NCBI GenBank assembly: GCA_038254115.1 | Contig: JBBSGK010000001.1 | Location: forward strand, 67,778-131,777 | DNA: 64,000 nt | Direction: 5' to 3' | Source of the DNA: Candidatus Levyibacteriota bacterium | Lineage (GTDB): Bacteria > Patescibacteriota > Microgenomatia > Levybacterales > UBA12049 | Part shown: positions 1 to 64,000 of the stretch, piece after piece | How positions within the stretch are numbered: the stretch's first letter is position 1 | Layout of the letters: the number at the start of each line of letters is the position of its first letter | The notes under the pieces: generated by a model | Seen by the model: the letters and a program-made list of their open reading frames with translations, nothing else | Told to the model about the DNA's origin: nothing | Database searches by the model: none | Program-made: the position numbers and the translations under genes

Positions 1-336
1 TTTAAACCCGAACTGCTTAACCGTTTTGATGATGTGATAACGTTTAAACCTCTTGGTGAGGAGCAGGTCACACAAGTAGTGCAATTGATGCTTAACAGTT
101 TGACAAAAGATATGGAGGAGCAGGACATAAAGTTGGTTTTTGAGCCGGCCGTGATTGAAAAAATCGGCCAAGAAGGTTTTGATCCGGAATTTGGCGCCCG
201 CCCATTACGGCGCTATATTCAGGACAATATTGAAGACATGATCGCGCAGAAAAAATTGACAAAAGAACTTGATAGGGGAAAAACAGCTACTTTCTCAATC
301 GACGGTACAGGGGCGCTTAAGCTTACGGTTTCATAG
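1..336 (+). CDS. Clp/Hsp100-family ATPase (ClpB/ClpC-like), C-terminal fragment; the gene starts upstream of the window
   Basis: Frame 1 from base 1 reads FKPELLNRFDDVITFKPLGEE...GARPLRRYIQDNIEDMIAQ, matching the D2-small/C-terminal domain of Clp ATPases. Stop codon at 334-336. Confidence 0.8.
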   Translation, partial: FKPELLNRFDDVITFKPLGEEQVTQVVQLMLNSLTKDMEEQDIKLVFEPAVIEKIGQEGFDPEFGARPLRRYIQDNIEDMIAQKKLTKELDRGKTATFSIDGTGALKLTVS

Positions 337-344
337 GTCTTAAT

Positions 345-703
345 CGTCATTCTGGCTTGTCCAGAATCTCTAATATGAAAGGTGGTTATGTTTACGTCAT
401 GTCAAATATTAGTCAAACCTTATATACAGGAGTTACTAGTAATCTAATAGGAAGAATCTATCAACACAAAAATAATCAGGTAAAAGGGTTTACTCAAAAA
501 TACAATCTACATATGCTGGTTTATTATGAGGTTCTGGACGGAATAACTTCAGCCATAATAAGAGAGAAACAAATCAAAGATATGAATAGAGCAGAAAAAT
601 TAAATATGATTTATAAATTTAATCCAGAGTTTAAAGATTTATACGATCAAATAATAACGTGAGAGATTCTGGAGTCGTCGCTTCACTTCTCCCCAGAATG
701 ACG
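345..703. mobile_element. Inverted-repeat/hairpin-bounded cassette carrying a single GIY-YIG gene (candidate miniature mobile element)
   Basis: Left end cgtcATTCTGGcttgtCCAGAATctc (345-370) is the exact reverse complement of the arms of the right end gagATTCTGGagtcgtcgcttcacttctccCCAGAATgacg (663-703). Each end is itself a 7-bp hairpin. A related solo copy (attctgttccagaatgac) lies at 15866-15883. Confidence 0.4.
375..662 (+). CDS. GIY-YIG nuclease superfamily protein (YhbQ/UPF0213-like), about 95 aa
   Basis: GGYVYVMSN...LYTGVTSNLIGRIYQHK matches the GIY-YIG/URI domain. The ORF track gives 357..662; the start is set here at MKGG. The gene ends with TGA. Confidence 0.75.
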   Translation: MKGGYVYVMSNISQTLYTGVTSNLIGRIYQHKNNQVKGFTQKYNLHMLVYYEVLDGITSAIIREKQIKDMNRAEKLNMIYKFNPEFKDLYDQIIT

Positions 704-754
704 ATAGATACTGTTTATTGATTTAAAAGTCAAGGTTGTTAGATTGAGCTTAAT

Positions 755-1933
755 TTGTTATACTGTAGACCAATTATGCCAGCCATACAACGATCAGAAT
801 TTTCATTAGCGCTTAATCAGGTAGCCTCCGAGCGGGGGGTTGATGTTGATGTTGTTTTGGACACCGTCAAGAACGCTATTTTGGCTGCGTACCGCAAGGA
901 TCATTCGGGTGTTGAGATTGAAGAATTTGATGCAGAATTGAACCCAAATACAGGCGAAGCACACATCCTGCATAATGGAAAAGATGTAACACCACCTGGA
1001 TTTGGCAGGATCGCTGCCCAAACAGCAAAGCAGGTAATCTTGCAGAAAATCCGCGAAAAAGAAAAAGAGGCTATCTTTACAGACTACCGTGTAAAAATAG
1101 GTACAGTTATAAATGGTATGGTTCTGCGGTTTGCGGGAGTAAACATCATCGTAGACATAGGAAAAACTGAGGCCATCATGCCACTTTCTGAGCAAGTACC
1201 AAATGAAAAATACCACCTAAATCAGCGGCTCGGATTTTACATGCTTGATATAAGAGAGGGAATGAAGGGTGACGAGATAGTGGTATCACGGGCAGCAAAC
1301 GGTTTGGTTGAGGGGTTATTTAAAAGAGAAGTTCCTGAGATAGCCCAAGGAAGTGTTGAGATAAAAGCAATTGTGCGTGAACCGGGAAATAGATCCAAAG
1401 TCGCCGTTTTTTCCGCACAACCGGGTATTGATCCTGTCGGGTCTTGTGTCGGACAAAAAGGCGTACGGGTCCAGGCAATTATCCAGGAACTGGGCGGACT
1501 TGAAAAAGTCGATATTATCCAGTGGGCAGATGAGCCAAAGACATATATCGCTCAAGCTCTGTCTCCAGCCAAAAATGTACGGGTAGAGATTAATGAAGAG
1601 GAAAAAATTGCGCGGGTTTTTGTACCTACTGAGGAATTGTCTTTGGCGATTGGCAAAGAAGGTCAAAATGTACGCCTCGCACACAAGCTTACAGGATATA
1701 GAATTGAAATAGAAGGCAAAGAGGAAGCGGGAGAGATAGAAGGGTCTGCGTCAAACGCGGCTGAGGCAGAAGAGACCAAGCCTTCGTCAAAGGCTTCGGT
1801 GGGCGAGACGAAAGTTGAAGCAGACTCTAAAGATTTAGAAAAAGAAGAAGCAAAGCCAAAGGCAGCAAAAGCCAAAAAAGCACCAGCCAAAACAAAAAAA
1901 GTAAAAGAGGAAAAAGTAGAAGAGGAAAAATGA
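755..1933 (+). CDS. nusA: Transcription termination/antitermination factor NusA with a K/E/A-rich C-terminal tail
   Basis: NusA N-terminal domain, S1 and KH domains are recognisable (e.g. GKEGQNVRLAHKLTGYRIEI). The start may instead be at the internal Met at 776. Confidence 0.9.
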   Translation: MLYCRPIMPAIQRSEFSLALNQVASERGVDVDVVLDTVKNAILAAYRKDHSGVEIEEFDAELNPNTGEAHILHNGKDVTPPGFGRIAAQTAKQVILQKIREKEKEAIFTDYRVKIGTVINGMVLRFAGVNIIVDIGKTEAIMPLSEQVPNEKYHLNQRLGFYMLDIREGMKGDEIVVSRAANGLVEGLFKREVPEIAQGSVEIKAIVREPGNRSKVAVFSAQPGIDPVGSCVGQKGVRVQAIIQELGGLEKVDIIQWADEPKTYIAQALSPAKNVRVEINEEEKIARVFVPTEELSLAIGKEGQNVRLAHKLTGYRIEIEGKEEAGEIEGSASNAAEAEETKPSSKASVGETKVEADSKDLEKEEAKPKAAKAKKAPAKTKKVKEEKVEEEK

Positions 1934-2107
1934 ATAACGTGGGAATTTTCAATTTGAAATTTGAAATTACCTTGTCATGCTGAACTTGTTTCAGTATCTC
2001 ATATAAATCGCATGGATCCCGAAATAAATTCGGGAGGACAAGAATAGAAGTGAAAATTCAATGAAAATTAAAAATTTTAAATTAAAAATTAGATTAGGAT
2101 ACAAACT

Positions 2108-3586
2108 ATGGATAAGAAGAGCAATTCAACTTCGACAAATAACTCCCATTTCCCACCTGTCGTAGCAGTTCTTGGTCATGTTGATCATGGCAAAACAACA
2201 CTTCTTGATGCAATCCGAAAAACATCACAGGCAGAGCGGGAAAAAGGAGGTATCACGCAGAAAATTGGAGCATCCCAAGTAGAGATAGTCCATGACGGCA
2301 AAACCCGGAAAATTACTTTTATTGATACCCCGGGGCATGCTGCTTTCACCAAAATGCGCGGACGCGGCGCCACAGCGTCTGATATTGTTCTTCTTATAAT
2401 TTCCCTCGCTGATAGTGTAAAACCCCAGACAAAAGAAAGTATTGAAATTCTCAAAGAATCCAAGACACCCTTTATAGTAGTACTGACAAAAGCAGATTTG
2501 CCTGATCTTATTCCTGAAAAAAGTAAAAAAGATCTTTCCAAAGAAGGGATTTTGCTTGAGGGCTACGGTGGAGATGTGCCGTATATTGAAGTATCTGCCA
2601 AGACAGGAAGCAACATCAAAGAGCTTCTGGATCTGATTCTTCTTATGTTTGATATGCACAAAAAGCCGGAATACGTAAAGGAAGTTTCAGAGACAAATCC
2701 TTTTCAGGCAATTGTCATTGAGGCTAAATTGGATTCCAGAATCGGTCCAAAAGCGACAATTGTTATAAAAAACGGGAGTGTTGTGGCGCGGGATGTACTC
2801 AAGGCCGAAGGCCAGACATTTAAAGTAAGGACCATGCTCAATGACATGGGCAAGCCGGTTGAGAAAGCAACAGTTGGTGATGCAGTCGAGCTTTTTGGAT
2901 TTATGAAAGTGCCTGAAGTTGGAAGTATAGTAACTCACGAATCAAATGCAGCGCAAGCTGTCGTTGCGGAAGAAAAAGCGCCTCTTATGAAAGAAGTTAT
3001 GTATAAAAGGGATGAGGAACACAAGGGGCTTTCTGTTATTTTGGTAGCTGATACTCAGGGTTCACTTGAAGCAATTGCCAATGCCTTGCCTGAGGGAGTT
3101 AAGATAGTTGGTCAGAAGACAGGAGAAGTAAGTGATGCGGATATTATCCTTGCCAAGTCGACTCACAGTATAATCCTGAGTTTTAATACCAAGCTGAAGC
3201 CCGCAATAATGACTATGGCAAAGAGCGAAAAAATACTTCTTCGAAATTATGAAATTATCTATGAGCTATTGGAAGAAGTGAAAGATGCACAGGAGGGAAA
3301 ATTATTTTCTCAAATGGAACAAATTTTCGGTACAGCAAAAATACTTCAGAAATTTCCCTACGAAAAAACATTTGCATTCGGTGTGTCTATAACTGATGGA
3401 CGTCTTGCACGGGGTGACCGCGTCCGGATAATGCGGGGTGAATCAATAGTCGGTGAAACCAATATTGTTTCTTTGAGAATCGGGAAAGAGCCAACTTCAA
3501 AAGTTGAGAGCGGAAAAGAGGCAGGAGCAGTTCTCAACAACCCCCTTGACATAATGGTAGGAGATGTGATACTATCCCATAGTTAA
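2108..3586 (+). CDS. infB: Translation initiation factor IF-2, short form (492 aa) lacking the N-terminal extension
   Basis: G-domain motifs VAVLGHVDHGKTTLLD and DTPGHAAF. Synteny nusA-infB. Confidence 0.9.
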   Translation: MDKKSNSTSTNNSHFPPVVAVLGHVDHGKTTLLDAIRKTSQAEREKGGITQKIGASQVEIVHDGKTRKITFIDTPGHAAFTKMRGRGATASDIVLLIISLADSVKPQTKESIEILKESKTPFIVVLTKADLPDLIPEKSKKDLSKEGILLEGYGGDVPYIEVSAKTGSNIKELLDLILLMFDMHKKPEYVKEVSETNPFQAIVIEAKLDSRIGPKATIVIKNGSVVARDVLKAEGQTFKVRTMLNDMGKPVEKATVGDAVELFGFMKVPEVGSIVTHESNAAQAVVAEEKAPLMKEVMYKRDEEHKGLSVILVADTQGSLEAIANALPEGVKIVGQKTGEVSDADIILAKSTHSIILSFNTKLKPAIMTMAKSEKILLRNYEIIYELLEEVKDAQEGKLFSQMEQIFGTAKILQKFPYEKTFAFGVSITDGRLARGDRVRIMRGESIVGETNIVSLRIGKEPTSKVESGKEAGAVLNNPLDIMVGDVILSHS

Positions 3587-3617
3587 TCTTTTCTGGTGGC
3601 AGAAATAGATATAAAAT

Positions 3618-4742
3618 ATGGATAATAATACAATACAACAAATCAAAGATACTATTGCTCAAAGCAACAGTATTGGGATAACAGCTCCAATTAATCCATC
3701 TGTGGATGAAATGGCAGCGGCCCTATCACTCTATCTTATACTAAAAAGCTCCGGTAAAAACGTGTCTATAGCATCTCCAAAGGATCCTCTGGTTGAGGTG
3801 TCTTCACTTGTAGGAATCAATAAAGTTGAGAAAACACTAAAAGGCAGTGGTGGCGGAACAGGAGATTTGACGGTATCATTTCCTTATACAGAAGGCGAGA
3901 TTGAAAAAGTATCTTATACTCTTGAGGAAGGATATCTAAATATAATTGTCAAAGCTTCTGAACAGGGATTAACATTTGATGAAAAAGACGTAGAATACAC
4001 AAGAGGCAGCACAAATCTTGACCTTGTTTTTACAGTCGGTACCAAAAACCTAGCTGATCTGGATCCTGTTTTTGATACACAAAATCTGGATATAAAGATA
4101 GTTAATATAGATAACAAAGAGGATAATGAGCAATTTGGTGATATTGTTTTGATATCTCCAAAGTTATCATCCCTTAGTGAGGCAGTTGCTGATCTCGCCT
4201 TGTCTCTTGGTCTTAACATAGATCAGGATAGCGCGCAGAATTTACTCAACGGTATTTCCAGTGCAACCGGGAACTTTCAAGACACAAAAACAAGCTCACT
4301 TGCTTTTGAAATGGCAGCGCTTCTTATGAAAAAAGGAGCCCAAAGGGAAGCATCCGCAAGCGCAAGACAGGGAATAAGACAACCTGAAGAACAAGCCCAG
4401 CAACAGGCACGACCTCAGCAAAGAAACGCTCAGCAACAGCCACAGCAACAGCCACAAAAACGCGCACAAAATCCAGTAGCCGGACAGGAAAAAACCTTCA
4501 GCAACGCTCAGGATAAGCGTGAGCAGGACAGAATAAAGTTTGAAGAAAACCTGCAAAAAAGAGTTGCAGAAGAAAAAGCACGGGAAGCCCAAGCTGGTCA
4601 AGCAAAACCTCAAAGACAAGCATCTCAACCTCAAAATCAGCCGGTAAATAATCAAGTGCAAGATGCAGATATAGTTGATGATGAAGAAACGCCAACTGAT
4701 TGGCTCGCCCCAAAAGTCTACAAAGGCTCTTCAGAGGTTTAA
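3618..4742 (+). CDS. DHH-family (NrnA-like) protein with degenerate catalytic motifs and a Q/P/A-rich C-terminal tail
   Basis: The N-terminus IGITAPINPSVDEMAAALSLYLIL resembles NrnA motif I (H-NPDGDALGS) but lacks the Asp pair. No DHH or GGGH motifs are found. Position after infB mirrors the infB-rbfA-nrnA synteny of other bacteria. Confidence 0.45.
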   Translation: MDNNTIQQIKDTIAQSNSIGITAPINPSVDEMAAALSLYLILKSSGKNVSIASPKDPLVEVSSLVGINKVEKTLKGSGGGTGDLTVSFPYTEGEIEKVSYTLEEGYLNIIVKASEQGLTFDEKDVEYTRGSTNLDLVFTVGTKNLADLDPVFDTQNLDIKIVNIDNKEDNEQFGDIVLISPKLSSLSEAVADLALSLGLNIDQDSAQNLLNGISSATGNFQDTKTSSLAFEMAALLMKKGAQREASASARQGIRQPEEQAQQQARPQQRNAQQQPQQQPQKRAQNPVAGQEKTFSNAQDKREQDRIKFEENLQKRVAEEKAREAQAGQAKPQRQASQPQNQPVNNQVQDADIVDDEETPTDWLAPKVYKGSSEV

Positions 4743-4797
4743 ATCTACCATAAATAAAGCATTGATATTTCCCAAATAATTACTTATAATCCACAAT

Positions 4798-5253
4798 ATG
4801 AGTGAAGCAGATCTTAGTAGGGCAAATGGAAGCTGCTTTGGTGCCTATGGGATTGGAGAGAAGGTAAAATTTTCCCTTACTATAGATGGTGATGGAAACC
4901 CTACCATAAAATGCCCGAAACGTGATGACAATGATGGTAGTTGCGGAAATACCGGAAACACATCAGACGGCGCGTGTATTTATAATATATTGCGTCACTC
5001 CAATGTAGCCGTGACGAATAATGCAGTATCTTCTAGGCATACAGGTCAAGTTGTACTCAACCATATTGGAAGGAATCCTGGTACAAGCGTAGAGGCGATA
5101 GCCCAAGCTATAGGAACTGTAGTACAGACAGTACGTGGGCCAGTGCAACAGTTGGTTAAGAGAGGAAAAGCGAAATATGATACCCCCCCAGTAAAGGAGG
5201 GATTGCCTCTGCCTGAAGACGCTGTAAGACTTACTCGAAGACCTAGGCGTTAG
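4798..5253 (+). CDS. Hypothetical protein (151 aa); the C-terminal half is a possible winged-helix
   Basis: ORF only. There are 4 Cys in the N-terminal half and a basic C-terminus. No family recognised. Confidence 0.3.
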   Translation: MSEADLSRANGSCFGAYGIGEKVKFSLTIDGDGNPTIKCPKRDDNDGSCGNTGNTSDGACIYNILRHSNVAVTNNAVSSRHTGQVVLNHIGRNPGTSVEAIAQAIGTVVQTVRGPVQQLVKRGKAKYDTPPVKEGLPLPEDAVRLTRRPRR

Positions 5254-5353
5254 ATGGGTTGACCTGTTAATACGGGAAACAAATCCTTCCTACTTGTACC
5301 AAAACTCAATACCTGCTATAATGCATTCAATAAGAATTAAGTAAAGATAATTT

Positions 5354-5623
5354 ATGCCGCTTAGCACTACACAGAAACAGGAAATCATAAATGAATATCA
5401 GACAGGCAAAGGAGATACCGGATCGCCCGAGGTGCAGATAGCGCTTCTGACAAAAAGAATCACCAGGCTTGCCGAGCATCTCAAAGATCACGCGCACGAT
5501 GTGCACTCAAGACGCGGACTTCTCTCAATGATCGCCAAGAGACGAAGACTTATCAACTTTCTTAAAAAGGTTGACGAAGTACGTGTTGACGGGATCTTGA
5601 AAAAGATCGGGATGAAGGATTGA
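5354..5623 (+). CDS. rpsO: 30S ribosomal protein S15
   Basis: LSTTQKQEIINEYQ...GDTGSPEVQIALLTKRITRLAEHLKDH..HSRRGLL matches the S15 family. It sits upstream of pnp, as is typical. Confidence 0.9.
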   Translation: MPLSTTQKQEIINEYQTGKGDTGSPEVQIALLTKRITRLAEHLKDHAHDVHSRRGLLSMIAKRRRLINFLKKVDEVRVDGILKKIGMKD

Positions 5624-5723
5624 CTCTGACTTCAAAAATTGTCATGCTGGATTAACTTCAGCATCTCCAGATTCTGAAAAGATCAGGATGGCAACCAAGA
5701 AGGACGAAAGAACAGAAATATAA

Positions 5724-8123
5724 ATGAAAGACAATAAAACCTCAGTAAGTTTTGAATTTGCAGGAAAACAAATGACCCTTGAAACAGGCCAGCTTGCCGT
5801 GCAGGCAACAGCATCGATTTTTGCCAGGCTTGGGGACACAGTAGTTCTTGCAACCGTCGTTGAGGGCGGAAAAAGAGCCGATATTGATTATTTCCCACTG
5901 AGTGTTGATTATGTTGAAAGACTTTATGCCGGAGGTAAGATCAAAGGCAGCCGCTGGGTGAAAAGAGAAGGACGTCCAAGCGATGAAGCTATATTGTCAG
6001 GCAGACTCATTGACCGTTCCATAAGACCTCTTTTTCCCAAGTCATTTAAAAACGAAGTCCAGGTAATAGTCACTGTTTTATCAGTTGATTCAGAGAATGA
6101 AGCTGACATTCTAGCTCTTAATGCTGTCAGCGCAGCTTTGGCAATGTCCAGGATTCCATGGAACGGTCCTGTTGCCGCTGTGAGAATGGGTTATATTGAA
6201 GATAAAGATGGAGCACAAGCCGCATATCTCCCAAATCCAACGACAACTGAGGCAGAGCATTCTGTCCTGGATGTAGTTGTTTCACAAAGCAGCGAAAAAA
6301 CAGTCATGGTTGAGTCAGGAGCGCTGCAAGTGACAGAAGACGTCATGGCTTTGGCTATTGAGAAAGCGCATGATGAGACAAGAAAAGTTCTGAAAGGAAT
6401 TGAGGAGCTTGTCAAAAAAGCAGGACAGAAAAAAATAGTAGTTGAAGAAGACAAATCGCTTCAGGATGCGATTGCCCTTTTTGAAAAGACATACAAAAAA
6501 GATATAGATTCCCTCATCAAATCACGTGTCAGTAAAGAAGGAGCGGGCGATGAAACAGCTGAATTAATTACCCGTGTTACAGAAGATATAAAAGCTAAAG
6601 ATCCCAAAGCAGAAGTTGACAAAAAAATGCTTGCAAAAGCTTTGGAATATGTCATGTTCAAGATAATCCGTTCAGAGACAGTAAGTAAGAAAAAACGCGT
6701 TGACGGGCGGGGACTTGACGAGATCCGCGAAATCGGCGCGACTGTCGGGATTTTGCCAAGAACTCACGGGTCAGCGCTTTTTGAGCGTGGAATCACACAA
6801 GCCTTGAGCATCGTGACACTGGGTTCACCAAGACTTGAGCAGCTTATTGAATCAGCAGAAGGTGAGGAGATAAAGCGCTATATTCATCATTACTCAGGTC
6901 TTCCATATTCATTTGGACAAGCAGGAAGAATGGGTTTTACCTCAAGGCGTGAAATCGGACACGGAGCATTGGCGGAGCGGGCTCTTAAAGCAGTTATTCC
7001 AACGCAGCAAGACTTTCCATACACCATAAGAGTTGTATCGGAAGTTTTGTCACAAAACGGATCCAGCTCTATGGCATCAACTTGTGGCTCAACACTTGCT
7101 CTTATGGATGCAGGGGTGCCAATTACAGCGCCTGTTGCCGGAATCTCAATCGGGATGATGAGTGAGGGAGACAAATATGTTTTGTTGACAGATATTATCG
7201 GGCTTGAAGATTTTTCAGGAGATATGGATTTTAAAGTCGCCGGAACTGAAAAGGGAATTACAGCAATCCAGCTTGATGTAAAAATAGACGGATTAACTGA
7301 TGCACAGGTTGTTGAGATTCTTGCCCGGGCCAAGACTGCACGTATGCAGATTCTTGAAAAGATGCTCGCGTCTATCCCGGAGTCACGAAAAGACGTTTCT
7401 GAATACGCACCGAAGATTGAGCAAATTCAGGTGCCGGTTGATAAGATCGGTGAAATTATCGGACCCGGGGGCAAAAATATTAAAGCTATTATCGCCCAGA
7501 CCGGTGCAGATGTAGATGTAGATGACGACGGAATAGTGAGTGTTTCAGGAATTTCTGAGGAATCAGTCAGAAAAGCAGTTGATTGGATAACGGGTATGAC
7601 ACGGGACGTGACACCGGGTGAGGAATTTGAGGGAACAGTGAAAAGAATTCTTCCCTTCGGAGCTTTCGTTGAATATTTACCCGGACGTGAGGGAATGGTA
7701 CATGTCAGTAAAATGAAAAGGGGAGCTTTTGTAAAAGATCCATCTGAAGTTGTAAAAGTCGGGCAAACTGTAAAGGTAAAAGTGGAAGAGCGTGATCAGC
7801 AAGGTCGGATAAATCTAACAATGCTTGTTGATGGAGATGATAATGGTGCCCCTCCGGGCCAGGGATTTGACAGACCCAGAGAGCCTAGAGATGAAGGCCA
7901 AGGCGGTGGAGGATTCCAATCTAGACCCCAGGGTGACAGATTTAGCGGAGCATCTCACGATAGACCATTTAATAATAGAAATTCAGGCGACAGATCATTC
8001 AACAGAGATTCCGGATCAGCTCCGAAATCAGATCATCCATTGTCACAGCAGCTAAGACGTGAAAGTTCTGCAAAAGCGGCAGGAGGCCGCAAATTCCCCC
8101 CGAAAAAAAGATTTAGTAGATAA
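5724..8123 (+). CDS. pnp: Polyribonucleotide nucleotidyltransferase (PNPase) with an RG/G-rich basic C-terminal tail
   Basis: Two RNase PH domains, KH (IGPGGKNIKAI) and S1 domains. Size and rpsO-pnp synteny fit. Confidence 0.95.
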   Translation: MKDNKTSVSFEFAGKQMTLETGQLAVQATASIFARLGDTVVLATVVEGGKRADIDYFPLSVDYVERLYAGGKIKGSRWVKREGRPSDEAILSGRLIDRSIRPLFPKSFKNEVQVIVTVLSVDSENEADILALNAVSAALAMSRIPWNGPVAAVRMGYIEDKDGAQAAYLPNPTTTEAEHSVLDVVVSQSSEKTVMVESGALQVTEDVMALAIEKAHDETRKVLKGIEELVKKAGQKKIVVEEDKSLQDAIALFEKTYKKDIDSLIKSRVSKEGAGDETAELITRVTEDIKAKDPKAEVDKKMLAKALEYVMFKIIRSETVSKKKRVDGRGLDEIREIGATVGILPRTHGSALFERGITQALSIVTLGSPRLEQLIESAEGEEIKRYIHHYSGLPYSFGQAGRMGFTSRREIGHGALAERALKAVIPTQQDFPYTIRVVSEVLSQNGSSSMASTCGSTLALMDAGVPITAPVAGISIGMMSEGDKYVLLTDIIGLEDFSGDMDFKVAGTEKGITAIQLDVKIDGLTDAQVVEILARAKTARMQILEKMLASIPESRKDVSEYAPKIEQIQVPVDKIGEIIGPGGKNIKAIIAQTGADVDVDDDGIVSVSGISEESVRKAVDWITGMTRDVTPGEEFEGTVKRILPFGAFVEYLPGREGMVHVSKMKRGAFVKDPSEVVKVGQTVKVKVEERDQQGRINLTMLVDGDDNGAPPGQGFDRPREPRDEGQGGGGFQSRPQGDRFSGASHDRPFNNRNSGDRSFNRDSGSAPKSDHPLSQQLRRESSAKAAGGRKFPPKKRFSR

Positions 8124-8176
8124 GTTAGATCTTCAATCTTTTGCAATGTCTTTTCCCAATAGTGTAATATAGGTAT

Positions 8177-9511
8177 ATGGATCCTACTGCTCAAACGCCT
8201 GCAATTCCATCTACAGATCAACCAGTTGCCACGCCCACTCCTGTTGTCAATCCCGAAGAGCAGGCGGCCGCTGCGCGCGGGGATATCCCGATGAATTCAG
8301 ATAGCAGTATTGCTGCTCAAAACGCTGCAGATAGTGCTGCATTGAGCAAACTGGAAGACATAAATACAGCACAGATGGTCAATAACGACACCACCCAGCA
8401 GGAAATAAATGGGGCATCTGGGGCTACTCAAAAGATATCGGATCATGGAAAGTCATCTGATCAGATCCGCTCTCTTGGTGAAAAAATAGAAAATGCTCCT
8501 ATTCCTCCTGATTTTAAGCAAGAATTGATTGATAGGATTTCACGTCTTGCTATGATCCGCTCATCTGCAGGGTTCCTAAGCTCTACCTACATCATGGAAT
8601 ATGAATCAACACAGCGTTATGTCAACTGGATAATAGGTATGCCATGGGATAAAAAAAGCGAAGATATACTTGATCTGACAAAAGCCCGTGAAATTATGGA
8701 TAAGAATCACTACGGTCTGGGGCCGCTCAAGCAAAGAGTGTTGGAATACATAGCAACTCTTATGTTAAATATTAAAAATTATGGGGATACAGGGAATATT
8801 ATCAAGTCCCCGATTCTTTGTATTGTAGGTTTGGCAGGAACCGGAAAAACTACATTTGCTTACTCTTTGGCTCAAGCACTGGGACGGGCTTTTGAAAGAA
8901 TTCCATTTGGAGGAATGGCTGATTCCAGAGTTCTCCGGGGACAGTCGCGTTACTTTCCGGATGCTGAGCCCGGACAGATTATAAAGCGTCTGGTTCACAG
9001 CAACACTAAGAATCCTGTAATTCTTCTTGATGAATTGGACCGTGTGACAGATACCGCAAGAGCCGATATCATGGGGGTTTTGATTGAGGTTCTGGATCCT
9101 GAACAGAATGCGCGCTTCACAGATCATTACGTTGATTATCCTTTCAATTTGCAAAACACTCTTTTTATCGCAACAGCCAACAACGTCTCAAGCGTCGCGA
9201 CAGCCGTTCTTGACCGTCTTGAGATTATTCAGATGCCCTCCTACAATGATGAGGAAAAGACAGTGATCGGGAGGGATTATGTACTTCCCAAAACAATGAC
9301 GCTTACAGGTCTGCTTCCTGAGCAATTGATTATCGACCCAACTGTTTGGGAGGGACTTATCAGACCGCTTGGATATGATCCCGGCATCCGTGGACTTGAT
9401 AGATTGATTACAGGAATGTGCCGCAAAGCAGCCACGCAAATAGTTCTGGGTCAAGCCCAAACTGTAAAAATAACCAATGAGAATGTAAAACAATTTTTAC
9501 CGGAGTGGTAA
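8177..9511 (+). CDS. Lon-like AAA+ ATPase module without N-domain or S16 peptidase domain; low-complexity P/T/A/Q N-terminus
   Basis: Collinear with E. coli Lon residues about 250-590: HYGLGPLKQRVLEYI, Walker A GLAGTGKT, Walker B ILLDELD, EVLDPEQN, ATAN..LDR. The ORF ends at TAA 9512-9514 and the next gene is unrelated. Confidence 0.8.
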   Translation: MDPTAQTPAIPSTDQPVATPTPVVNPEEQAAAARGDIPMNSDSSIAAQNAADSAALSKLEDINTAQMVNNDTTQQEINGASGATQKISDHGKSSDQIRSLGEKIENAPIPPDFKQELIDRISRLAMIRSSAGFLSSTYIMEYESTQRYVNWIIGMPWDKKSEDILDLTKAREIMDKNHYGLGPLKQRVLEYIATLMLNIKNYGDTGNIIKSPILCIVGLAGTGKTTFAYSLAQALGRAFERIPFGGMADSRVLRGQSRYFPDAEPGQIIKRLVHSNTKNPVILLDELDRVTDTARADIMGVLIEVLDPEQNARFTDHYVDYPFNLQNTLFIATANNVSSVATAVLDRLEIIQMPSYNDEEKTVIGRDYVLPKTMTLTGLLPEQLIIDPTVWEGLIRPLGYDPGIRGLDRLITGMCRKAATQIVLGQAQTVKITNENVKQFLPEW

Positions 9512-9618
9512 TAAAAATTAAATATTAAAAATAATTTGTTATCCTGAATTTATTCCTCTAAACCTTATTTCTCATGCGTGTTTAATTTTATGTTTATCTA
9601 CTGTATAATTACTCAAGT

Positions 9619-10539
9619 ATGAAATTAGGTTTTATCGGTCTTGGGAAAATGGGAAGCCGGATGGCTCTCAAGCTTCTCAAAGAAGGTCATGATGTAACAG
9701 TTTGGAACCGCTCGCCTCAGCCGGTTGAGGCTCTCAAATCATATATTCCGGATTTGAAGTCAGCACCGACTATTGAAGAGTTGGTAAAAAGTTTGGAAAA
9801 GCCCCGCGTTGTATGGCTTATGCTGCCTGCAGGAGAATCAACTGAGGGGATTTTGTCCCAAGTTGAGAAGCTTGTTGAGAAAGATGACATCGTAATTGAC
9901 GGAGGAAATTCCAAATTTAGCGATACTGACAGACATTTTGAAAATTTCAAGAGTCAGGGCGTGCGTTTCCTGGGAATTGGTGTATCAGGAGGGGTGGTCG
10001 CTGAGAAGACAGGTTATCCTCTTATGGCAGGAGGAGATAGATCTGCTTACGATTATATAACTCCAATTCTGGGCTCTCTCGCAAAGTCTCAGGGAGGACA
10101 TGAGTATTTCGGAACTGGTGGAGCGGGACATTATGTAAAAATGGTGCACAATGCTATAGAGTATGGATATATGCAGTCAATTGGTGAAGGATTTGGCGTG
10201 ATGGAAAAATCATCTTATGATTTGGATTTACTAAAAGTAGCCAAGATTTATGACAGTGGGTCGTTGATCTCAGGATTTATGATGCAGCGCACGATCGAAG
10301 CGCTTGAGAGCGATCCGCATTTGGATACATTCGCAGGTGTCATTGGTTCGGCATCAGGAGAAACAATCTGGACAATTGAAGAAGCGAAGAAAAATAATTT
10401 ATTGATCGATATTATTGATAGGTCTCAGAAAATAAGAACAGAGTCAGAGACAGATGGGAAGATCCAGAACTCCTTTGCTGCCAAAATGGTAGCAGCTCTT
10501 CGGGCCGCCTTCGGCGGTCACCCTGTTAAGAAGAAATAA
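9619..10539 (+). CDS. 6-phosphogluconate dehydrogenase (decarboxylating)-like, short YqeC-type NAD(P)-binding protein
   Basis: MKLGFIGLGKMGSRMALKL Rossmann motif. Length of 306 aa is typical of short Gnd-like enzymes. Confidence 0.75.
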   Translation: MKLGFIGLGKMGSRMALKLLKEGHDVTVWNRSPQPVEALKSYIPDLKSAPTIEELVKSLEKPRVVWLMLPAGESTEGILSQVEKLVEKDDIVIDGGNSKFSDTDRHFENFKSQGVRFLGIGVSGGVVAEKTGYPLMAGGDRSAYDYITPILGSLAKSQGGHEYFGTGGAGHYVKMVHNAIEYGYMQSIGEGFGVMEKSSYDLDLLKVAKIYDSGSLISGFMMQRTIEALESDPHLDTFAGVIGSASGETIWTIEEAKKNNLLIDIIDRSQKIRTESETDGKIQNSFAAKMVAALRAAFGGHPVKKK

Positions 10540-10566
10540 GGAGTTTGTAAAGAATTAAACTGTATT

Positions 10567-11061
10567 GTTTTCAGAATACTCGGAAAACTCGGTAGGCCTG
10601 AAGATCGGATATTCAGAATTTTCGGAAAGTCTGATAAGATGAGAGCATGATTAGAGATGTTACTGATCTGGAGGTTTATGGAGAATCTTTGAGATTATTA
10701 CGAAAACTCTATGAGTTTTTAAAAAAACTACCTAAATCTGAATATGACACGATAGTACAATGTAGAAAATGTGGAAAATCTATACCTGCAAACACTGCGG
10801 AAGGGTGGGCAAAAAGATCATCAGCTCCAGAGTTCAAGAGGTTTTTAAAAATTGCAATCGGATCAAGCGATGAATTAATTAGTCATCTGCGGACAGTTGC
10901 AATAATAGTTCCTCGACTATTTCAGGAATCAAAGGAGCTTGCCGGAGAATATAAAGTTTTGTCAAAAAGATTAAATACTCTTCATAAAAACTGGAAATCT
11001 GGCGTTTTCTGATTTATCTGAATGTCTTTTTTTCTGAGTATCATCTGAGTTTTCTGAAAAG
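10567..11061. repeat. Short inverted-motif arrays flanking the four-helix-bundle gene
   Basis: Left TTTTCAGAATACTCGGAAAACTCGG and ATTCAGAATTTTCGGAAAG (10567-10629). Right TTCTGA/TCTGAG repeats ending TTTTCTGAAAAG (11005-11061). The reverse complement of the right matches the left in about 16 of 18 positions over TTTTCAGAA-ACTC-G. Confidence 0.35.
10647..11012 (+). CDS. Four-helix-bundle protein (23S rRNA intervening-sequence protein / DGR Avd-like family)
   Basis: TAEGWAKRS...FLKIAIGSSDELISHL is the signature of this family. Length 121 aa. Confidence 0.7.
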   Translation: MIRDVTDLEVYGESLRLLRKLYEFLKKLPKSEYDTIVQCRKCGKSIPANTAEGWAKRSSAPEFKRFLKIAIGSSDELISHLRTVAIIVPRLFQESKELAGEYKVLSKRLNTLHKNWKSGVF

Positions 11062-11091
11062 ATGTATGTTATAATTATGATTAAGTAAATC

Positions 11092-12846
11092 ATGGACGAG
11101 AATAAGATACCTTCACCACCACCAATACCACAAAATTTACAATCACCAAATCTGCCTACTCCGGATTCTGTTTCTTTTATAGCGCTTGGAGGCCTCGAAG
11201 ATGTTACGCGTAATCTTTATGTTTATGATTATAAAGATCAGATCCTCATCGTTGATTGCGGGCTTGGATTTCCTGATGAATCGATGCTTGGCGTAGATCT
11301 TCTTCTTCCTGACATCACATATTTACTTGATGTTATAAAGACAGGCAAGAAAAAGATTATCGGTATGCTTCTCACACATGGTCATGAGGACCACATCGGA
11401 GGTACTCCATTTATTCTGCCTCAATTGATGCCAACTGGCCGGGATGATTTGAAATTCCCTATTTATGCATCGCCCCTGACAGCAGCGCTGACTAATGCAA
11501 AACTTAAAGAATACAATCTCCCTTTTTCAGTTTCAACAGTAAAATTTGAAGATCCGGATGTCAAGATCGGTCCATTTATCATCTCTTTTATACATGTTAC
11601 TCATTCTGTGCCGGATAGCGCCAACTTTTTCATCAAATCTCCTGCTGGGAATTTCTTTCATGGGAGTGATTATAAATTTGATCTGACTCCGGCAAATGGA
11701 AAAAGATCTGATTTTATCAAGATGATGAAGGCAGCTGATGAAGGCGTGACGTGCCTTATGTCTGATTGTCTGGGATCTGACAGGCCGGGACACACAAAGT
11801 CCGAGGGGAAGCTGGGGCAGAATTTTGAGCGGGCAATGCGCGACGTTAGGGGAAAATTTTTGATAACCACTTATTCCTCAAATATTTCAAGACTTAATCA
11901 AGCAATCCAAGCTGCAGAGCGTGTAAACAGGAAAGTTTGTTTTGTCGGACGGTCAATTCTTAAAGTCAAAGAAATCGGCCAAAACTTGGGGTATTTGAAA
12001 ATAAAACCGGGAACTGAAATTGATATGAGAGATGTGGGAAAATTCAAAGGCAATCAGCTGGTTTTACTCGTTGCCGGTTCCCAAGGACAGGAAAATTCAG
12101 CAATGACAAGAATCGCCAATGGCGAGCATAAAGACGTAAGGATTGGCCCGGGCGACGCCGTTGTTTTCTCAAGTGACACTATTCCTGGAAATGAGATAAA
12201 TGTAAATTCATTGGTGGACGCTATCACCAAAAGAGGCGCTCGGGTTATTGATTCAGATCCAAGCGGTTCTTTTCATGTTTCAGGACACGGATCCAAAAGT
12301 GATCATGAACTACTTGTCGCGCTCACCAAGCCCAAATATCTTCTTCCGATAAGCGGAACATATAGGCACATGGGTTATTACAAAACAATGGCTGAGGATA
12401 TGGGATATGATAAGCGGGATATTTTTCTTGTTGAGAACGGCCAGGAAGTGAGATTCAGCAAAAACTCGGTAAGACTCGGAAACAAAATCGGAATCAGAAA
12501 TATTTATGTTGATCAGGTATCAGGTGAGGAGGTAGAGAATTTTGTGATCCGCGACCGCGAGAGATTGGCAAAGGAGGGAATTGTGATAGTAATGGCTGAG
12601 ATCCGAGCGCAGGATGGGCAACTTGCTGAGAAGCCTATCATTGTTGCCCGTGGATCCTCACTGGTTGATTCTAAGGAAATAACTGATTCTATAACCTCGG
12701 AATTGGAAAGGGTGCTAGCGCCGAACAAAAGTAGGGTTACAAACTGGGTGCATTTGAGACGCTTGGTAAGCGAAACAGCACAAAAACACTTATTTAAAAA
12801 ATTCCGTACCCGTCCTCTCGTCATGCCGGTAGTAATAGAGGTATAA
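11092..12846 (+). CDS. rnj: Ribonuclease J (metallo-beta-lactamase/beta-CASP)
   Basis: LLTHGHEDHIGG motif, beta-CASP region and C-terminal domain. Length 584 aa. Confidence 0.9.
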   Translation: MDENKIPSPPPIPQNLQSPNLPTPDSVSFIALGGLEDVTRNLYVYDYKDQILIVDCGLGFPDESMLGVDLLLPDITYLLDVIKTGKKKIIGMLLTHGHEDHIGGTPFILPQLMPTGRDDLKFPIYASPLTAALTNAKLKEYNLPFSVSTVKFEDPDVKIGPFIISFIHVTHSVPDSANFFIKSPAGNFFHGSDYKFDLTPANGKRSDFIKMMKAADEGVTCLMSDCLGSDRPGHTKSEGKLGQNFERAMRDVRGKFLITTYSSNISRLNQAIQAAERVNRKVCFVGRSILKVKEIGQNLGYLKIKPGTEIDMRDVGKFKGNQLVLLVAGSQGQENSAMTRIANGEHKDVRIGPGDAVVFSSDTIPGNEINVNSLVDAITKRGARVIDSDPSGSFHVSGHGSKSDHELLVALTKPKYLLPISGTYRHMGYYKTMAEDMGYDKRDIFLVENGQEVRFSKNSVRLGNKIGIRNIYVDQVSGEEVENFVIRDRERLAKEGIVIVMAEIRAQDGQLAEKPIIVARGSSLVDSKEITDSITSELERVLAPNKSRVTNWVHLRRLVSETAQKHLFKKFRTRPLVMPVVIEV

Positions 12847-12860
12847 ATTTAGTTTCCGGC

Positions 12861-12889
12861 TTGACAACTATAGGACTTTATGATATAAT
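12861..12889 (+). promoter_or_regulatory. Consensus sigma70-type promoter TTGACA-17-TATAAT upstream of ftsK
   Basis: TTGACA (12861-12866), a 17-nt spacer, then TATAAT (12884-12889). A second TATAAT lies immediately before the ftsK start codon. Confidence 0.5.
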
Positions 12890-12977
12890 ACGAATTGATG
12901 CTTCAATCTTCAATTATTCTACTTTCTTCAGAAAAATCTATTTGCCTACTCATTTATAAAGCTCTATAATATAATTT

Positions 12978-15101
12978 ATGCCCAAGAGAAGACGAAGTAG
13001 CGGAAGACGCAGGAAACCGTTTAAGCTAAAACTCAAAACAAAAACAATCTATACGATATTTGGTATAGGATTTTTCCTGCTCGGCGTATTTTTACTTCTG
13101 GTCTATATCAAGCCTACAGATTCTACAACCGTTTTGACAAATAAGCTTAATGAAATGTTCGGATCCTTGACGATTTTGGCCCCTCTTATTTTGGTTCTCA
13201 TAGGATTCTTATTCCTGCATCTAAAATTCTATTTATCACGTTTGAATGTAACAATTGGATATATCCTGCTTTTTGTTTCGCTCATAGGACTCACAAAGAG
13301 TGGTTCTATAGGAAATGGGATTTTCTCAATTCTTAAAGAGATTATTACAGTGCCTGGTGCTGACATGGTTTTTATCACAGGAATTCTTGTCGGTATTATT
13401 GTTCTTTTGGATACATCCATTGATGAGATGATTAGTTTTATCGGGAGCGTTTTCAGTACCTTAAATAAATTAATTCCAAGAAAAATATTTTCATCTTTTA
13501 AAAAAGATAAAAACTTGTTTGATAGAAATAAGCCAATGACCATAAAAGGCGGAAAGAGAGAGGAAGAGCCATTGTCTCCAAAAATTAATCAGCCTCCGGT
13601 AATACAAAAAAAGGAGCTTGAAATGCTTCCTCAGACGCTAGTAAGTAATGTTTTGGGCGGAGATACACCCGGGGTTTGGGAATATCCACCTCTTTCTCTT
13701 TTGTCTGAGGAACCCGGGAAGAAAGCCGAGCGGGGAGATATCAAGGAGATTGCCGGAACTATTGAAAAAACGCTTGATAGTTTTGGAATAGCGGCCCGCG
13801 TAGCCGAGGTCAATTTGGGTCCTGCCGTTACGCAGTATGCGCTTGAGATTGCGCAAGGTACAAAAATTTCAAAGATCACCTCTCTTACCAATGATTTGGC
13901 GCTGGCAACAGAGGCACCAACCGGTCAGATCAGAATTGAAGCACCTATTCCGGGGCGGAACTTAATTGGTATAGAAATACCTAACAGATCGCTTGAGGTA
14001 GTGACGCTTAGAACAATGCTTGCATCAGCCGCCATGCAAAAATCAAAATCCAAACTTACAGTTGCCTTGGGACTTGATGTATCAGGTAGTCCGATCGTTG
14101 TAGATATCGCAAAAATGCCACACGTTTTGGTTGCCGGTACGACGGGATCCGGAAAATCAGTACTTATCAATTCATTCATATCAAGTCTTCTATTTAGAGC
14201 ATCTCCTCAGGAAGTCCGTCTTATTCTGATTGATCCAAAGAGGGTTGAGTTCACAGGATACAATGGGATTCCGCATCTTTTGACACCTGTAATCGTTGAG
14301 TCGGATAAGATCCTTTCCGCTTTGAAATGGGCAATGGGTGAGATGGATAAAAGGTATAAAATTTTTGCAGAACGGGGAGTGCGTAACATTGATTCTTATA
14401 ACGAGCTTTCAGGATTTCAGGCACTTCCTTATATTGTTATTTTTATAGATGAGCTTGCCGATCTTATGATGTTTGCGCCGGTTGAGGTGGAGGATGCAAT
14501 AGCGCGTCTTGCGCAAATGGCCCGTGCAACCGGTATTCACTTGGTGATTGCGACCCAGAGACCATCAGTTAACGTCATCACAGGTCTTATAAAGGCCAAC
14601 GTGCCAGCTCGTATAGCATTTAGCGTTTCGTCAATGATTGACTCCCGCGTAATAATTGACTCCCCTGGTGCTGAAAAACTCCTAGGCCGTGGGGACATGC
14701 TTTATATACCGCCTGATCAGGCAAAGCCCACCCGTATTCAAGGCGCATATATTGAAAAAGAAATAAAACTACTGGTTGATTTTCTCAAATCCAAAAATTA
14801 CCCTGTTGAGTATACAGAAGAAGTAACAAGTCAGCCCTTAATAATTAAAAAAGGAGGAGCTGCTCAGGAAGGAAAGGATGGAGAGCTTGAGGAAGCGATA
14901 AGAGTTGTATGTCAGTTCAATACAGCATCCGCATCTTTTTTGCAGCGGAAAATGTCAATTGGTTACGCAAAAGCTGCCCGCATTCTTGATCAGCTTGAAG
15001 AGATGGGCATTGTCGGAATGGCAGAAGGTTCAAAACCACGGGATGTATTGGTCAGAAACGCTGAGGAATTTCTAGCCTCACAACAGCAGGGAGGGCAATA
15101 A
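12978..15101 (+). CDS. ftsK: DNA translocase FtsK/SpoIIIE
   Basis: N-terminal TM segments, Walker A GTTGSGKSV, the motor domain, and a C-terminal gamma winged-helix. Confidence 0.9.
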   Translation: MPKRRRSSGRRRKPFKLKLKTKTIYTIFGIGFFLLGVFLLLVYIKPTDSTTVLTNKLNEMFGSLTILAPLILVLIGFLFLHLKFYLSRLNVTIGYILLFVSLIGLTKSGSIGNGIFSILKEIITVPGADMVFITGILVGIIVLLDTSIDEMISFIGSVFSTLNKLIPRKIFSSFKKDKNLFDRNKPMTIKGGKREEEPLSPKINQPPVIQKKELEMLPQTLVSNVLGGDTPGVWEYPPLSLLSEEPGKKAERGDIKEIAGTIEKTLDSFGIAARVAEVNLGPAVTQYALEIAQGTKISKITSLTNDLALATEAPTGQIRIEAPIPGRNLIGIEIPNRSLEVVTLRTMLASAAMQKSKSKLTVALGLDVSGSPIVVDIAKMPHVLVAGTTGSGKSVLINSFISSLLFRASPQEVRLILIDPKRVEFTGYNGIPHLLTPVIVESDKILSALKWAMGEMDKRYKIFAERGVRNIDSYNELSGFQALPYIVIFIDELADLMMFAPVEVEDAIARLAQMARATGIHLVIATQRPSVNVITGLIKANVPARIAFSVSSMIDSRVIIDSPGAEKLLGRGDMLYIPPDQAKPTRIQGAYIEKEIKLLVDFLKSKNYPVEYTEEVTSQPLIIKKGGAAQEGKDGELEEAIRVVCQFNTASASFLQRKMSIGYAKAARILDQLEEMGIVGMAEGSKPRDVLVRNAEEFLASQQQGGQ

Positions 15102-15233
15102 CTAATTTCTAAATACTAATTACTAATTTCTAAATAATATCTAAATTCAAATATCAAAACCCGTTTGCAGTTAGTAATTGAAACATTTGTATTTGTTTAG
15201 GATTTAGATATTAGGTATTAGATTTTTAATGAT

Positions 15234-15860
15234 ATGATTAGGTTTGGGCAAAGACTGAAAGACGAAAGAATTAGGCGTATGCTGACGCTTGATGACGTTT
15301 CGGTTGCCACCAAAATCAAGCGCGATTTTCTTGCTGCCATTGAGCGCGAAGCTTACGATGAGTTGCCTTCTCCTGCGTATGCAAAAGGCTTTGTCCAAAA
15401 TTATGCGGATTTCCTCGGACTTCCAAAAATCCAAAGCTCAGCACTTTTCAAACGTGATTTTGATGAAAAAAGAGCAATGAAAGTATTGCCTGAGGGAATG
15501 ACAAATTCGCGGACCATTCCTTTAAAACGAGTCAATATAAGAAGTTTTGTTGTTGGAGGATTAATTCTATTAATGCTAGCCGGTTTTTTCTTATTCCAAA
15601 CCCGGGATATGTTATTCGCGCCTTCAATCCATATTACATCACCAAAAGAAGGAAGCGTTGTTTCGCGTGATGTTGAGGTAGCGGGTACGACAAGCAGCAA
15701 CGGTATAGTTACAATAAACAATAATCCGGTATTTGTAAAAGATAGTGGAGTGTTTGTTAAAAAAATTACACTTTTCCCAGGTAAAACAACAATAATAATA
15801 AAATCAAAAAACAGATTGGGTAAAGAGTCCTCTCAAACTGTAAACCTGATTGTGAAATAA
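15234..15860 (+). CDS. RodZ-like HTH (XRE) membrane protein
   Basis: The N-terminal HTH FGQRLKDERIRRMLTLDDVSVATKIKRDFLAAIE is followed by a TM segment and a C-terminal beta domain. Confidence 0.65.
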   Translation: MIRFGQRLKDERIRRMLTLDDVSVATKIKRDFLAAIEREAYDELPSPAYAKGFVQNYADFLGLPKIQSSALFKRDFDEKRAMKVLPEGMTNSRTIPLKRVNIRSFVVGGLILLMLAGFFLFQTRDMLFAPSIHITSPKEGSVVSRDVEVAGTTSSNGIVTINNNPVFVKDSGVFVKKITLFPGKTTIIIKSKNRLGKESSQTVNLIVK

Positions 15861-15955
15861 TATAAATTCTGTTCCAGAATGACTACAAATGAATACAATT
15901 GATTCTAATTGTTTTGCTTGACAGTCCACTTTTCATAAGGTAACGTATATAGACT

Positions 15956-16258
15956 ATGGTAGATCCTGTCCAAATAATCCTCTTAATTGTTATTGTTATC
16001 TTAACAACTCTCCTAGTTATTTTGGGAGTCCAGATATTTTTTATCTTAAAAGAACTTAGAAAGACTGTCAAAAAAGCAAACAGAATTTTGGATAATGCAA
16101 ATTCAATTACGGAAAATATCGAAGGACCGCTTGAAGCACTCTCTTCAGTACTTGTGGGTTTTAAGGCTGGGTCTTTATTATCAGTATTGAAATTTGCGAA
16201 GGGTTTCATTGGACGGGATAAAGAAGACTTGGATAAGCGGCGGAGCGAAAATTTTTAA
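15956..16258 (+). CDS. DUF948-like small membrane protein (YtxG-like)
   Basis: N-terminal TM segment plus a coiled-coil. It is paired with a YtxH-like gene, as in the Bacillus ytxGH operon. Confidence 0.5.
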   Translation: MVDPVQIILLIVIVILTTLLVILGVQIFFILKELRKTVKKANRILDNANSITENIEGPLEALSSVLVGFKAGSLLSVLKFAKGFIGRDKEDLDKRRSENF

Positions 16259-16260
16259 TA

Positions 16261-16616
16261 TGGAAGACAGACATAATCATAATCACAACCAACCGCCAAG
16301 CAATGGATTTTTAATGGGAGTGATTATTGGTGGTGTTGCAACGCTTATTTTTACCACAAAAAAAGGTCGGGAAATAGTTAAAGATCTGGCAGATAAAGGA
16401 CTTGAAAAGTATTACGAATTTGAAAAAAAACTTGAAGATACTAAAGAAGACTATGAAGAGATTATAGAAGGGGAAGATTATATTGCGCCAGTTGAGAGTG
16501 AAAAAGTTAAGTTAGCAAAGGAATCAAAGCAGGAAAAAATAAGTACTGTGAAAGAAGATAAAGCGGCTTCAGCAAAAACAAAAGTAAAAAGATATTTTAG
16601 ATTGAATAAGAATTAA
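16261..16616 (+). CDS. YtxH-like protein
   Basis: GFLMGVIIGGVATLIFTTKKGRE matches the YtxH N-terminus. The start is chosen at ATG 16261; the ORF track's 16194 start overlaps the preceding gene. Confidence 0.55.
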
Positions 16617-16662
16617 ATTAAAAAATTAAATTTTATCTGATAAAGCCTCGGAGATTCAGGAG

Positions 16663-17622
16663 TTAGAGTCCGTATTTTTTTATATTTGCGTTGTGTTCCT
16701 CAAGAGTTCTTGCATAATGGTTTTGTCCCGATTTATCTGAGATATAATAAAGATAATTTGTGTTGGAAGGATTAAGAACGGCGCTTAGAACATCAATACC
16801 CGGATTGGAAATCGGACCCGGTGGAAGTCCACTATGCTCATAGGTATTGTATGGTGAAGAAATTTTGAGGTCATCAAAAGTCAGTTCTTTTTTCCACCAT
16901 GTTTTGCTGCTTGGCTGGTAACCTAGGGCGTATTGGATTGTTGCATCAATCTGAAGAGGCATTCCTTGCTTTAGACGGTTTAAGACAACGGAGGCCACAA
17001 TCGGGCGGTCTTTATCGTGTTTTGCCTCTCTTTCTACCATAGAGGCGACTATAACTACTTGATCTTTGGACAATTTATTTTGACTACCTGCATTTATGCT
17101 ACTATATTTTTTCTCAAAATTGGCTCTCATAATATCTATGATTTGTTCAATTGTTGATTCTTTGGGAAATGAGTAAGTGTCTGGAAAAAGGTATCCCTCA
17201 TAAATAATTAATTTGCCGCGCCAACTTTCCTGAAATGTTGGGAATCTTTCACTCAATTTATCGGCAATTTCCTGTGCTCTTTTACCCTCTGGGATTACAA
17301 TATGAAAATCAGATGTACCAACCTGGAGAGCTTTTGCGATATCGACAGCGCTCATTGAGGGGGATAATTGGAAATCTCCGGCTTGAATTTTTTGATCAAG
17401 TCCGAATTTCTTGACAACTATAAAAAATATAACAGGATCTTTTATGAGATCCTCAGATTTCAAATGGCTGGCAATTTCCCGGACTCCTTCACCCTTTTTA
17501 ATAATAAAAGTTTTTTGACTTTTGTCCGATATATCAGCTGCAGCAGTAGCATTGACCCACCAAGCAAGTATTCCTCCTAGAATCAAAACTAAAAATACTA
17601 TTAAAAAGGAAAATTTTCTCAT
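16663..17622 (-). CDS. mltG: Endolytic murein transglycosylase MltG (YceG-like)
   Basis: N-terminal TM segment and YceG-family body (VIVASMVEREA, GLPPGPISNPG). Confidence 0.85.
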   Translation of the reverse strand: MRKFSFLIVFLVLILGGILAWWVNATAAADISDKSQKTFIIKKGEGVREIASHLKSEDLIKDPVIFFIVVKKFGLDQKIQAGDFQLSPSMSAVDIAKALQVGTSDFHIVIPEGKRAQEIADKLSERFPTFQESWRGKLIIYEGYLFPDTYSFPKESTIEQIIDIMRANFEKKYSSINAGSQNKLSKDQVVIVASMVEREAKHDKDRPIVASVVLNRLKQGMPLQIDATIQYALGYQPSSKTWWKKELTFDDLKISSPYNTYEHSGLPPGPISNPGIDVLSAVLNPSNTNYLYYISDKSGQNHYARTLEEHNANIKKYGL

Positions 17623-17629
17623 AATCCAA

Positions 17630-18898
17630 TCAATACTCCAATATAGGAAATTGTTTAAGTGAATCTACCGCCTCTTTAAGATTGTAAGCGCTTTCACTAT
17701 AAAGCGTATATATAGGTTTTCCGGCTATTACTTCCTCACCAATTTTTTTATCAAGATATATACCGCTTTTTTTCTGAGCTGGCGCGCCCAAAATTTTGGC
17801 GATTGCGGTTATATATCTGCTATCTACTTTTTTAACGACACCATGTATTTTGGATAAAACCACATGTGAATGATTTCCCGGTTTCATATCTTTGCTCATT
17901 ATACCAGATTCACCGCCTTGGGCTTTTATTATTTGTTTCATTTTCAAATGAGCATGCCCGTTGGACAAGATGTATTCAGCCCATTTGTGTCCTGTTCCAA
18001 ATTCTTTTTTAATTCTGTTATTTAGGGAGTTTGATGCATCTTTTAGGCAAAGATCCAAGAGGGCGCCTGCAAGATGCACCGCTTTTTGCTCAAGATCTAC
18101 CGGTCTATCAGGATTTTGCTCAAGAACCATCATTGCGTCCCGCGCTTCAAGAAGAGGGCCGATTCCCCGGCCGGCCGGTTGTTCTGTATTATGAATTAAA
18201 ATTTTTATTTTAACGTTGAATTTATGAGCCAAATACTCAAATTTTCTTTTGACCTCTTCAGCGTCCCTAAGTGAATGAACCTTTACGTGTTCGCCGTATG
18301 GTAAATCAATAACGATGTGATTTGACCCGAAAGCGATTTTCTTTGCCATTATTGAAACCAAAATCTTATCAAAACTCTCAAGGCCTAGTGGTTCTTCTAC
18401 TTTTATCAACTCATCATCCGCTGGTGCTATATCGACTCCTCCTCCCCATACGATGCATGCGTTTGTTTTATCGACAATTCTATAAATATGTTCTTTATCA
18501 AATGTCACAGGACTTATGACTTCCATATCATCCGCAGTCCCGCCAGGAGTTGTAATTGCGCGGCTTGAGCTTTTGGGAATTGTAAATCCTGCTGCAGCAA
18601 CAATGGGCACGACGATCATGGTCGTTCTGGTACCAGGTACTCCTCCTATTGAATGTTTGTCGGCAACCAGACCTTTGAATTTGAGTGTTTCGCCCGTTTT
18701 GATCATCGCCTCTGTTAGAAAATAGAGTTCTTCATTGTTAAATCCTTGTGCGTATCCTGAGGCTGCGAAATAAGTCGTAAGAACTGTGCCCAATTGATGG
18801 CGGCTAATCTCATCCATGACCGCGAAAATTTGTTGGTAGTTTAGTCTCTTTCCGCCTAGTTTGGTTTGAATGGCATCAACTGCTTTCTGATCAATCAT
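17630..18898 (-). CDS. Thymidine/pyrimidine-nucleoside phosphorylase family enzyme (possible AMP phosphorylase)
   Basis: DKHSIGGVPGTRTTMIVVPIVAAAG and TTPGGTADDMEV correspond to the DKHSTGGVGD motif of glycosyltransferase family 3 phosphorylases. Confidence 0.8.
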   Translation of the reverse strand: MIDQKAVDAIQTKLGGKRLNYQQIFAVMDEISRHQLGTVLTTYFAASGYAQGFNNEELYFLTEAMIKTGETLKFKGLVADKHSIGGVPGTRTTMIVVPIVAAAGFTIPKSSSRAITTPGGTADDMEVISPVTFDKEHIYRIVDKTNACIVWGGGVDIAPADDELIKVEEPLGLESFDKILVSIMAKKIAFGSNHIVIDLPYGEHVKVHSLRDAEEVKRKFEYLAHKFNVKIKILIHNTEQPAGRGIGPLLEARDAMMVLEQNPDRPVDLEQKAVHLAGALLDLCLKDASNSLNNRIKKEFGTGHKWAEYILSNGHAHLKMKQIIKAQGGESGIMSKDMKPGNHSHVVLSKIHGVVKKVDSRYITAIAKILGAPAQKKSGIYLDKKIGEEVIAGKPIYTLYSESAYNLKEAVDSLKQFPILEY

Positions 18899-19058
18899 AA
18901 TAATTATTCGCCTTTTATCATGGCAATTGCGTTTTTAAAGAAGTACTTGATAATGCCTAAAATGAAATAAAAAGTAGAATTAAGTACACGGTAAATAAAC
19001 GGCCAAATCTTACGTAAAAAAATTATAAATTTTGATTGCTGAGAATTTTCTTCCATAT

Positions 19059-19802
19059 TTATGATTTTTCGAGTTTTGATTTAACTATCAATCTTTTCCA
19101 AGTCGTACCAGGGGGTGTACAAGTAACAATATCAAGATAATTTGAATCGTAGCCTTGTGTCAAATAGGACGTATCCTCAGGCTCGGTAATTAGCATAGTA
19201 AAAATTTTATATGTATACAAAGTATTATTTGCACTTACGATAATATTGTCTCCAATGCTGAGTTGATGTATATTGGCAAAAATGGTTTTGTAATTTTTGC
19301 TGTCATAAAGCTGAGGTAGCGTTGAATGGCCAAAGACAGCAGCAGTTCCCTTATTCGGCGGAATCGCAGTGCCCGGGAAATGGACAAGATGAGAGGAAAG
19401 ATCCGTATCAACCGTTGAAACAATCGCATTTTCTATATTCAATTTTGGTATAGATATAAAATAAGTTGACACATTCTCAACAGTAGATGTCTCTTTATAT
19501 GTAGGCGGAAGCCAATTTGCAGCATTATTATAATCAATTCCGGACAAATTATTTGTGGTGTTCGCAATAAGACTTCCCATATAATCTTTACTTAAAATTG
19601 TATTTTTAGGAATTGGTGAAGCGTAAGATTTAGTTGAAAATTCAGGACTTATGTAAATCTCCCACGATAGCAATGGAAAAAATATATATAATCCGATCAC
19701 AAAACCGATAATAGAAATACCAAGTCCTAAGAAGCGCACCATTTTTTTGACATTTTTTTTCTTTGTTTTTTTGTAAACGTGATTACTCATTGGGTTTAAC
19801 AA
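19059..19802 (-). CDS. Sortase (class A/E-like transpeptidase)
   Basis: N-terminal TM segment, catalytic His context VFGHST, and the TLxTC motif as LDIVTCTPPG. Confidence 0.8.
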   Translation of the reverse strand: MLNPMSNHVYKKTKKKNVKKMVRFLGLGISIIGFVIGLYIFFPLLSWEIYISPEFSTKSYASPIPKNTILSKDYMGSLIANTTNNLSGIDYNNAANWLPPTYKETSTVENVSTYFISIPKLNIENAIVSTVDTDLSSHLVHFPGTAIPPNKGTAAVFGHSTLPQLYDSKNYKTIFANIHQLSIGDNIIVSANNTLYTYKIFTMLITEPEDTSYLTQGYDSNYLDIVTCTPPGTTWKRLIVKSKLEKS

Positions 19803-22101
19803 TTATGCTTATATTCTTAGGAAGCATCGGGAAAAGACTGGATAGAAACAAAATATTTGGAGAGAACTTTATTTCAGATTCGGCAATTTGGGGAAGGCTA
19901 TTCAAAATCTCTTTTGCATTTTTTGGAGATTTATTTTTCAATTTGCTAACTACTTCATTGTTGTCAATTTTTGGAAGAAGGCCAGTAGTGATTTTAAGCT
20001 TTGCAGAAATCTCATTGTCATTTTTTATTTTTGAGTCTTTAACTTCATTTTTCAAACTCTTGTCAGCAAAGCTTATGTCTTGTGAATAATGATCTTTTAA
20101 AACAGATTTATCATAGTTTTCCAAATCATCATTTTGATAACTCATCCCATCAAAACTCACCGTTGCCACTAATTTAACTTCCTTTGCTTCATCATCCACT
20201 CCCTTGTCAAATTTTGTTTTTCCTAATGTGATTTTTGAGAAACCCGGAAGAAGAGTCTCACTGGGCCCGATTTTTTTTGAAAGCTCATCCGCTGCTTTTT
20301 TTTCAAGACTTTTGGGTAAGTCCGATTTTAATTTTGCAAGATCAGCTGCACTTACAACTGTTATATTCTTTTTACTTCCTCCCGAAAAAGCGCTGTCATT
20401 TTTTCCGGCAAGACTGCTGTTGCTGCCGATCGCAAATTTTGCATTTGATGGAAGATTTGATTCAGTACCCAAATCTTTTGCAGTTACACCTACCTGAGCA
20501 GTTCCCGGTTTGGTTCCTGAAAAAATATCACCCGATGCTGACGCGATGTTTATATCCTTATCAGTTGTAAAAATTATTCCGTTACTTGATTTAAGACTTG
20601 TCCCGCTGCTAAGTTGGACAGGGTTTTCAGAATTATTATAAATGGTTACACTGCCTTTAGCTTTATTTCCTGCGTCTTTCTTACCGGTTGCAGGAGTGGA
20701 TAATTCGCCGTCAATATCCGTTGAAATACTGTGCGCGGCAATGATATTTTTGGAAAAATCATTCGCGCCTGTTGTTGAAAAAGTGACATTGGAGTCTTGT
20801 GTAACAATTTTGGGTTTAACAGTTAGGATTATTTGAGCTTTTACGCTATAAAAATAAAATAGGGATAAAGCGACAACAAATATTAAAATAGCGCCAATAA
20901 TTATAAGAGGAAGTTTCAAGCTTTTATTTTTGGCAAAAAAATTAGAAACGCTTTTTATCCTTGGAAATGAAAATTGGGGCACCATAGCTAATGCACCCGC
21001 GAACGTGCTATTCTTTTCTCTTTTGGATTTTGGGGTATTATCGTTTTCATAAGTATTTATTTCAGCGTTTGTGCCATTTAAGTTTACATTAGATTCTTCA
21101 CCGGAAATAGTTTCATTTTTTTGTACTTCAATTTTCGGCGATTGATCAATAGCTTCATCTGCTGCAATTTCCACCACACTTTCTTTGACCGACTGTTTGG
21201 CAATATCCTGATCTTGAACAAAACCAAAATTGCCGGGCTCCGCAGGAGATGGGGTAGTAGGCTCGATATATTTTTCCTCTTGGATTTGATCATTTTTATC
21301 CAGTAAATTTTCGTCAGATTGTACTTTTTCCAGCAATCCGAGTATCTCAAATCCCATTTGTTGGCCGGCTCCATATGTTACCGCTCGGGTATCATAGTCT
21401 TTGGGTAAAACGCTTACAAGCGGCGGGTGTAGAAAAGGTAAGCTTTTACTCCATTCGTGATTTATGAAATGATGAGACAATTCCTTGGCATCTTTTGTGT
21501 GGAAAAGCAGAATTTTAGTTGGTAGCACTGCAGCGGTAAAATTTTTGAGCAGTGAATCAACTGTCGCAGGAATAGAGTGCGCAATTAAGCCTGAAATCGA
21601 TTCACTTACTTTTCCCCCCCTGAAAAGGGTGAGGTGAGCTGTTTTTTTGCCTACATCAATCAAAATAGCCGATAGAGGAGATCCTTCCTCATGCGCCAAT
21701 AAATTTGCAATAGCTTCATTTATTACTATAAAGCCAATTGGATTTAGATCAAGCTCATCACATACTTTTTTGAGTTTTATAAGGTATTCTTTTTTTATTT
21801 TTTTAGATTCAGTATCTACCCAATTTTCTTTTACACCAAAAATTGTTTTGTGAGTTTCTATATTTGGAGGTAAAACTTCCTCCGCTTTTGAGATAGTTTT
21901 GTCGATGAGCGTTATTAGTTCATCTTGCGGGATGGTTTCCAGAGTTAATTCGAAGTGCTCAGTATGTTTACCGACAATTTTTAGTTTCCCCTCCTCTTCT
22001 TCCAGAATTACACTGCTTGTTTTTTCATAATCCAAAATAAGCGCCAGGTAATACCCTTTGTCTTTACCCTTTTTATTTAAAAATGGAATAGGCAGCTTCA
22101 T
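19783..22101 (-). CDS. Actin-fold (FtsA/PilM-like) N-domain fused to a single TM segment and an S/G/T/N/K-rich extracellular region
   Basis: LALILDYEKTSSV and ILIDVGKKTAHLTLF resemble the two phosphate-binding motifs of FtsA/PilM. A TM segment is at LPLIIIGAILIFVVALSLFYF. The gene overlaps the sortase start by 20 nt. Confidence 0.5.
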   Translation of the reverse strand: MKLPIPFLNKKGKDKGYYLALILDYEKTSSVILEEEEGKLKIVGKHTEHFELTLETIPQDELITLIDKTISKAEEVLPPNIETHKTIFGVKENWVDTESKKIKKEYLIKLKKVCDELDLNPIGFIVINEAIANLLAHEEGSPLSAILIDVGKKTAHLTLFRGGKVSESISGLIAHSIPATVDSLLKNFTAAVLPTKILLFHTKDAKELSHHFINHEWSKSLPFLHPPLVSVLPKDYDTRAVTYGAGQQMGFEILGLLEKVQSDENLLDKNDQIQEEKYIEPTTPSPAEPGNFGFVQDQDIAKQSVKESVVEIAADEAIDQSPKIEVQKNETISGEESNVNLNGTNAEINTYENDNTPKSKREKNSTFAGALAMVPQFSFPRIKSVSNFFAKNKSLKLPLIIIGAILIFVVALSLFYFYSVKAQIILTVKPKIVTQDSNVTFSTTGANDFSKNIIAAHSISTDIDGELSTPATGKKDAGNKAKGSVTIYNNSENPVQLSSGTSLKSSNGIIFTTDKDINIASASGDIFSGTKPGTAQVGVTAKDLGTESNLPSNAKFAIGSNSSLAGKNDSAFSGGSKKNITVVSAADLAKLKSDLPKSLEKKAADELSKKIGPSETLLPGFSKITLGKTKFDKGVDDEAKEVKLVATVSFDGMSYQNDDLENYDKSVLKDHYSQDISFADKSLKNEVKDSKIKNDNEISAKLKITTGLLPKIDNNEVVSKLKNKSPKNAKEILNSLPQIAESEIKFSPNILFLSSLFPMLPKNISIIVKPNE

Positions 22102-22118
22102 ACAAATTTATATTTCAA

Positions 22119-24002
22119 TCAAAATTGACCAACAGTTGCATAAATTCTCCGTTGTTTGTTACCGATATTTTCCTGCCTTATAATCTTAAACGATTTTAAC
22201 TTTGATGTAAAATCAACATGAGGTCCTCCACAGAACTCAATTGAATATACTTCTCTCAGATTCTTGGAATCGCCTCCGATAAAATAAATTTTGGATGTAT
22301 CTTGATAAGTATCTGTAAATAATCCGATTGCCCCCATTTTTCCGGCCGTTTCTGTCGGAATCATTTCAAAATGAACCGGTAAATTCTCCTTTATCTTTTT
22401 TATCACTGTTTGTTCCAACTGCTTTATCTCATCATCCGTCAACTTACGGTCAAAGTTAAAATCAAATCTTACCCGCTCGGTTGTGATATTGGATCCTGTC
22501 TGGTGAAGTTGTTTTCCAAACATATCACGAAGCGCCTGATGCACAAGATGAGTTGCGGTGTGTCCCATGATTGTCCGTTCCTGATGGTCTGCAAGCCCGC
22601 CTTTAAATTTTTGTCCTGCCCCCGCTTTTGATAAATCTTTATGACCTTTCATCTTTTCAGCAAATGCTTTTTCATCAAAAGTGTATCCTAGGCTTTTAAT
22701 TTGTGTAGGAGATAGTCCATGAGTTGTATAAATAATAAACGTATCTTCTGCTGAAATTTCAATTGATCCCATTAGTTCGTCTTCAGTTTGTTTGGACGGT
22801 GGATATTTTTTAATCAAAAATAACTGGGCCCTCGTCAAGCTTTGCTGATATTTATTTGTTTCCTCAAGAATTGTATTCTTAATATTTTCAAAATTTGTTA
22901 CTAGGTCAGGATCTGTTTCTTTATATTGGTCAACTATTATTTCAATAATTTGATCTAGACCATGCCTGCCGGCAGGCAGGTTTTTTCCCTCCAATTTATT
23001 AATACTGTCAATAGATCTTCTTATCAACCGCCTTAAAATATACCCTTGTTCGGTGTTTGAGGGATTTACGCCTGCGTTAACTATAAATACGCTTGATGAG
23101 AGATGCGCAGTGATCATGCGCATTTCGCGAATATTTTCCTGATATTTTTTGCCTGATAGTTTTTCAACAGATTGAATAACAGGTTTGAATAAGGAAGTTA
23201 AAAAAACATCGGATTGATTTTCAGCCGCCATTAACAACCGCTCAACACCTGCTCCATGATCGACATTCCTTTGGGGAAGCTTGGCAAAACTGCCATCGTT
23301 TTGTTTTATAAATTCCATAAAAACATTATTACTGATTTCGAGATAACGTCCGCAGTCACAATTGATATGGCATTTATAATTTCTATATTGAGAATTTTCG
23401 TGAAGTTTTAATTCCGCTCCGAAGTCATAAAAAATTTCACTATCAGGTCCACCCAATTCACCTGAGGGCATGTTTTCCGGTACTCCCGCTCTTGACCACC
23501 AGTTTTTTTCGGGACCATAGGGAAATATTTTGCTTTTCGGATCCAACCCAATTCCGTTAAATATTTCAGTCCAGATTGAAATTGCTTCCTGATCTTTTGG
23601 AAATTCTTTATACTCATCAAAAACACTAACATAAATTTTCTTCGGATCAATTCCCAAATCTTTTGTGATATATTCAAAAATCCAGTTAAGCTGTTCTTTT
23701 TTGAAATAGTCACCCAGTGACCAATTGCCAATCATTCTAAAAAAAGTAAGGTGCCTGTTGTCGCCGACTTCATCAATGTCATCAAGCGCTCCTTGACCCC
23801 GAAAAACATTCTGGACATTAACAAATCTTTTCCCCTGCGGATGCGGCTCCCCAGCAAGATATGGAATGAGTGGCTGCATGCCGGAGTTGGTAAAAAGTGT
23901 TGTCGGGTCGTTAAGTGGCACAAGAGGAGAGTTGGGGATTTTTTTATGCCCCCTTTTTTCAAAAAATTTTATATATTTATCAATAATATCAAACGCCGTC
24001 AT
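22119..24002 (-). CDS. alaS: Alanyl-tRNA synthetase, short form ending after the editing domain (no C-Ala domain)
   Basis: LFTNSGMQP, FFRMIGNWSLGDYFK, and editing motifs HTATHLVH / CGGPHV. Length 627 aa. Confidence 0.9.
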   Translation of the reverse strand: MTAFDIIDKYIKFFEKRGHKKIPNSPLVPLNDPTTLFTNSGMQPLIPYLAGEPHPQGKRFVNVQNVFRGQGALDDIDEVGDNRHLTFFRMIGNWSLGDYFKKEQLNWIFEYITKDLGIDPKKIYVSVFDEYKEFPKDQEAISIWTEIFNGIGLDPKSKIFPYGPEKNWWSRAGVPENMPSGELGGPDSEIFYDFGAELKLHENSQYRNYKCHINCDCGRYLEISNNVFMEFIKQNDGSFAKLPQRNVDHGAGVERLLMAAENQSDVFLTSLFKPVIQSVEKLSGKKYQENIREMRMITAHLSSSVFIVNAGVNPSNTEQGYILRRLIRRSIDSINKLEGKNLPAGRHGLDQIIEIIVDQYKETDPDLVTNFENIKNTILEETNKYQQSLTRAQLFLIKKYPPSKQTEDELMGSIEISAEDTFIIYTTHGLSPTQIKSLGYTFDEKAFAEKMKGHKDLSKAGAGQKFKGGLADHQERTIMGHTATHLVHQALRDMFGKQLHQTGSNITTERVRFDFNFDRKLTDDEIKQLEQTVIKKIKENLPVHFEMIPTETAGKMGAIGLFTDTYQDTSKIYFIGGDSKNLREVYSIEFCGGPHVDFTSKLKSFKIIRQENIGNKQRRIYATVGQF

Positions 24003-24360
24003 ACTGCATAATTATAGCATGAATTATTGTCCGGGATAAGTTATGGGGTTATGGGGTGCCTATCTACCTTTTGACCTGATTATTACGGTTTCGCTAGCTG
24101 GCCTAGTACGTAAGCGAGCGTTTCTTTCTGTCTGGTCAACTTCTCTAAGATCGTCTTTAAGTCTTTTAAGTCCTGGGCTATTGGGTTTTAATCCCAGCCA
24201 ATCACTTAAATTTCGACCTAATCTTATTCCTGGCATCTCAATAACACGAGAAGCAGGTGGGGTTTGCGAAGACACATTTCTCTCAATAGCCATAAACTTA
24301 TATTATCATAGAATTTCGATAAATCAAGTTTCAAGTTAGTTTTTATGGTATTATGTAGTC

Positions 24361-25869
24361 ATGAATATTCTATTTGTTTCGGCTGAAGTTGCCCCTTTTG
24401 TATCTGTGGGAGGATTGTCCCAAGTTATGCGTTTTTTGCCTCAATCCCTCATAAAGTTGGGTCATGATGTCCGTGTATTTACTCCAAAATACGGGACGAT
24501 GGATGAGACGCTTCCTAAAAAAAAGTGGGAGCTTTCAACGGAATTTAGCCAATTAGTTCTGCCTGTTGAAGACACACCTGATACAGGAAAGACTTTGATT
24601 TGCAATGTAAAATCATACAAAGATAAGAAGGAAAAAATTACCGCTTATTTTCTTGAGAACCGAGAATATTATGAACTCCGTGCCAATGTTTACGGTTATA
24701 AAGATGATCACATCCGATTTGCGCTTTTATCAAAAGGAGCGCTTGAATGGCTATATCAGACCCGGGAAAAAACTGATTGGTGGCCTGATATCATCCATTG
24801 TAATGATTGGCATACTGGATATCTAGTTGATTTTGCAAGAAGGAGTTCAAGATATGCACATGTTTTTAATAAAACATCTTTTGTTTTTACTGTCCATAAT
24901 TTTTCATTGCAGGGAAACTACGATTTCCGCTACGGTGTAAAGGAAGACTATGATAATGGAGAATCAAAACTGGCTCCTATACTTTCACCAAAACTTCAGG
25001 CCCAAAATCCGCTGAAACGGGGACTTCTTTATTCAGATGCCATTAACACAGTAAGCCAGACTCACGCGGTTGAGGTGATGACCCCGGAATACGCTGCGGG
25101 CTTGAGCGATGAACTTCAAGTTGTCCGTGGCAAGCTTACAGGGATACTCAATGGACTTGATACAAATAAATTTAATCCCAAAACAGATAAGTTAATAAAA
25201 AAACAATATGATGTCAGCTCAGGTATTCGCGCGCGGAAAGACAATAAAAAAGAATTACAAAAGTTGTTTGATTTACCTGTTGATACAAAAAGTCCTCTTC
25301 TATCTTTCAGCGGCCGGTTGGTTGAGCAGAAAGGAATAGATCTAATTATTAAAGTACTGCCGCATCTTTTCCAGGAAAGACCTGATGTGCAGCTGGTTGT
25401 CCTTGGCAGCGGTACGGAGAGGTATAGACTTGAATTAACTGTCCTCCAGAAAAAATTTCCGATGCAGGTTGGTCTTCATCTCCGTCCTGATTTTACGATG
25501 CCCCGGAAAATATTTGCAGGCTCCGATATGATGCTAATTCCAAGTATATTTGAACCGGGTGGAATTATAGCTCTTGAGGCAATGAGATATGGATGTGTTC
25601 CGATAGTCCGCCGGACGGGTGGACTCAATGATATTGTCGATGATTTTAATCCCAACACAAATTTGGGAAATGGATTTTCATTTAAAAGTGTTGATTCATG
25701 GGCGCTTTATGGTGCGATAATTGAGTCACTCACTATATATAATGCCCCGTCTTTATGGAAGGAGCTGGTCAAAAATTGCATGCTGTCTGATTTTTCCTGG
25801 AATCATGCAGCAAAAGAATATGATGCGTGGTACAAAACAGTAATTGAAGACAAAAATTCACATGAATAA
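24361..25869 (+). CDS. glgA: Glycogen/starch synthase (GT5)
   Basis: MNILFVSAEVAPFVSVGGLSQV matches the GlgA N-terminus. Confidence 0.9.
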   Translation: MNILFVSAEVAPFVSVGGLSQVMRFLPQSLIKLGHDVRVFTPKYGTMDETLPKKKWELSTEFSQLVLPVEDTPDTGKTLICNVKSYKDKKEKITAYFLENREYYELRANVYGYKDDHIRFALLSKGALEWLYQTREKTDWWPDIIHCNDWHTGYLVDFARRSSRYAHVFNKTSFVFTVHNFSLQGNYDFRYGVKEDYDNGESKLAPILSPKLQAQNPLKRGLLYSDAINTVSQTHAVEVMTPEYAAGLSDELQVVRGKLTGILNGLDTNKFNPKTDKLIKKQYDVSSGIRARKDNKKELQKLFDLPVDTKSPLLSFSGRLVEQKGIDLIIKVLPHLFQERPDVQLVVLGSGTERYRLELTVLQKKFPMQVGLHLRPDFTMPRKIFAGSDMMLIPSIFEPGGIIALEAMRYGCVPIVRRTGGLNDIVDDFNPNTNLGNGFSFKSVDSWALYGAIIESLTIYNAPSLWKELVKNCMLSDFSWNHAAKEYDAWYKTVIEDKNSHE

Positions 25870-27538
25870 TTACTTATCTTGGTTTGAAGAATTCCGAAAG
25901 AGCGAGCATTTTAGTTTTTTACAAAAAAAGCCAATTGCTTACTTTTCGGTAGAGTATGCCCTATCTGACGTACTGCCCACTTATGCCGGAGGACTTGGAG
26001 TTTTGGCTGGAGATTATGTCCGGGAACTCGGTGATCAGAAGATACCGGCTGTTGCAATCGGACTTTTCTACCAAAATAAATATGGAGTACTCGATGTTCC
26101 CCATGCAAAGACGAATTCTGTTCCACTTAGTCCCGAGGAACAGGGGCTGCAGCCAGTAATGGATGAAGATAAAAAGCCTATCCTTGTTGCTGTTCCTATC
26201 CAGGACCGGGAAGTTTTTGTAAAAGCCTGGGTGTGGCAAAAAGATAGCATTCCTGTCTACCTACTGGACACAGATGTTGAAGAAAATTCCCACGTTGATA
26301 GGCAAATTGTGTATCAGTTGTATGACTCTGATAAAGAAACCAGATTGAAGCAGGAAATTATACTTGGAATTGGGGGATTTAGGTTACTTGAAAAACTTAA
26401 AATAGAGCCGTCAATTTATCATATGAACGAAGGTCACTCAGCTATGCTTTATTTGGAAATTATCCGCCACGAAATGCAGAAACGTAAAATCGGATTTAAA
26501 GATGCTATTTCTCTCTCAACACATCATGTTGTTTTTACAAATCATACATTGGTTGCATCGGGAAATGAAATATTCAGTAATGAATTGTTTACATTTTTAT
26601 TAAACCGGTATGCAGCAGAGCTTGAAGTTCCAATGACAGATCTTCTGGCTCTGGGTACTATCCAGGAGTCAAACAGTTTCTCAATGTCTCTGATGAGTCT
26701 TAAATTGGCTGGAAAAATAAATGCTGTGAGTACTCTTCATGCCAAAGAGGCATCCAAATCCTGGTCTGATTACAAAATTGAGTCAGTTACAAATGGCATT
26801 CATATAGCATCCTGGGATAAAGTAAAAGATAATGATTTGCCACACACCCACCAGGAAAATAAGAAAACTCTACTTGAGTATATAAAAAAAGAAACCGGAC
26901 AAATGTGGGGAGAAGATGAGTTAATGATTGGTTGGGCAAGAAGGATGGTCCGCTATAAAAGACCTCTAAGTTTGTTTGGTGATATTAGCCGCTTAAAAAA
27001 TATTACGATAAAAACACCTGTAAGAATTGTAATGGCAGGTATTGCGCATCAATCGGATGATGACGGTCGGAAAATGGTTGAGGAAATAAAAGAAATCATG
27101 CAAAAAGAGCTTCCGGATACAGCAGTGTTTTTAAATAATTATAGTGTTACTTTGGCACGCTTGCTAAATACAGGATGTGATATTTGGCTTAATACCCCGG
27201 TAATTGGTTCTGAAGCGTGCGGGACAAGCGGGATGAAAGCATCTCTAAATGGAACCCTAACAATGAGTACCAAAGACGGGTGGGTTTACGAAGTAAATAC
27301 ATCTGAAATCGGTTGGGATATAGATAGTGAAAGCGTTGAGAAAAGTATATTGGATGTGCTTGAGCACAATGTTTTGCCTATGTATTACTCTCAAGACAAA
27401 AGTCATATAGAAACACTTATGAAGAATTCCCGCAGTCTAATATTGGAAAAATTCAGTGCAACTAGAATGCTGAAAGAATATTTTGAAAAATTGTATTTGC
27501 CGACACTTACTTCCTCATATCCCCATTATTTTTCCTAA
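25844..27538 (+). CDS. glgP: Alpha-glucan (glycogen/maltodextrin) phosphorylase, short GT35-related family
   Basis: FSVEYALSDVLPTYAGGLGVLAGDYV. It overlaps glgA by 26 nt. Confidence 0.85.
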   Translation: MKTKIHMNNYLSWFEEFRKSEHFSFLQKKPIAYFSVEYALSDVLPTYAGGLGVLAGDYVRELGDQKIPAVAIGLFYQNKYGVLDVPHAKTNSVPLSPEEQGLQPVMDEDKKPILVAVPIQDREVFVKAWVWQKDSIPVYLLDTDVEENSHVDRQIVYQLYDSDKETRLKQEIILGIGGFRLLEKLKIEPSIYHMNEGHSAMLYLEIIRHEMQKRKIGFKDAISLSTHHVVFTNHTLVASGNEIFSNELFTFLLNRYAAELEVPMTDLLALGTIQESNSFSMSLMSLKLAGKINAVSTLHAKEASKSWSDYKIESVTNGIHIASWDKVKDNDLPHTHQENKKTLLEYIKKETGQMWGEDELMIGWARRMVRYKRPLSLFGDISRLKNITIKTPVRIVMAGIAHQSDDDGRKMVEEIKEIMQKELPDTAVFLNNYSVTLARLLNTGCDIWLNTPVIGSEACGTSGMKASLNGTLTMSTKDGWVYEVNTSEIGWDIDSESVEKSILDVLEHNVLPMYYSQDKSHIETLMKNSRSLILEKFSATRMLKEYFEKLYLPTLTSSYPHYFS

Positions 27539-27555
27539 TTATTTATTTTTGCTGG

Positions 27556-27585
27556 TTGACAGGTTAAAGTATTGGAAACTACAAT
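27556..27585 (+). promoter_or_regulatory. Candidate promoter TTGACA-18-TACAAT upstream of corA; an AGGAGG Shine-Dalgarno sits at 27655-27660
   Basis: Sequence match only. Confidence 0.4.
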
Positions 27586-27669
27586 TAAGGCTAGTGGGTA
27601 GCATTAAAACACTTAATATAGTATAATTAGCTTGCATCCCCAGGAAGATTCAATTAGGAGGTAATACTT

Positions 27670-28686
27670 ATGAACATTCCAACAGTTACACACAACGGTC
27701 TTTCTTTTATTAATCTAAATAAACCAACAGAGGCGGACATAAAATTTCTTAATAAAAATTTTGGTTTTAGCATGCTTAATCTTGAGGATTATCTGTACAA
27801 AACTCAAATCCCAAAGTTTGAGACATATAAGGATTATTCTTTACTTGTGCTGGATGTTCCTTTTATCCCGCAAGCAGGTAAGTCAAAAAAAGAAAGATCA
27901 GCAAACAAACCTTTTTTTATTCCAAATGCTATCTCAAATAGAATATCTCTCCCGATTTTTCCAAAAGCAGCAAGGAAAAAACGGATAAGCGTCGGTGAGG
28001 TAGATTTTTTTATTGGGAAAGACTATGTTGTAGTTCTTCACGACGAGAGTACACCGCAAATTGATGAGCTATTTGAGATGTGTAAGATTACATCAAAGCA
28101 CAGGGAAGAGTTGATGGGACGAGGCGCTGTTTATCTTCTATACCGCATTATAGATATTTTGGTTGACGGCGCTTTTTCATATATTGAGGATATTACAACG
28201 ACAATTGATGTGATTGACCGCCAGATTGAGGACAGCAAGTCTGCATCAGTCATTGAAGATATTTCCATGACTCGGCGCAATATTGTTGTTTTTGAAACTA
28301 TGATCAAGCCTGCACTTCCGATATTTGCAGACTTGGAAAAGGGGAGATATAAGGAATTGAATGGTGAGATGATGCCTTACTGGTCAAATATCCTAGACCA
28401 TTTGCAGAAAATTTGGGAGAGACTTGAGGACAATAAAGAGTTGATTCAAGGTATCTCATCAAGTCACGAATCCATTCTTTCAAATAGAAGTAACGAGCTA
28501 GTTAAATTTTTTACAGTACTTACTGCGATGTCCTTCCCATTTGTTATCGTTAACAATTTGTATTCTATGAATGTTAAGGGGCTGCCGTATGCTAATTCTC
28601 CCTGGATTGTTTGGGTGTTATTTTTGGTGATACTTGCCGGGGCAATGGTTGTAGTTGCTTATTTTAAATACCGCGACTGGCTCTAA
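27670..28686 (+). CDS. corA: CorA-family magnesium/cobalt transporter
   Basis: Two C-terminal TM segments with the YSMNVKGLP loop (GMN-motif variant). Confidence 0.85.
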   Translation: MNIPTVTHNGLSFINLNKPTEADIKFLNKNFGFSMLNLEDYLYKTQIPKFETYKDYSLLVLDVPFIPQAGKSKKERSANKPFFIPNAISNRISLPIFPKAARKKRISVGEVDFFIGKDYVVVLHDESTPQIDELFEMCKITSKHREELMGRGAVYLLYRIIDILVDGAFSYIEDITTTIDVIDRQIEDSKSASVIEDISMTRRNIVVFETMIKPALPIFADLEKGRYKELNGEMMPYWSNILDHLQKIWERLEDNKELIQGISSSHESILSNRSNELVKFFTVLTAMSFPFVIVNNLYSMNVKGLPYANSPWIVWVLFLVILAGAMVVVAYFKYRDWL

Positions 28687-29792
28687 ACTCTTACCTTAAG
28701 GCTTTCTCCTTTGAAGATAATTTTTTTAGGTTTTATAATCACTTGTCTTTCTCCAGTTTCTACATAGCCCGCATTCAAGCTTTCAAAACCATTTTTATTA
28801 ACGATTTCTTGAGCTTTCGCTATATCCTTTTCAGGAAGGAAAATTGCGTAGTCCATTCCCATATTATAAGTGTCATACATTTCATAATCGGTTAAGCCTG
28901 CATGTTCCTGAATAAATACAAATATTTCATGTGGCTCAATAATTTTATCAATAAAATATGTATAATCTTGTCTTGCACGCATTAATTTCCTCATCCCATG
29001 TCCGGTTATGTTTGAGACATAATGAATGTCGATATTTTCATCCAATAAACCCTGAATTAATTTTGCATAAATATTTGTTTTTGTTAAAAGTACCTCTCCA
29101 TATGTTTTACCGCTTGGTAATTTTGTACTATAACCTTTTGGTAGTTGTTTGGCAACTGCGCGTGTTAATGAAATTCCGTTGGCATTTACGCCACTGCTTT
29201 TAACCATCAGTATCCTGTCGCCTGATTTTAATTTTTTATCGGTTATTAATCTATCTTTACTTTTAATCATTCCAATCGCCGATCCTCCAAGCTCTGATGT
29301 TCCGGGGACAACAATACCCTTCATCGTTGGAGTTTCTCCACCGCCCCATGAGACTCCGGCGATATCGCACGCATTCTTCCATCCGTTAATAAGATCCGTC
29401 ATCCTTTTTTCATCAGATAGCCACTCATTGTCCTCAATAGCCCAGTAAGCATGAAGAACAAGAGGTGTTGCGCCTACAGTTATTAAATCATTGATAACTG
29501 TTGCGACAGTATCATGACCGATGTTGTCGTAGTAGGTTTTACCTGTAATTTTTCTGGTGTCGTCTGCGATAAGATTTTTAGTACCCAATCCTTCAATAAC
29601 CGATGCCATGAATACATTCCCTTGTTTCCAAACATATGCTGACTCACCACGGGAGTCTGAAACTTCTTCAAAACCATGTTTCTTTAGATTGATACCGGTA
29701 TTTGCTGCAGCAGATTGAGCCAGTACTTTGACTGGGTCTTTTGTGTCATAGTTATCTCCAACTTCTGAATAAGTAATTTTGTTATTTTTCAT
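28683..29792 (-). CDS. purM: Phosphoribosylformylglycinamidine cyclo-ligase (AIR synthetase)
   Basis: GLGTKNLIADD...DTVATVINDLITVGATPL is collinear with E. coli PurM GVGTKLRLA...LVAMCVNDLVVQGAEPL. Confidence 0.8.
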   Translation of the reverse strand: MKNNKITYSEVGDNYDTKDPVKVLAQSAAANTGINLKKHGFEEVSDSRGESAYVWKQGNVFMASVIEGLGTKNLIADDTRKITGKTYYDNIGHDTVATVINDLITVGATPLVLHAYWAIEDNEWLSDEKRMTDLINGWKNACDIAGVSWGGGETPTMKGIVVPGTSELGGSAIGMIKSKDRLITDKKLKSGDRILMVKSSGVNANGISLTRAVAKQLPKGYSTKLPSGKTYGEVLLTKTNIYAKLIQGLLDENIDIHYVSNITGHGMRKLMRARQDYTYFIDKIIEPHEIFVFIQEHAGLTDYEMYDTYNMGMDYAIFLPEKDIAKAQEIVNKNGFESLNAGYVETGERQVIIKPKKIIFKGESLKVRV

Positions 29793-30436
29793 AGTGATTG
29801 TATTATAGCAGGTGTTAGTTCATCAAAAGATGTAATAATTTTATCAGCACTTTTTAGTTCTTTAGGATGATGCGTTGTGGTAATTGCAATGCATTTCATG
29901 CCAGCACTTTTTGCCGATTTTATACCGTTTGAAGAATCTTCAATCACAATACAATTTTTTGGATCAACATTTAGCATTTTTGCAGTAAGTAGAAATAATT
30001 CAGGATTTGGTTTGCCTTCTGAAACCTGATCACCTCCTGAAACAACTCTAAATTTATCACGGATTCCTAGTATCTTTAAAACTAATTCTACAAAATGAGT
30101 TGGTGATCCGGAGGCAACTCCTAGTTTGTAACCCTTTAATCTATTAATCAAATCAATTATACCTGGAATTGATATAATTTGGTCGTGTGGTATTTTTTTC
30201 ATTTTCAGCCATTTTTTTCTTACTGCCTCGCTAGGAGAGTAGTTAACTGAATGTTTTATAAATTCATTTTTAAACTGTACACCGTCTTTTGTTCCTGAGT
30301 ACAATAAAGTTATTTCTTTTTCTGAGATGTCTATACCATAACTTAAAAAGATTGCGCTTTCAATTTTAGCGTGAATCCTTTCAGTATCGGAGATGACCCC
30401 ATCCATGTCAAAAATAACTGCTCTTATTTTCGTCAT
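29789..30436 (-). CDS. HAD-superfamily hydrolase (beta-phosphoglucomutase/phosphatase-like, subfamily IA)
   Basis: AVIFDMDGVISDTE motif I, and the later motifs IEDSSNG and K. Confidence 0.75.
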   Translation of the reverse strand: MTKIRAVIFDMDGVISDTERIHAKIESAIFLSYGIDISEKEITLLYSGTKDGVQFKNEFIKHSVNYSPSEAVRKKWLKMKKIPHDQIISIPGIIDLINRLKGYKLGVASGSPTHFVELVLKILGIRDKFRVVSGGDQVSEGKPNPELFLLTAKMLNVDPKNCIVIEDSSNGIKSAKSAGMKCIAITTTHHPKELKSADKIITSFDELTPAIIQSL

Positions 30437-31404
30437 ATTTTTTTGCTTAAATTCTTCATTATTCTATCTTCAATCGGGTAATCAAAAGCTTTGAAATTTT
30501 TTCCTGTTATTTTTTCGTAGACGCTGATGTAGCGTTGAGAAGTTGCTAAGATTAATTCCTGGGCCATTTCTGGTGGTCTGCCGTTGCCAGAGTAGCCCTT
30601 TTCTGCGTACCAGAGCCTTATAAATTCTTTGTCAAAATTTTCAGGTTCCAAGTTTTTGCTAAACCTTTCATCGTAAGTATTTGCTATCCAAAATCTTGAT
30701 GAATCTGGAGTATGAATTTCATCTATTAGTATAAGTTTGTCGTCATACAAACCAAATTCGTATTTTGTATCGACAAGTATTAGTCCACTTCTTTTGCATA
30801 GCCTTTGTCCATATTCAAACAATTTAAGCGAGACTTCTTCCATTTGCTCATATAGATTTTGGGGGACCAATTTTTTTCCGATAATTTCTTTTTTGGTCAA
30901 CCGCGTATCATGCCCTCCTTTACCGGTCATATCTCCGTGATATGTAGGTGTAATAACGGGTATAGGAAGTTTTTGATTTTTTTTCAAGCCGTTCGGAAAA
31001 TTAATTCCATAAATTTCCCTCTCACCTTTTTTGTATGAATCCCAAATTGATGTGACAGTAACTCCTGTCATGTATCCGCGTACTACAATTTCAATTGGAA
31101 TCAGTTCGCAGTTTTTTGAAATCAAAACATTTGGATCGGGGACTGAGATCATATGATTTGGAACAATATTTTTTGTTTTCTCAAACCAAAACTCAGCAAG
31201 CTGATTGAGTACGGCCCCTTTGAATGGAACGTATCCAAGCATGACATCAAATGCCGACTGTCGGTCAGTTGTGATAGTTATTCTTTTATCATTTTTAATA
31301 TAAAAGTCGCGGACTTTCCCCTGATGTTTTCTGCCGAGGTTTGGGAGATTTATTGTCTTTAATACATTTGGAAGTGATGTTAGAATTGTTTGTTCATTTA
31401 CCAT
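30433..31404 (-). CDS. purC: SAICAR synthetase (long form)
   Basis: GKVRDFY...TTDRQSAFD match PurC motifs. Confidence 0.9.
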
Positions 31405-31891
31405 CTTGTTTCAATTTTTCATTTTTCGCTTTTACTGTCGATTCCATATTCTTCTTGTACTGTTCGATTTTTGATTGTAACTGCGGATTTGATGTCCCCA
31501 AAATTTCAATTGCCAAAAGTCCTGCATTTTTGGCGCCATTTACAGCTACTGTCGCAACGGGTATTCCGGCCGGCATTTGGGCAATGGATACCAAAGAGTC
31601 CAGACCATCCATAGTACTTGTTTTGATAGGTACCCCAATTGTTGGTAAAGAGGTGAATGACGCGGTCATACCGGGTAAATGTGCAGCCCCCCCGGCTCCT
31701 GCTATTATTACCTTAAGGCCTTTGCCGATAGCGGACTTAGCGTATTCAGACATATAATCCGGTGTTCTGTGGGCCGAAACAATTTCCAGCTCAAAAGAAA
31801 CGCCGAACTCCTCCAACACTTTGGCTGCTTCTTGCATAACAGGGAGATCGGAATCCGAACCCATTATTATGCCGACAAGTGGTTTATTCAT
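31394..31891 (-). CDS. purE: N5-CAIR mutase
   Basis: [14 protein letters not shown]...[10 protein letters not shown]. Confidence 0.9.
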
Positions 31892-33015
31892 ATAGTTATA
31901 TAACTTCCCGCAAGTTTTGCGTTTTTTAAAGCCTCTTCAAGTGTATCCGCAACGGCTGTAATGTGTCCCATTTTACGCTCTGGTTTCGTCTCCAGTTTAC
32001 CATAAATATGTACCTTTACGCCAGGTATTTTTTCAGCAATTTCTACGCCTTTCGGATCTGCATTTCCAGTTCTATTGCCCAAGATATTTATCATAACAGC
32101 AGCAGGAGAGGTTGTCTTGGTTGATCCAAGATTCATTCCTGTTACTGCCCTTATGTGCTGCTCGAACTGGGAAGTTTCATTTGCTTCAATTGTGTGATGT
32201 CCTGAGTTATGAACTCGTGGTGCAATTTCATTAATTAGTACTTCACCATCCTCTGTCAAAAACATTTCAATCCCGAAGACTCCTGCTCCCTTGAGGTGTT
32301 TCATAACTTCAATTCCTAATGCTTTTGCTTTATCTGCAATTTTTTTATCCATAGGTGCAGGGGAGAGAAGATAGTGCAAAATATTATTTTTATGAATTGT
32401 TTCAACCACTGGATAAGTTACAATTTCGCCATTTGTGCTACGTCCTACAATAATAGCCAGTTCTTTAATAAATGGTACAAATTTTTCTACGTACAATTTT
32501 CTTCCTCCAAGTTTGCCTAATGCACTATCAATTTGCGACTCATCTTCTATTAAGGCATTACCCCGCCCATCATATGCATCAAAGCGTGCTTTTAATAAAA
32601 TAGGGTAGCCGAATTTTTCAGCTGATTTTAAAACATCTTTTTTAGTGTTTATATCGAGAAAGTCAGAAACAGGTAGATTATTTGTCTTCAAAAACTGCTT
32701 TTGCAAAAATTTATCACGGATAATCTCAAGAGTTTCAGGAGATGGGTTTATCTTAACGCCTTTTTCTTCGAGTTCTTTTAAAATGTCGGAGTTTGCCAGT
32801 TCAATCTCAAATGTCAGATAATCAGAAATATCTCCAAGCTCCCGGATCGCTTTCTCGTCTTTAAAATCTGCTATTATCTGGCTATCTGCTATTTGACCTG
32901 CAGGACTCTTGGGGGTTGGGTCGATGATATTAACTGTGAAGCCTAATTTTTTTGCAGGAGCGGTCAGCATTCTACCAAGTTGCCCGCCGCCAACAATTCC
33001 AATTCTTTTTTTCAT
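31888..33015 (-). CDS. purK: N5-carboxyaminoimidazole ribonucleotide synthetase (ATP-grasp)
   Basis: [14 protein letters not shown] with an ATP-grasp body. It sits directly upstream of purE. Confidence 0.85.
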
Positions 33016-34409
33016 CTACTGCAAAGATTTTTTATATTTTCAGCTAATTTTTTTGCTCTCTCGGGGGCGTCGCCAGTGTGGGATTTTACATCTAGCAATT
33101 CTTCAATTTCTTTTTTATTGAGATATTTGTTAATTGTTTGATCAGACAATAATAAATCTTTCATTGGGTTTGGATTGCCATTTGATACTTCTTCCCAAGC
33201 TTTCATTGAAATTTCTCGAAGCACCTCGTGCGTCTCCTGGCGGTCTGCGCCTTTTTTAACTGATTCAATTATTATCAGCTCAGTTGCCGAGAAAGGAGCA
33301 TATTGATTAAGGTTTTGCATGATTTTGTTTTCATTAATAACCATTCCGCCAATTAATTTTTTTGCAGTTTCCAAAATATCATCTGTTGCTAGAAAAGCTT
33401 CGGGCATAATAACACGTTTGTTGGCAGAATCGTCAAGAGTTCTTTCAAGAAGTGAAACAGAGGCATTCTCTAGCGCAACCGGAGGGAGCGATCTAACATA
33501 TCTTGCAAGTGAACAAACTTTTTCAGATGTAAAAGGATTTCTTTTAAAAGGCATTGCCGATGATCCGACTTGTTTTTTACCAAACGGCTCAGACCATTCA
33601 CCAAAACCGGGGGATTGCATAATACGCAAATCAAATGCAAACTTTGAGATGCTGGATGCAATTGATGCCAGCGAAGATAGAATAAAGTAATCAAATTTTC
33701 TAGGATTAACCTGGCTTGAGATTAGAACAGCATCAAGGTCCAAGTCTTTCAAGAATTTTTCTTCAAGTTGGGCCGGTGTGGTAGTAGTTCCTTTCAATAA
33801 TGCTGAGTAACTTGCCGCTGTGCCGACTGCGCCTTTTAAACCTTTTCCTTTGATGGTTTGTTTAATAAAACGCAATTGTCCAAGATCCAGCAAAAGGTCT
33901 TGCGCATAAAAAGCAAATCTATATCCGAGAGTTGTCGGTTCTGCCGGCTGCAAATGAGTGTATCCCATGCATGCATGATCTGCATATTTTGAGATTTTTT
34001 CCTCAAGAAGTTTTAATACACTTATTAATTTTTCTTCAATTATATTTAGCGCTTCTTTGTTACGGAGTGTTTCTGCATTGTCAACAATGTCCTGACTTGT
34101 TGCACCCAGATGAATTTTTCCACCGCCAATTTTTGCTTTTTCTGAAAATTCTTTCAGAGCTGAAACTACATCATGATTTGTGTCTTTTTCAATTTCAAGT
34201 ATACGCCCGATGTCAAAATCGTCTACATTTTTTTCCAGATCCTTCAGTTCCTCAGTACTTACCAATCCCGTAGAGTTTTGTGCTTTTGCAAGTGCCACCC
34301 AGAGTTTTCTCCAGGTCCTGTATTTATTTTCCTCACTAAAAATACCTCTCATTTTTTCAGATCCGTATCTCCAGCTAAAAGGCGATTGATATGTTTTAAA
34401 ATTTATCAT
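33012..34409 (-). CDS. purB: Adenylosuccinate lyase
   Basis: Fumarate-lyase signature GATSQDIVDNA. Length 465 aa. Confidence 0.9.
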   Translation of the reverse strand: MINFKTYQSPFSWRYGSEKMRGIFSEENKYRTWRKLWVALAKAQNSTGLVSTEELKDLEKNVDDFDIGRILEIEKDTNHDVVSALKEFSEKAKIGGGKIHLGATSQDIVDNAETLRNKEALNIIEEKLISVLKLLEEKISKYADHACMGYTHLQPAEPTTLGYRFAFYAQDLLLDLGQLRFIKQTIKGKGLKGAVGTAASYSALLKGTTTTPAQLEEKFLKDLDLDAVLISSQVNPRKFDYFILSSLASIASSISKFAFDLRIMQSPGFGEWSEPFGKKQVGSSAMPFKRNPFTSEKVCSLARYVRSLPPVALENASVSLLERTLDDSANKRVIMPEAFLATDDILETAKKLIGGMVINENKIMQNLNQYAPFSATELIIIESVKKGADRQETHEVLREISMKAWEEVSNGNPNPMKDLLLSDQTINKYLNKKEIEELLDVKSHTGDAPERAKKLAENIKNLCSR

Positions 34410-35497
34410 GAAATTATTGAATCTAGCTTATTTGATTCTGCTGCTTCTTTTATTTCCATAGCTACCCGTTTACCGACATTGATTGGCTCTCCAAATAAAT
34501 ATCCGCTGTAGGGAGTTGCTGTAATTCCCGGAGATCCGGGGAATCTTGGCGAGACATCAATTACAACAATATCCTTTTTTGGAGGACCCGGTATTATAAA
34601 AGATTGAAGTGCAAAGGGTCCAATTATACCGGGATTCTTTAGTTTATTGCATGCTGTCACAAATCTTTCTCCTATTTCAAATACCTGCTCAAGCATAGAT
34701 TCAAGAACAGTAACTGCAGTATGGCTTGCTTCCTCATATGAGATGGTTACTTTTTTTAATAATTCCTCCTGGTAATTTAGAGGAAGTTTCGTGATGCCGT
34801 CAAAATTTGTCTGTCGTCTGGTATCTGTTCCTAGTAATTCCAAGCGGTTATGGATAGGAGAATAGAAAAAATTAAAATTTACTTGGACTCCAACAATAAA
34901 TTCTTCAATTACTGCTTTCTTTAGCAAGTCTTCTGTGATTAGACCAAGATATAATTTTTGCTCTGTTTGCTTAATATAGTCTTCATAACTATCAACTATA
35001 AAAAATGCCCTCTCAAACTCTCGCTCCTTTTCAAGAACTTTCACAAGACACACCCTGTCAATTTTTTTGGGATCCTTGAATTGTTTCGGATAGCGTATCC
35101 CTGCTGCGTCTAAGAGATCGTATTGATTTGGTTTGGCCCCTCTTTCTTCAATTCTTAACAATTTTTTGTTGCCAAACATAGGAACTGAGAATTTGTTTTC
35201 AATTGCATCATAGTCATTTATATAAACTTCAAATGACCTGTTGGGAATAAATATTGCGTTTTTACTCTTTAACTTTTCCTGAATAGGTGGTGTTAGAATA
35301 TCAGAAAATTTATCAACCAATAAAATTTCATCAACGCATCCAAGATTGCCTTTGGTTTTATAATAATTTGCATACGTTTTTTCCCTTCCTTTTTGGCATA
35401 CAATTATATTCTTAAATCCGATGTCCTTGGCGCCGCGGGCAACTTCAAGTGCTGAATGGCTGCCTATTGTTGCGATAGTTATGTTTTTATTATTCAT
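34406..35497 (-). CDS. PurP-like ATP-grasp protein; divergent paralog of archaeal FAICAR synthetase
   Basis: IATIGSHSALEVARGAK, SVPMFGNKKLL and NFNFFYSPI are collinear with M. jannaschii PurP TLGSHTSLHILKGAK, LVPMFGNRRIL and IHYFYSPL. Confidence 0.6.
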   Translation of the reverse strand: MNNKNITIATIGSHSALEVARGAKDIGFKNIIVCQKGREKTYANYYKTKGNLGCVDEILLVDKFSDILTPPIQEKLKSKNAIFIPNRSFEVYINDYDAIENKFSVPMFGNKKLLRIEERGAKPNQYDLLDAAGIRYPKQFKDPKKIDRVCLVKVLEKEREFERAFFIVDSYEDYIKQTEQKLYLGLITEDLLKKAVIEEFIVGVQVNFNFFYSPIHNRLELLGTDTRRQTNFDGITKLPLNYQEELLKKVTISYEEASHTAVTVLESMLEQVFEIGERFVTACNKLKNPGIIGPFALQSFIIPGPPKKDIVVIDVSPRFPGSPGITATPYSGYLFGEPINVGKRVAMEIKEAAESNKLDSIIS

Positions 35498-36144
35498 TGG
35501 TGATGATGCTTGATAGGTTCTAATCCGTCGACTTCTTCAATGAAAAAATCAACGCCATCAGTTTTTATCTTGATATATGCGGTATTTGCAATTGAATAAT
35601 CGGCAAGCTCCTTGTATGTTTTATATCCCAAGTGAACTAAGAACGTTCTCATAATTGAGGTGTGACTGATTGTCAAAACGGTCTTGTTAGGGTAGGAAAT
35701 AGCAATTTCCCGGAGCGCAGTTATAAATCGTGACATAACTTCCTCATCAGTTTCGCGTCCAACGGCAAGAGTTTTACTTTTCCATTCATCATAAGGAATG
35801 TTATACATTGTATCTATAATTTCCTTTATTTCTTTTTTTGCTTCAGCTGTAGGGCGTCCTTCCAATACTCCATGAAACCTTTCTTTCAAGTGTTCTTTGG
35901 TAAGAACGGCGAGCTTATGTTCCTCAGCAATAATTTTGGCGGTTTGCTGTGCTCTTACCAAAGGTGATGCAAAAATGACATCAAATTTAATTTTTTTAAG
36001 GTTTTTTGCCGCATCTTTCGCCTGCTCTTGCCCTTTTTCAGTTAATTCTTTATCTAGTCCGTAGGTATCAACAGGATGGTTTCCATGGGATTGTCCATGG
36101 CGTACTAGATAAATTGTGCAATAGTTTTTATCTTTCATAGTCAA
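35494..36144 (-). CDS. Histidine phosphatase (phosphoglycerate-mutase superfamily) protein
   Basis: IYLVRHGQSHGN with the RHG catalytic motif. Confidence 0.8.
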   Translation of the reverse strand: MTMKDKNYCTIYLVRHGQSHGNHPVDTYGLDKELTEKGQEQAKDAAKNLKKIKFDVIFASPLVRAQQTAKIIAEEHKLAVLTKEHLKERFHGVLEGRPTAEAKKEIKEIIDTMYNIPYDEWKSKTLAVGRETDEEVMSRFITALREIAISYPNKTVLTISHTSIMRTFLVHLGYKTYKELADYSIANTAYIKIKTDGVDFFIEEVDGLEPIKHHHQ

Positions 36145-37685
36145 TGTTTAAATGCTCTTATTCCTGTCATTATCATAGCAACTCCTGATTCATTACATGC
36201 ATCAATTGTTTCTTGGTCTCTTATCGATCCGCCCGGCTGAATAATAGCTATTATGCCAGCTTTTATCAGTATATCAGGTCCATCCCGGAAGGGAAAAAAT
36301 CCATCAGTTGCAGCGACTGCACCGGTTAGGGGTTTAACGGCTTTACTTACGCATAATTCACAGCAGCGTTTCCGGTCTTGCTGCCCGACACCCGATGCCA
36401 AAAGTACACCATTTTTTACAGCTACAACACAATTTGATTTACTGACTTGGGATATACTCCATGCAAATAATAAGTCATCCAGTTGTTCTTTAGTTGGTTT
36501 TATTTTTGTAACACATTTCAGATCTTTTTTGGTCAATTCATATGTATCTGTGTCTTGCATAATATAACCGCCCCTGATTTTTTTCTGCTCTTTATAATTT
36601 TTGAGATATGGCTTTGATAACTGGGTATTCTCCAGCAATTGCAATTTAGGTTTTTTGGATAAAGCTTCTAGTGCTTTTTTTGAAAACCCAGGCGCCGCAA
36701 TCACCTCGAAGAATTTTTTATCCAAAAGCATGAGAGTGGCCAAATCTTGCGTAACGGCTCTATTGAAAATTATAACTCCGCCGAATGCTGCCAGAGGATC
36801 GCCATCAAACCATGCTTTTTGAAATGCATCTTCTACGGTTTCAGAAACAGCAGCTCCGCAGGGATTGGTGTGTTTGAGAATTACACAAGCCGGGGATTTT
36901 TGTCCTATTAAAGAAATTGCCTGAAGACCTGCATCCAGATCAAGATAATTATTGTATGATGTTTCTTTCCCCTGCAAAACTTTGTAATTTCCCAGTCCCA
37001 ATCCATCTTTGTTTTTAGCATCTTTGAAAAATTCTGCGCTTTGATGCGGGTTTTCTCCATAGCGTAATTTTTTTCCATTTTGCAGCGTAATAAATTTATC
37101 AGTTCCGTCTATTTCTTTCTGAAAATAATTTGCTATTATTTCATTATACTGCGCAACGTAAGAAAAGGCTTTGGCGGCCAGTGCTTTACGAAAATCTTCA
37201 TTAGTCACGTTAGTTTTTTCAATTTCTTTTGCGACAGATTTATAATCTCTAGGATCGGTAACTACAGTTACACTTTTATAATTTTTGGCAGCGGATCTCA
37301 CCATTGTTGGACCGCCTATATCGATCATTTCAATACCCGGTTGATCAGCGAAAGGATAAAAATTGCAAATAACAAAATCTATAATAGGAGTTTGAAGTTC
37401 TGCTGCTTGTTTTGCATGAGTTTTATTGCCGCGGTCAAACAAAAGGCCTGATGCAATTTGAAAGCTTATTGTTTTTACACGTCCATCAAAACTCTCAGGA
37501 GATTTGGTTATTTCTTCGATCGGAATTATTTTTATACCGTTTTTAATTAAATACTTTGCCGTCCCGCCTGTTGAAATAATATTGATTCCATTTTTGAGGA
37601 GTATTTTTGCCAGATCTAAGATACCTGTTTTGTCATAAACACTAATTAGAGCGTATTTTTGATTTACTGTTTGGTTCTTCTTCAT
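36141..37685 (-). CDS. purH: Bifunctional AICAR transformylase / IMP cyclohydrolase
   Basis: ALISVYDKTGI MGS-like domain, and AICARFT domain motifs. Confidence 0.9.
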   Translation of the reverse strand: MKKNQTVNQKYALISVYDKTGILDLAKILLKNGINIISTGGTAKYLIKNGIKIIPIEEITKSPESFDGRVKTISFQIASGLLFDRGNKTHAKQAAELQTPIIDFVICNFYPFADQPGIEMIDIGGPTMVRSAAKNYKSVTVVTDPRDYKSVAKEIEKTNVTNEDFRKALAAKAFSYVAQYNEIIANYFQKEIDGTDKFITLQNGKKLRYGENPHQSAEFFKDAKNKDGLGLGNYKVLQGKETSYNNYLDLDAGLQAISLIGQKSPACVILKHTNPCGAAVSETVEDAFQKAWFDGDPLAAFGGVIIFNRAVTQDLATLMLLDKKFFEVIAAPGFSKKALEALSKKPKLQLLENTQLSKPYLKNYKEQKKIRGGYIMQDTDTYELTKKDLKCVTKIKPTKEQLDDLLFAWSISQVSKSNCVVAVKNGVLLASGVGQQDRKRCCELCVSKAVKPLTGAVAATDGFFPFRDGPDILIKAGIIAIIQPGGSIRDQETIDACNESGVAMIMTGIRAFKH

Positions 37686-37687
37686 AA

Positions 37688-38704
37688 CTAATCCAGAATA
37701 ATTGAAAGTTTGTCTTTCTTAATAGCATTTTTTATTTCCCTGGCAATTCTCCGGCCTGTACTCATCGGTTCATTGTAATAAAGCCAAGAGTAAGCAGAGC
37801 CGTTGATAAATAAGTTTGTTCCGGCGACGATTCTTGCGGAAATTTCCAAAACAAAAAACCTGCCGTCAGGAGTGATAATTGTCTCAAGACAGAAAGGACC
37901 AAAAATTCCCCTTTTATCAATCACTTTTTTTGATTGCGCTATCGTTTTTTTGGCCATATTATATGCCTCAGAAAGCATACTTTCACGTAGTACCAAATCG
38001 CTGTTCCCGACAACAACGTAGCTTGGCTCAATATCTAGCTCTTCTTGTCCGAGGAGTGGAATTCTTCCTATGCCATCAGCATTGGTTTCATAGCGCCTAT
38101 CCATACTCATGATTTCAAGTTTATTGGATAGAGGGGAGTAAAAATAGTGAATATATAACGGGACACCTATGACATATTCTTGTATTACAAATTGTTTATT
38201 CTCAAAAACGCTTATTTTATTTTCAAAATCACTTCTGTTTTTTGCGTAGAAATATCCTTTGCCGCCTGATGCACCATATGACTTAACAATGATAGGGTAT
38301 TTTACCGGCTCGTGCTCAAAATCAAATTGGTGGGGCACATTGATTCCTGCATTTACAAGCCACTCGCGCTGCTTTTGTCTGTCTTCTTCCCAGTCGAGGA
38401 CATTTTTATTGCCATAATACAAAACGTTCATACTCTTATTCTTCTCAGCGCCGAGATAGGCAACAAATGAGCCGTGAGGAATTAGAATTACATTCTTATC
38501 TATTAATTCTTTCTCAATCGTCGGGAATTCAGAAAAAGAGGGGAGAGTTATAAATTCATCAATAAAGGGAAATGTTTTATAAAACTCTTCTTTTCCTGGA
38601 GTTGTTATTATTAGAGTTCTGAATCCTTCATCTTTTGCACCTTTTAATATCTGAAGCGCCGAGTGGCTTCCAAGTGTCGAGATTATGTATTTTTTATTAT
38701 TCAT
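37688..38704 (-). CDS. purP: 5-formaminoimidazole-4-carboxamide ribonucleotide synthetase, archaeal-type (formate-dependent)
   Basis: ISTLGSHSALQILKGAKDEGF, IPHGSFVAYLG, YIHYFYSPL and FVLEISARIVAGTN are collinear with M. jannaschii PurP. Confidence 0.8.
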   Translation of the reverse strand: MNNKKYIISTLGSHSALQILKGAKDEGFRTLIITTPGKEEFYKTFPFIDEFITLPSFSEFPTIEKELIDKNVILIPHGSFVAYLGAEKNKSMNVLYYGNKNVLDWEEDRQKQREWLVNAGINVPHQFDFEHEPVKYPIIVKSYGASGGKGYFYAKNRSDFENKISVFENKQFVIQEYVIGVPLYIHYFYSPLSNKLEIMSMDRRYETNADGIGRIPLLGQEELDIEPSYVVVGNSDLVLRESMLSEAYNMAKKTIAQSKKVIDKRGIFGPFCLETIITPDGRFFVLEISARIVAGTNLFINGSAYSWLYYNEPMSTGRRIAREIKNAIKKDKLSIILD

Positions 38705-38705
38705 G

Positions 38706-39551
38706 TTATTTAAAGTATTTTACAGCATTTTTGAATATTTGTAACCCTGGTCCATCAACCGGAAGTTTTTGTCCCTCTCTATTATACTTTTCTTTCAGCA
38801 ATTGCCAATTGGGAATTTGATTAAAAAACATTCCCCGTTCAGGATGGGGCATAAGACCCAAGATTTTACCTGTGCTGTCAGTAATGCCTGCAATATCATC
38901 AATTGAGCCATTAGGATTGGCAGGAAGATCCAGATAAATACTCATTTCTCCCAGTGTATACTGTAGTGCAATTTGTCTGTTTTTATGTAATTCCTTGAGA
39001 TCTTTTTTGTCTACGAAAAACTTTCCTTCACCATGTGCGATTGGTAGGGACAGAGTATCAATTCCCAAGAGCCAGGGAGTATCGGATACGACCCTCAGGT
39101 CTACCCAGCGGGTAATAAACCGAGCCGATTGGTTGTAAACCTGTGCAACCTGTCTTTCACCGTAGTTTTGAGAAAGGGCCGGAATAAGGCCAAGATTTGT
39201 AACAATCTGGCAGCCATTACATATTCCAATGATAAGCTTATCTTTCTCAAGAAACTTTTGTATTTGCACCCAAAGATGATTACGTACTTTATTTGCGTAT
39301 GCATTTCCGGCACCTGTGTCATCTCCATATGCAAAACCGCCCGGGAAGGACAATATTTGGTATTTATCCAGTTTTTCCCGCCCATCAACGATATCATTGA
39401 TATGAACAATGTCTGAGCTAGCCCCTGCTAATTCAAAGCCATATGCGGTTTCTTCTTCTGAATTTAGTCCGTATCCTGAAAAAACTAAAACTTTTGGTTT
39501 GTTCATAATATTAATAATCCGCAAATGTTTTTCTATACGCGTTTGTTGCAT
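38706..39551 (-). CDS. purQ: FGAM synthase glutaminase subunit (class I glutamine amidotransferase)
   Basis: VFSGYGLN..., GGFAYGDD, IGICNGCQI with a catalytic Cys, and the MPHPER His. It overlaps the purL 3' end by 41 nt. Confidence 0.8.
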   Translation of the reverse strand: MQQTRIEKHLRIINIMNKPKVLVFSGYGLNSEEETAYGFELAGASSDIVHINDIVDGREKLDKYQILSFPGGFAYGDDTGAGNAYANKVRNHLWVQIQKFLEKDKLIIGICNGCQIVTNLGLIPALSQNYGERQVAQVYNQSARFITRWVDLRVVSDTPWLLGIDTLSLPIAHGEGKFFVDKKDLKELHKNRQIALQYTLGEMSIYLDLPANPNGSIDDIAGITDSTGKILGLMPHPERGMFFNQIPNWQLLKEKYNREGQKLPVDGPGLQIFKNAVKYFK

Positions 39552-42537
39552 CTTTCAAATTCAAGTTAATTATCTCCTCTCCTTTTAGTCCATTAATTTT
39601 TATGGTTGGTTCTTTGACTATTTTTCCAATTTGGGATATCGCGTTTCCTAGCATAGCTTTTTCAAATATTTTTTTATTGCTTGGCGCAATTGTCACTAAA
39701 ATTCTTCCCTGGCTTTCCGAGTATAGTGCAAAATCATTTCTGTTTACGCTGCCCGGTAAATTTTTCAAATAAATATCTGCCCCAAGCTGTCCACCTATTA
39801 TTTTTTTGGCAAGTGCAACAGCGAGTCCTCCGCGCCCAATGCTAATGCTTGATGCGATAAGTTTTTGCTGAATTGCATTATAGTAAGAAGCATATAATTT
39901 TTTATTTTTCTCGGCATCTACATCCGGCACGATACTTCCTGTTTGATTAATCATCGAAAAATATTCAGATCCACCTAATTCTTCGTGTGTTTCTCCCAAA
40001 ATGTAAATTATGTCTCCAGCAAATTTTGCATCAAGTGAAACGGTTTTTGTTATGTCATCAATCACACCAATTGATGAAATGAGAAGAGTGGGGGGGACTG
40101 AGATTTTGATAGGCAAGCCATTATTATCAAATCCTTTAAAGTCATTGAACATGCTATCTTTTCCTGAAATAAAAGGAGTGCCATATGATACTGCATAATC
40201 GTAGCAAGCTTTTGCGGTTTGTTTTAATTGCCATAAGCGTTCCGGTTCAAAGCTTTCGCACCAGCAAAAATTGTCCAAAAGCGCGATTATGTCAGGCTTG
40301 GCTCCTGCGGCAATAACATTTCTTACTGCGCTATCGATACAAACTGCACCCATTTTGTAAGGATCAATTTCAGAATAACTAGGATATAAAGCTTGGGACA
40401 TTACTACTCCCTTTTGGCTTTTTAAAATAGGTTTGATTACCGATGCATCAGCATTCACTCTGCCCCGCCCCTGAAGCGGCCCCAGGACTGCGTTACTTTG
40501 AACGATATTATCGTATTGTTGTGATATAAATTTAAAACTTGTTAGATTCATACGCGACAACATTGAAAGCAATATTTTTTTTTGATCTTTTGGTTCTGCA
40601 ATGCTTAATTCTTGCTTCTTAATGCTTAATTCTTTGGTTTCAAGTTGGCGCTTAGGAAGACCGTCGTGTAAAAACTCTAAATCAACATCCATTATTTTTT
40701 TACCGTTATAGTCGACAACACACCGGCCGCTTCTTGTAAATTCACCAATTATAGTTGCCTCAACACCCCGCCTCTTCATAAGATCTGAAAATTTCTTCCA
40801 GTTATTTTTGGGAATGGCAAGTGTCATACGCTCCTGGGATTCCGAGATCCAAATTTCCCAGGGATCAAGGCCTGCATACTTAAGTGGTACTTTTTCAAGA
40901 TCTACAATGCAGCCGCCTGATTCTTTTGCCATTTCCGAAACTGAGCAGGAAAGTCCGCCGGCTCCATCGTCTGTGATGCTGTTGTACAGCAACTGATCAC
41001 GCGCTTCTTTTATGATAGCATCACTCATTTTTTTCTGAGTAATCGGATCACCAATTTGTACTGCAGCAGCAGGGCTTCCACTGTCTAGCCCAACTGATGA
41101 AAAAGTAGCTCCGTGAATTCCATCCTTACCGACTCGCCCCCCGGTCATTACTATCAAGTCGCCAGGTAGGGATTTTTTAATGTGTGATAATTTGCCTTTA
41201 ATTTTTTTCGGGATTAGTCCGATTGTACCGGCAAACACCAAAGGTTTACCCCTATAACGCTCATCAAAGTATATAAATCCCTGAGGTGTCGGAATTCCTG
41301 ATTGATTCCCTCCTGCATTTACACCGTCTATTACTCCGTCCATTATCCTCCTGCTGGAGAGTATTGGATTTTTGAGGTCTTTATCACGATATAAAATTAT
41401 TTCATCCGATGGATCTCCTGCCCGCAACGCTCTCGCTTGCGAGGCGGGCGGGGCGAGACAAAACCCGTAAAAATTGGCAATAGGTTTGGCACCTAGACCA
41501 AATCCGATCGTATCGCGGTTAACGCCTACAATCCCGGTTATGGATCCCCCATATGGGTCAAGAGCTGATGGGCTATTATGTGTTTCTACTTTGTGAGTTA
41601 TTAAATAATTATCATCAAAAACAATTGCTCCTGAGTTATCTGTAAAAACAGAAACACAGAAATCCTTTTTGCCTTTCTTTTTTCTAATCTCTTCCGTTGC
41701 CCGCTTAATATAAGTTTTGTAAAGCCCGCCTTTTATTTTATCAATTGGTCCTCCAAAAATTGTATGCTTGCAATGTTCAGACCATGTCTGGGCAATTGAC
41801 TCCAGCTCAATATCAGTGGGATTACGTCCTAGCTTTTTAAAATATTTTTGAATTGCTTTCATAAATAGAAGATCAAGAGCAAGAGGACCACGCCGGGTCT
41901 CATCAGAATTTAAAATTCCAGATTTTCCAATTTTTATCAACTCCTCGTCTGATATATTGAGATTAACATCTGTTACTTGAGGTTTTTTAATAAGTTTTAC
42001 TTTGGAAGTAACGATATCCATCCCTCCGTCTTTAATAAACTGCCCGCAGCTTTTTATAAGTGTTCTCTGAATTAGAGGATTATGAAGACTTAGTGCGATT
42101 TGTTCTGCATCCGCTTTTGAAATTTTTCCATTAATGAATGTGACTTGGGAAGTGTAAACATCTTCATCGTTTGAAAATTTTATTTTCAAAGTGTCTTCAA
42201 TTATTTCTTTCGCAGTGTGCGCTATGTTATCGGTCACTCCCGGAAGAAATCCAATTTCTATTGCAAAACTAAACTGGTTTTCTAGTTTTGCCTTTTTGTT
42301 TTTTGTTCGAAATATAAAATTCTGAGTGACAGGATTGGATAATGCTTGTGCAATTGATTCGAGATGTTTTTCTGAAAATGATTTGTCAACAGTATATACA
42401 TCGATTATCCAAAGATCTGAAATATTTTTAAAGCCAAAACCATTTAGCTTTTTTTGCCGAGTTTGCGCTCTTGCATCAAAATCTTTTACTATAATTCCTA
42501 TCCTTGTTGTCATATCTTTCCAATGTCCAATCTGCAT
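39511..42537 (-). CDS. purL: FGAM synthase, large (E. coli-type) N-domain plus synthetase domains but without a glutaminase domain
   Basis: Two PurM-like repeats with glycine-rich motifs. Length 1008 aa. Confidence 0.9.
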   Translation of the reverse strand: MQIGHWKDMTTRIGIIVKDFDARAQTRQKKLNGFGFKNISDLWIIDVYTVDKSFSEKHLESIAQALSNPVTQNFIFRTKNKKAKLENQFSFAIEIGFLPGVTDNIAHTAKEIIEDTLKIKFSNDEDVYTSQVTFINGKISKADAEQIALSLHNPLIQRTLIKSCGQFIKDGGMDIVTSKVKLIKKPQVTDVNLNISDEELIKIGKSGILNSDETRRGPLALDLLFMKAIQKYFKKLGRNPTDIELESIAQTWSEHCKHTIFGGPIDKIKGGLYKTYIKRATEEIRKKKGKKDFCVSVFTDNSGAIVFDDNYLITHKVETHNSPSALDPYGGSITGIVGVNRDTIGFGLGAKPIANFYGFCLAPPASQARALRAGDPSDEIILYRDKDLKNPILSSRRIMDGVIDGVNAGGNQSGIPTPQGFIYFDERYRGKPLVFAGTIGLIPKKIKGKLSHIKKSLPGDLIVMTGGRVGKDGIHGATFSSVGLDSGSPAAAVQIGDPITQKKMSDAIIKEARDQLLYNSITDDGAGGLSCSVSEMAKESGGCIVDLEKVPLKYAGLDPWEIWISESQERMTLAIPKNNWKKFSDLMKRRGVEATIIGEFTRSGRCVVDYNGKKIMDVDLEFLHDGLPKRQLETKELSIKKQELSIAEPKDQKKILLSMLSRMNLTSFKFISQQYDNIVQSNAVLGPLQGRGRVNADASVIKPILKSQKGVVMSQALYPSYSEIDPYKMGAVCIDSAVRNVIAAGAKPDIIALLDNFCWCESFEPERLWQLKQTAKACYDYAVSYGTPFISGKDSMFNDFKGFDNNGLPIKISVPPTLLISSIGVIDDITKTVSLDAKFAGDIIYILGETHEELGGSEYFSMINQTGSIVPDVDAEKNKKLYASYYNAIQQKLIASSISIGRGGLAVALAKKIIGGQLGADIYLKNLPGSVNRNDFALYSESQGRILVTIAPSNKKIFEKAMLGNAISQIGKIVKEPTIKINGLKGEEIINLNLKDATNAYRKTFADY

Positions 42538-43784
42538 TGCATGCCTTCAAAATGAATTCCATTTTTTCCAATTGCAGAATAAGCTTTTTTCAGTGCCTCA
42601 TTAAGTGTTTTACCTATTGCAGTTATACCAAGAACGCGACCCCCGTTTGTCAAAATTTTTCCATTTGCTTTTTTTGTTGCGAAGTGAAAAACAAAAATAT
42701 CTTCGTTTTTAATATTATTTAATCCATGAATTTCAATATTTTTTTTGTAACTTCCCGGGTATCCTGGGGATGCAAGGATGATGCAGCATGCAGATTGTTT
42801 AGCCCACTTTATATTTAACTCAGATAAATTTCCTTCTACGCAGGCAACTAGAATATCATAGAAATCTGTTTGCAGAAGTCTCATGTACGATTCCATTTCA
42901 GGATCTCCAAATCTTGAATTAAATTCAATTACTTTGGGTCCATCTTTTGTCATCATGAGTCCGGGATAAAGACAACCTACAAATGGTATGCCTTTTTTCT
43001 TAAGCCCGTTTAATGCCGGCTCAACAATTTTTTTCTTTATAGTTTCCAGATCATTTTTTGTAATATCCGGAACCGGTGCGATGGTTCCCATACCGCCTGT
43101 ATTTGGTCCGAGGTTTCCATCATGGATTGGTTTGTGATCACGTGATGCGGGCCATATTGAAAAAATATTTCCATCTGAAAAAACATGAATTGATATCTCT
43201 TTGCCTTGTAGAAATTCCTCTATCACCACTTCGTTCCCGGCTTCTCCAAATATCTTTTTTACCATAAGTTCATTAATTGTCCCCAAGGCTTGGTCTAAAC
43301 TCCGGGCAATTATTACCCCTTTTCCTAGCGCTAAACCCGATGCTTTGATAACTACGGGAAATGTGTGGTTTTTGAGATATGTCTTTGCATCAGCGGCATT
43401 TTTAAAAGTTGAAAATTTTGCAGTTGGAATTTTTTCATCTTTCATTAAATCTTTGGCAAATGATTTTGACCATTCTATCTTTGCCGCTTCTTTTGTGGGG
43501 CCAAAAATCTTTAATCGTTTTTTCTGAAACGCATTTACAATCCCGGCGGCAAGTATATCATCAGGTCCTGCAATGGTTAGAGCAATTTTATTTGTTATCG
43601 CAAATTTAATTAGTCTATCAAAATCGAGCGGATTAATACTTGTATTCTCACCAACAGTTTCCGTTCCTGCAGTGCCAGGGGAAAAGTAAATTTTCCCAAC
43701 TTTTGGAGATTGCTTCAATTTCCATCCCAACGCATGCTCCCGCCCGCCTGAACCGATAATTAAAACATTATTTTTTTTCACCAA
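42510..43784 (-). CDS. purD: Phosphoribosylamine--glycine ligase
   Basis: VLIIGSGGREHALGWKL. Confidence 0.9.
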   Translation of the reverse strand: MVKKNNVLIIGSGGREHALGWKLKQSPKVGKIYFSPGTAGTETVGENTSINPLDFDRLIKFAITNKIALTIAGPDDILAAGIVNAFQKKRLKIFGPTKEAAKIEWSKSFAKDLMKDEKIPTAKFSTFKNAADAKTYLKNHTFPVVIKASGLALGKGVIIARSLDQALGTINELMVKKIFGEAGNEVVIEEFLQGKEISIHVFSDGNIFSIWPASRDHKPIHDGNLGPNTGGMGTIAPVPDITKNDLETIKKKIVEPALNGLKKKGIPFVGCLYPGLMMTKDGPKVIEFNSRFGDPEMESYMRLLQTDFYDILVACVEGNLSELNIKWAKQSACCIILASPGYPGSYKKNIEIHGLNNIKNEDIFVFHFATKKANGKILTNGGRVLGITAIGKTLNEALKKAYSAIGKNGIHFEGMQCRLDIGKI

Positions 43785-45904
43785 ATAAATTCTCCTTTGC
43801 TGATATCAATACCATTTTTTATTACATGAAGAACTCGCTTTATTGCAGTTGGTAGAATTACATGTTCAGTTTCATGTATTTTTTTCTCCCATGATTCAAA
43901 TGTATCTTCAGGTCTTCTTCTTATCTCAGATTTCATAATAATTGGTCCCATGTCAAAGTGATTGCCTGCAACTATCTGATGAATTGTTATTCCTGAAACC
44001 GGCCACTCTTTTTCGAACGGAGGTTTAATTACTTGCATGCCCCATCCTCTAAGGACCGGAATTCTACCACGTGATGTTTGAACTGTTTCATCAAATTCTT
44101 TTGTAATTAGTGCGGGATGTAAGTTGATTGCACCAATTTGCATTTGTTGTATTTTTTCCCAAAATGGTTCTCCCAATATCATTGACCAGCCTGCTAATAC
44201 AATTAGATCAGGACGGTTTTTTTCTACATAATCAATTAATTTTATCTCATAATTTTCTCTTCCCAATTTATCAGATAATTTTCCTTCGTAAGGAATTACA
44301 ACCGACGGGATTTTATGTTTTTTTGCCCGGACCAGCCCATAAGCATCTTTTTTATTGGATACAACGCTAATTTTTGCATCAATATTCCCATTTTCTACCT
44401 GGTCAATTATTGCTTGCAAGTTTGTGCCGCCACCGGAAATGAACACTGCAATTTTTGGCTTTCCTGTTATTTTTTTATTTAATTTTGGAAGAGGTTTTTG
44501 TTTATCCCTGATTGGATGCGGACCGCCAAACGGGGCATAGTAAAAGTCTTCTTTCACGCCACCCATTGCTTCGGCAGTTTGTTCGATCGGTAGGTATATA
44601 ACTTTGTCCGCTTTTATGAGTTCTGCGATATTTTTTTCTATTCTATCAAACGGTTCTTTTTCAAATAGCGCAGCAGGCAATTCTTTCTTCGATCTCATGT
44701 CAATTCCCATATCGCACTGATCTACAACAGGAGGTGAGGCAAATGCCATATATATTTCTGTTGCTCCTGCTTTTTTGAGCTCCCTAGCCAAAATTTTACT
44801 TGTTGTAAGTCTTACCGCAGAGTCATCTACAACAACAACTTTTTTGCCTATCACCTCATCGGGAACTACGTTATGTTTGTGTCCGACAGCTGCCTCTCTT
44901 TTTTTCTGACCTGGTTGTATAAAGGTGCGCCCAATATAATGACTTGTCATGATTGCATCAACAAGTGGAAGTCCCAATGCCTTTGAAACTCCTTTTGCTG
45001 CAGGGTATCCAGAATCAAATACAGGAACTACAATATCAGGTTTAATATTTTTTTGTTTGATCCTCCGAGCCAAAAATGTTCCACTTCTTTCACGTCCAGC
45101 CTTAACCCGCCTTCCGTTAATAAAACTGTCTGGTCTTGTAAAATAAATATATTCAAGTATACAGAATTGGTGACGTTTGGGAACTCCGAAAAAGTAGGAA
45201 TTCAGTGATCCATCTTTACTTATTTTTATTATCTCACCGGGCGCAACATCGCGGACAAAATCAGCGCCCGTTGTATCTATGGATACGGATTCTGATGCGA
45301 TAATCCAGCCCTTGGGTAGTTTGCCAAGGCAAAGCGGGCGGATGCCAAAAGGGTCACGTACAGCGAAAATTGATCCATCTTCTGTCAGAATAGTCAAATT
45401 ATATGCCCCTTCAAAAAAGGGAAGGGTGTGCACAAGAGTTTCCTCCCAGCTATTAAAAGATTTGCGTTCTTTTATAAGAAGTTTGGCCATAAGCGTTGTA
45501 TCGCTGTTCGCTTTTTCGTGTCCTCCCAAATGCTTTTTAAGATTCGATACATCAGGAATGTTTCCGTTGTGGCCTATGCTTATTTGATATTTGTCATTTG
45601 TTATATCCAATGGTTGGGCATTTGAAAATGAGGATTCGCCGGAAGTTCCATAGCGGTTTTGTCCGATCACGGATTGGCTTTTACCCAAATTTTGAATAAT
45701 AGTATCAGTAAGCACATGAGGAACAAGCCCCATGCCTTTATATGTAACAATTTTATTTTTTGGAGTATAAACAGAGAGGCCTGCACTTTCAAGTCCGCGG
45801 TGCTGGAGAGCTGCTAGGGCTAGGCGTGCAAGGTATGGCGCATGACCGTTTGCATCCCATACTGCAATTACACCGCATTTCTCTCTTAAATCAATATTAC
45901 TCAT
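43778..45904 (-). CDS. Fusion protein: amidophosphoribosyltransferase (PurF, N-terminal) plus phosphoribosylglycinamide formyltransferase (PurN, C-terminal)
   Basis: N-terminus M-SNIDLREK-CGVIAV carries the Ntn Cys with a propeptide, followed by PRTase motifs. The C-terminus KIAVFISGGGTNLQAIID...NLHPAL is collinear with E. coli PurN. Confidence 0.85.
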   Translation of the reverse strand: MSNIDLREKCGVIAVWDANGHAPYLARLALAALQHRGLESAGLSVYTPKNKIVTYKGMGLVPHVLTDTIIQNLGKSQSVIGQNRYGTSGESSFSNAQPLDITNDKYQISIGHNGNIPDVSNLKKHLGGHEKANSDTTLMAKLLIKERKSFNSWEETLVHTLPFFEGAYNLTILTEDGSIFAVRDPFGIRPLCLGKLPKGWIIASESVSIDTTGADFVRDVAPGEIIKISKDGSLNSYFFGVPKRHQFCILEYIYFTRPDSFINGRRVKAGRERSGTFLARRIKQKNIKPDIVVPVFDSGYPAAKGVSKALGLPLVDAIMTSHYIGRTFIQPGQKKREAAVGHKHNVVPDEVIGKKVVVVDDSAVRLTTSKILARELKKAGATEIYMAFASPPVVDQCDMGIDMRSKKELPAALFEKEPFDRIEKNIAELIKADKVIYLPIEQTAEAMGGVKEDFYYAPFGGPHPIRDKQKPLPKLNKKITGKPKIAVFISGGGTNLQAIIDQVENGNIDAKISVVSNKKDAYGLVRAKKHKIPSVVIPYEGKLSDKLGRENYEIKLIDYVEKNRPDLIVLAGWSMILGEPFWEKIQQMQIGAINLHPALITKEFDETVQTSRGRIPVLRGWGMQVIKPPFEKEWPVSGITIHQIVAGNHFDMGPIIMKSEIRRRPEDTFESWEKKIHETEHVILPTAIKRVLHVIKNGIDISKGEFIW

Positions 45905-45916
45905 AATTAAAAGAAC

Positions 45917-45939
45917 AAAAAAACCCGCTCGTTAGCGGG
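45917..45939 (-). terminator. Intrinsic-terminator-like hairpin followed by a T7 run in the purF 5' leader, 12 nt upstream of the start codon
   Basis: On the minus strand: CCCGCU-aacg-AGCGGG followed by TTTTTTT. No convergent gene exists for it to terminate. Confidence 0.5.
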
Positions 45940-46093
45940 GTTATGTTTTTATGCTTCGGCACTGAGCATTCTAATTTAATTATAATATATCTCTTTTGTT
46001 GTTTCAATAGGATTTTTGCTACCTCCATATGGTATTATAGCACAATTACTCATAAATTACATTAAATTGGGCCCGATATGTTAAAATCAGTCC

Positions 46094-47095
46094 ATGGATA
46101 ACATAAGGGAAAGGGCTGAAAAATTGATTGAAAAAGTAGACGCTGAAAGTAAGCGGGAAAAGATAAGAGAGCTCGAGGGGGAGAGTTCAAAGCCCAATTT
46201 TTGGCAAGATCATCAAAAGGCAGCCCTTGTAATGAAAGAGCTGTCGGATCTCCAGAAAGAGCTTGAGGACATAGAGCTCTTGCAAATGTATGTGAGTGAG
46301 GGGGAGGATGAAGAGGCAGCTAAGCTCCTAAAGAAATTAGAACTGTTGTTATTTTTTGGCGGAGTAAATGATCAGGCGAATGCTATTATGGGTATTCACT
46401 CAGGGCAAGGAGGAGTTGAGGCAATGGACTGGGCAGAGATGCTTTTTAGAATGTACACCAGATTTTTTGAGAAAAAGGGATGGAAATATGAGATTTTGGA
46501 TCAGACGCAGGGTGAGGAAGCAGGGATAAAAAGTATAACAATTGCAGTGAGCGGTAAATATGCATTTGGATACCTCAAACATGAAGGAGGCGCGCACCGA
46601 TTGGTACGGCAATCGCCTTTTAACGCAGATAAGCTCCGTCAAACCTCTTTTGCACTTGTTGAAATTTTGCCTGAAGTTGCAAAAGAAGTGCTGGATCTTA
46701 AAGATGATGACATAGAATTTGAAGCATTCCGATCAGGAGGACATGGCGGACAAAATGTAAATAAGGTTTCAACGGCAGTCCGCATCAAACACAAGCCAAC
46801 GGGAATCGCAGTTACCGCCTCAGTTGAGCGCTCCCAAATCCAAAACCGGGAATTTGCAATGAAGCTTCTCCGTGCAAAGTTGTGGGCGATTCAGGAAGAG
46901 GAAAGAAAGAAAAAAGAAGCGGAATTAAAGGGCGGTTACAAAACGCCCGGCTGGGGGAATCAGATCCGGTCATATGTCCTGCACCCTTATAAAATGGTAA
47001 AGGATTTGCGGACTGGTGTTGAGACAGGTAATACGGATGCTGTTTTGGATGGAGATTTGGATATGTTTATTGAAGAAGAGCTTCGGGTTTTATAA
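46094..47095 (+). CDS. prfB: Peptide chain release factor 2 (single ORF, no programmed frameshift)
   Basis: SPF motif (VRQSPFNAD) and GGQ motif ([11 protein letters not shown]). Confidence 0.9.
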
Positions 47096-47197
47096 TTGCA
47101 TATAGTTTTTTCTTACGCGACCTTTACTCCGTCCTAGTATATATCTTAATGTTACCTGATTAAATGGATTATCAACGGGAAAGGAGGTGGATAATCT

Positions 47198-47479
47198 ATG
47201 GCAAAAAGAACAAGCCGGGGACTAGGTTCAAGTAAAATTGATCCTCAAAAAAAACGTGATATTCAAAGTAAGGGTGGACAGGTGAGTTCCATGCAGCAGG
47301 ACATGAGCGCATTGGGTCAAAAAGGCGGACAGGCAGCGCAAAGAAGCGGTCACGCGCATAAGCTGACTAATGCCGAAAGAAGCCGAGGTGGGCAGAAAAG
47401 CTCAGTATCTTTTACAAATATTTCAAGAGATGAATTAGCGGAAGGAGATAGCATGCGAAGTGACAGTAGGCAGTTGTGA
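47198..47479 (+). CDS. KGG-repeat stress-induced protein (YciG/GsiB-like)
   Basis: Repeated SKGGQ, QKGGQ and SRGGQ motifs. A strong Shine-Dalgarno GGAAAGGAGG lies 7 nt upstream of the start. Confidence 0.7.
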   Translation: MAKRTSRGLGSSKIDPQKKRDIQSKGGQVSSMQQDMSALGQKGGQAAQRSGHAHKLTNAERSRGGQKSSVSFTNISRDELAEGDSMRSDSRQL

Positions 47480-47549
47480 TTTTTTAGAACAAAAAGTTTT
47501 GGGTTATTTGTGACAGACAGTTGCGGGCTATCTGTTTGAAGTTATTTAG

Positions 47550-48086
47550 TTATATTTTTATTTGAGGTTCCATAGAAATTAGACTCTCAGTAAATATAGG
47601 TTTATAATCATCCACCTTAACATCTTGCAAAATTTCCGTAAGCAGCGTGGTGCTTTTGTATAAAGCAAGATCTATTAGCTCTTTATCCTCATGTCCGGTA
47701 TCGATTTCTATCCGGAAAACCCCCCGCGGATCTTTATTCCAATTCCAGCTGGTCAGTCCATTATAGATGTGGTTTTTAGACTCCTGGTTGTATTTTAGTT
47801 CGCTTAAGTTCTCAAGGATTATATGTTCAAAAAGATGTCCTATTTCAGTATTTAGAACTTCTTTTGAAAATTTGTAATCATTACCATTAAAACATTTGGA
47901 GCACATGATACTTGGCAATTGTTTTTTTAGTAAATAGGAAGTCCCCGGTAAATTTTCAGTAGTAAGTATTGATACCAGCATTTCCATGCGGATTTTAGTA
48001 GATTTTGCTCTTGTCACTACATCAAGAGTGAACAAGTCGTTTTTATATAAAACAGGCTGTTTAACCTGCGCAGTGATTATAGACAT
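47550..48086 (-). CDS. Hypothetical protein
   Basis: ORF only. Confidence 0.4.
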   Translation of the reverse strand: MSIITAQVKQPVLYKNDLFTLDVVTRAKSTKIRMEMLVSILTTENLPGTSYLLKKQLPSIMCSKCFNGNDYKFSKEVLNTEIGHLFEHIILENLSELKYNQESKNHIYNGLTSWNWNKDPRGVFRIEIDTGHEDKELIDLALYKSTTLLTEILQDVKVDDYKPIFTESLISMEPQIKI

Positions 48087-48168
48087 AGATAAATTCTTTC
48101 CGTTTTATTACGGGTTACATAGATAATACACAGAATTAAAATAACTTTGCAAACATATGAAGCGGCAA

Positions 48169-48618
48169 TTAGAAGATTTTTTTAAAATGATAGCCTTCAT
48201 TTTTATATCCCAAAGATTCATAAAATTCATGAGCTGCTGTACGGTCATAAACTGATTCGATAAACATGTTTAAGCAATCAAGCGCTTTAGCTTTTTCCTC
48301 AACAGCTTCCATAAGTTTTTTTCCAATTCCATGTTTTCTATATTCTTCTATAATAAATAATTCATCCAGTTCTGCGATCGGTTTGGGATATCTTATAACC
48401 AGCCTTATGGAAAATGTGGTAAAGCCTACTAATTTATTATTTTCTTCAGCCACAAATACGAAATTATTGGAGCTATCCAATACTTTTTCAAATGAATCAT
48501 TATTTTTTGTGGAAAATCTTTTCTTTCCTACAAATAAATTATAGAGATTAATTAGTTCTTCGTAGTCGGATAATTTTGCCAGCCTTATTTTCATTTTCCC
48601 CCTCCGCCTTTTTTCCAT
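48169..48618 (-). CDS. GNAT family N-acetyltransferase
   Basis: ELFIIEEYRKHGIGKKLMEAVEEKA is the acetyl-CoA-binding motif A. Confidence 0.8.
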   Translation of the reverse strand: MEKRRRGKMKIRLAKLSDYEELINLYNLFVGKKRFSTKNNDSFEKVLDSSNNFVFVAEENNKLVGFTTFSIRLVIRYPKPIAELDELFIIEEYRKHGIGKKLMEAVEEKAKALDCLNMFIESVYDRTAAHEFYESLGYKNEGYHFKKIF

Positions 48619-49346
48619 TCAACTGAGGTCAGGAGTTTGCCATATAAGTCTTTTTCGATCGGAAATATTACTGCATTCAATTCATCCGGTGTAGGGATTC
48701 TATCCTGAAACTTTACAAAAGATAAATCAGTAAGGATAGCAAGAGGAGTTTGTTCGTTTGTTTCGCCAATTACAACCACAGCTGATACGGCGAGGGATTC
48801 GATCACACTCACCTGAGTAAACATTATTTGTCTTCCGAAGATATCATTTTTGCCGACAAAGCTATTGATCGCTTCAAACCCGCACCAGCTGAGGCAACTG
48901 CCAATAACGCCTGTCCTGACAGGAATAATTCCACTGTCTGTTACAATTACGCCAAGATTTTTTATATTACGTTTTTCTCTTAGATACTGCCATATTTTAT
49001 CCGTAATCTCCTGCAGATTTTTTGGCCATAAAACATACCCTTCGTCTGTATTGGATTCGTCAATTCCGGCAGTGAATACAATAAGTCCGTTCTTGCGCGT
49101 GAGAAAGATTTTTCCATACTCAGAATCTTTATCATTCTCTATGTAATAGTCGGATTCTTTTTTTATAAGTTCCTCCTTTGTTATGGCTCCATCGTTTTTG
49201 ACAATATCCCCCTGGGTAATACTTACAATTTTTGAGGTAATAGCAACTACTGAATTTTCATTAAGAGGCGGTAGATATTTATCGAGAATTTTATAAAGAT
49301 CCTCACCGGCTTTTATTTTGTGGGTTTTGTAGGATCTGACTATCAT
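48591..49346 (-). CDS. CofE-like (F420-0:gamma-glutamyl ligase family) protein
   Basis: VVAITSKIVSITQGDIV...GIDESN...GVIVTDS matches the PF01996 pattern. The start is set at the internal Met (MIVRSY); the ORF track's upstream extension to 49550 looks non-coding. Confidence 0.55.
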   Translation of the reverse strand: MIVRSYKTHKIKAGEDLYKILDKYLPPLNENSVVAITSKIVSITQGDIVKNDGAITKEELIKKESDYYIENDKDSEYGKIFLTRKNGLIVFTAGIDESNTDEGYVLWPKNLQEITDKIWQYLREKRNIKNLGVIVTDSGIIPVRTGVIGSCLSWCGFEAINSFVGKNDIFGRQIMFTQVSVIESLAVSAVVVIGETNEQTPLAILTDLSFVKFQDRIPTPDELNAVIFPIEKDLYGKLLTSVEWKKGGGGK

Positions 49347-49449
49347 GCGGAAATTATAACATAATCTAAATCTGGCAATTATTTTATCGTCATTCAGAAG
49401 AAAATATATAATTGACTTTAGCCTATAGCAATGGTATACTATCGGTCTT

Positions 49450-51045
49450 ATGGCAGTACAAATTGAACTGAGACCTGGACATTCTGATGGTAGACCTCCT
49501 ACGCTAAAAGAAAGAGTGGCTAGAATAGGAAAGCGGAGAATCCCATCCAATGCTGTTGGTGAGTTCTGGCAACTTCGTGGTGAGCGTAACCCCGGTCATA
49601 TCTTCGGTGGCGTGATCTTAAGAAGTATGGAGGATCTGGCGATACAAGGTGCTGTTCCTTCTCTTCCTGCATTTCAAGATATTAACGAAGGTAATCGAAT
49701 CGATTCCATGGAGCTAGGAACAGATATTAATATAAACGCTCTGTCTCCGGACGCTCAGGAGGAGATTTCCTTAAGAAAATCTCAAATTGACGGACTTATT
49801 ACAGCAGACACATCTACTATGGATGATGGCGAGAGAAAAGAGCATGAGGCAAAGCTAAAAGCAGTTAGAATATTCATAGATGGATTATCATATGAAATGA
49901 AGCCGGCAATACTTCGCTCATTGGGTTTCGATGTTCCCCAAGGCACGTATGATGTAGATCCCCGTGAGTTCAGGACAAGCATAGAAAACCGTATCAAATC
50001 TAACGGCGAACCGGTAAGCAGACAGTTTGTAGCATTAGCGGGATATGTAAATGCAAGAGACCGTGTGCACACCGACTTATTGTTTGAGCGTTTCAAAAAC
50101 GAAAGGATGGAAATATTCAGAGAGCAAACAAACAGGCTTATAGACGAGGGTGTACTTCCGTTGGACCGTGAAGTCTTTGATGACCGCCTGAGGCGGGAGG
50201 CAGATTGGTATTTGACCGATGAGATATCAGAAGTGCTTACATACGATTTTCCGTATGTCTCACGTGGTTGGGCAGTCGCAGCACAAGGATTCATTACTTT
50301 TACTAAAAATTCCTATGACCTTGCTCCTTCCGAGAATGTATCACACGCAACAAGAGGTAATTTTGCAGATCATGAACTTGTCCACACATACATAGCGGGT
50401 AAAAGGTTTGTTAAAAAGGAGGGAGAAATAGTCGTTGCAACAAAAAAAGGATTTTATGAATTTGTTGAAAAAAGTGAAGGAGCTAGCTTTAGTACTAATC
50501 ATTGGATAGATGAAGGAATTACTGAATACCTCATGGTTTTACTCGGCAGAGATGAGAGAGTACGAGAAGAGCGCGCAGACGAAAAAAAGCATATCTATGA
50601 TACAGCTTATATTCCTGTCTTCAAAGCACTTGCTGAGGAGATAGGCTATGAGCCATTTCTTAAGTACTTTGTGATGGACCGTGATCCGGATGATCCCGAT
50701 CCTTTTAACCAAGCGCGAAGGAATCTGGTAAAAAAGCTTGATAATGAATTTGGGCACGCGACCCTGATTCGTTTGTCTGAATATATGGATGGATATGTTT
50801 TAGACGGGGCAGACGATGCAAATAAGGCAATACTAGCCGGATCAAAGAAATTACTTGGTGCAATGGCCGAGGATAAATCCACAATAAGTGAGCGATTTGC
50901 AGATGAGGAATTGAGAGAGTATAGTAAAAATCCAAGTCCAGCTGTTGCCCGTGAACTTTATCCAAAGTTCAATGAATTACTGGATCAAGCAATTGAATGG
51001 TCAAAAAAACAAAGAAAAGAGCGGCTTGCTACATTACCTGAATAA
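49450..51045 (+). CDS. Hypothetical cytoplasmic protein with an HExxH motif (possible zincin-like)
   Basis: HELVH is followed about 40 aa later by DEGITEY. There is no signal peptide. Local GC is higher than in neighbouring genes. Confidence 0.4.
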   Translation: MAVQIELRPGHSDGRPPTLKERVARIGKRRIPSNAVGEFWQLRGERNPGHIFGGVILRSMEDLAIQGAVPSLPAFQDINEGNRIDSMELGTDININALSPDAQEEISLRKSQIDGLITADTSTMDDGERKEHEAKLKAVRIFIDGLSYEMKPAILRSLGFDVPQGTYDVDPREFRTSIENRIKSNGEPVSRQFVALAGYVNARDRVHTDLLFERFKNERMEIFREQTNRLIDEGVLPLDREVFDDRLRREADWYLTDEISEVLTYDFPYVSRGWAVAAQGFITFTKNSYDLAPSENVSHATRGNFADHELVHTYIAGKRFVKKEGEIVVATKKGFYEFVEKSEGASFSTNHWIDEGITEYLMVLLGRDERVREERADEKKHIYDTAYIPVFKALAEEIGYEPFLKYFVMDRDPDDPDPFNQARRNLVKKLDNEFGHATLIRLSEYMDGYVLDGADDANKAILAGSKKLLGAMAEDKSTISERFADEELREYSKNPSPAVARELYPKFNELLDQAIEWSKKQRKERLATLPE

Positions 51046-51052
51046 AGCAACT

Positions 51053-51703
51053 TCATTTATCCTTTTTGAGCCAGTTGACGCCGAGATAGACGAGGGGGGT
51101 CTCGATGATAGACATGAAGCAGCGGAGAAGATAATAGGGAATTGCCAGGCCAATTATAAAGCTTAAATTACTTGCAAATGGTTTATCAAGAGCATAGAAA
51201 GCAAGCGTCATAAAAATAGCAGTATCCAGAAGTTCTGAGCCAAAGTTTGATAGATTTGTTCTGAGCCAGAGTTTGGTTTTGCCAAATTTTTTCTGAAGCC
51301 TGGCAAAAATATAGATATCTGAAAATTCACTAATTATAAAAGCAATCAGACTGGCTGCAGAGAATCTTGCAGAAATCCCAAAGATTGTATTGTAAGCTGT
51401 GTTGGTAGGCAAGAATCTTTTACTTGGCGGTAGATAAGTTACAAGAAGGGAAAAAAGCAAAATAAATAAAATCATAAAAAGGCTCGATCTCACAACGCTT
51501 TGGGCCCGTTCTTTACCAAAGACTTCAACGATAATATCATTGATTGAATAAATGAGAGGTAGGACAAAAAGCGCAACAGTTGCATTCAGGTGAAACGTTC
51601 CGATAGTTGCAATGGGGAAAGTTTTGGCTCCCATGAGTTCGGAGAGGATGACACAGGTTGTGTAAAAAGCGATAAGGAAATCTAATTTGTTGATTTTAAA
51701 CAT
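51053..51703 (-). CDS. YhhQ/VUT-family (DUF165) queuosine-precursor transporter
   Basis: Polytopic, 216 aa, with FHLNATVALFVLPLIYSINDIIVEVFG as in YhhQ. Confidence 0.75.
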   Translation of the reverse strand: MFKINKLDFLIAFYTTCVILSELMGAKTFPIATIGTFHLNATVALFVLPLIYSINDIIVEVFGKERAQSVVRSSLFMILFILLFSLLVTYLPPSKRFLPTNTAYNTIFGISARFSAASLIAFIISEFSDIYIFARLQKKFGKTKLWLRTNLSNFGSELLDTAIFMTLAFYALDKPFASNLSFIIGLAIPYYLLRCFMSIIETPLVYLGVNWLKKDK

Positions 51704-51765
51704 AATTGGGTAAGCGGAGCAACAAAAACATTATAGCAAAAGAGGCTAGGAATATAAAGTGGGAT

Positions 51766-52323
51766 TTATCTGGGTTGTCTTCTCGGATCAGGAGTAACCG
51801 CCCTAAGCAATAGGGCAATATCTTTTGCTCTATCAACAGTATTCGCTTCATTTTCCATAGGAATAACCAAGTTTTTGCCATCAGAATAGCGAATAACTGA
51901 AAGTGTGTTATTGACTCCGCTATAGCCTCTACCCCCAAATATGGAAGATCTTGCAAAGTCTGAAGGATTACGCTCTGGATCAACAGTGCGTGATCCAATA
52001 GCTATAGCTAGTTGCGTTTTGCCTGAGCGTAATCTATGGCGAACTACAAGAATGGAGGGCACCTCAGTTTCAGATGTTTCTCTCTCTAAATGTTCTAAAT
52101 GGTCAGCAATAAAAGACGATGAACCTCTTCTAATTCCCCTCGCAGTCCTATTGGAAATATCATGGAATACAGCGGTCCTACCACCTCTTCCCAAAATCTC
52201 AGCAAGCCTAATATTGCTTGCCGCATCTGTACTTTCTACAAGATCTCGTTCTCTAATTGTATGTAAAACCGCATTTTCTATTAGGACATTTGGCGGTGTC
52301 AATCCATCATTTTCTCCTGCCAT
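51766..52323 (-). CDS. Hypothetical protein (185 aa, Arg-rich, GC-richer)
   Basis: ORF only. It is preferred over the overlapping + strand ORF 51941..52402. Confidence 0.35.
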   Translation of the reverse strand: MAGENDGLTPPNVLIENAVLHTIRERDLVESTDAASNIRLAEILGRGGRTAVFHDISNRTARGIRRGSSSFIADHLEHLERETSETEVPSILVVRHRLRSGKTQLAIAIGSRTVDPERNPSDFARSSIFGGRGYSGVNNTLSVIRYSDGKNLVIPMENEANTVDRAKDIALLLRAVTPDPRRQPR

Positions 52324-52330
52324 ATCGGGC

Positions 52331-52347
52331 TATTCTAGCATAGAATA
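52331..52347. promoter_or_regulatory. Perfect 7-3-7 palindrome TATTCTAgcaTAGAATA in the divergent promoter region (candidate operator)
   Basis: Read directly from the sequence. Confidence 0.35.
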
Positions 52348-52428
52348 TTTTTCTTTACAACTTGCAGAGGGTTGTTTGAAAATGATTTACAGTCGTAGTT
52401 AAGTAAATAACTTATGTGATAAAATATT

Positions 52429-54366
52429 GTGAAGAACATGATTGGAAGCTTTTCTCTTAGCGACTTCTATTTTTGGCTCAATTTTATTTATTTTATACCG
52501 GTAGTATTTATCTCAAATTATATTCCGGGGAATTTGTTACTAAATAAATTAAAAATTGACAGATTTTCCAAAATAATATTAAGCATAGTGACCGGAATGG
52601 TTTTATGGGGATATCAGGGATACATTTTTGGATATATTGGATTTAGATTTGGAACATATATTTATCTTTTTGCCTGTTTAGTATTTTGGCTAATACAGTT
52701 TAGAAAGTTCGATACTAATTTCCCTGAGGTAAGAATCTCAAAACAAACAATATTATTATCGCTTCTTCTTCTAGCAGGTACAGCCGTTCAACTAGTAAGC
52801 ATATGGTTTACAGGTATTAACATACCTCAGGGGCTGAGTTTGTGCTGCGGGATTGATAGTATTTATCATCTTTCTTTAACTCATGAGATTGTAAAACAAT
52901 TTCCACCAATGGAACCGGGTACTTTTGGTACAGTCGTAAAAAACTATCATTATTTTTCAAATATGATAGTTGCAGAATGGATACGGGTTTTTAAATTACC
53001 ACTGACAGCGACATATTTTCAATTCTCAACAGTACTACTTTCTTTTTTGATGGGAGGAACTGCTGTAGCATTTGGAAGAGTACTTGGATTAAGCAGGAAA
53101 TATATTTATTGGTTATTATTTTTCATTTATTTTAGCGGTAGCGCTACTTACCTTATTATTTTATTCTCAAAACATATTCTTGATTTCAGAACTCTGGTAT
53201 TACATGAATCGACTATTCTTTGGGCAAGTCCATCCAGAGTGTATGGAATAGTTATTTTCCTGACGGGATTAACATTTCTAAATTTGTTTTTAAAAAGTAA
53301 GGATACTTTTCTGGGAGTTATATGCGGGATTATATTTGGATGCCTTATCAGTGTGAAGGTTTATTTCGGTTTATTTGTGGTAGCGGGATTTTTTGTACTT
53401 GATCTTTATTTTCTTGTTAAAAGAGATCTAAAAGCATTTCTGCCTTCAATAATAACTCTGATTTTTTCACTATTACTTTACTTACCTGTAAATACCGGCT
53501 CCGGAGGATTGGTCTTTACCGGTATGTGGAGGTTTGAAAATTTTATCGTTTTCCCGCCTCTTGGACTAGAAAGATTAGAATTAGCAAGAGTTATTTATTT
53601 GAACCACAATAACTGGCTGCGTGTTTTTATATATGAAATATTCTTTGTGATTTTATATTTTATTGCCACTTTTGGAACGCTATTAATAGCAGTTTTTCAG
53701 ACACGGAAATCATTAAGTTCAATCAGGAAAGAGATACACTTTTTTCTATTGGGAGGTGTTATTATCTCTCTGATTGCAGGATCATTTTTTATACAAGAAG
53801 TGGGCGGTAGTAATTCTGCCCAATTCATTATTACCGTAATAGCAATAATATCTATATATGCAGCTTTATCTGCTGAATTCTGGACAGAGAGGACAAATAA
53901 TAAAGGGTTTAAGTTAGCATTAATTGCATTATTAATTATATTTACTGTACCCCGCGCATTACATGATACAATTTTTAAAATTAAGGATATACCTCACCCA
54001 ACCAATCTAATTGTAAGTAATGATGAGCTCGAGGCGCTCGCATACTTAAGAAAGGCACCGGACGGAGTAATATTAAGCCCGGTATCGGATTGTCTATACA
54101 TAACACTTCTTGCAGATAAGCCTGTATATGCTTGTAATGATGCCAATGTACTTACAGACCATCAGGTAAAAAATGGAAAAGAAAGGCTTAAAACAGCCAA
54201 ATATATTTTTTCGGATATTAATATTGAAAATATAACCGGATTTTTAAAGAAGCAAAACATCAGCTATATATACATAAAAAAAGATTCAAAAAACACTCTG
54301 AAAAGTTACGCATTGCCTGTAGTGCTTGATAATAAATCAACAACTATCCTAAAACCACGTTTTTAA
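52429..54366 (+). CDS. Polytopic membrane protein, possibly a GT-C-type (ArnT/PMT-like) glycosyltransferase
   Basis: More than 10 predicted TM segments and a C-terminal soluble domain. No confident motif found. Confidence 0.45.
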   Translation: MKNMIGSFSLSDFYFWLNFIYFIPVVFISNYIPGNLLLNKLKIDRFSKIILSIVTGMVLWGYQGYIFGYIGFRFGTYIYLFACLVFWLIQFRKFDTNFPEVRISKQTILLSLLLLAGTAVQLVSIWFTGINIPQGLSLCCGIDSIYHLSLTHEIVKQFPPMEPGTFGTVVKNYHYFSNMIVAEWIRVFKLPLTATYFQFSTVLLSFLMGGTAVAFGRVLGLSRKYIYWLLFFIYFSGSATYLIILFSKHILDFRTLVLHESTILWASPSRVYGIVIFLTGLTFLNLFLKSKDTFLGVICGIIFGCLISVKVYFGLFVVAGFFVLDLYFLVKRDLKAFLPSIITLIFSLLLYLPVNTGSGGLVFTGMWRFENFIVFPPLGLERLELARVIYLNHNNWLRVFIYEIFFVILYFIATFGTLLIAVFQTRKSLSSIRKEIHFFLLGGVIISLIAGSFFIQEVGGSNSAQFIITVIAIISIYAALSAEFWTERTNNKGFKLALIALLIIFTVPRALHDTIFKIKDIPHPTNLIVSNDELEALAYLRKAPDGVILSPVSDCLYITLLADKPVYACNDANVLTDHQVKNGKERLKTAKYIFSDINIENITGFLKKQNISYIYIKKDSKNTLKSYALPVVLDNKSTTILKPRF

Positions 54367-54469
54367 AGCGTAGGGGAAGAAGTTGAGATATTGCTTCAAT
54401 CTGACAATTACAAAAACTTCTGAATCTTAATTGTGGTTTGGGAAGAAGAAGTAATGGTTTCTAGAAAAG

Positions 54470-54874
54470 TTATTTATCTGCGGGGAGACTTTCGCATGCT
54501 TCATCATCTTTATCCCCATCGAGGCGGTTGGTGTCTTTACTCTGTCCACCCGCATTAGTAAAAAAGGTCTGTGCTTCTTTTTGGGTTTGAAAGTCATCGC
54601 AATTGTACTCATCTGTGAGTTTTCCACCGCTTGTTACTACTTTACCTGATTTATCCCTCATAACGTTTCCCTTTTCATCTCTAGCGACTTTTGATTCAGA
54701 CATTGATGAACCCGACAAAAGCTTCCCCAGATCAAAGTCATTGTTACTGGCTTCAAGTCCAAATGCGCCAAGAAGCAATGCAACTACTCCAATCAGCACA
54801 GCTTTTATCACATTTTTTGTTCCACCACTGGCATTATCCAGTGGTTTTAATTTAGGTATTTTTGGTATAGCCAT
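54470..54874 (-). CDS. Excalibur calcium-binding domain protein with an N-terminal TM anchor
   Basis: The C-terminal DGDKDDEACE matches the Excalibur DxDxDGxxCE motif. Confidence 0.7.
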   Translation of the reverse strand: MAIPKIPKLKPLDNASGGTKNVIKAVLIGVVALLLGAFGLEASNNDFDLGKLLSGSSMSESKVARDEKGNVMRDKSGKVVTSGGKLTDEYNCDDFQTQKEAQTFFTNAGGQSKDTNRLDGDKDDEACESLPADK

Positions 54875-55027
54875 ATATTTTTACCAGACAGAGTACAACA
54901 AGTAAGCCGCGATTATTAGCAAAAGCGCAATCACAATAAGCCTGGTGTTTTTATTATCTCGTAACTTGTTGATAGTAGCCATTATCTAGTAAATTATATC
55001 ACACATTTTAAATATTTGGAATACCCT

Positions 55028-55870
55028 TTATTTAAAAGTATCACATGCAGATAGTGAGCCTTGCTGATATCCTTTATCAAACCAGTTCCGGCGCTGTTCA
55101 GAGGACCCATGGGTCCATGATTCAGGATTTACGTAACCTGTAATTTTTTTTTGGATACGGTCATCTCCAACTGCTGATGCTGCATCCATTGCCTCATGAA
55201 TTTCCCCCGGTTCCAAAACGCCTCTATCTTTAATAGAATTTACCCAAAGGCCTGCAAAACAATCCGCCTGAAGCTCAAGTTTTATTGATAAATTATTTCT
55301 GAGGTCAGGGCTCGACCCCATTTCTTTTTGCTGCTCCCCCATGATTCCCAATTCATTCTGGGCATGGTGGGCTACTTCATGGGCGATAATATACGCCTCA
55401 GCAACATCTCCTCCATTAGCCCCAAATCGCCCTGTTAATTCATCAAAAAAAGTTTCATCAAGGTAAATTGTCTTGTCCAGCGGACAATAATGCGGCCCTA
55501 CCTCAGAAGTAGCCGCCCCGCACATTGATTCAGTTGCACGCCGGAATAATACTAATTTTGGTTCAGTATAGGTCTTGTTTGTACCGGTAAATATCTGCTT
55601 CCACATTTCATTATTCGATCCAAGGACTGTTGAAGCAAACTCTTCATAACTATCTTTTCCCTCAAATTCTTGAGTGGTAATATTTTGCTGTTGCTTAACG
55701 GGGATATTTTGTAATTCATTTAAGAAGTCTGTAGTGTTTCCACCGGACAAGACATTGAACAAAAAAAGCAACGCAACACCAGTCAGGCTAATTCCACCAA
55801 TTGCAGCAGGTGCAAAAGACCTTCTATCTTCAACATTTCCACGATTTAATATCTTGCTCCAATTTGCCAT
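55028..55870 (-). CDS. YpfJ-family putative neutral zinc metallopeptidase (membrane-anchored)
   Basis: GPHYCPLDKTIYLDETFF and AYIIAHEVAHHAQN are collinear with E. coli YpfJ. Confidence 0.8.
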   Translation of the reverse strand: MANWSKILNRGNVEDRRSFAPAAIGGISLTGVALLFLFNVLSGGNTTDFLNELQNIPVKQQQNITTQEFEGKDSYEEFASTVLGSNNEMWKQIFTGTNKTYTEPKLVLFRRATESMCGAATSEVGPHYCPLDKTIYLDETFFDELTGRFGANGGDVAEAYIIAHEVAHHAQNELGIMGEQQKEMGSSPDLRNNLSIKLELQADCFAGLWVNSIKDRGVLEPGEIHEAMDAASAVGDDRIQKKITGYVNPESWTHGSSEQRRNWFDKGYQQGSLSACDTFK

Positions 55871-55989
55871 AATAGTTAATGCAGATTGATTTTATGCTGT
55901 ATTGTTAGAAATTGCATGCAACATTGGATAATTGGCACTACTTGAATTGTCAGCCAAATAGGGTACCACATGAAGCTGAAGTTCTACAA

Positions 55990-57114
55990 TTATTTCTTTT
56001 TTATTGGTAATGAAAACGAAAATGTCGAGCCTTTTCCTTCAACACTCTCAACCTTTATTTGTTCTCCATGCTGTTTGATTATCTGCGCGGCGATATATAA
56101 GCCCAATCCATATCCTGACAGACTTTTTGTCTTTACGTTTTCGCTTCTGTAAAATCTGTCAAACACTCTCTTTTTCTGCTCCTTCGGAATACCCATACCA
56201 AAATCTTCGACACTGACAGTTACACTCTTTTTATTCTCAAACAGCCGAACAATAACCTTTTTAGCTTCGGGTGAGTACTTTATGGCGTTGGTAAGAAAGT
56301 TCGTCAAAACCTGTCCAATATGCTCTTTAATGGCACTAACCTTATGGGAGGTTTTCCCTTCGACCACAATAGTGTGAGTTGGTGCGGTAGCTTCCAGCTC
56401 TTTTGCCGTGTCCTTCACTAAACTATCAAGGTTAAATTCTTCAGTCTGGTAATCTGCCATGCCAGATTGGATTTTGGAAACATTAAGCAAATCGCGAATC
56501 AGGTTCTCCTGTTTGGTTATCTGCTCCTGCATTTTAGTAAGGTGTGATAGACCTTTGGTTTCCTTAATCTGCTCAAGGTGTTTGTGGAGTATCTCAGCAT
56601 AAAGCTTAATGCTTGTCAGGGGTGTTTTAAGCTCATGGCTTGCCATACTAATAAAATCATCTTTTTGCTGTTCAAGCTCTTTTCGTTCTGATAAATCCCG
56701 TATTATTTTGGCAAATCCAAGTAAGTTTCCTGCCTTATCCCTTAAAGGCGTTGACATGCCACTCGCCCAGAATTGGCTTTTATCGCGTCTTACAAGCCAG
56801 TTTTCGTCATCACCTGTGCCTGTTTCCAGCGCTTGTTCTAATTCTAACTTTGGCTTACTCGCTTTTCTGTCTTCAAGGGTAAAAAGTCTTGAAAAGTGTT
56901 TGCCGACAATTGCTTTTTCCTTGTACCCCAAAAGGTTTTCTGCTCCGATATTCCACCCTATTACGTATCCTTTTAAATCAAGCATAATCATTGCGTATTC
57001 TTTAACACCCTCTACAAATAAGCGGTATCCCTCGTCATCTCCCACGACTGAAACCTCACGAGCATTTTTTGTAGTTGTTTTATTCGTAAATGGAACTTTT
57101 ATTTTTTTATCCAT
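55990..57114 (-). CDS. Cytoplasmic PAS sensor histidine kinase
   Basis: PAS domain, HisKA (SHELKTPLTSI) and HATPase_c (GYGLGLYIA). No TM segment. Confidence 0.85.
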   Translation of the reverse strand: MDKKIKVPFTNKTTTKNAREVSVVGDDEGYRLFVEGVKEYAMIMLDLKGYVIGWNIGAENLLGYKEKAIVGKHFSRLFTLEDRKASKPKLELEQALETGTGDDENWLVRRDKSQFWASGMSTPLRDKAGNLLGFAKIIRDLSERKELEQQKDDFISMASHELKTPLTSIKLYAEILHKHLEQIKETKGLSHLTKMQEQITKQENLIRDLLNVSKIQSGMADYQTEEFNLDSLVKDTAKELEATAPTHTIVVEGKTSHKVSAIKEHIGQVLTNFLTNAIKYSPEAKKVIVRLFENKKSVTVSVEDFGMGIPKEQKKRVFDRFYRSENVKTKSLSGYGLGLYIAAQIIKQHGEQIKVESVEGKGSTFSFSLPIKKK

Positions 57115-57127
57115 ACTTTTCTCTAAT

Positions 57128-57508
57128 TCATTTAGTGTATTTTTCTACTTTTGCTAATAAGTCTTGCATCTCAAACGGTTTAGCAATAAAGTCATCTGCA
57201 CCCGCCTCTTTGGCAATATCTCTTGTGTCTTTATTAGCTGAAATCATGATAATTGGGATATGCTTTGTTTTCTTTTGACTCTTCAATTGTTTACAAATCT
57301 CCTTGCCATCAATACCCGACATCCATATGTCCAGTAAAACAAGGTCAGGCAACTCATTTTGTACTTTCTGCACAGTTTCACCATCTAATGTTGAGGTAAC
57401 CTCATATCCATCGTCTTCAAGCATTAAAGTCATAACATGTAAAATAGCAGTATCATCATCTGCAACTAATATCTTTTTCTTGTTTGTAGAAGAGCTGTGC
57501 TTATTCAT
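57128..57508 (-). CDS. Single-domain response regulator (CheY-like receiver)
   Basis: ILVADDD...LVLLDIWM...ISA and K. Confidence 0.85.
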   Translation of the reverse strand: MNKHSSSTNKKKILVADDDTAILHVMTLMLEDDGYEVTSTLDGETVQKVQNELPDLVLLDIWMSGIDGKEICKQLKSQKKTKHIPIIMISANKDTRDIAKEAGADDFIAKPFEMQDLLAKVEKYTK

Positions 57509-59018
57509 GTTTTAATTCCTCCTCAACAAGGGTATTCGTTTGTTTCTTCCGCATTCCTTTTTTAATAGGCAAACTGAAACAGAATGTTGAGCCTTTTTTC
57601 ACGTCACTTGCAACCCAAATACGACCACTATGTCGCTTGATAATTTCTCCTGCAATGTACAAACCAAGCCCAAGTCCGGCAAAGGTATCTCTCTTCTTTC
57701 CGCCGACTCGAAAGAAGCGGTCAAACACTTTATCTTGTTTTTCTTTTGGTACTCCTACGCCGAAATCCTGCACACAAAGCGTTACAGTTTCTTTATCTTC
57801 AGACGTTGTGACAATAATTTTATTAGAATGAGGAGAGTATTTTATTGCGTTTGAAATGAGATTGGTAATCACCTGACCAATTCTGTCACGGTCACCATAA
57901 ATGGTTTTTGTAGTTGCTAGTTTCTTGACAATCGTATGTTTGGTTGATGTGAGCCGCATTTCATCAACAATCTCTGTTGTCAGTTCGTTAAAATCAAAAT
58001 ATCCTTCGTGAAACTGAAGTTTCCCGCCTTCAATCTTGGTTGAGTCAAGTAAATCAGCAATAAGGCTGGTTAGTTTGTTAATTTGACCGTCCATTCTTGA
58101 TAAGAGTTCAACTGCTTTTATATTTCCATCTTTTCGAAATCTGTTTTGTAATACTTGAGTGTATCCCTTAATACTTGTAACAGGTGTTTTTAATTCGTGA
58201 GAAGCAATACCAATAAACTCATCTTTTTGGATTTCAAGCTCTCTTCTTTTATTTATATCACGGTAATTTATGACTACTGCATAAACGTTAGGGTCGAAAA
58301 GCAGATTGGTCATAACAGACTCTAACCATATGAAACTACCGTTCTTGTGCTTAATTCTATGTGTTGTATGTCCACTACTGCCTCGTTTTTTGAGGACTTG
58401 TTCAAACAGTGTTGTGACTGGTTTTCTCTCGTCTGGGGGGACAAGTTCAAATGGATTTTTTAGTTTTTGAATCTCCTCTGGGGTATAGCCCATCACCCTT
58501 ATTGTGGAAGGGCTGGCATACAATACTTTACCAGCGGCATTAACAAGTGCAATCGCATCGTCACTTTTTTCAATCATTGCACGAAAACGTTTCTCATCTC
58601 TTTCCCTTGCCTCTTCCGCTTGCCTTTGTGCAGTAATGTCTTCAAGTGACAATAAAATAAGCTCAATGCCAGCAATCTTTCGGGCATTCAGTAGCATTGT
58701 TTTTTTCCCTATATCGGGAAAGTCATGCGTCACTTCTAAACCCGTTAACCGTTCTTTTTTTGGTAACACTTCTTCAAGGATTTTCCGTAGCTCTGGTATA
58801 TCCCACTGATGATTTCCTAACTTATAGACAAGTGTTCCTTCGGTATCCTTTTTGGATACTTTATACATTTTGTAAAAAGCAGCGTTTGCACTCACTACCT
58901 TGAGCGCGTCATTAAGGACGAGAAATGGCTCTCTGACAATATCAATAATGTCTTGTGCGTGTTTTATAGCATCACTTTGGTTATTATTACGCAACTCTTT
59001 TGTTGATTTTTTATTCAT
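57501..59018 (-). CDS. Cytoplasmic sensor histidine kinase with two PAS domains
   Basis: Two PAS domains, HisKA (SHELKTPVTSI) and HATPase_c. Confidence 0.85.
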   Translation of the reverse strand: MNKKSTKELRNNNQSDAIKHAQDIIDIVREPFLVLNDALKVVSANAAFYKMYKVSKKDTEGTLVYKLGNHQWDIPELRKILEEVLPKKERLTGLEVTHDFPDIGKKTMLLNARKIAGIELILLSLEDITAQRQAEEARERDEKRFRAMIEKSDDAIALVNAAGKVLYASPSTIRVMGYTPEEIQKLKNPFELVPPDERKPVTTLFEQVLKKRGSSGHTTHRIKHKNGSFIWLESVMTNLLFDPNVYAVVINYRDINKRRELEIQKDEFIGIASHELKTPVTSIKGYTQVLQNRFRKDGNIKAVELLSRMDGQINKLTSLIADLLDSTKIEGGKLQFHEGYFDFNELTTEIVDEMRLTSTKHTIVKKLATTKTIYGDRDRIGQVITNLISNAIKYSPHSNKIIVTTSEDKETVTLCVQDFGVGVPKEKQDKVFDRFFRVGGKKRDTFAGLGLGLYIAGEIIKRHSGRIWVASDVKKGSTFCFSLPIKKGMRKKQTNTLVEEELKHE

Positions 59019-59196
59019 GATTTCCCTTCACCATCTTGAGCAAATCCTCTTTAGTAAACCGCCAGTCTCCCCGCGTACCTACCTTAATTCCGTTAAGCTG
59101 GTTTGTTTTCGCCCATCTGCGGATCGTACTTGCACTGATACCAAGAAATGCTGCTGACTGTTGAATATTTAGTAAATTGGAGTTTATTGTAGCCAT
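59011..59196 (-). CDS. Excisionase/MerR-type HTH DNA-binding protein (HTH_17-like)
   Basis: LNIQQSAAFLGISASTIRRWAKTNQL. It overlaps the kinase start by 8 nt. Confidence 0.6.
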   Translation of the reverse strand: MATINSNLLNIQQSAAFLGISASTIRRWAKTNQLNGIKVGTRGDWRFTKEDLLKMVKGNHE

Positions 59197-59414
59197 AAAT
59201 GTTTTTAAACTTGTCTAAACTAGACTAAAACTTACTATACTTTACCATGGTTATATAATAAAGGAGTAAGAGTATAGCTGATATTTGCGCAAGAGTGGAT
59301 ACCTTTTATTTCAAACTTACTTTTTACAATCTTTGTTCCGACAATCCTAAGGAATGTTGGGGTAGTGGCACTTTTTCTCCTCCATAGCTTTTGCTTCGGT
59401 GGACAAAGCATTTT

Positions 59415-62156
59415 TTATGATAAATTAGGATAATGACATTTTTTCCACTTTTTACCACTTCCGCACCAGCAGGGGTCATTTCTACTTAATTTATTTTGCG
59501 CTTTTGCTTTTGGTTTTTTAGCATCTTGTGAGACTTCACTTTCAGGCGTGTTGGTTACTGCATTGGCAAGAGGGTTTGTCTTCGGAATTTGGGGAGCGTT
59601 TCCTGTCTGCGCCGGACCCTGATGTACAGTTCCATCTTCATGCGTGTGCTGCTCCTGGACCTGAAGCTTGTATATTCTGTGCGCGACCTCATCATTTATT
59701 GATGACATAAGACCTTCAAACATATTGAATCCTTCATTTTTATATTCAACCAGCGGATCTTTTTGCGCATATCCTCGGAGTCCAATACCTGATCTTAAGT
59801 TGTCCATTGCATCAAGATGGTTCATCCAGAGATTATCAATTACAGAAAGCAATACAAACTTCTCGACTTGGCGCATAAGAGTAGTTCCAACCTGAGCCTC
59901 GCGCTGATCATATATATCGCTTGCCATTTTGGTCAGAAATTCAGTCTTTTCCTCGATAGTATGCAGCTGCTCAAGTTGTTTGACCAACTGTTTTCTCGAC
60001 TGCTCATCAAAAGGTATGATTGTCCCGAATTCCTCTATTATTTTTTCGTTGTGTAGTTCTTGTTGGGCATCTTTTGCAATTGCTACAGCCACAATGGTAC
60101 TGATGGCAACGGAGATGCGGTTTTTAACTTCTTCTTTTAAGTTGGCATCTCCATCCTTTGCGGTTTCGAGAATTTTTCTTCTGAGTTGATAAATTATCTC
60201 CCGTTGTTTATTCAAAACATCATCGTATTCGACGAGATGTTTTCTGGTGTCAAAATTAAATCCCTCTACTTTTACCTGAGCGTTTTCAATTGATTTTGAA
60301 ACAAGCGGATGTTCAAGAGGAACGTCCTCAGGCATATTAAAGCGTGTCATAATCCCGGCAATTTTGTCACCGCCAAATAAGCGCATTATCTCATCATCCA
60401 AGGCAACAAAGAATCTGGACGCGCCGGGGTCACCTTGTCTGCCCGATCTTCCTCTTAGCTGGTTATCAATTCTCCGAGATTCGTGACGCTCTGTTCCGAT
60501 TACATACAATCCGCCAAGCCTGAGAACCTCATCATGTTCTTTTTCCCATTTTTTATATTCGGCTGAGCTTTTATTGGTTGTGCCGTCTTTATTCTTTGGT
60601 GTTTCTCCACCCAGTACGATATCAACTCCCCGGCCTGCCATGTTGGTCGCAACAGTTACTGCTCCCATTTTACCGGCCTCCGCGATAATCTCAGCTTCTC
60701 TTATATGGTTTTTGGCATTTAGTAGTTCAAATTTTATTTTCTTCCTTTTCAAATACTCCGCAACAATCTCATTCTTCTCAATTGATGTGGTACCGACCAG
60801 AACAGGCTGTTTCTTTTTGTGCGCTTCTTCAATTGCATTGACAACAGCTGCGTATTTAGCACGGGTTGTTTTATAAACTGCATCTGAATTGTCGATTCTA
60901 ACCATGGGATTGTGGGTTGGGATTACTACAACATCCAGCTCATAAATTTTTCTAAATTCCTCGGCTTCAGTAACAGCTGTTCCTGTCATTCCTGCCAATT
61001 TTTCATAAAGTCTAAAATAATTTTGGAGCGAAACAGTAGCAAGAGTTTTGGACTCCCGTTGAATCGGCACGTTTTCCTTGGCTTCAATTGCCTGGTGTAT
61101 TCCTTCAGATAGCCTTCTTCCCTCCATCAGGCGGCCTGTAAATTCGTCAACCAAAATCACCTGGTTGTCCTTAACGATATATTCTTTTTCTTTATGGAAT
61201 AAAGTACGCGCCTTAAGAGCGGCTTCCAAATGATAAACAACGTCAAAATCTTTTTCATAGATATCCGACACGCCGTAAAGCTTTTCAACTTTACCGATTC
61301 CATGATCTGTAAGATGTGCGGTGCGGAGTTTTTCATCAATTATGAAATCTGTGTCGGGAGCCAGCTTATCCACAACTTTGGCGTATTCATAATACCGCTG
61401 ACTTGGCTCCTCATCAGGTGCTGAGATGATGTGAGGGGTTCTGGCTTCATCGATAAGGACTGAATCGACCTCATCAACAATTGCATAGTAATAGCCCCGC
61501 TGAACCAGCTGATCAAGTTCCTGTGCCATATTGTCACGAAGGTAATCAAAACCAAACTCTGAATTAATACCATACGTTACATCGGCGAGATATGCTTCTT
61601 TGCGTGATACAGGTTTTAAATGAAGCAAGCGGTAATCAAAAGCATTTTCCTGTGTAAATTTGGGGTCATAGATAAATGATTGGTCATTTATAATTGATGA
61701 AACAGATACCCCAAGAAAGTCAAAAACAGGAGCGTTCCATCCTGCATCCCGTCTTGCCAGATAATCATTAACGGTAACCAGATGGACACCTTTTCCGGTT
61801 AGGCTGTGAAGATATAACGCAGGAATTGCTGAAATTGTCTTTCCCTCTCCCGTTTTTTGCTCGGCAATTTTACCGCTTGCAAGCGTAATTGCTGCCATAA
61901 GTTGAACGTCAAAATGGCGCATTCCCAAAGTACGTCTTGTTGCTTCACGGGCCAGCGCAAAAGCCTCAGGCATTATTTGTTCAAGAGTTTCTCCTTTTTT
62001 AAGTCTCTCTTTAAATTCTTTAGTTTTTTTGGGAAAGTCTGAGTCTTTTAACTTTTCAACCGTTTTCTCTAGATTGTTGATTTCATCAACGATTGGCTGG
62101 ATTTTTCCGACCTCCCGGTTGTTGGAATCAAAAAATTTATTTAAAATACCTAACAT
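59415..62156 (-). CDS. secA: Preprotein translocase ATPase SecA
   Basis: DEAD motor, PPXD, and a C-terminal Zn finger CWCGSGKKWKKCH. Confidence 0.95.
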   Translation of the reverse strand: MLGILNKFFDSNNREVGKIQPIVDEINNLEKTVEKLKDSDFPKKTKEFKERLKKGETLEQIMPEAFALAREATRRTLGMRHFDVQLMAAITLASGKIAEQKTGEGKTISAIPALYLHSLTGKGVHLVTVNDYLARRDAGWNAPVFDFLGVSVSSIINDQSFIYDPKFTQENAFDYRLLHLKPVSRKEAYLADVTYGINSEFGFDYLRDNMAQELDQLVQRGYYYAIVDEVDSVLIDEARTPHIISAPDEEPSQRYYEYAKVVDKLAPDTDFIIDEKLRTAHLTDHGIGKVEKLYGVSDIYEKDFDVVYHLEAALKARTLFHKEKEYIVKDNQVILVDEFTGRLMEGRRLSEGIHQAIEAKENVPIQRESKTLATVSLQNYFRLYEKLAGMTGTAVTEAEEFRKIYELDVVVIPTHNPMVRIDNSDAVYKTTRAKYAAVVNAIEEAHKKKQPVLVGTTSIEKNEIVAEYLKRKKIKFELLNAKNHIREAEIIAEAGKMGAVTVATNMAGRGVDIVLGGETPKNKDGTTNKSSAEYKKWEKEHDEVLRLGGLYVIGTERHESRRIDNQLRGRSGRQGDPGASRFFVALDDEIMRLFGGDKIAGIMTRFNMPEDVPLEHPLVSKSIENAQVKVEGFNFDTRKHLVEYDDVLNKQREIIYQLRRKILETAKDGDANLKEEVKNRISVAISTIVAVAIAKDAQQELHNEKIIEEFGTIIPFDEQSRKQLVKQLEQLHTIEEKTEFLTKMASDIYDQREAQVGTTLMRQVEKFVLLSVIDNLWMNHLDAMDNLRSGIGLRGYAQKDPLVEYKNEGFNMFEGLMSSINDEVAHRIYKLQVQEQHTHEDGTVHQGPAQTGNAPQIPKTNPLANAVTNTPESEVSQDAKKPKAKAQNKLSRNDPCWCGSGKKWKKCHYPNLS

Positions 62157-62282
62157 ATGTAATTATTTTCCATTTATCATTTACCATTTTCCATTGATTT
62201 TAGAATTTGAAGACTGGCCAATTGAAGATAAATGGTAGGTGGAAAATGTACACTGGCAAATCGTATATCTATCTTACCACAA

Positions 62283-62322
62283 ATTAGGTTCAAAAAAAAC
62301 CCCGCTCATTTATTTTAATAAG
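62283..62322 (-). terminator. Rho-independent terminator (10-bp GC-rich stem containing one G-U pair, followed by T8)
   Basis: ccccgctcat...atgggcgggg on the + strand. On the minus strand it is followed by TTTTTTTT. Confidence 0.6.
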
Positions 62323-62378
62323 ATGGGCGGGGCTTACCAATTGATCAGTTGGTAATGTGTTTTAAACATTAACCAAAA

Positions 62379-62429
62379 CTATTTCTTTTTCTTTGTAGCT
62401 GTTTTCTTTGCTTTTTTCTTTGCTGGCAT
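62379..62429 (-). CDS. Candidate 16-aa Lys-rich micro-ORF (MPAKKKAKKTATKKKK) with a strong Shine-Dalgarno sequence
   Basis: GGGAGGTGA lies 6 nt upstream of the ATG. A TTGACA -35 box lies further upstream, and the terminator follows about 40 nt downstream. Confidence 0.25.
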   Translation of the reverse strand: MPAKKKAKKTATKKKK

Positions 62430-62644
62430 GTAAAATCACCTCCCTTGTCTCGCCGAAGTTCGCACGAAGGCGTACTCCAAACCTTAGGATAATTTAATAG
62501 TGTAATTAATAACTTAATTTGTCAAGAAAATTTCATTGCTTCAAAAGTGGCAAATTAGCTTGATAATGCAACAAAAATTATGAATAGGAAATTATTACTT
62601 TTTTCTAACAAAATGAGGCTAAAAAATATTATTTTTTTAAAATA

Positions 62645-63511
62645 TTATTTATATTTTTGTATATATTGTTTGTAGGCTCTTGGGAACCGGAGAGCTGAGA
62701 AAAATGAGAATACGAGTCCCTGCCAAGAGTCGAGAAACCCTTTGTGCCGTATAAACGTATTTAAAAACCATCCAACAGGAAGAATTACCAAATACTTAAC
62801 TGCAGTTATTGGATCTTTACCGGTTTTTTTGATTTTAAGTTCCTGCGCTATAAGGTCAACATATCTATTGTTACGTTTTATATATCTTGAAAAGGTGGGG
62901 TCCGCCAGATGTATCAGGTCATTTTCCAGCCAGCCGACTCTGCCATTCACGCTAAATTGTTCATGGACGTCAACGCATGGAAGAAAAGCTTTGCTCTTTT
63001 TAATAAGTCTTATTACCCCATCTGGATAGACTCCGCCGTAACGCAGGTACCTACCCAGAAAATAATTAAGACGCGGAACAAAAAATGCAACATAAGGGTC
63101 CTCCTGTATTCCAATAGAACCATCCCTTTTTTCCAATAGTTGCTGATGCCTTAGGAATAATTTTCTTTTTGGAAGATATTCCTGATATTTTTTTAATTCT
63201 TTTTCCGTCATGTCAATAACTTTTTTTATCTCATGGCCCAACTCCGGGCTTACCTGCTCATCGGCATCAAGTTGCAGGACCCACTCATTTGTTGATAAAT
63301 CTATGGCTTTTTGTTTGTTAATATGAAAGATTGGGGGATTATCAGTAATTTTTATATGGGCGCCGTATTTTTTGGCAATTTCGGCTGTTTTGTCAGTTGA
63401 GGATCCGTCAACTATTATGATCTCAGAAGCAATATCTTTTACCGAATCAAGACAATCTCCGAGATCCTCCTCTTCGTTAAATGTAGCGAGCGCAACAGTT
63501 AATTTGGCCAT
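62645..63511 (-). CDS. Family 2 glycosyltransferase
   Basis: VALATFNEEEDLGDCLDS...IIVDGSSTD...LDADE (DxD). Confidence 0.85.
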   Translation of the reverse strand: MAKLTVALATFNEEEDLGDCLDSVKDIASEIIIVDGSSTDKTAEIAKKYGAHIKITDNPPIFHINKQKAIDLSTNEWVLQLDADEQVSPELGHEIKKVIDMTEKELKKYQEYLPKRKLFLRHQQLLEKRDGSIGIQEDPYVAFFVPRLNYFLGRYLRYGGVYPDGVIRLIKKSKAFLPCVDVHEQFSVNGRVGWLENDLIHLADPTFSRYIKRNNRYVDLIAQELKIKKTGKDPITAVKYLVILPVGWFLNTFIRHKGFLDSWQGLVFSFFSALRFPRAYKQYIQKYK

Positions 63512-63514
63512 ATG

Positions 63515-64000
63515 CTACTTTTTCTCAATTACTTTCTTGCCCATATATTTTTGCAGCACCTCAGGAATAAGTACGCTTCCATCAACTTGCTGATAGTTTT
63601 CAAGGATCGCTCCCAAAAGACGCGGCGTTGCAACAACTGTGTTGTTAAGGGTGTAAACATATTTCGTTGTGCCGTCTGAAGCATGATACTTCATGCTAAG
63701 TCTTCTTGATTGGAAGTCGTTGAAATAACTCGCCGAATGTGTTTCGCGGTATTTATTTTGTGAGGGGAACCACGTTTCTATGTCATATTTTTTGCGCTGT
63801 CCTGCTCCCATGTCACCCGTACACATAAGTAGAATTTGGTAGGGGAGATTTAGTTCTTGAAGGATCTGTTCTGAGAATCCGAGCATTTTTTCATGCCAAT
63901 CACGGGTGATTTTTTCATCCGCAACCGTTAATACAACCTGTTCAACTTTGTTAAATTGATGAACCCGGAAAAATCCCTTTGTATCTTTTCCGTATGTTCC
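63515..64000 (-). CDS. serS: Seryl-tRNA synthetase, 3' part; the gene continues past the window end
   Basis: GKDTKGFFRVHQFNKVEQ (class II motif 2) and GAGQRKKYDIETWFPSQNKYRE. The frame stays open to base 64000. Confidence 0.85.
   Translation of the reverse strand, partial: GTYGKDTKGFFRVHQFNKVEQVVLTVADEKITRDWHEKMLGFSEQILQELNLPYQILLMCTGDMGAGQRKKYDIETWFPSQNKYRETHSASYFNDFQSRRLSMKYHASDGTTKYVYTLNNTVVATPRLLGAILENYQQVDGSVLIPEVLQKYMGKKVIEKK

What the first reader, a model, noticed from the sequence alone, without database searches (positions are those of the whole stretch)
345..703. GIY-YIG nuclease gene bounded by self-palindromic terminal inverted repeats, with a solo repeat copy elsewhere
The about 95-aa GIY-YIG ORF is inserted precisely between the clpB 3' end and nusA. 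Its ends are cgtcATTCTGG-cttgt-CCAGAATctc and the exact reverse complement gagATTCTGG-(20 nt)-CCAGAATgacg, each forming its own 7-bp hairpin. A near-identical solo hairpin (attctgttccagaatgac) sits immediately after the RodZ-like gene at 15866-15883. This looks like a cargo-carrying MITE or REP-like mobile cassette rather than an ordinary housekeeping YhbQ gene.
Basis: seen in the sequence. Interest (0 to 1): 0.6.

Follow-up and report, generated by a model that had tools for sequence, protein, structure and literature searches.

The report
Ssn ssDNA nuclease with cognate hairpins

Summary
A 95-aa GIY-YIG ORF (375-662) sits between the clpB 3' end and nusA. It is bracketed by CGTC-ATTCTGG-loop-CCAGAAT-C hairpins in inverted orientation (345-371 and 662-703), 2 matches against 0.01 expected by chance.

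It is not a YhbQ/UPF0213 gene. It is a member of the Ssn family (Chenal et al. 2025, PMC11893778): 49% identity to the N. gonorrhoeae SsnA orthologue (E 2e-29), with the residues matching the mutated Y6, Y17 and E64 conserved. The hairpins carry the two determinants that paper mapped: GTC 5' of the palindrome and C 3' of it. They do not match the published degenerate search motif.

Across 129 homologue loci, 120 have such oriented hairpins next to the gene, and the stems covary. Relatives with 92-97% identical NusA have clpB-nusA without the cassette, and 143 loci fall into 78 genomic contexts. So gene and hairpins relocate together, but no target-site duplication was found and the cassette occurs once in this window. 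Some contexts are inherited vertically.

Verdict: a new member of a known kind. "REP-like" is right; "cargo-carrying MITE" is not shown. Whether the cassette moves by itself remains open.

The parts
34..336 (+). 3' end of clpB (D2-small domain), the left flank of the insertion
   Evidence: Pfam PF10431, E 1.1e-24. Conserved in relatives L007-L009 and L150-L152.
345..371 (+). Left Ssn-related hairpin in '+' orientation: CGTC-ATTCTGG-cttgt-CCAGAAT-CTC. It ends 3 nt (7 nt counted from the C after the palindrome) before the ATG.
   Evidence: An identical 26-mer sits upstream of the homologue in L001, in a ruvA-ruvB context.
375..662 (+). ssn gene: a 95-aa single-domain GIY-YIG nuclease of the Ssn family
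   Evidence: Pfam GIY-YIG, E 1.2e-13. 49% identity and E 2e-29 to N. gonorrhoeae SsnA. Y7, Y17, G19, R27, H31 and E64 are conserved among 133 homologues.
662..703 (-). Right Ssn-related hairpin in '-' orientation. On the minus strand it reads CGTC-ATTCTGG-ggagaagtgaagcgacgact-CCAGAAT-CTC. It starts at the last base of the stop codon.
   Evidence: The nearest downstream hairpin is in '-' orientation in 90 of 97 homologue loci.
724..775 (+). Conserved nusA upstream (promoter-like) region, the right flank of the insertion
   Evidence: Aligns with L007-L009, L150 and L151.
1974..2039 (.). Gene-less inverted doublet of Ssn-related-like hairpins in the nusA-infB spacer. 1974-1998 (+) is GTC-ATGCTGAA-cttgt-TTCAGTAT-C. 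2015-2039 (-) is GTC-CTCCCGAA-tttat-TTCGGGAT-C, with one mismatch.
   Evidence: The spacer is 174 nt here, against 25-30 nt without hairpins in L007, L009 and L150.
5641..5692 (.). Second gene-less inverted doublet, intergenic. 5641-5665 (+) is GTC-ATGCTGG..TTCAGCAT-C. 5670-5692 (-) is degenerate, with GCC instead of GTC and one stem mismatch.
15866..15883 (-). Solo degenerate hairpin, GTC-ATTCTG-gaa-CAGAAT-T. It lacks the C after the palindrome.

Best explanation
Window 345-703 is an Ssn cassette. It consists of a 95-aa single-domain GIY-YIG nuclease of the Ssn family and, on each side, one copy of its cognate oriented hairpin (an Ssn-related motif, SRM).

By homology with the characterised Neisseria and Wolbachia enzymes, the protein most likely binds the hairpin only when the DNA is single-stranded. 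That happens in incoming transforming DNA, in replication or recombination intermediates, or in extruded cruciforms. It should read the palindrome plus the C that follows it, and cut the same strand a few nucleotides 5' of the GTC.

In this CPR clade the two copies face outwards. The predicted cuts therefore lie just outside the cassette, near 336-344 on the top strand and near 704-712 on the bottom strand.

The likely biological effect is control of recombination or transformation of hairpin-bearing DNA, together with maintenance and spread of the hairpins. This parallels the REP-associated tyrosine transposases (RAYTs) and their REP repeats.

**What is shown.**
- Family membership by sequence.
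- The architecture and orientation rule.
- Stem covariation.
- The presence/absence polymorphism.

**What is inferred.** The ssDNA cleavage, the cut positions and the biological role.
For: **Published system.** SsnA is a 94-aa GIY-YIG, site-specific ssDNA nuclease. It binds CGTCATTCCCGCGMAVGCGGGAATCYRG and cuts upstream of it. The nucleotides 5' of the palindrome govern cleavage, and the C after it governs binding. 42% of homologues are flanked by the motif on both sides (PMC11893778).

**The window protein.**
- 49% identical to the N. gonorrhoeae orthologue, E 2e-29.
- That orthologue is itself embedded in canonical Neisseria Transformation Sequence (NTS) hairpins.
- The Y6, Y17 and E64 equivalents are conserved.

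**Both window hairpins** have CGTC 5' of the palindrome and C 3' of it.

**Comparative support.**
- Of 129 homologue loci, 120 have an oriented hairpin within 150 nt and 86 have one on both sides.
- Orientation is '+' upstream in 84 of 109 and '-' downstream in 90 of 97.
- 314 of 323 palindromes have GTC on exactly one side, and 312 of those 314 have C on the other.
- Among 33 variant stems, 28 carry compensatory changes and 5 do not.

**Host context.** Patescibacteria are reported to be naturally competent, with comEC and pili (PMC12455944).
Against: - No biochemistry exists for this protein or for any CPR member.
- The published degenerate motif does not match the window hairpins (0 hits), and matches only 8 of 144 loci. 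The stem is 7 bp rather than about 9.
- The long-loop right hairpin is not thermodynamically distinctive.
- The paper reports that changing the palindrome sequence while keeping the structure abolishes Neisseria SsnA activity. Specificity for ATTCTGG therefore has to be assumed to have co-evolved.
- Copy number is low, about 7 hairpins in 64 kb, unlike the hundreds of copies in Neisseria.
- In Neisseria the copies nearest the gene face inwards, the opposite of the arrangement here.
Confidence: 0.82

Rival explanations
1. The hairpin-ssn-hairpin unit is itself an autonomous mobile element (IS-like). The hairpins are its ends, and Ssn supplies the end-cleaving activity on single-stranded DNA. 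This would be analogous to IS200/IS605 'peel and paste', but with a GIY-YIG nuclease. It is not exclusive of the best explanation.
For: - Close relatives (NusA 92-97% identical) have clpB-nusA without the cassette, including clean short spacers of 56 and 132 nt.
- An identical left hairpin and a 78%-identical protein lie between ruvA and ruvB in another genome.
- 143 homologue loci fall into 78 different flanking contexts.
- The outward-facing hairpins put the predicted cuts just outside both ends.
- One Myxococcales MAG carries three 97-99% identical copies of a roughly 519-bp ssn unit with roughly 90-bp terminal inverted repeats, next to TTAA.
- Gene-less inverted hairpin doublets occur in spacers that are short and hairpin-free in relatives.
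Against: - No target-site duplication or precise junction could be defined at clpB-nusA.
- There is one cassette in the window, and one hit per genome in 57 of the 58 genomes scanned.
- secF-ssn persists in at least 9 loci, with SecF down to 63% identity. ruvA-ssn-ruvB persists in genomes whose RuvA is only 34-40% identical. Both indicate long vertical residence.
- GIY-YIG nucleases hydrolyse DNA without a covalent intermediate, by established knowledge of the superfamily. Strand transfer would therefore need other factors.
- The characterised enzyme cuts only one strand orientation.
- The same spacer holds unrelated small genes in other relatives, so it may simply be a hot spot.
Confidence: 0.3
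2. The hairpins act at the RNA level. The upstream one would be a 5'-UTR element controlling translation of the nuclease, and the downstream one a terminator or stabiliser. They would not be DNA substrates.
For: - The upstream hairpin ends 1-17 nt before the start codon in most loci.
- The downstream one overlaps the stop codon in about 35 loci.
- Covariation preserves pairing, which RNA structure would also explain.
Against: - The nearly invariant asymmetric flanks (GTC 5' and C 3'; 312 of 314) are exactly the determinants mapped for ssDNA binding and cleavage by SsnA, which does not bind RNA.
- The two copies are on opposite strands. Only one could be in sense orientation in a single transcript with the conserved flank pattern.
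- No T-run follows the downstream hairpin.
- No Rfam family matches.
- Gene-less doublets occur elsewhere.
Confidence: 0.1
3. The gene is an ordinary housekeeping YhbQ/UPF0213-type GIY-YIG gene, and the nearby palindromes are incidental.
For: The protein is small and single-domain, and it sits between housekeeping genes.
Against: - The UPF0213 structure 1zg2 matches only at E 0.28.
- The palindromes are far beyond chance.
- The palindromes travel with the gene into different contexts.
- The gene is absent from the same site in five close relatives.
Confidence: 0.02

Closest known systems
Ssn family of site-specific ssDNA nucleases with NTS/SRM hairpins (SsnA of Neisseria meningitidis; Chenal et al., Nat Commun 2025, PMC11893778)
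   Same: - A single-domain GIY-YIG protein of about 95 aa, 49% identical to the gonococcal orthologue.
- The catalytic Tyr, Tyr and Glu are conserved.
- The gene is flanked on both sides by oriented hairpins with CGTC 5' of the palindrome and C 3' of it.
- Further hairpin copies lie in intergenic regions.
   Different: - The stem is ATTCTGG (7 bp) rather than ATTCCCGCG.
- Loops come in two classes: the 5-nt cttgt, and long loops of 14-26 nt.
- The published degenerate search motif does not match.
- The copies nearest the gene face outwards, whereas they face inwards in N. gonorrhoeae.
- The stop codon often lies inside the hairpin in relatives.
- Copy number is low.
- The host is a CPR/Patescibacteria (Microgenomates-like) genome, a group the paper does not mention.
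REP elements and REP-associated tyrosine transposases (RAYTs), including REPIN doublets
   Same: - A single-copy nuclease gene flanked by its own short palindromic repeats.
- Dispersed intergenic copies, some as inverted doublets.
- Largely vertical inheritance with occasional relocation.
   Different: - The enzyme is a GIY-YIG hydrolytic nuclease, not an HUH/Y1 transposase.
- No covalent-intermediate chemistry is available for strand transfer.
- The repeats number a handful per 64 kb rather than hundreds per genome.
IS200/IS605 insertion sequences (ssDNA 'peel and paste')
   Same: The ends are subterminal hairpins recognised as single-stranded DNA, and the element is small.
   Different: - There is no HUH TnpA and no TnpB.
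- The two hairpins here are inverted copies of one motif, not distinct left and right ends.
- Transposition has not been demonstrated.
UPF0213 / YhbQ small GIY-YIG proteins (for example B. halodurans BH0048, PDB 1zg2)
   Same: The same fold superfamily and a similar size.
   Different: Only marginal sequence similarity (E 0.28). No association with oriented hairpins is known to me.

Membership tests
Ssn nucleases (cd10448) | Single-domain GIY-YIG protein of about 94-100 aa with no extra DNA-binding domain | tested here: met
   95 aa. Pfam GIY-YIG covers residues 4-77, with no other domain.
Ssn nucleases (cd10448) | Homology to Neisseria SsnA at E < 1e-10 (the paper's criterion) | tested here: met
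   tblastn E 2e-19 against the N. gonorrhoeae chromosome. Pairwise BLASTP gives 49% identity, E 2e-29. The gonococcal ORF is 94 aa and NTS-flanked. That it is the SsnA orthologue is inferred.
Ssn nucleases (cd10448) | Catalytic or cofactor residues whose mutation abolished cleavage (Y6, Y17, E64) | tested here: met
   Window Y7, Y17 and E64 align to them. They are conserved in 132-133 of 133 homologues.
Ssn nucleases (cd10448) | Assignment to CDD model cd10448 and placement in the Ssn clade of the GIY-YIG tree | not testable with these tools
   No CDD library is available. Indirect support: far closer to SsnA (E 2e-29) than to UPF0213 (E 0.28).
Ssn nucleases (cd10448) | Gene flanked by Ssn-related hairpins: a palindrome with conserved GTC 5' and C 3' | tested here: met
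   Both window copies have these features. 120 of 129 homologue loci have such hairpins. The flank rule holds in 312 of 314 cases.
Ssn nucleases (cd10448) | Hairpins match the published degenerate SRM search sequence HGTCWYN(0-2)YYVSBRHN(0-5)WNVSBRGN(0-2)RNCYNB | tested here: not met
   0 matches in the window and 8 of 144 loci, against 9 matches in 3.3 kb of N. gonorrhoeae. This is the authors' search tool rather than a definition, and it was built from 29 genomes of 4 phyla.
Ssn nucleases (cd10448) | Cleaves only ssDNA, strand-specifically, a few nt 5' of the hairpin | not testable with these tools
   Needs purified protein and oligonucleotide assays.
UPF0213 / YhbQ | Significant sequence similarity to UPF0213 members | tested here: not met
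   Best PDB hit is 1zg2 (UPF0213 BH0048) at E 0.28. No NCBIfam equivalog reaches its cut-off.
MITE / classical TIR transposon | Terminal inverted repeats | tested here: met
   An 11-nt plus 10-nt inverted match split by the loops.
MITE / classical TIR transposon | Target-site duplication at the junctions | tested here: inconclusive
   Alignment with the empty sites in L150 and L151 shows 7 nt on the left and about 26 nt on the right that do not align, and no clear duplication.
MITE / classical TIR transposon | Multiple near-identical copies in one genome | tested here: not met
   One ssn in 64 kb. Only degenerate or variant hairpins occur elsewhere. The rest of the source genome was not available.
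REP/RAYT | HUH/Y1 (Y1_Tnp) transposase | tested here: not met
   The protein is GIY-YIG. The resemblance is functional analogy only.
GIY-YIG homing endonucleases (I-TevI type) | Nuclease domain joined to a sequence-specific DNA-binding domain, targeting an element-free allele | tested here: not met
   There is no additional domain. In the characterised Ssn the recognised site is the hairpin carried by the element itself.

The most novel reading that the evidence does not exclude
The hairpin-ssn-hairpin cassette is a self-mobilising element of a new mechanistic class. A GIY-YIG ssDNA nuclease would cut 5' of outward-facing hairpin ends. Host repair or replication would then relocate the unit and seed gene-less hairpin doublets. 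Such an element would be a hydrolytic-nuclease counterpart of IS200/IS605 and REP/RAYT. The evidence that does not exclude this:
- Empty sites in close relatives.
- 78 contexts among 143 loci.
- A three-copy unit bounded by terminal inverted repeats in a Myxococcales MAG.
- Doublets inserted in otherwise short spacers.
Probability: 0.25. Interest if true: 0.75.

Novelty: new member of a known kind. Interest (0 to 1): 0.33.

Why it matters
The finding places the recently described Ssn nuclease and hairpin system in CPR/Patescibacteria. These are ultra-small, probably naturally competent episymbionts. A nuclease that cuts hairpin-tagged single-stranded DNA in them could shape DNA uptake and recombination.

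It also shows that the published search motif misses a whole hairpin class: a 7-bp ATTCTGG stem with two loop classes. Current censuses therefore undercount the system. New enzyme and site pairs are of practical interest as ssDNA-cutting tools.

The comparative data assembled here bear on the one question the original paper left open, which is whether the cassette is mobile. They comprise empty sites, many genomic contexts, and a multi-copy unit bounded by terminal inverted repeats in a Myxococcales genome.

Tried and rejected
- **Rfam.** A scan of the whole window at gathering thresholds found nothing. There are no tRNA or tmRNA genes to act as integration sites.
- **Generic repeat finder.** It did not surface the hairpins among 733 inverted pairs.
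- **Literature.** Searches on GIY-YIG with hairpin and mobile terms, on YhbQ and on COG2827 returned only organellar or phage homing endonucleases or nothing useful. The decisive paper came from 'GIY-YIG' plus 'repetitive extragenic palindrom'.
- **Supplements.** None are held for that paper, so the N. meningitidis SsnA sequence could not be taken from it. The gonococcal orthologue was recovered instead from a chromosome mislabelled as a plasmid in PLSDB.
- **Source contig.** An exact look-up of the window protein's contig failed, so the rest of the 136-kb contig could not be scanned.
- **Phages.** Only distant GIY-YIG hits.
- **Shared context.** The apparent link with L012 and L093 is only a ClpB-like ATPase at 44% identity, located downstream of ssn there, not the same site.
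- **Candidate target-site duplication.** A 4-nt 'ATAG' was considered and rejected as too short and not adjacent to the left hairpin.
- **Relaxed hairpin scan.** A short-loop scan of the window gave 3 hits against about 1 expected, so it does not by itself show dispersal. The specific patterns do.

Full report
**1. The observation.**
- After the clpB stop codon (334-336) come 8 nt, then CGTC-ATTCTGG-cttgt-CCAGAAT-CTC (345-371).
- Next comes an ATG at 375 opening a 95-codon ORF that ends with TGA at 660-662.
- Overlapping the last base of the stop is GAG-ATTCTGG-(20 nt)-CCAGAAT-GACG (662-703).
- The flanks and stems of the two copies are exact reverse complements. Only the loops differ.
- The palindrome pattern occurs twice in 64 kb against 0.01 expected.
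- The ORF is a GIY-YIG domain protein (Pfam E 1.2e-13). Its neighbours are the ClpB C-terminal domain and NusA.
- The solo copy at 15866-15883 is real and non-random: GTCATTCTG-N-CAGAAT gives 3 hits against 0.00 expected.
- That solo copy is degenerate. It has a 6-bp stem and T where every good copy has C. It lies 6 nt after the stop of ORF 15234-15860.
- As ssDNA the short-loop left hairpin is clearly stable (-5.2 kcal/mol, z -5.3). The long-loop right one is not distinguishable from shuffles.

**2. What it is.**
- The protein has about 800 close homologues, mostly on contigs from CPR/Patescibacteria of the Microgenomates type, such as Levybacteria and Woykebacteria.
- The window's NusA also has its named best relatives there.
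- The first two homologue loci already showed the pattern.
  - In L001 (78% identical protein) the gene lies between ruvA and ruvB. The identical 26-nt left hairpin precedes it. It is followed by GATCCTGG-actcgg-CCAGGATGAC, a compensated variant.
  - In L002 it lies after secF, with three hairpins upstream in alternating orientation and two downstream. The stop codon lies inside CCAGAATGAC.

**3. The literature.**
- A literature search found the published description. Chenal et al. 2025 (PMC11893778) define the Ssn family (CDD cd10448).
- These are single-domain GIY-YIG proteins of about 94 aa that bind a hairpin repeat only as single-stranded DNA.
- In Neisseria the repeat is the NTS, CGTCATTCCCGCGMAVGCGGGAATCYRG. 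More generally the repeats are called Ssn-related motifs (SRM).
- The enzymes cut the same strand a few nucleotides upstream of the repeat.
- The nucleotides just 5' of the palindrome control cleavage, and the C just after it is the most important base for binding.
- The reverse strand, dsDNA and RNA are not substrates.
- 71% of homologues have an SRM nearby, and 42% have one on both sides.
- In N. meningitidis the enzyme lowers transformation by NTS-bearing DNA.
- The authors note that NTS-ssnA-NTS looks like an insertion sequence and compare it with REP/RAYT, but only as a hypothesis.
- CPR/Patescibacteria are not mentioned.

**4. Membership tests.**
- PLSDB holds two N. gonorrhoeae chromosomes mislabelled as plasmids. 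The window protein hits them at E 2e-19.
- The gonococcal ORF is 94 aa and sits in an array of canonical NTS hairpins.
- Pairwise identity is 49%, E 2e-29. The residues corresponding to the mutated Y6, Y17 and E64 are conserved.
- They are near-invariant among 133 homologues, together with G19, R27 and H31.
- The best solved UPF0213/YhbQ-type structure matches only at E 0.28, so 'YhbQ' is the wrong label.
- Both window hairpins carry CGTC 5' of the palindrome and C 3' of it.
- The published degenerate SRM search string does not match them. It gives 0 hits in the window and hits in 8 of 144 loci, although it finds 9 in 3.3 kb of gonococcal DNA.
- The ATTCTGG hairpin is therefore a variant that the published search tool misses, while it keeps the experimentally mapped determinants.

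**5. Comparative anatomy.**
- Scans of genome and metagenome collections gave 140 further loci.
- Of 129 loci with at least 150 nt on both sides, 120 have an oriented hairpin (GTC-stem-loop-stem-C) within 150 nt of the gene, and 86 have one on both sides.
- The nearest upstream copy is '+' in 84 of 109, usually 1-17 nt before the ATG.
- The nearest downstream copy is '-' in 90 of 97, and in about 35 loci it contains the stop codon.
- Searched without any flank requirement, 314 of 323 AT[TC]CTGG...CCAG[AG]AT palindromes have GTC on exactly one side. Of those, 312 have C on the other side.
- Among distinct hairpins with a variant base in either arm, 28 are compensated on the other arm (ATCCTGG/CCAGGAT, ACTCTGG/CCAGAGT, ATGCTGG/CCAGCAT) and 5 are not.
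- Loops fall into a 5-nt class (mostly cttgt) and long classes of 14, 20 and 22 nt and above.

**6. Is it mobile?**
- Five close relatives (NusA 92-97% identical) keep clpB-nusA-infB but have no ssn and no such hairpins.
  - L007 has an HTH-PIN pair plus an antisense ORF in the spacer.
  - L008 and L009 have antisense ORFs there.
  - L150 has a clean 56-nt spacer, and L151/L152 a 132-nt spacer.
- These loci were also scanned for hairpins and compared in sequence.
- Alignment shows the cassette as an insertion between the clpB stop and the conserved nusA upstream region.
- Seven nt on the left and about 26 nt on the right do not align, and there is no convincing target-site duplication.
- The 143 loci fall into 78 flanking contexts.
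- Against frequent hopping, three points stand out.
  - secF-ssn recurs in at least 9 loci, with SecF down to 63% identity.
  - ruvA-ssn-ruvB recurs in three genomes whose RuvA is only 34-40% identical.
  - All but one scanned genome gave a single hit.
- The exception is a Myxococcales MAG (47% identical protein). It has three 97-99% identical copies of a roughly 519-bp unit with roughly 90-bp terminal inverted repeats, abutting TTAA.
- Overall this looks like a resident, mostly single-copy gene that travels with its hairpins and occasionally relocates. That resembles RAYT/REP. Genuine transposition-like behaviour appears in at least one lineage.

**7. Other hairpins in the window.**
- Two gene-less inverted doublets with the same outward-facing arrangement lie in intergenic spacers.
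  - 1974-1998 (+) with 2015-2039 (-), between nusA and infB.
  - 5641-5665 (+) with 5670-5692 (-).
- Their stems are of an ATGCTGAA/ATCCCGAA class, and the second member of each pair is degenerate.
- The nusA-infB spacer is 174 nt here, against 25-30 nt without hairpins in L007, L009 and L150.
- Similar doublets occur near ssn in L023, L032 and L034.
- A relaxed scan shows that total copy number in the window is low.

**8. Mechanism.**
- Shown: family membership by sequence, intact catalytic residues, the oriented hairpin architecture, stem covariation, and the presence/absence polymorphism.
- Inferred from the characterised homologues:
  - The protein binds each hairpin when the DNA is single-stranded and cuts a few nt 5' of GTC. 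That places cuts just outside the cassette, near 336-344 on the top strand and near 704-712 on the bottom strand.
  - It thereby affects recombination or transformation of hairpin-bearing DNA.
- Patescibacteria are reported to be naturally competent (PMC12455944).
- Whether the enzyme also spreads the hairpins or the cassette is unknown.

**9. Verdict.**
- The system was published in 2025, and this is a new member with a variant hairpin in a new host group.
- Interest is modest (0.33). The open mobility question is the part worth pursuing.

Noticed in passing
window 1974-2039 and 5641-5692: Two gene-less inverted doublets of Ssn-related-like hairpins with outward-facing GTC, in intergenic spacers. 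The stem class (ATGCTGAA/ATCCCGAA, loop cttgt) differs from the class flanking ssn. They look like REPIN-style or 'empty cassette' derivatives. The nusA-infB spacer is 25-30 nt and hairpin-free in relatives L007, L009 and L150.
   Followed up: partly
L052, L053 and L054 (Myxococcales MAG CAZBMJ01), about 2362-2884 in each: Three 97-99% identical copies, on three contigs, of a roughly 519-bp unit. Each is an ssn homologue (47% identical to the window protein) between roughly 90-bp terminal inverted repeats. TTAA abuts both ends in L052, the right end in L054 and the left end in L053. L053 has CATATTAA on both sides, a possible 8-bp duplication. This is the clearest transposon-like behaviour seen in the family.
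   Followed up: partly
L007 1633-2841, L008 2152-2922, L009 2523-2921 (the clpB-nusA spacer of close relatives): In other strains the same spacer holds unrelated small genes: an HTH_17 + PIN_3 toxin-antitoxin-like pair, and antisense ORFs of 101-136 aa. The site is therefore a hot spot for accessory insertions, not specific to ssn.
   Followed up: partly
about 35 homologue loci, e.g. L002 4279-4301 and L012 2776-2798: The ssn stop codon TGA lies inside the downstream hairpin (CCAGAATGAC). The last seven or so residues (e.g. ..ILDKPE*) are therefore encoded by the hairpin. In the window the stop precedes the hairpin instead.
   Followed up: no
L001, L042, L044 (ruvA-ssn-ruvB); L002, L075, L083, L084, L090-L092, L094, L103 (secF-ssn): The cassette recurs at the same two housekeeping junctions in quite divergent genomes (RuvA 34-40% identical, SecF 63-78% identical). 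This implies either long vertical residence or repeated insertion at preferred sites.
   Followed up: partly
PLSDB records NZ_CP119140.1 and NZ_CP119142.1 (L005): These 2.17-Mb 'plasmids' of N. gonorrhoeae are evidently chromosomes. They carry the ssnA orthologue inside a dense array of NTS hairpins (16 in 3.3 kb).
   Followed up: no
L006 (Planktothrix agardhii plasmid p1, 850-1450): An ssn homologue (54% identical) sits between an MmeI-type restriction-modification gene and DISARM drmA. It is flanked by GTCATTCTGAG-type hairpins and by a tandem 'ttctcctgtgctgtcattctgag' repeat. An Ssn cassette inside a defence island may be worth a look.
   Followed up: no
loci L010, L012, L013, L017-L019 and others: Many contigs labelled 'uncultured Gammaproteobacteria' or 'Pseudomonadales' (TPA MAGs) carry ssn cassettes 61-69% identical to the CPR one, with the same ATTCTGG hairpins. 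Either the taxonomic labels are unreliable or the cassette has crossed phyla.
   Followed up: no

What the first reader, a model, noticed from the sequence alone, without database searches (positions are those of the whole stretch)
8177..9511. Lon homolog reduced to the AAA+ module, with no N-domain and no protease domain
Residues about 120-444 are collinear with the Lon A ATPase domain, and the Walker A, Walker B, sensor and Arg-finger regions are all present. The ORF terminates where the S16 Ser-Lys peptidase domain should begin, and the Lon N-domain is replaced by about 100 aa of P/T/A/Q low complexity. The next gene is unrelated, so this is not a split Lon. It could act as a stand-alone unfoldase or adaptor, or be a remnant.
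Basis: partly seen in the sequence, partly recalled or inferred. Interest (0 to 1): 0.6.

Follow-up and report, generated by a model that had tools for sequence, protein, structure and literature searches.

The report
Lon motor without its protease
This gene belongs to a conserved family in tiny-genome Microgenomates and Dojkabacteria bacteria that keeps only the ATP-driven motor of the Lon protease, with an intact ATPase but rewired substrate-gripping loops, so it is a working gene of unknown role and not a broken Lon.

Summary
ORF 8177-9511 (+) encodes 444 aa. Residues about 93-444 are a LonA helical bundle plus AAA+ module (TIGR00763 E=2e-88, model positions 249-572 only). There is no Lon N-domain and no S16 protease domain.

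It is neither an artefact nor a remnant:
- The gene ends in two in-frame TAA stops.
- 78 homologous genome loci stop at the same residue.
- All 240 listed database homologues are AAA+ plus Lon_lid only.
- dN/dS is about 0.02-0.07, with dS saturated.
- AAA-only proteins form one clade in a rough tree, spanning the Microgenomates group and Dojkabacteria.

Walker A/B, sensor-1, the Arg finger and sensor-2 are invariant in 89 members. The Lon pore-loop-1 grip T-Y-[VI]-G is kept in about 95% of canonical Lons. Here it is replaced by x-x-P-[DE]-A-E, and an aromatic residue survives in only about half the members.

My best reading is an oligomeric ATPase that remodels proteins without degrading them, and probably not a classical threading unfoldase. 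In Microgenomates the gene sits between PNPase and RNase J. That linkage is absent in Dojkabacteria, so an RNA-decay role stays speculative.

I could not test whether the same genomes also hold a canonical Lon or a separate S16 peptidase. I found no paper or curated family for this group. I rate it a new variant of a known kind.

The parts
8177..9511 (+). Complete ORF, 444 aa, including the TAA stop. A Lon-lineage AAA+ ATPase with no N-domain and no S16 protease domain.
8177..8452 (+). aa 1-92: acidic low-complexity N-terminal extension (A/T/D/P/Q/S/N-rich, net charge -8). Found only in Levybacteria-type members. Evolves about 4 times faster than the core but is still constrained.
   Evidence: pLDDT mostly below 60; dN 0.22 against 0.054
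8453..8791 (+). aa 93-205: helical bundle and linker, equivalent to the C-terminal part of the LonA HI(CC)/NTD-3H domain (E. coli Lon about 247-340). Carries an 8-aa insertion (SAGFLSST) in the pore-facing loop around E. coli M284. The Y148 and W151 contacts are kept.
   Evidence: PMC6722904; PMC7239648
8792..9247 (+). aa 206-357: AAA+ large (alpha/beta) subdomain.
   Evidence: Pfam AAA 214-352; model and Foldseek
8828..8854 (+). Walker A, G218-LAGTGKT-T226. G218, G221, G223, K224 and T225 are invariant in 89/89 members.
8936..8974 (+). Pore loop 1, aa 254-266 (RGQSRYFPDAEPG). The Lon motif R-R-T-Y-I-G-S-M is replaced by S-R-x-[F/H/..]-P-[DE]-A-E. Low pLDDT in the model.
9017..9040 (+). Walker B, aa 281-288 (VILLDELD). 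D285 and E286 are invariant in 89/89.
9179..9181 (+). Sensor-1 N335 (E. coli N473), 89/89.
   Evidence: role from PMC7239648
9215..9217 (+). Trans-acting Arg finger R347 (E. coli R484), 89/89.
   Evidence: role from PMC7239648
9248..9508 (+). aa 358-444: AAA+ small (lid) subdomain, including sensor-2 R405 (nt 9389-9391). Conserved C-terminal tail N-[VIL]-K-x-[FY]-[LTIV]-P-x-W.
   Evidence: Pfam Lon_lid 377-427
9509..9514 (+). Two consecutive in-frame TAA stop codons, at the point where the Lon linker and protease domain would begin.
5724..8123 (+). Upstream neighbour: PNPase, with a basic low-complexity C-terminal tail of about 100 aa. Context only; conserved neighbour in Microgenomates.
11092..12846 (+). 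RNase J. It is the immediate downstream neighbour in most Microgenomates. In this window it is separated by two inserted genes (9619-10539 and 10647-11012). Context only.

Best explanation
The gene encodes a functional stand-alone ATPase descended from a LonA protease. An ancestor shared by the Microgenomates group and Dojkabacteria lost both the N-terminal substrate-recognition domain and the C-terminal Ser-Lys protease domain.

What remains is about 350 aa, the three-helix bundle plus the AAA+ module. These are the same boundaries as the stable proteolytic fragment E. coli Lon(235-584).

Shown:
- The allosteric network that couples the nucleotide site to the central loops is kept (equivalents of Y294, W297, Y456 and E458).
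- The residues with which Lon grips and threads a polypeptide (R395, Y398, I399, and the M284 loop of the helical bundle) have been replaced. In their place is a family-specific acidic loop, S-R-x-x-P-[DE]-A-E in Microgenomates. In Dojkabacteria the loop is hypervariable and Ser/acid-rich.

Inferred:
- It assembles into a ring or spiral oligomer, because the arginine finger only works between subunits.
- It burns ATP to bind, remodel or release client proteins or complexes through its acidic central loops, without degrading them. Basic or disordered segments are plausible clients.
- It is therefore a Lon-derived chaperone or remodeller, not a protease and probably not a processive unfoldase.

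The low-complexity tails (N-terminal in Levybacteria, C-terminal in many Dojkabacteria) are lineage-specific add-ons, possibly for partner or client recruitment.
For: Real and conserved:
- 120/120 best homologues (57-100% identity) are 321-539 aa, AAA+ plus Lon_lid only.
- 120/120 homologues of a Dojkabacteria member have the same architecture.
- 78 of 80 genome loci have a complete ORF, and each ends within 3 residues of the window's final residue.
- AAA-only proteins form one clade in a neighbour-joining tree of 191 Lon AAA+ modules.
- dN/dS against the closest locus is 0.02 for the core and 0.09 for the N-extension, with dS saturated.

Competent ATPase:
- K224, T225, D285, E286, N335, R347 and R405 are 89/89, and 32-33 of 33 across 50%-identity representatives.
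- Their roles follow Shin et al. 2020 (PMC7239648).

Motor coupling kept: Y294 (Y79/F8/W2), W297 (81/89), Y456 (Y81/F8), E458 (D87/E1).

Grip changed:
- In 82 canonical LonA representatives T397 is 79/82, Y398 is 78/82 and G400 is 74/82.
- In the AAA-only clade there is no Tyr at 398 (F11, H5, S3, E3...). Position 399 is P in 22/33, position 400 is D/E in 28/33, and position 402 is E in 29/33.
- An aromatic residue sits at either loop position in only 50/89 Microgenomates-type members and 47/118 Dojka-type members.

Fold: the AF2 model is confident for residues 90-444. Its best PDB matches are LonA/LONP1 AAA+ modules, and 6n2i gives a target-normalised TM-score of 0.82.

Ring-like packing without a protease domain: EcLon(235-584) packs as an open helical hexamer in the crystal (PMC6722904).

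No peptidase partner nearby: there is no Lon_C, Lon-N or ClpP-like gene in the window or the flanks of the related loci.
Against: - No biochemical data exist, and oligomerisation was not modelled.
- A Phe or Tyr does remain in the loop in about half the members, including this window's protein (Y259-F260). Some threading ability in Levybacteria-type members is therefore not excluded.
- The strongly conserved loop motif shows constraint but does not say for what.
- A partner peptidase encoded elsewhere in the genome could not be searched for.
- LonA hexamers are normally stabilised by the protease domain (general knowledge, not tested here), so a P-less protein might need a partner to assemble.
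Confidence: 0.5

Rival explanations
1. Two-component protease. The AAA-only ring is the unfoldase half of a split system, as ClpX or HslU are. It hands substrates to a peptidase encoded elsewhere (an S16 Lon_C-only protein, ClpP, or a canonical Lon on which it stacks as an extra ring).
For: - Nature does stack Lon-type AAA+ modules. About 30 representative proteins have 2-3 Lon AAA+ modules followed by one Lon_C.
- The segment right after the lid is conserved. It is ...LP-x-W at the C-terminus in Microgenomates and LPS[IV]E.[VI]R.[IK]D[YF]T in Dojkabacteria. That could be a docking element.
- A ClpB/ClpC-type gene ends at window 34-336, so the genome holds other AAA+ unfoldases.
Against: - No peptidase gene is linked to it in 80+ loci.
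- The aromatic-hydrophobic pore-loop pair that threading needs is lost or variable.
- The terminal Trp is not universal (53/89), and in Dojkabacteria the motif is internal and followed by variable tails.
- AAA-only proteins are a separate clade from the tandem-AAA Lons.
Confidence: 0.17
2. RNA-decay accessory. The ATPase works with PNPase and RNase J, for example remodelling ribonucleoprotein substrates or the basic disordered PNPase tail, as an ATP-driven component of a degradosome-like assembly in Microgenomates.
For: - The same-strand order rpsO-pnp-[AAA]-rnj-ftsK is conserved across Levy-, Gottesman-, Shapiro-, Roizman- and Woesebacteria, down to 47% identity (rnj in 72/80 loci, pnp in 67/80). 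It also holds in L083.
- The gap from the AAA stop to the rnj start is 150 nt or less in 53/71 loci.
- No terminator-like site lies between pnp and the AAA gene in the window.
- PNPase carries a basic low-complexity tail, while the AAA central loop is acidic.
Against: - In four Dojkabacteria loci the gene sits in unrelated, variable contexts.
- nusA-infB-rpsO-pnp ... rnj ... ftsK resembles an old gene order also seen in Firmicutes. This is from my own memory of B. subtilis and was not checked, so the adjacency may be inherited and not functional.
- In this window two unrelated genes are already inserted between the AAA gene and rnj.
- The E. coli Lon basic patch that I recall as DNA-binding (R306/K308/K310/K311; the source paper could not be found) is not conserved. 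V309 becomes D (86/89), K310 becomes I/L/N, and K311 becomes L (88/89).
Confidence: 0.12
3. Decaying remnant or pseudogene of a Lon that lost its protease domain recently.
For: Only the domain loss itself. NCBIfam lon scores below its cutoff.
Against: - Strong purifying selection.
- Invariant catalytic residues in 89 members.
- The same architecture in two deep candidate lineages and about 20 clusters at 50% identity.
Confidence: 0.02
4. Assembly or frameshift artefact, or a split gene, with the rest of Lon lying just downstream.
For: None found.
Against: - Tandem TAA TAA stops and only 107 nt before an unrelated gene.
- Six-frame HMM and tblastn searches find no Lon_C in the window.
- The stop position is shared by 78 independent genomes.
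Confidence: 0.01

Closest known systems
LonA proteases (MEROPS S16; E. coli Lon, B. subtilis LonA, human LONP1)
   Same: - About 35% sequence identity to E. coli Lon over the three-helix bundle, AAA+ large subdomain and lid, with E values down to 7e-72 against solved LonA chains.
- The same fold.
- The same Walker A/B, sensor-1, Arg finger and cis sensor-2.
- The same contacts between the pre-sensor-1 hairpin and the three-helix bundle.
   Different: - No N-terminal LAN domain and no S16 Ser-Lys protease domain.
- Pore loop 1 T-Y-[VI]-G is replaced by x-x-P-[DE]-A-E.
- R395 becomes S.
- A 3-8 aa insertion sits in the pore-facing loop of the helical bundle.
- Published Lon classifications (LonA, B, C, BA) state that all Lons carry both an ATPase and a protease domain (PMC9569914).
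E. coli Lon(235-584) proteolytic fragment (PDB 6N2I)
   Same: Almost identical domain boundaries: the C-terminal part of HI(CC) plus the full AAA+ module. It is the best structural match relative to target length (TM-score 0.82). It packs as an open helical hexamer in the crystal (PMC6722904).
   Different: 6N2I is a laboratory fragment of a protease. The window protein is a natural, selected, stand-alone gene with altered central loops.
Stand-alone AAA+ unfoldases of the same HCLR clade (ClpX, HslU)
   Same: A single-ring AAA+ protein encoded separately from any peptidase, and related in clade to Lon (clade assignment as in PMC7239648).
   Different: ClpX and HslU keep the G-Y-V-G aromatic pore loop, have defined docking elements (IGF loop, C-terminal tail), and usually sit next to their peptidase gene. 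That is general knowledge. None of these features is seen here.
Proteolysis-independent (chaperone-like) activity reported for Lon
   Same: The idea that the Lon ATPase can act on clients without cleaving them. I recall this from work on proteolytically inactive yeast Pim1 and E. coli Lon S679A; it was not checked here.
   Different: Those are mutants of full-length proteases with normal pore loops and N-domains. Here the protease and N-domain are absent by evolution and the loops are changed.
Tandem-AAA Lon proteases (2-3 Lon AAA+ modules plus one Lon_C), seen here
   Same: They contain Lon-type AAA+ modules that are not directly followed by a protease domain.
   Different: They are covalently linked to a terminal AAA+ and Lon_C, mostly keep an aromatic pore-loop residue, and fall in different clades. 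One is from Dependentiae.

Membership tests
LonA protease (endopeptidase La, TIGR00763 / MEROPS S16) | LonA-type AAA+ module with the preceding helical bundle | tested here: met
   TIGR00763 positions 249-572, E=2.4e-88. PDB LonA chains at E down to 7e-72. Foldseek top hits are all Lon.
LonA protease (endopeptidase La, TIGR00763 / MEROPS S16) | C-terminal S16 Ser-Lys proteolytic domain (Pfam Lon_C) | tested here: not met
   No Lon_C in the protein. No E. coli Lon 585-784 tblastn hit and no Lon_C HMM hit in any frame of the window. The ORF ends 3 residues after the lid alignment.
LonA protease (endopeptidase La, TIGR00763 / MEROPS S16) | N-terminal LAN substrate-binding domain (PF02190) | tested here: not met
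   Absent in Pfam. No N-domain HMM or tblastn hit. Deep-branching members also lack it.
LonA protease (endopeptidase La, TIGR00763 / MEROPS S16) | Curated full-length score cutoff | tested here: not met
   297.5 bits against a cutoff of 608 for TIGR00763. 234.9 bits against 891 for NF008053.
LonA protease (endopeptidase La, TIGR00763 / MEROPS S16) | Pore loop 1 aromatic-hydrophobic pair (Y398-I399 in E. coli and Y. pestis) | tested here: not met
   Canonical representatives have Y in 78/82. The AAA-only clade has Y in 0/33. The window has Y259-F260-P261-D262.
AAA+ ATPase, HCLR clade | Walker A, Walker B, sensor-1, trans Arg finger, cis sensor-2 | tested here: met
   All are 89/89 invariant. 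Roles follow PMC7239648.
AAA+ ATPase, HCLR clade | Pre-sensor-1 beta-hairpin with its conserved contacts (Y456, E458, E447 equivalents) | tested here: met
   Y318 (Y81/F8), D320 (D87/E1), E309 (E67/G19). The hairpin region is only partly confident in the model (low pLDDT at 316-319).
AAA+ ATPase, HCLR clade | Hexameric ring or spiral assembly | not testable with these tools
   Only monomer prediction is available. It is inferred from the invariant trans-acting Arg finger and from crystal packing of EcLon(235-584).
Stand-alone unfoldase partner of a chambered peptidase (ClpX/HslU type) | Genetically linked or co-occurring peptidase, plus a docking motif | tested here: inconclusive
   No peptidase lies in the window or in the flanks of 80+ loci. 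The rest of the genome could not be searched. The conserved post-lid motif is of unknown role.
Anti-phage defence ATPases (PADLOC models, including BrxL-type Lon-like proteins) | Specific match to a defence-system protein model | tested here: not met
   Only generic P-loop matches of 16-19 bits.

The most novel reading that the evidence does not exclude
Microgenomates bacteria have repurposed the Lon motor, stripped of its protease and recognition domains and given an acidic central loop, as the ATP-driven component of an RNA-decay machine built around PNPase and RNase J. Its gene is flanked by theirs in nearly every genome of the group. It could, for example, engage the basic disordered PNPase tail or strip basic proteins from RNA, a job done elsewhere by DEAD-box helicases.
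Probability: 0.1. Interest if true: 0.85.

Novelty: new variant of a known kind. Interest (0 to 1): 0.55.

Why it matters
Lon is the textbook example of an AAA+ protease in which motor and peptidase are fused in one chain. The classification paper read here describes every Lon subfamily as having both domains (PMC9569914).

A large, selected, protease-free Lon lineage with an intact ATPase but a re-engineered substrate loop is a natural experiment. It shows what the Lon motor can do on its own, and which residues are needed for ATP turnover as opposed to threading.

It also matters for annotation. JGI labels these proteins 'ATP-dependent Lon protease'. That label would wrongly credit Microgenomates and Dojkabacteria genomes with Lon proteolysis in metabolic and proteostasis reconstructions of these minimal, host-dependent bacteria.

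If the link to PNPase and RNase J turned out to be functional, it would reveal a new kind of RNA-decay accessory.

Tried and rejected
- **Frameshift or split Lon.** Rejected. There are tandem stops and an unrelated downstream gene. No Lon_C appears in six frames, either by tblastn with E. coli Lon or with an HMM built from 104 Lon C-terminal regions.
- **Remnant.** Rejected on conservation and dN/dS.
- **Defence-system ATPase.** Rejected (PADLOC).
- **HbYX- or HslU-like C-terminal docking residue.** Weakened. The terminal Trp is present in only 53/89 members. In Dojkabacteria the LP motif is internal and followed by variable tails.
- **Degenerate protease domain in the Dojkabacteria member P0167.** A 33-bit hit to my Lon_C HMM lies in Ser-rich low complexity, has almost no identities, and is not reproduced by phmmer or by other members. 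I treat it as compositional.
- **ClpP/TepA-like gene between rnj and ftsK in related loci.** None seen, only assorted insertions judged by eye from the translations.
- **Nucleic-acid binding through the E. coli Lon basic patch.** The patch is not conserved. The residue list comes from my memory, and the source paper could not be found.
- **Source record of the window.** The exact-protein look-up found nothing.
- **Literature.** Searches for AAA-only Lon, CPR or Microgenomates Lon, and tandem-AAA Lon found nothing relevant.
- **AlphaFold-database fold search.** The library was unavailable.
- **Canonical Lon or S16 peptidase elsewhere in the same genomes.** Not possible.
Full report
**What is there.**
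Window 8177-9511 (+) is a 444-aa ORF with an ATG start. It ends TGG-TAA-TAA, so a second in-frame stop follows the first.
- Pfam finds AAA (aa 214-352) and Lon_lid (aa 377-427). It finds neither Lon_C nor the Lon N-terminal domain.
- The NCBIfam endopeptidase-La model matches at E=2.4e-88. The match covers only model positions 249-572 of 795, and 297 bits is far below the 608-bit cutoff.
- Against solved structures the best hits are LonA chains: B. subtilis 3m6a at E=7e-72, the E. coli fragment 6n2i, and full-length 6u5z. Identity to E. coli Lon is about 35%. The alignments begin at query residues 77-101 and end at 441.
- Homology therefore covers the last three helices of the LonA helical domain, the AAA+ large subdomain and the lid. 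It stops 3 residues before the stop codon, where the linker to the S16 protease domain would start.
Collinearity starts near residue 90, not 120. The low-complexity N-terminus is about 90 aa, rich in A/T/D/P/Q/S/N, with net charge -8.

**Surroundings.**
The gene lies in a same-strand array:
- the end of a ClpB/ClpC-type ATPase (34-336)
- a GIY-YIG protein
- nusA and infB
- a DHH protein
- rpsO (5354-5623)
- PNPase (5724-8123)
- the AAA gene
- a 6-phosphogluconate-dehydrogenase-like protein (9619-10539)
- a 23S-rRNA-intervening-sequence protein (10647-11012)
- RNase J (11092-12846)
- FtsK (12978-15101)

The gene after the ORF is unrelated to Lon and starts after 107 nt of AT-rich spacer. tblastn with the E. 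coli Lon N-domain and protease domain finds nothing in the window. A more sensitive six-frame search used HMMs built from 104 Lon C-terminal regions and 68 N-terminal regions. It also finds nothing in the window. In 1.05 Mb of related loci its only hit is one that I judge compositional.

**Not an artefact and not a remnant.**
- The 120 best database homologues (57-100% identity) are all AAA+ plus Lon_lid only. All but a 321-aa fragment and one 539-aa protein are 412-485 aa.
- A genome scan returned 80 loci, nearly all labelled or recognisable as Microgenomates-group MAGs: Levy-, Gottesman-, Shapiro-, Roizman- and Woesebacteria. The closest locus is a Candidatus Levybacteria chromosome at 86% identity.
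- In 78 of these loci the ORF is complete and ends within 3 residues of the window's last residue, typically ...N-[VIL]-K-x-[FY]-L-P-x-W.
- A full-library profile-free search places about twenty 50%-identity clusters in this group. Canonical LonA proteins start only at about 258 bits.
- In a neighbour-joining tree of 191 Lon AAA+ modules, all AAA-only proteins form a single clade. It is distinct from canonical LonA and from multi-module Lons, and it includes Dojkabacteria members. The tree is rough and has no support values.
- A second homologue search seeded with the Dojkabacteria member again gave 120/120 AAA+-only proteins. Deep-branching members have neither a Lon N-domain nor Lon_C.
- dN/dS against the closest locus is 0.02 for the core and 0.09 for the N-terminal extension. 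dS is saturated, so these values are approximate but clearly low.

**Anatomy of the family.**
- The core is about 350 aa, corresponding to window residues 93-444. The 90-aa acidic extension occurs only in Levybacteria-type members. Most others start at the helical bundle. Many Dojkabacteria members instead carry variable low-complexity C-terminal tails, after a conserved post-lid motif LPS[IV]E.[VI]R.[IK]D[YF]T.
- In an 89-member alignment these residues are invariant: Walker A (G218, G221, G223, K224, T225), Walker B (D285, E286), sensor-1 N335, Arg finger R347 and sensor-2 R405.
- Functional roles come from the Y. pestis Lon cryo-EM study (PMC7239648). The residues that couple the nucleotide site to the pore are kept: Y294 (Y79/F8/W2), W297 (81/89), Y456 (Y81/F8) and E458 (D87/E1).
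- The residues that contact substrate are not kept. Lon R395-R396-T397-Y398-I399-G400-S-M402 becomes S(86/89)-R/K-x-[F46/H21/L5/N5/Y3/S3]-P(77)-D/E(84)-A-E(86).
- As a control, 82 canonical LonA representatives have T397 in 79, Y398 in 78 and G400 in 74. The 33 AAA-only representatives have no Tyr at that position, with P in 22/33, D/E in 28/33 and E in 29/33 at the next positions.
- An aromatic residue at either loop position is present in only 50/89 Microgenomates-type members and 47/118 Dojkabacteria-type members. In the latter the loop is hypervariable and rich in Ser and acidic residues.
- The pore-facing loop of the helical bundle, around E. coli M284, carries a 3-8 aa insertion.

**Structure.**
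An AlphaFold2 model made with a 58-sequence alignment is confident for residues 90-444 (pLDDT about 80-90). It is poor for residues 1-90 and for the pore loop at 246-263. Foldseek against the PDB returns only Lon AAA+ modules. The E. coli Lon(235-584) fragment 6n2i matches with a TM-score of 0.82 relative to its own length. [quoted passage not shown] It packs as an open helical hexamer in the crystal (PMC6722904). The natural protein therefore has the boundaries of a known stable Lon sub-structure.

**Gene context as a clue.**
- In Microgenomates the order rpsO-pnp-[AAA]-rnj-ftsK is conserved on one strand. rnj is present in 72/80 loci, pnp in 67/80, rpsO in 64/80 and ftsK in 56/80.
- The gap from the AAA stop to the rnj start is 150 nt or less in 53/71 loci, with a median of 52 nt. 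An independent 844-kb metagenome contig shows the same order.
- The two genes between the AAA gene and rnj in this window are rare insertions, seen in 3 and 2 loci.
- No terminator-like site separates pnp, the AAA gene and the next gene. A perfect consensus promoter lies before ftsK.
- However, in four Dojkabacteria loci the gene lies in unrelated and mutually different contexts. The nusA-infB-rpsO-pnp...rnj...ftsK order also resembles an old gene order that I recall from B. subtilis, which I did not check.
- I therefore treat the PNPase/RNase J adjacency as a weak functional hint.

**Most likely mechanism.**
Shown: the protein is a selected, ATP-hydrolysis-competent Lon-type AAA+ module without a protease, with a preserved allosteric core and a replaced, acidic central loop.

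Inferred:
- It oligomerises into a ring or spiral, because the invariant Arg finger acts in trans.
- It uses ATP to bind, remodel or release clients without degrading them.
- Because the Tyr-hydrophobic pincer is gone or variable, processive threading like Lon is unlikely, at least in much of the family.

I put about 0.9 on "functional AAA-only Lon-derived ATPase family". I put about 0.5 on the non-proteolytic, non-classical-threading remodeller mechanism. The rivals are:
- an unfoldase serving a peptidase encoded elsewhere, or stacking on a canonical Lon (0.17)
- an RNA-decay accessory (0.12)
- a remnant (0.02)
- an artefact (0.01)

**Comparison with what is known.**
It works most like the AAA+ half of LonA but fails the membership test for a Lon protease. 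It has no S16 domain and no LAN domain, scores below the curated cutoff, and has a non-canonical pore loop. The classification paper read here states that all Lons (A, B, C, BA) contain both ATPase and protease domains (PMC9569914). No Pfam or NCBIfam family is specific for this group. NCBI calls members "AAA family ATPase" and JGI calls them "ATP-dependent Lon protease". Eight literature searches found no description of it.

**Limits.**
- I could not search the rest of any genome for a canonical Lon or an orphan S16 peptidase.
- I could not model the oligomer.
- The tree is a quick neighbour-joining tree.
- The family alignments over-represent Levybacteria.
- The residue list for the E. coli Lon DNA-binding patch and the B. 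subtilis gene order come from my memory.

**Verdict.**
I rate it a new variant of a known kind, with interest 0.55.

Noticed in passing
Not in the window: proteins P0123-P0142, P0148, P0153-P0157, P0159, P0161, P0163, P0166, P0171 and others: About 30 representative proteins of 890-1830 aa (plus one of 2597 and one of 3865 aa) carry two or three Lon-type AAA+ modules in tandem followed by a single Lon_C protease domain. P0123, with 3 modules, is from Candidatus Dependentiae. The upstream modules keep the ATPase motifs and mostly an aromatic pore-loop residue. I found no paper describing such multi-ring Lons.
   Followed up: partly
window 7824-8123 (last ~100 aa of PNPase, gene 5724-8123): PNPase carries a G/R/D/F/S/P-rich low-complexity C-terminal tail after its S1 domain, ending in the basic motif RKFPPKKRFSR. 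Related Microgenomates PNPases also have basic tails. Levybacteria-type tails share a conserved DHPLSxQLRRE motif about 25 aa from the end.
   Followed up: partly
window 9619-11012: A 6-phosphogluconate-dehydrogenase-like gene and a 23S-rRNA-intervening-sequence-protein gene are inserted between the AAA gene and RNase J. They occur at this position in only 3 and 2 of 80 related loci, so this is a recent local insertion into an otherwise conserved array.
   Followed up: partly
window 34-336: This is the C-terminal D2-small domain of a ClpB/ClpC-type ATPase whose gene runs off the window start. The genome therefore has at least one other AAA+ unfoldase.
   Followed up: no
window 12861-12889: A perfect sigma-70 consensus promoter (TTGACA, 17 nt, TATAAT, with an upstream TG) lies just before ftsK. 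This suggests ftsK is transcribed separately from the pnp...rnj array.
   Followed up: no
L082 5846-7894 and L085 7689-8882 (Dojkabacteria loci): In two of four Dojkabacteria genomes examined, the AAA-only gene lies next to a gene for a Big_5 plus Peptidase_C39_2 protein. In one the two genes are on the same strand, in the other on opposite strands.
   Followed up: no
L085 6001-7647 (protein P0167, aa 461-546): The Ser/Asn-rich C-terminal tail of one Dojkabacteria member gives a 33-bit match to a home-made Lon_C HMM across the catalytic-Ser region. The match has almost no identities, and the catalytic Lys position is Asn. Other members and phmmer show nothing. It is probably compositional, though a fully decayed protease domain is not strictly excluded.
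   Followed up: partly
window 28683-45904 (- strand): A long same-strand run of ORFs that look, by eye from the start of their translations only, like a purine-biosynthesis gene cluster. I ran no Pfam or other check on them.
   Followed up: no

What the first reader, a model, noticed from the sequence alone, without database searches (positions are those of the whole stretch)
19059..22101. Actin-fold (FtsA/PilM-like) domain fused to a TM segment and large low-complexity ectodomain, co-transcribed with sortase
The N-terminal about 270 aa carry both phosphate-binding motifs of the FtsA/PilM family. A single TM helix and a roughly 330-aa S/G/T/N/K-rich extracellular segment follow. The gene overlaps the sortase start by 20 nt. 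No LPXTG is present, so it is not a substrate. A cytoplasmic actin-like ATPase directly tethered to an extracellular domain next to a sortase suggests a surface-assembly scaffold, for example for pilus or cell-wall protein display.
Basis: partly seen in the sequence, partly recalled or inferred. Interest (0 to 1): 0.5.

Follow-up and report, generated by a model that had tools for sequence, protein, structure and literature searches.

The report
PilM-like/baseplate-like membrane protein with sortase
A membrane protein conserved throughout one group of ultra-small (CPR) bacteria joins a degenerate PilM/FtsA-type actin-fold domain inside the cell to a folded, phage-baseplate-like domain outside, and is always encoded with a sortase; the architecture is undescribed and its function is unknown.

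Summary
The 772-aa ORF (19783-22101, minus strand) is real and the fusion is genuine. Full-length orthologues occur across Microgenomates (Levy-, Gottesman-, Woese-, Shapirobacteria).

- **Linker and membrane span.** A roughly 140-aa acidic disordered linker follows, carrying an invariant FGF motif, then one TM helix.
- **Sister lineage.** In WWE3/Katanobacteria the same locus holds two genes: a standalone 400-aa PilM/FtsA-family protein and a bitopic protein with the same ectodomain. No sortase is present there.
- **Sortase.** Wherever downstream sequence was available (47 of 47 metagenome loci and the genome loci), the fused gene is followed directly by a catalytically intact sortase, usually with overlapping stop and start.

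Best reading: a GspL/PilM-PilN-type transmembrane connector co-expressed with a sortase. The function is inferred, not shown.

The parts
19783..22101 (-). Gene X: 772-aa bitopic membrane protein (actin-fold domain, linker, TM, Baseplate_J-like ectodomain); stop codon at 19783-19785
   Evidence: ORF. The top 120 homologues are nearly all full-length. 80 GTDB loci carry it.
22066..22101 (-). Conserved N-terminal peptide MKLPIPFLNKKG (M1 K2 L3 P4 F7 in at least 90% of members); disordered in the model
   Evidence: The same M-x-LPF(L)KK start is present in the unfused PilM-like proteins of WWE3 loci.
21337..22101 (-). Cytoplasmic minimal ASKHA (actin-fold) domain, residues 1-255. It has subdomains 1A and 2A only, with no 1C/SHS2 or 2B insert, and degenerate nucleotide-binding motifs. 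The W217-S-K-x-L-P-F223-L-H225 motif is invariant.
20917..21336 (-). Cytoplasmic acidic, disordered linker of variable length (residues 256-395)
   Evidence: pLDDT below 50 for residues 261-292. Low conservation, variable length, rich in E/K/P/S/D.
21199..21231 (-). Short linear motif NFGFVQDQDIA inside the linker. F292-G293-F294 are invariant in 70 of 70 aligned sequences. The pattern [FLM]GF-x4-D[IV] is kept in relatives only 25-30% identical.
20848..20916 (-). Single transmembrane helix (residues 396-418, KLPLIIIGAILIFVVALSLFYFY); N-in, C-out
   Evidence: Kyte-Doolittle maximum 2.96, the only such segment. No signal peptide; basic residues precede it.
19786..20847 (-). Folded extracellular domain (residues 419-772): long beta-hairpins, a beta-barrel and alpha/beta subdomains
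20374..20676 (-). Baseplate_J-like beta-barrel core (residues 476-576), with the conserved patterns TGxKxxGxxAxGxVTI, AxxxGxxxN and FSGG
   Evidence: Pfam PF04865 22.4 bits against a cutoff of 21.1; hit in 61 of 64 members, best E 2.2e-8. PHROG_6 baseplate wedge E 1.1e-6. Profile hit to diffocin TRI-2, E 0.0014.
19059..19790 (-). Sortase gene (243 aa from the ATG at 19790; the alternative TTG is at 19802). It has an N-terminal TM anchor and the catalytic residues H155, C224 and R233. It overlaps the stop of gene X by 8 nt.
   Evidence: Pfam Sortase E 4.5e-21. No NCBIfam sortase class reaches its cutoff. H, C and R are conserved in at least 95% of 80 orthologues, and the -8 nt overlap occurs in 37 of 80. 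Coordinates checked.
18904..19056 (-). Unannotated conserved 50-aa small membrane protein, packed between the sortase and the next gene
   Evidence: tblastn E<=1e-3 in 64 of 80 GTDB Levybacteria loci, directly after the sortase where positions were checked.
22119..24002 (-). alaS (alanyl-tRNA synthetase), 17 nt upstream of gene X; conserved upstream neighbour and probably the same transcript
   Evidence: Pfam. Synteny. No terminator-like site between alaS, X and the sortase.
16663..18898 (-). Downstream conserved neighbours: a pyrimidine-nucleoside-phosphorylase-family gene (17630-18898) and yceG/mltG (16663-17622)
   Evidence: Pfam. Synteny. In other Microgenomates ruvX occupies the phosphorylase position.

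Best explanation
Gene X is a bitopic transmembrane connector. It arose by fusion of a PilM/FtsA-family actin-fold protein with the membrane protein encoded immediately downstream of it.

Shown:
- The cytoplasmic part is a trimmed actin fold. Subdomains 1C and 2B are lost, and the nucleotide-binding motifs are degenerate.
- It is joined through a disordered linker, which carries an invariant FGF motif, and a single TM helix to a folded extracellular module built around a phage-baseplate-wedge (Baseplate_J) barrel.
- The unfused two-gene version sits at the same alaS...ruvX locus in WWE3/Katanobacteria.
- In Microgenomates the fused gene is followed, usually with overlapping stop and start codons, by a catalytically intact membrane sortase.

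Inferred:
- Like GspL or the PilM-PilN pair, the actin-fold domain acts as a nucleotide-independent docking platform inside the cell.
- The baseplate-like ectodomain oligomerises on the outer face of the membrane.
- In Microgenomates this platform works stoichiometrically with the co-translated sortase. It could position or organise sortase-dependent attachment of surface proteins in step with cytoplasmic or cell-wall growth cues (MltG, RodZ and FtsK are encoded nearby).
For: - Fusion origin: in 16 split-type loci with downstream sequence (about 25 split-type loci in all, including truncated ones), a 400-aa protein precedes a bitopic protein of about 515 aa with the same ectodomain. The WWE3 proteins pass Pfam PilM_2 (51.9 bits, cutoff 27) and FtsA (43.4 bits, cutoff 31.8) and hit M. 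xanthus PilM at E 1e-11. Their profile aligns to the X N-domain over 227 columns (92.9%, E 3.7e-7), and the only large gaps fall where 1C and 2B would be. The M-x-LPFLKK start and the W-[ST]-K-x-[IL]-P-F motif are shared.
- Degenerate motifs.
- Sortase coupling: the GTDB loci with downstream sequence. 47 of 47 fused metagenome loci against 0 of 16 split loci. The pairing is kept when flanks change: ruvX instead of the phosphorylase, or an SBP gene instead of alaS. Overlapping start, and H/C/R conserved.
- Breadth: 1178 clusters at 50% identity contain the N-domain. Named members come from Levy-, Gottesman-, Woese- and Shapirobacteria.
Against: - No function has been measured.
- Fusion and sortase gain may each be a single event at the base of Microgenomates. 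The perfect association then has little statistical weight.
- The sister lineage runs the PilM-like/ectodomain pair without a sortase, so the core function does not need one.
- alaS, ruvX and mltG are housekeeping genes in a deeply conserved block, so adjacency could be inherited synteny.
- No sortase substrate, pilin or partner for the ectodomain was found in the window.
The AF2 monomer model does not dock the motif.
- Loss of ATP binding is inferred from motifs only.
Confidence: 0.5

Rival explanations
1. Cell-division or cell-wall-growth component. X would be an FtsA-derived membrane anchor whose ectodomain acts on peptidoglycan synthesis or remodelling together with MltG, RodZ and FtsK. 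The sortase would be a passenger in a conserved housekeeping operon.
For: - The locus is the ancient alaS-ruvX-mltG block, with ftsK and a rodZ-like gene nearby, in both fused and split lineages.
- The gene is found at one conserved locus in every lineage sampled.
- NCBI names the split-type protein 'cell division FtsA domain-containing protein'.
- The split lineage has no sortase.
Against: - Subdomains 1C and 2B, which FtsA uses to recruit divisome proteins and bind FtsZ (established knowledge), are missing.
- No ftsZ or dcw genes are adjacent.
- At the sequence level PilM scores better than FtsA for the unfused protein.
- The overlap of X's stop with the sortase start is kept across deep divergence.
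- Whether these genomes also have a canonical ftsA could not be checked.
Confidence: 0.25
2. Inner-membrane platform of a pilus-like, secretion or DNA-translocation machine. X would be the PilM-PilN/GspL equivalent of an apparatus whose other parts are encoded elsewhere.
For: - PilM is the best sequence and Foldseek match.
- The architecture is that of GspL.
- In WWE3 loci an ATPase of about 815 aa with HerA/DUF87 and TraG-D_C domains lies just upstream of the PilM-like gene.
Against: - No pilin, PilB/PilC, secretin or T2SS/T4SS gene is in the window or the conserved block.
- alaS intervenes between the ATPase and the PilM-like gene in several loci.
- The ectodomain is unrelated to PilN/PilO/GspL ferredoxin-like domains.
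- ATP-binding motifs, which PilM keeps, are lost.
Confidence: 0.12
3. Remnant or domesticated piece of a prophage or tailocin baseplate, for example a surface adhesin or phage-receptor decoy with no link to the actin-fold domain's ancestry.
For: - NCBI annotates orthologues as 'baseplate J/gp47 family protein'.
Against: - There are no other phage tail genes nearby.
- The gene sits in a housekeeping block and is inherited vertically across a superphylum.
- GC content is the same as its surroundings.
- Similarity is limited to about 100 residues of barrel at sequence level.
Confidence: 0.05
4. Artefactual fusion: a frameshift or assembly error joins two genes.
For: None, beyond the existence of a split version in another lineage.
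Against: The same uninterrupted ORF occurs in hundreds of independent assemblies at 23-100% identity, with the linker and TM always in frame.
Confidence: 0.01

Closest known systems
PilM-PilN inner-membrane pair of type IV pilus machines (e.g. PDB 2ych, 5eou)
   Same: A PilM/FtsA-family actin-fold protein is encoded immediately upstream of, and presumably docks onto, a bitopic membrane protein. The unfused WWE3 version reproduces this gene pair, and its actin-fold protein passes the Pfam PilM_2 threshold. PilM is the top Foldseek hit for the window domain.
   Different: - The partner's ectodomain is a Baseplate_J-like module of about 350 aa, not a PilN/PilO ferredoxin-like domain.
- There are no pilus genes nearby.
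- In the window the two are fused.
- Subdomains 1C and 2B and the ATP-binding motifs are lost.
GspL/EpsL of type II secretion systems
   Same: It is one polypeptide with a cytoplasmic actin-like domain, a single TM helix and an extracytoplasmic domain. From published structures (my own knowledge, not tested here), the GspL actin-like domain does not bind nucleotide. This is the closest architectural analogue.
   Different: - There is no GspE/GspM context.
- The ectodomain fold is different.
FtsA
   Different: - X is tethered by a TM helix and an ectodomain, not an amphipathic helix.
- It lacks the SHS2/1C and 2B subdomains.
- There is no ftsZ neighbour.
- The nucleotide motifs are degenerate.
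Baseplate_J family (P2 gpJ, Mu gp47, T4 gp6, T6SS TssF, PVC Pvc11)
   Different: - It is anchored in the cell membrane and exposed outside the cell.
- It is encoded in a housekeeping operon without any other tail or baseplate gene.
- Only part of the Pfam model (positions 18-109 of 255) is matched.
Sortase operons of Gram-positive bacteria (class A/C/E sortases with substrates or pilins)
   Same: The membrane-anchored sortase has an intact His-Cys-Arg triad.
   Different: - No substrate or pilin gene is adjacent.
- The sortase fits no NCBIfam class (best is class C, 63.5 bits against a cutoff of 160).
- It is paired instead with an actin-fold/baseplate-like membrane protein. I know of no described case, and literature searches found none.

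Membership tests
ASKHA (actin/Hsp70/sugar-kinase) fold superfamily | Two RNase-H-like beta-beta-beta-alpha-beta-alpha-beta-alpha subdomains | tested here: met
   [not shown]
ASKHA (actin/Hsp70/sugar-kinase) fold superfamily | Phosphate-1 (D-x-G-x-x-x-x-K), phosphate-2 (D-x-G-G-G-T) and adenosine (G-G) nucleotide-binding motifs | tested here: not met
   The P1 loop is L-L-[TD]-D-E-K with no glycine. P2 D-x-G is present in 23 of 450 members. The adenosine GG is replaced by L-P/E.
PilM/FtsA family | Match to Pfam PilM_2 (PF11104) or FtsA (PF14450) above the gathering score | tested here: not met
   No actin-like Pfam hit at E<=0.1 in any of 64 fused members, and no PDB sequence hit. The criterion is met by the unfused orthologues in WWE3: PilM_2 51.9 bits, FtsA 43.4-50.5 bits.
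PilM/FtsA family | Descent from a family member (orthology) | tested here: met
   hhalign 92.9%, E 3.7e-7 over 227 columns. The locus is the same, and the N-terminal peptide and the W-x-K-x-[IL]-P-F motif are shared.
PilM/FtsA family | Inserted subdomain 1C (SHS2) and subdomain 2B | tested here: not met
   The domain is 240 residues with no inserts. The hhalign gaps lie exactly at these two positions.
PilM/FtsA family | Binds the cytoplasmic N-terminus of a bitopic partner (PilN) or a divisome peptide | not testable with these tools
   Candidate peptides are the invariant FGF motif in the linker and the conserved 75-aa N-terminal domain of the split-type partner. No multimer prediction was available.
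GspL | Pfam GspL domains and T2SS gene context (GspE, GspM) | tested here: not met
   No such Pfam hit. No T2SS genes in the window.
Baseplate_J (PF04865) | HMM match above the gathering score | tested here: met
   22.4 bits against a cutoff of 21.1 for the window protein. 61 of 64 members hit, best E 2.2e-8. PHROG_6 E 1.1e-6.
Baseplate_J (PF04865) | Structural similarity to solved wedge proteins | tested here: met
   [not shown]
Baseplate_J (PF04865) | Part of a contractile-tail or injection-system gene cluster (sheath, tube, gp25, gp7/TssG partner) | tested here: not met
   None is present in the window or in about 165 related loci. The neighbours are alaS, sortase, ruvX or the phosphorylase, and mltG.
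Sortase (downstream gene) | Sortase domain with catalytic His, Cys (TLxTC-like) and Arg | tested here: met
   PF04203 E 4.5e-21. H155, C224 (IVTCTPP) and R233 are conserved in at least 95% of 80 orthologues.
Sortase (downstream gene) | Assignment to a defined class (A-F) | tested here: not met
   The best NCBIfam score is class C, 63.5 bits against a cutoff of 160. All classes are below cutoff.
Sortase substrate | C-terminal LPXTG-type motif, hydrophobic stretch and basic tail | tested here: not met
   No motif in X. The C-terminus is part of the folded ectodomain and is similar in the sortase-less lineage.

The most novel reading that the evidence does not exclude
The X-sortase pair builds an extracellular structure specific to Microgenomates. 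Membrane-anchored baseplate-wedge domains would assemble into a ring or platform on the cell surface. This platform would nucleate or position sortase-linked surface fibres or a host-attachment organelle. Its assembly would be gated from the cytoplasm through the degenerate PilM-like domain and the FGF linker motif. That would be a cellular, non-contractile re-use of the phage baseplate wedge fold for episymbiotic attachment.
Probability: 0.12. Interest if true: 0.85.

Novelty: new variant of a known kind. Interest (0 to 1): 0.6.

Why it matters
CPR/Patescibacteria make up a large share of bacterial diversity. Those that have been cultivated live attached to other cells, yet the proteins that organise their envelope and surface are largely unknown. 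This gene is conserved across the Microgenomates superphylum: 1178 clusters at 50% identity carry the N-domain. Databases name it only 'baseplate J/gp47 family protein' or 'hypothetical'.

It shows three things of wider interest:
- A clear fusion case that links a PilM/FtsA-type protein to a specific membrane partner.
- A phage baseplate wedge fold placed on the outside of a cell membrane in a housekeeping operon.
- A sortase paired not with a substrate but with a transmembrane connector.

If the pair acts together, it would be a new way of coupling cytoplasmic state to surface-protein anchoring. It would also be a concrete handle on how these organisms build their surface.

Tried and rejected
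- Sequence searches of the whole protein and of a 70-sequence profile against PDB found no actin-fold match. The only hits were diffocin TRI-2 for the ectodomain and a spurious Ap4A-hydrolase hit. NCBIfam found nothing for X.
- Foldseek against AFDB50 was not available.
- A search of the window for LPXTG-type sorting signals and type IV pilin leaders found only chance matches, such as CorA LPYAN.
- Two hops with distant family members were needed to leave the Levybacteria. The first hop, from P0266, stayed inside them. The second, from P0362, reached relatives 23-30% identical and the split form.
- Literature searches for baseplate J, sortase, CPR, Levybacteria, or FtsA in Microgenomates found nothing relevant.
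- I looked for an RNA leader or ncRNA in the 358-nt alaS-glgA spacer. There was no Rfam match and no excess folding energy. The window has no tRNAs.
- I considered that the FGF linker motif is the remnant of the conserved F-x-T-x-D-x-x-G strand in the N-terminal domain of the split-type partner. The register does not match well, so this remains speculation.
- I considered X as a cryptic sortase substrate. This is rejected because the C-terminus is folded and is the same in the sortase-less lineage.
Full report
**What is there.**
- On the minus strand, a 772-aa ORF (19783-22101) lies 17 nt downstream of alaS (22119-24002).
- A sortase ORF follows it. The ORF listing starts the sortase at a TTG (19802, 20-nt overlap). 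An ATG at 19790 gives an ATGAGTAA overlap of 8 nt. The same arrangement is found in 37 of 80 orthologous loci, and nearly all others lie between -29 and +15 nt.
- No terminator-like site lies between alaS, X and the sortase. A promoter-like site lies upstream of alaS (pattern matches only).
- The window is a CPR (Patescibacteria) genome of about 37-40% GC, and the gene's composition matches its surroundings. The closest relative (71% identity) is in a 1.14-Mb Levybacteria chromosome with identical gene order.

**The fusion is real.**
- A search of 5.8 billion proteins returned 647 hits. The best 120 are 43-100% identical and nearly all full-length, at about 730-810 aa.
- 244 GTDB species representatives encode a relative.
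- An exhaustive HMMER search with residues 1-262 alone found 1178 clusters at 50% identity (865 at E<=1e-10, 174 at E<=1e-30). The best 150 are almost all 700-820 aa.
- Named members come from Levybacteria, Gottesmanbacteria, Woesebacteria, Shapirobacteria and 'Microgenomates group' MAGs.

**N-terminal domain.**
- AlphaFold2 with a 70-sequence alignment gives pLDDT above 90 for residues 15-255. The order of elements is beta-beta-beta-alpha-beta-alpha-beta-alpha, twice. This is the bare ASKHA core (subdomains 1A and 2A) with no inserted subdomains.
- At the sequence level the domain is invisible to Pfam in all 64 members tested (E<=0.1), to NCBIfam and to PDB searches.
  - The beta1-beta2 turn is a short L-L-[TD]-D-E-K without glycine.
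  - The window's I-D-V-G-K-K looks like phosphate-2. However, the Asp is Glu in most Levybacteria and H/G/S/N in distant members, and only 23 of 450 sequences keep D-x-G.
  - The adenosine G-G is L-P or L-E.
- What is invariant instead is W217, F223 and H225 (W-S-K-x-L-P-F-L-H) and an N-terminal peptide M-K-L-P-x-P-F-L-x-x-K-K. I infer a nucleotide-independent interaction domain.

**Linker and TM.**
- Residues 256-395 are acidic, variable in length, poorly conserved and predicted disordered.
- One island is conserved: N-F-G-F-V-x-[DE]-x-D-[IV]-A. F292-G293-F294 are invariant in 70 of 70 sequences, and the pattern [FLM]-G-F-x4-D-[IV] survives in relatives only 25-30% identical. This looks like a docking motif.
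- Residues 396-418 are the only TM segment. With no signal peptide, the topology must be N-in, C-out.

**Ectodomain.**
- Residues 419-772 are not low-complexity. Sequence entropy is only slightly below that of the N-domain, conservation is high, and the AF2 model has mean pLDDT 88.5 with no segment below 50.
- Pfam Baseplate_J matches residues 476-575 above threshold (22.4 against 21.1 bits) and hits 61 of 64 members, best E 2.2e-8. 14 of 64 also hit the GlxA barrel model.
- PHROG_6 'baseplate wedge subunit' matches at E 1.1e-6. The family profile hits diffocin baseplate protein TRI-2 in PDB at E 0.0014, with shared A-x3-G-x3-N-(L)-P and F-x-G-G patterns.
- So the outside part is a multi-domain module built around a baseplate-wedge barrel.

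**Sortase.**
- The downstream protein has a Sortase domain (E 4.5e-21) and an N-terminal TM anchor. H155, C224 (IVTCTPP) and R233 are conserved in at least 95% of 80 orthologues.
- It reaches no NCBIfam class cutoff.
- X has no sorting signal, and the window has no substrate or pilin.

**Comparative genomics.**
- All 80 GTDB loci show alaS-X-sortase-phosphorylase-mltG.
- Hopping out through a divergent member and scanning metagenomes with an ectodomain alignment gave 87 more loci. These fall into two types.
- Type A (fused): [ftsK-rodZ-like-...]-alaS-X-sortase-ruvX (or the phosphorylase, or nothing)-mltG.
  - 47 of 47 loci with at least 700 nt downstream have the sortase directly after X.
  - The pairing survives when alaS is replaced by an ABC substrate-binding-protein gene (L088) or when ruvX is displaced (L125, L158).
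- Type B (split): (HerA/DUF87+TraG-D_C ATPase)-(alaS)-400-aa soluble protein-515-aa bitopic protein-ruvX.
  - The bitopic protein has a conserved cytoplasmic domain of about 75 aa, a TM helix and the same ectodomain (HMM E about 1e-48).
  - No sortase is present: 0 of 16 loci, and none even at E<=10.
  - Named type B members are candidate division WWE3/Katanobacteria.
- The 400-aa protein is a true PilM/FtsA-family member.
  - Pfam PilM_2 scores 51.9 bits and FtsA 43.4-50.5 bits. M. xanthus PilM hits at E 1e-11 and S. aureus FtsA at 2.5e-7.
  - Some copies keep canonical D-I-G-S, D-x-G-G-x-x-T and G-G-G motifs (L100, L106, L112). Others have lost them.
  - Its profile aligns with the X N-domain profile over 227 columns (92.9%, E 3.7e-7). 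The two large gaps fall exactly where subdomains 1C and 2B sit. The M-x-L-P-F-L-K-K start and the W-[ST]-K-x-[IL]-P-F motif are shared.
- X is therefore a fusion of a trimmed PilM/FtsA-like protein with its neighbouring membrane partner. The fusion and the sortase appear together in Microgenomates.

**How it most likely works.**
- Shown: the architecture, the ancestry, the loss of nucleotide motifs, the folded baseplate-like ectodomain, and the invariant, usually overlapping sortase gene.
- Inferred: by analogy with PilM-PilN and with GspL, the protein is a transmembrane connector. (That GspL is the same arrangement in one polypeptide with a nucleotide-free actin-like domain is established knowledge, not tested here.) The inside domain would be a docking platform, with the FGF motif and N-terminal peptide as candidate contact elements. 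The outside domain would be an oligomerising platform, since Baseplate_J proteins dimerise and form rings in baseplates (established knowledge).
- Translational coupling suggests it acts with the sortase in about 1:1 amounts. It could place sortase activity relative to wall growth (mltG, rodZ and ftsK are nearby). I give this overall reading about 0.5.
- The main rival (0.25) is a division or wall-growth role in which the sortase is a passenger. It is favoured by the sortase-less sister lineage and the housekeeping block. It is disfavoured by the missing FtsA subdomains and the persistent X-sortase overlap.
- A pilus- or secretion-platform role (0.12) and a domesticated phage remnant (0.05) are less likely. 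An artefact is excluded.

**Comparison and novelty.**
- It works like GspL or PilM-PilN but fails their membership tests: no Pfam match for the fused domain, no 1C/2B, no ATP motifs, a different ectodomain and no T2SS/T4P context.
- The ectodomain passes the Baseplate_J sequence and structure tests but not the context test.
- Databases call the protein 'baseplate J/gp47 family protein' or 'hypothetical', and no paper describing this architecture was found.
- I class it as a new variant of a known kind, the bitopic actin-fold connector.

**Limits.**
- No multimer modelling was possible.
- Whole genomes could not be searched for ftsA, pili or sortase substrates.
- The fused/sortase association may reflect a single ancestral event.

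Noticed in passing
window 18904-19056 (-): An unannotated 50-aa ORF (MEENSQQSKFIIFLRKIWPFIYRVLNSTFYFILGIIKYFFKNAIAMIKGE) with a hydrophobic helix. It starts 2 nt after the sortase stop and ends 5 nt before the next gene. It is conserved at protein level (33-68% identity) in 64 of 80 GTDB Levybacteria loci, directly after the sortase where positions were checked. It was not detected in other Microgenomates.
   Followed up: partly
L087 3-2321; L091 1890-4328; L092, L093, L098, L100, L103, L105, L109 (same position): In the split-type (WWE3) loci, an ATPase of about 815 aa with HerA/DUF87 and TraG-D_C/TrwB-like matches lies just upstream of the PilM-like gene, sometimes with alaS in between. This could be a functional partner or only synteny.
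   Followed up: partly
L087 3569-3800 and equivalents in L091-L113: The split-type bitopic proteins carry a conserved cytoplasmic N-terminal domain of about 75 aa (...D..IE..IPEGSVLFEN..NLKL...F.T.D..G) that is absent from the fused proteins. It is a candidate binding site for the PilM-like protein.
   Followed up: no
window 24003-24360: The spacer between the divergent alaS and glgA genes is an unusually long 358 nt. It has no Rfam match even at E<=1, and its folding energy is no better than shuffled sequence (z -0.18 and -0.46).
   Followed up: yes
window 28683-45904 (-): A long purine-biosynthesis operon. It includes two paralogous DUF1246/DUF1297 genes (34406-35497 and 37688-38704); from memory this domain pair is the archaeal-type PurP, which was not checked here. 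There is also a fused amidophosphoribosyltransferase/formyltransferase-like ORF at 43778-45904. A full purine pathway is notable for a CPR genome.
   Followed up: no
window 49450-51045 (+), 51766-52323 (-), 52429-54366 (+): Three sizeable ORFs have no Pfam match. One is a 531-aa soluble protein overlapping the end of a CofE-like gene. One is a 185-aa Arg-rich ORF. One is a 645-aa polytopic membrane protein with a GTG start.
   Followed up: no
window 15234-15860 (+) and 12978-15101 (+): A RodZ-like protein (HTH_25, TM, Glucodextran_B-like C-terminal domain) lies next to ftsK. The same pair lies upstream of alaS-X-sortase in other Microgenomates.
   Followed up: partly
L003-L082 record titles: Many MAGs carrying this Levybacteria-type locus are labelled 'uncultured Gammaproteobacteria', 'Limnocylindrales', 'Lysobacterales', 'Methylomirabilota' and the like in their records. 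Their gene order is that of Levybacteria, so these labels look like placeholder or wrong taxonomy.
   Followed up: no
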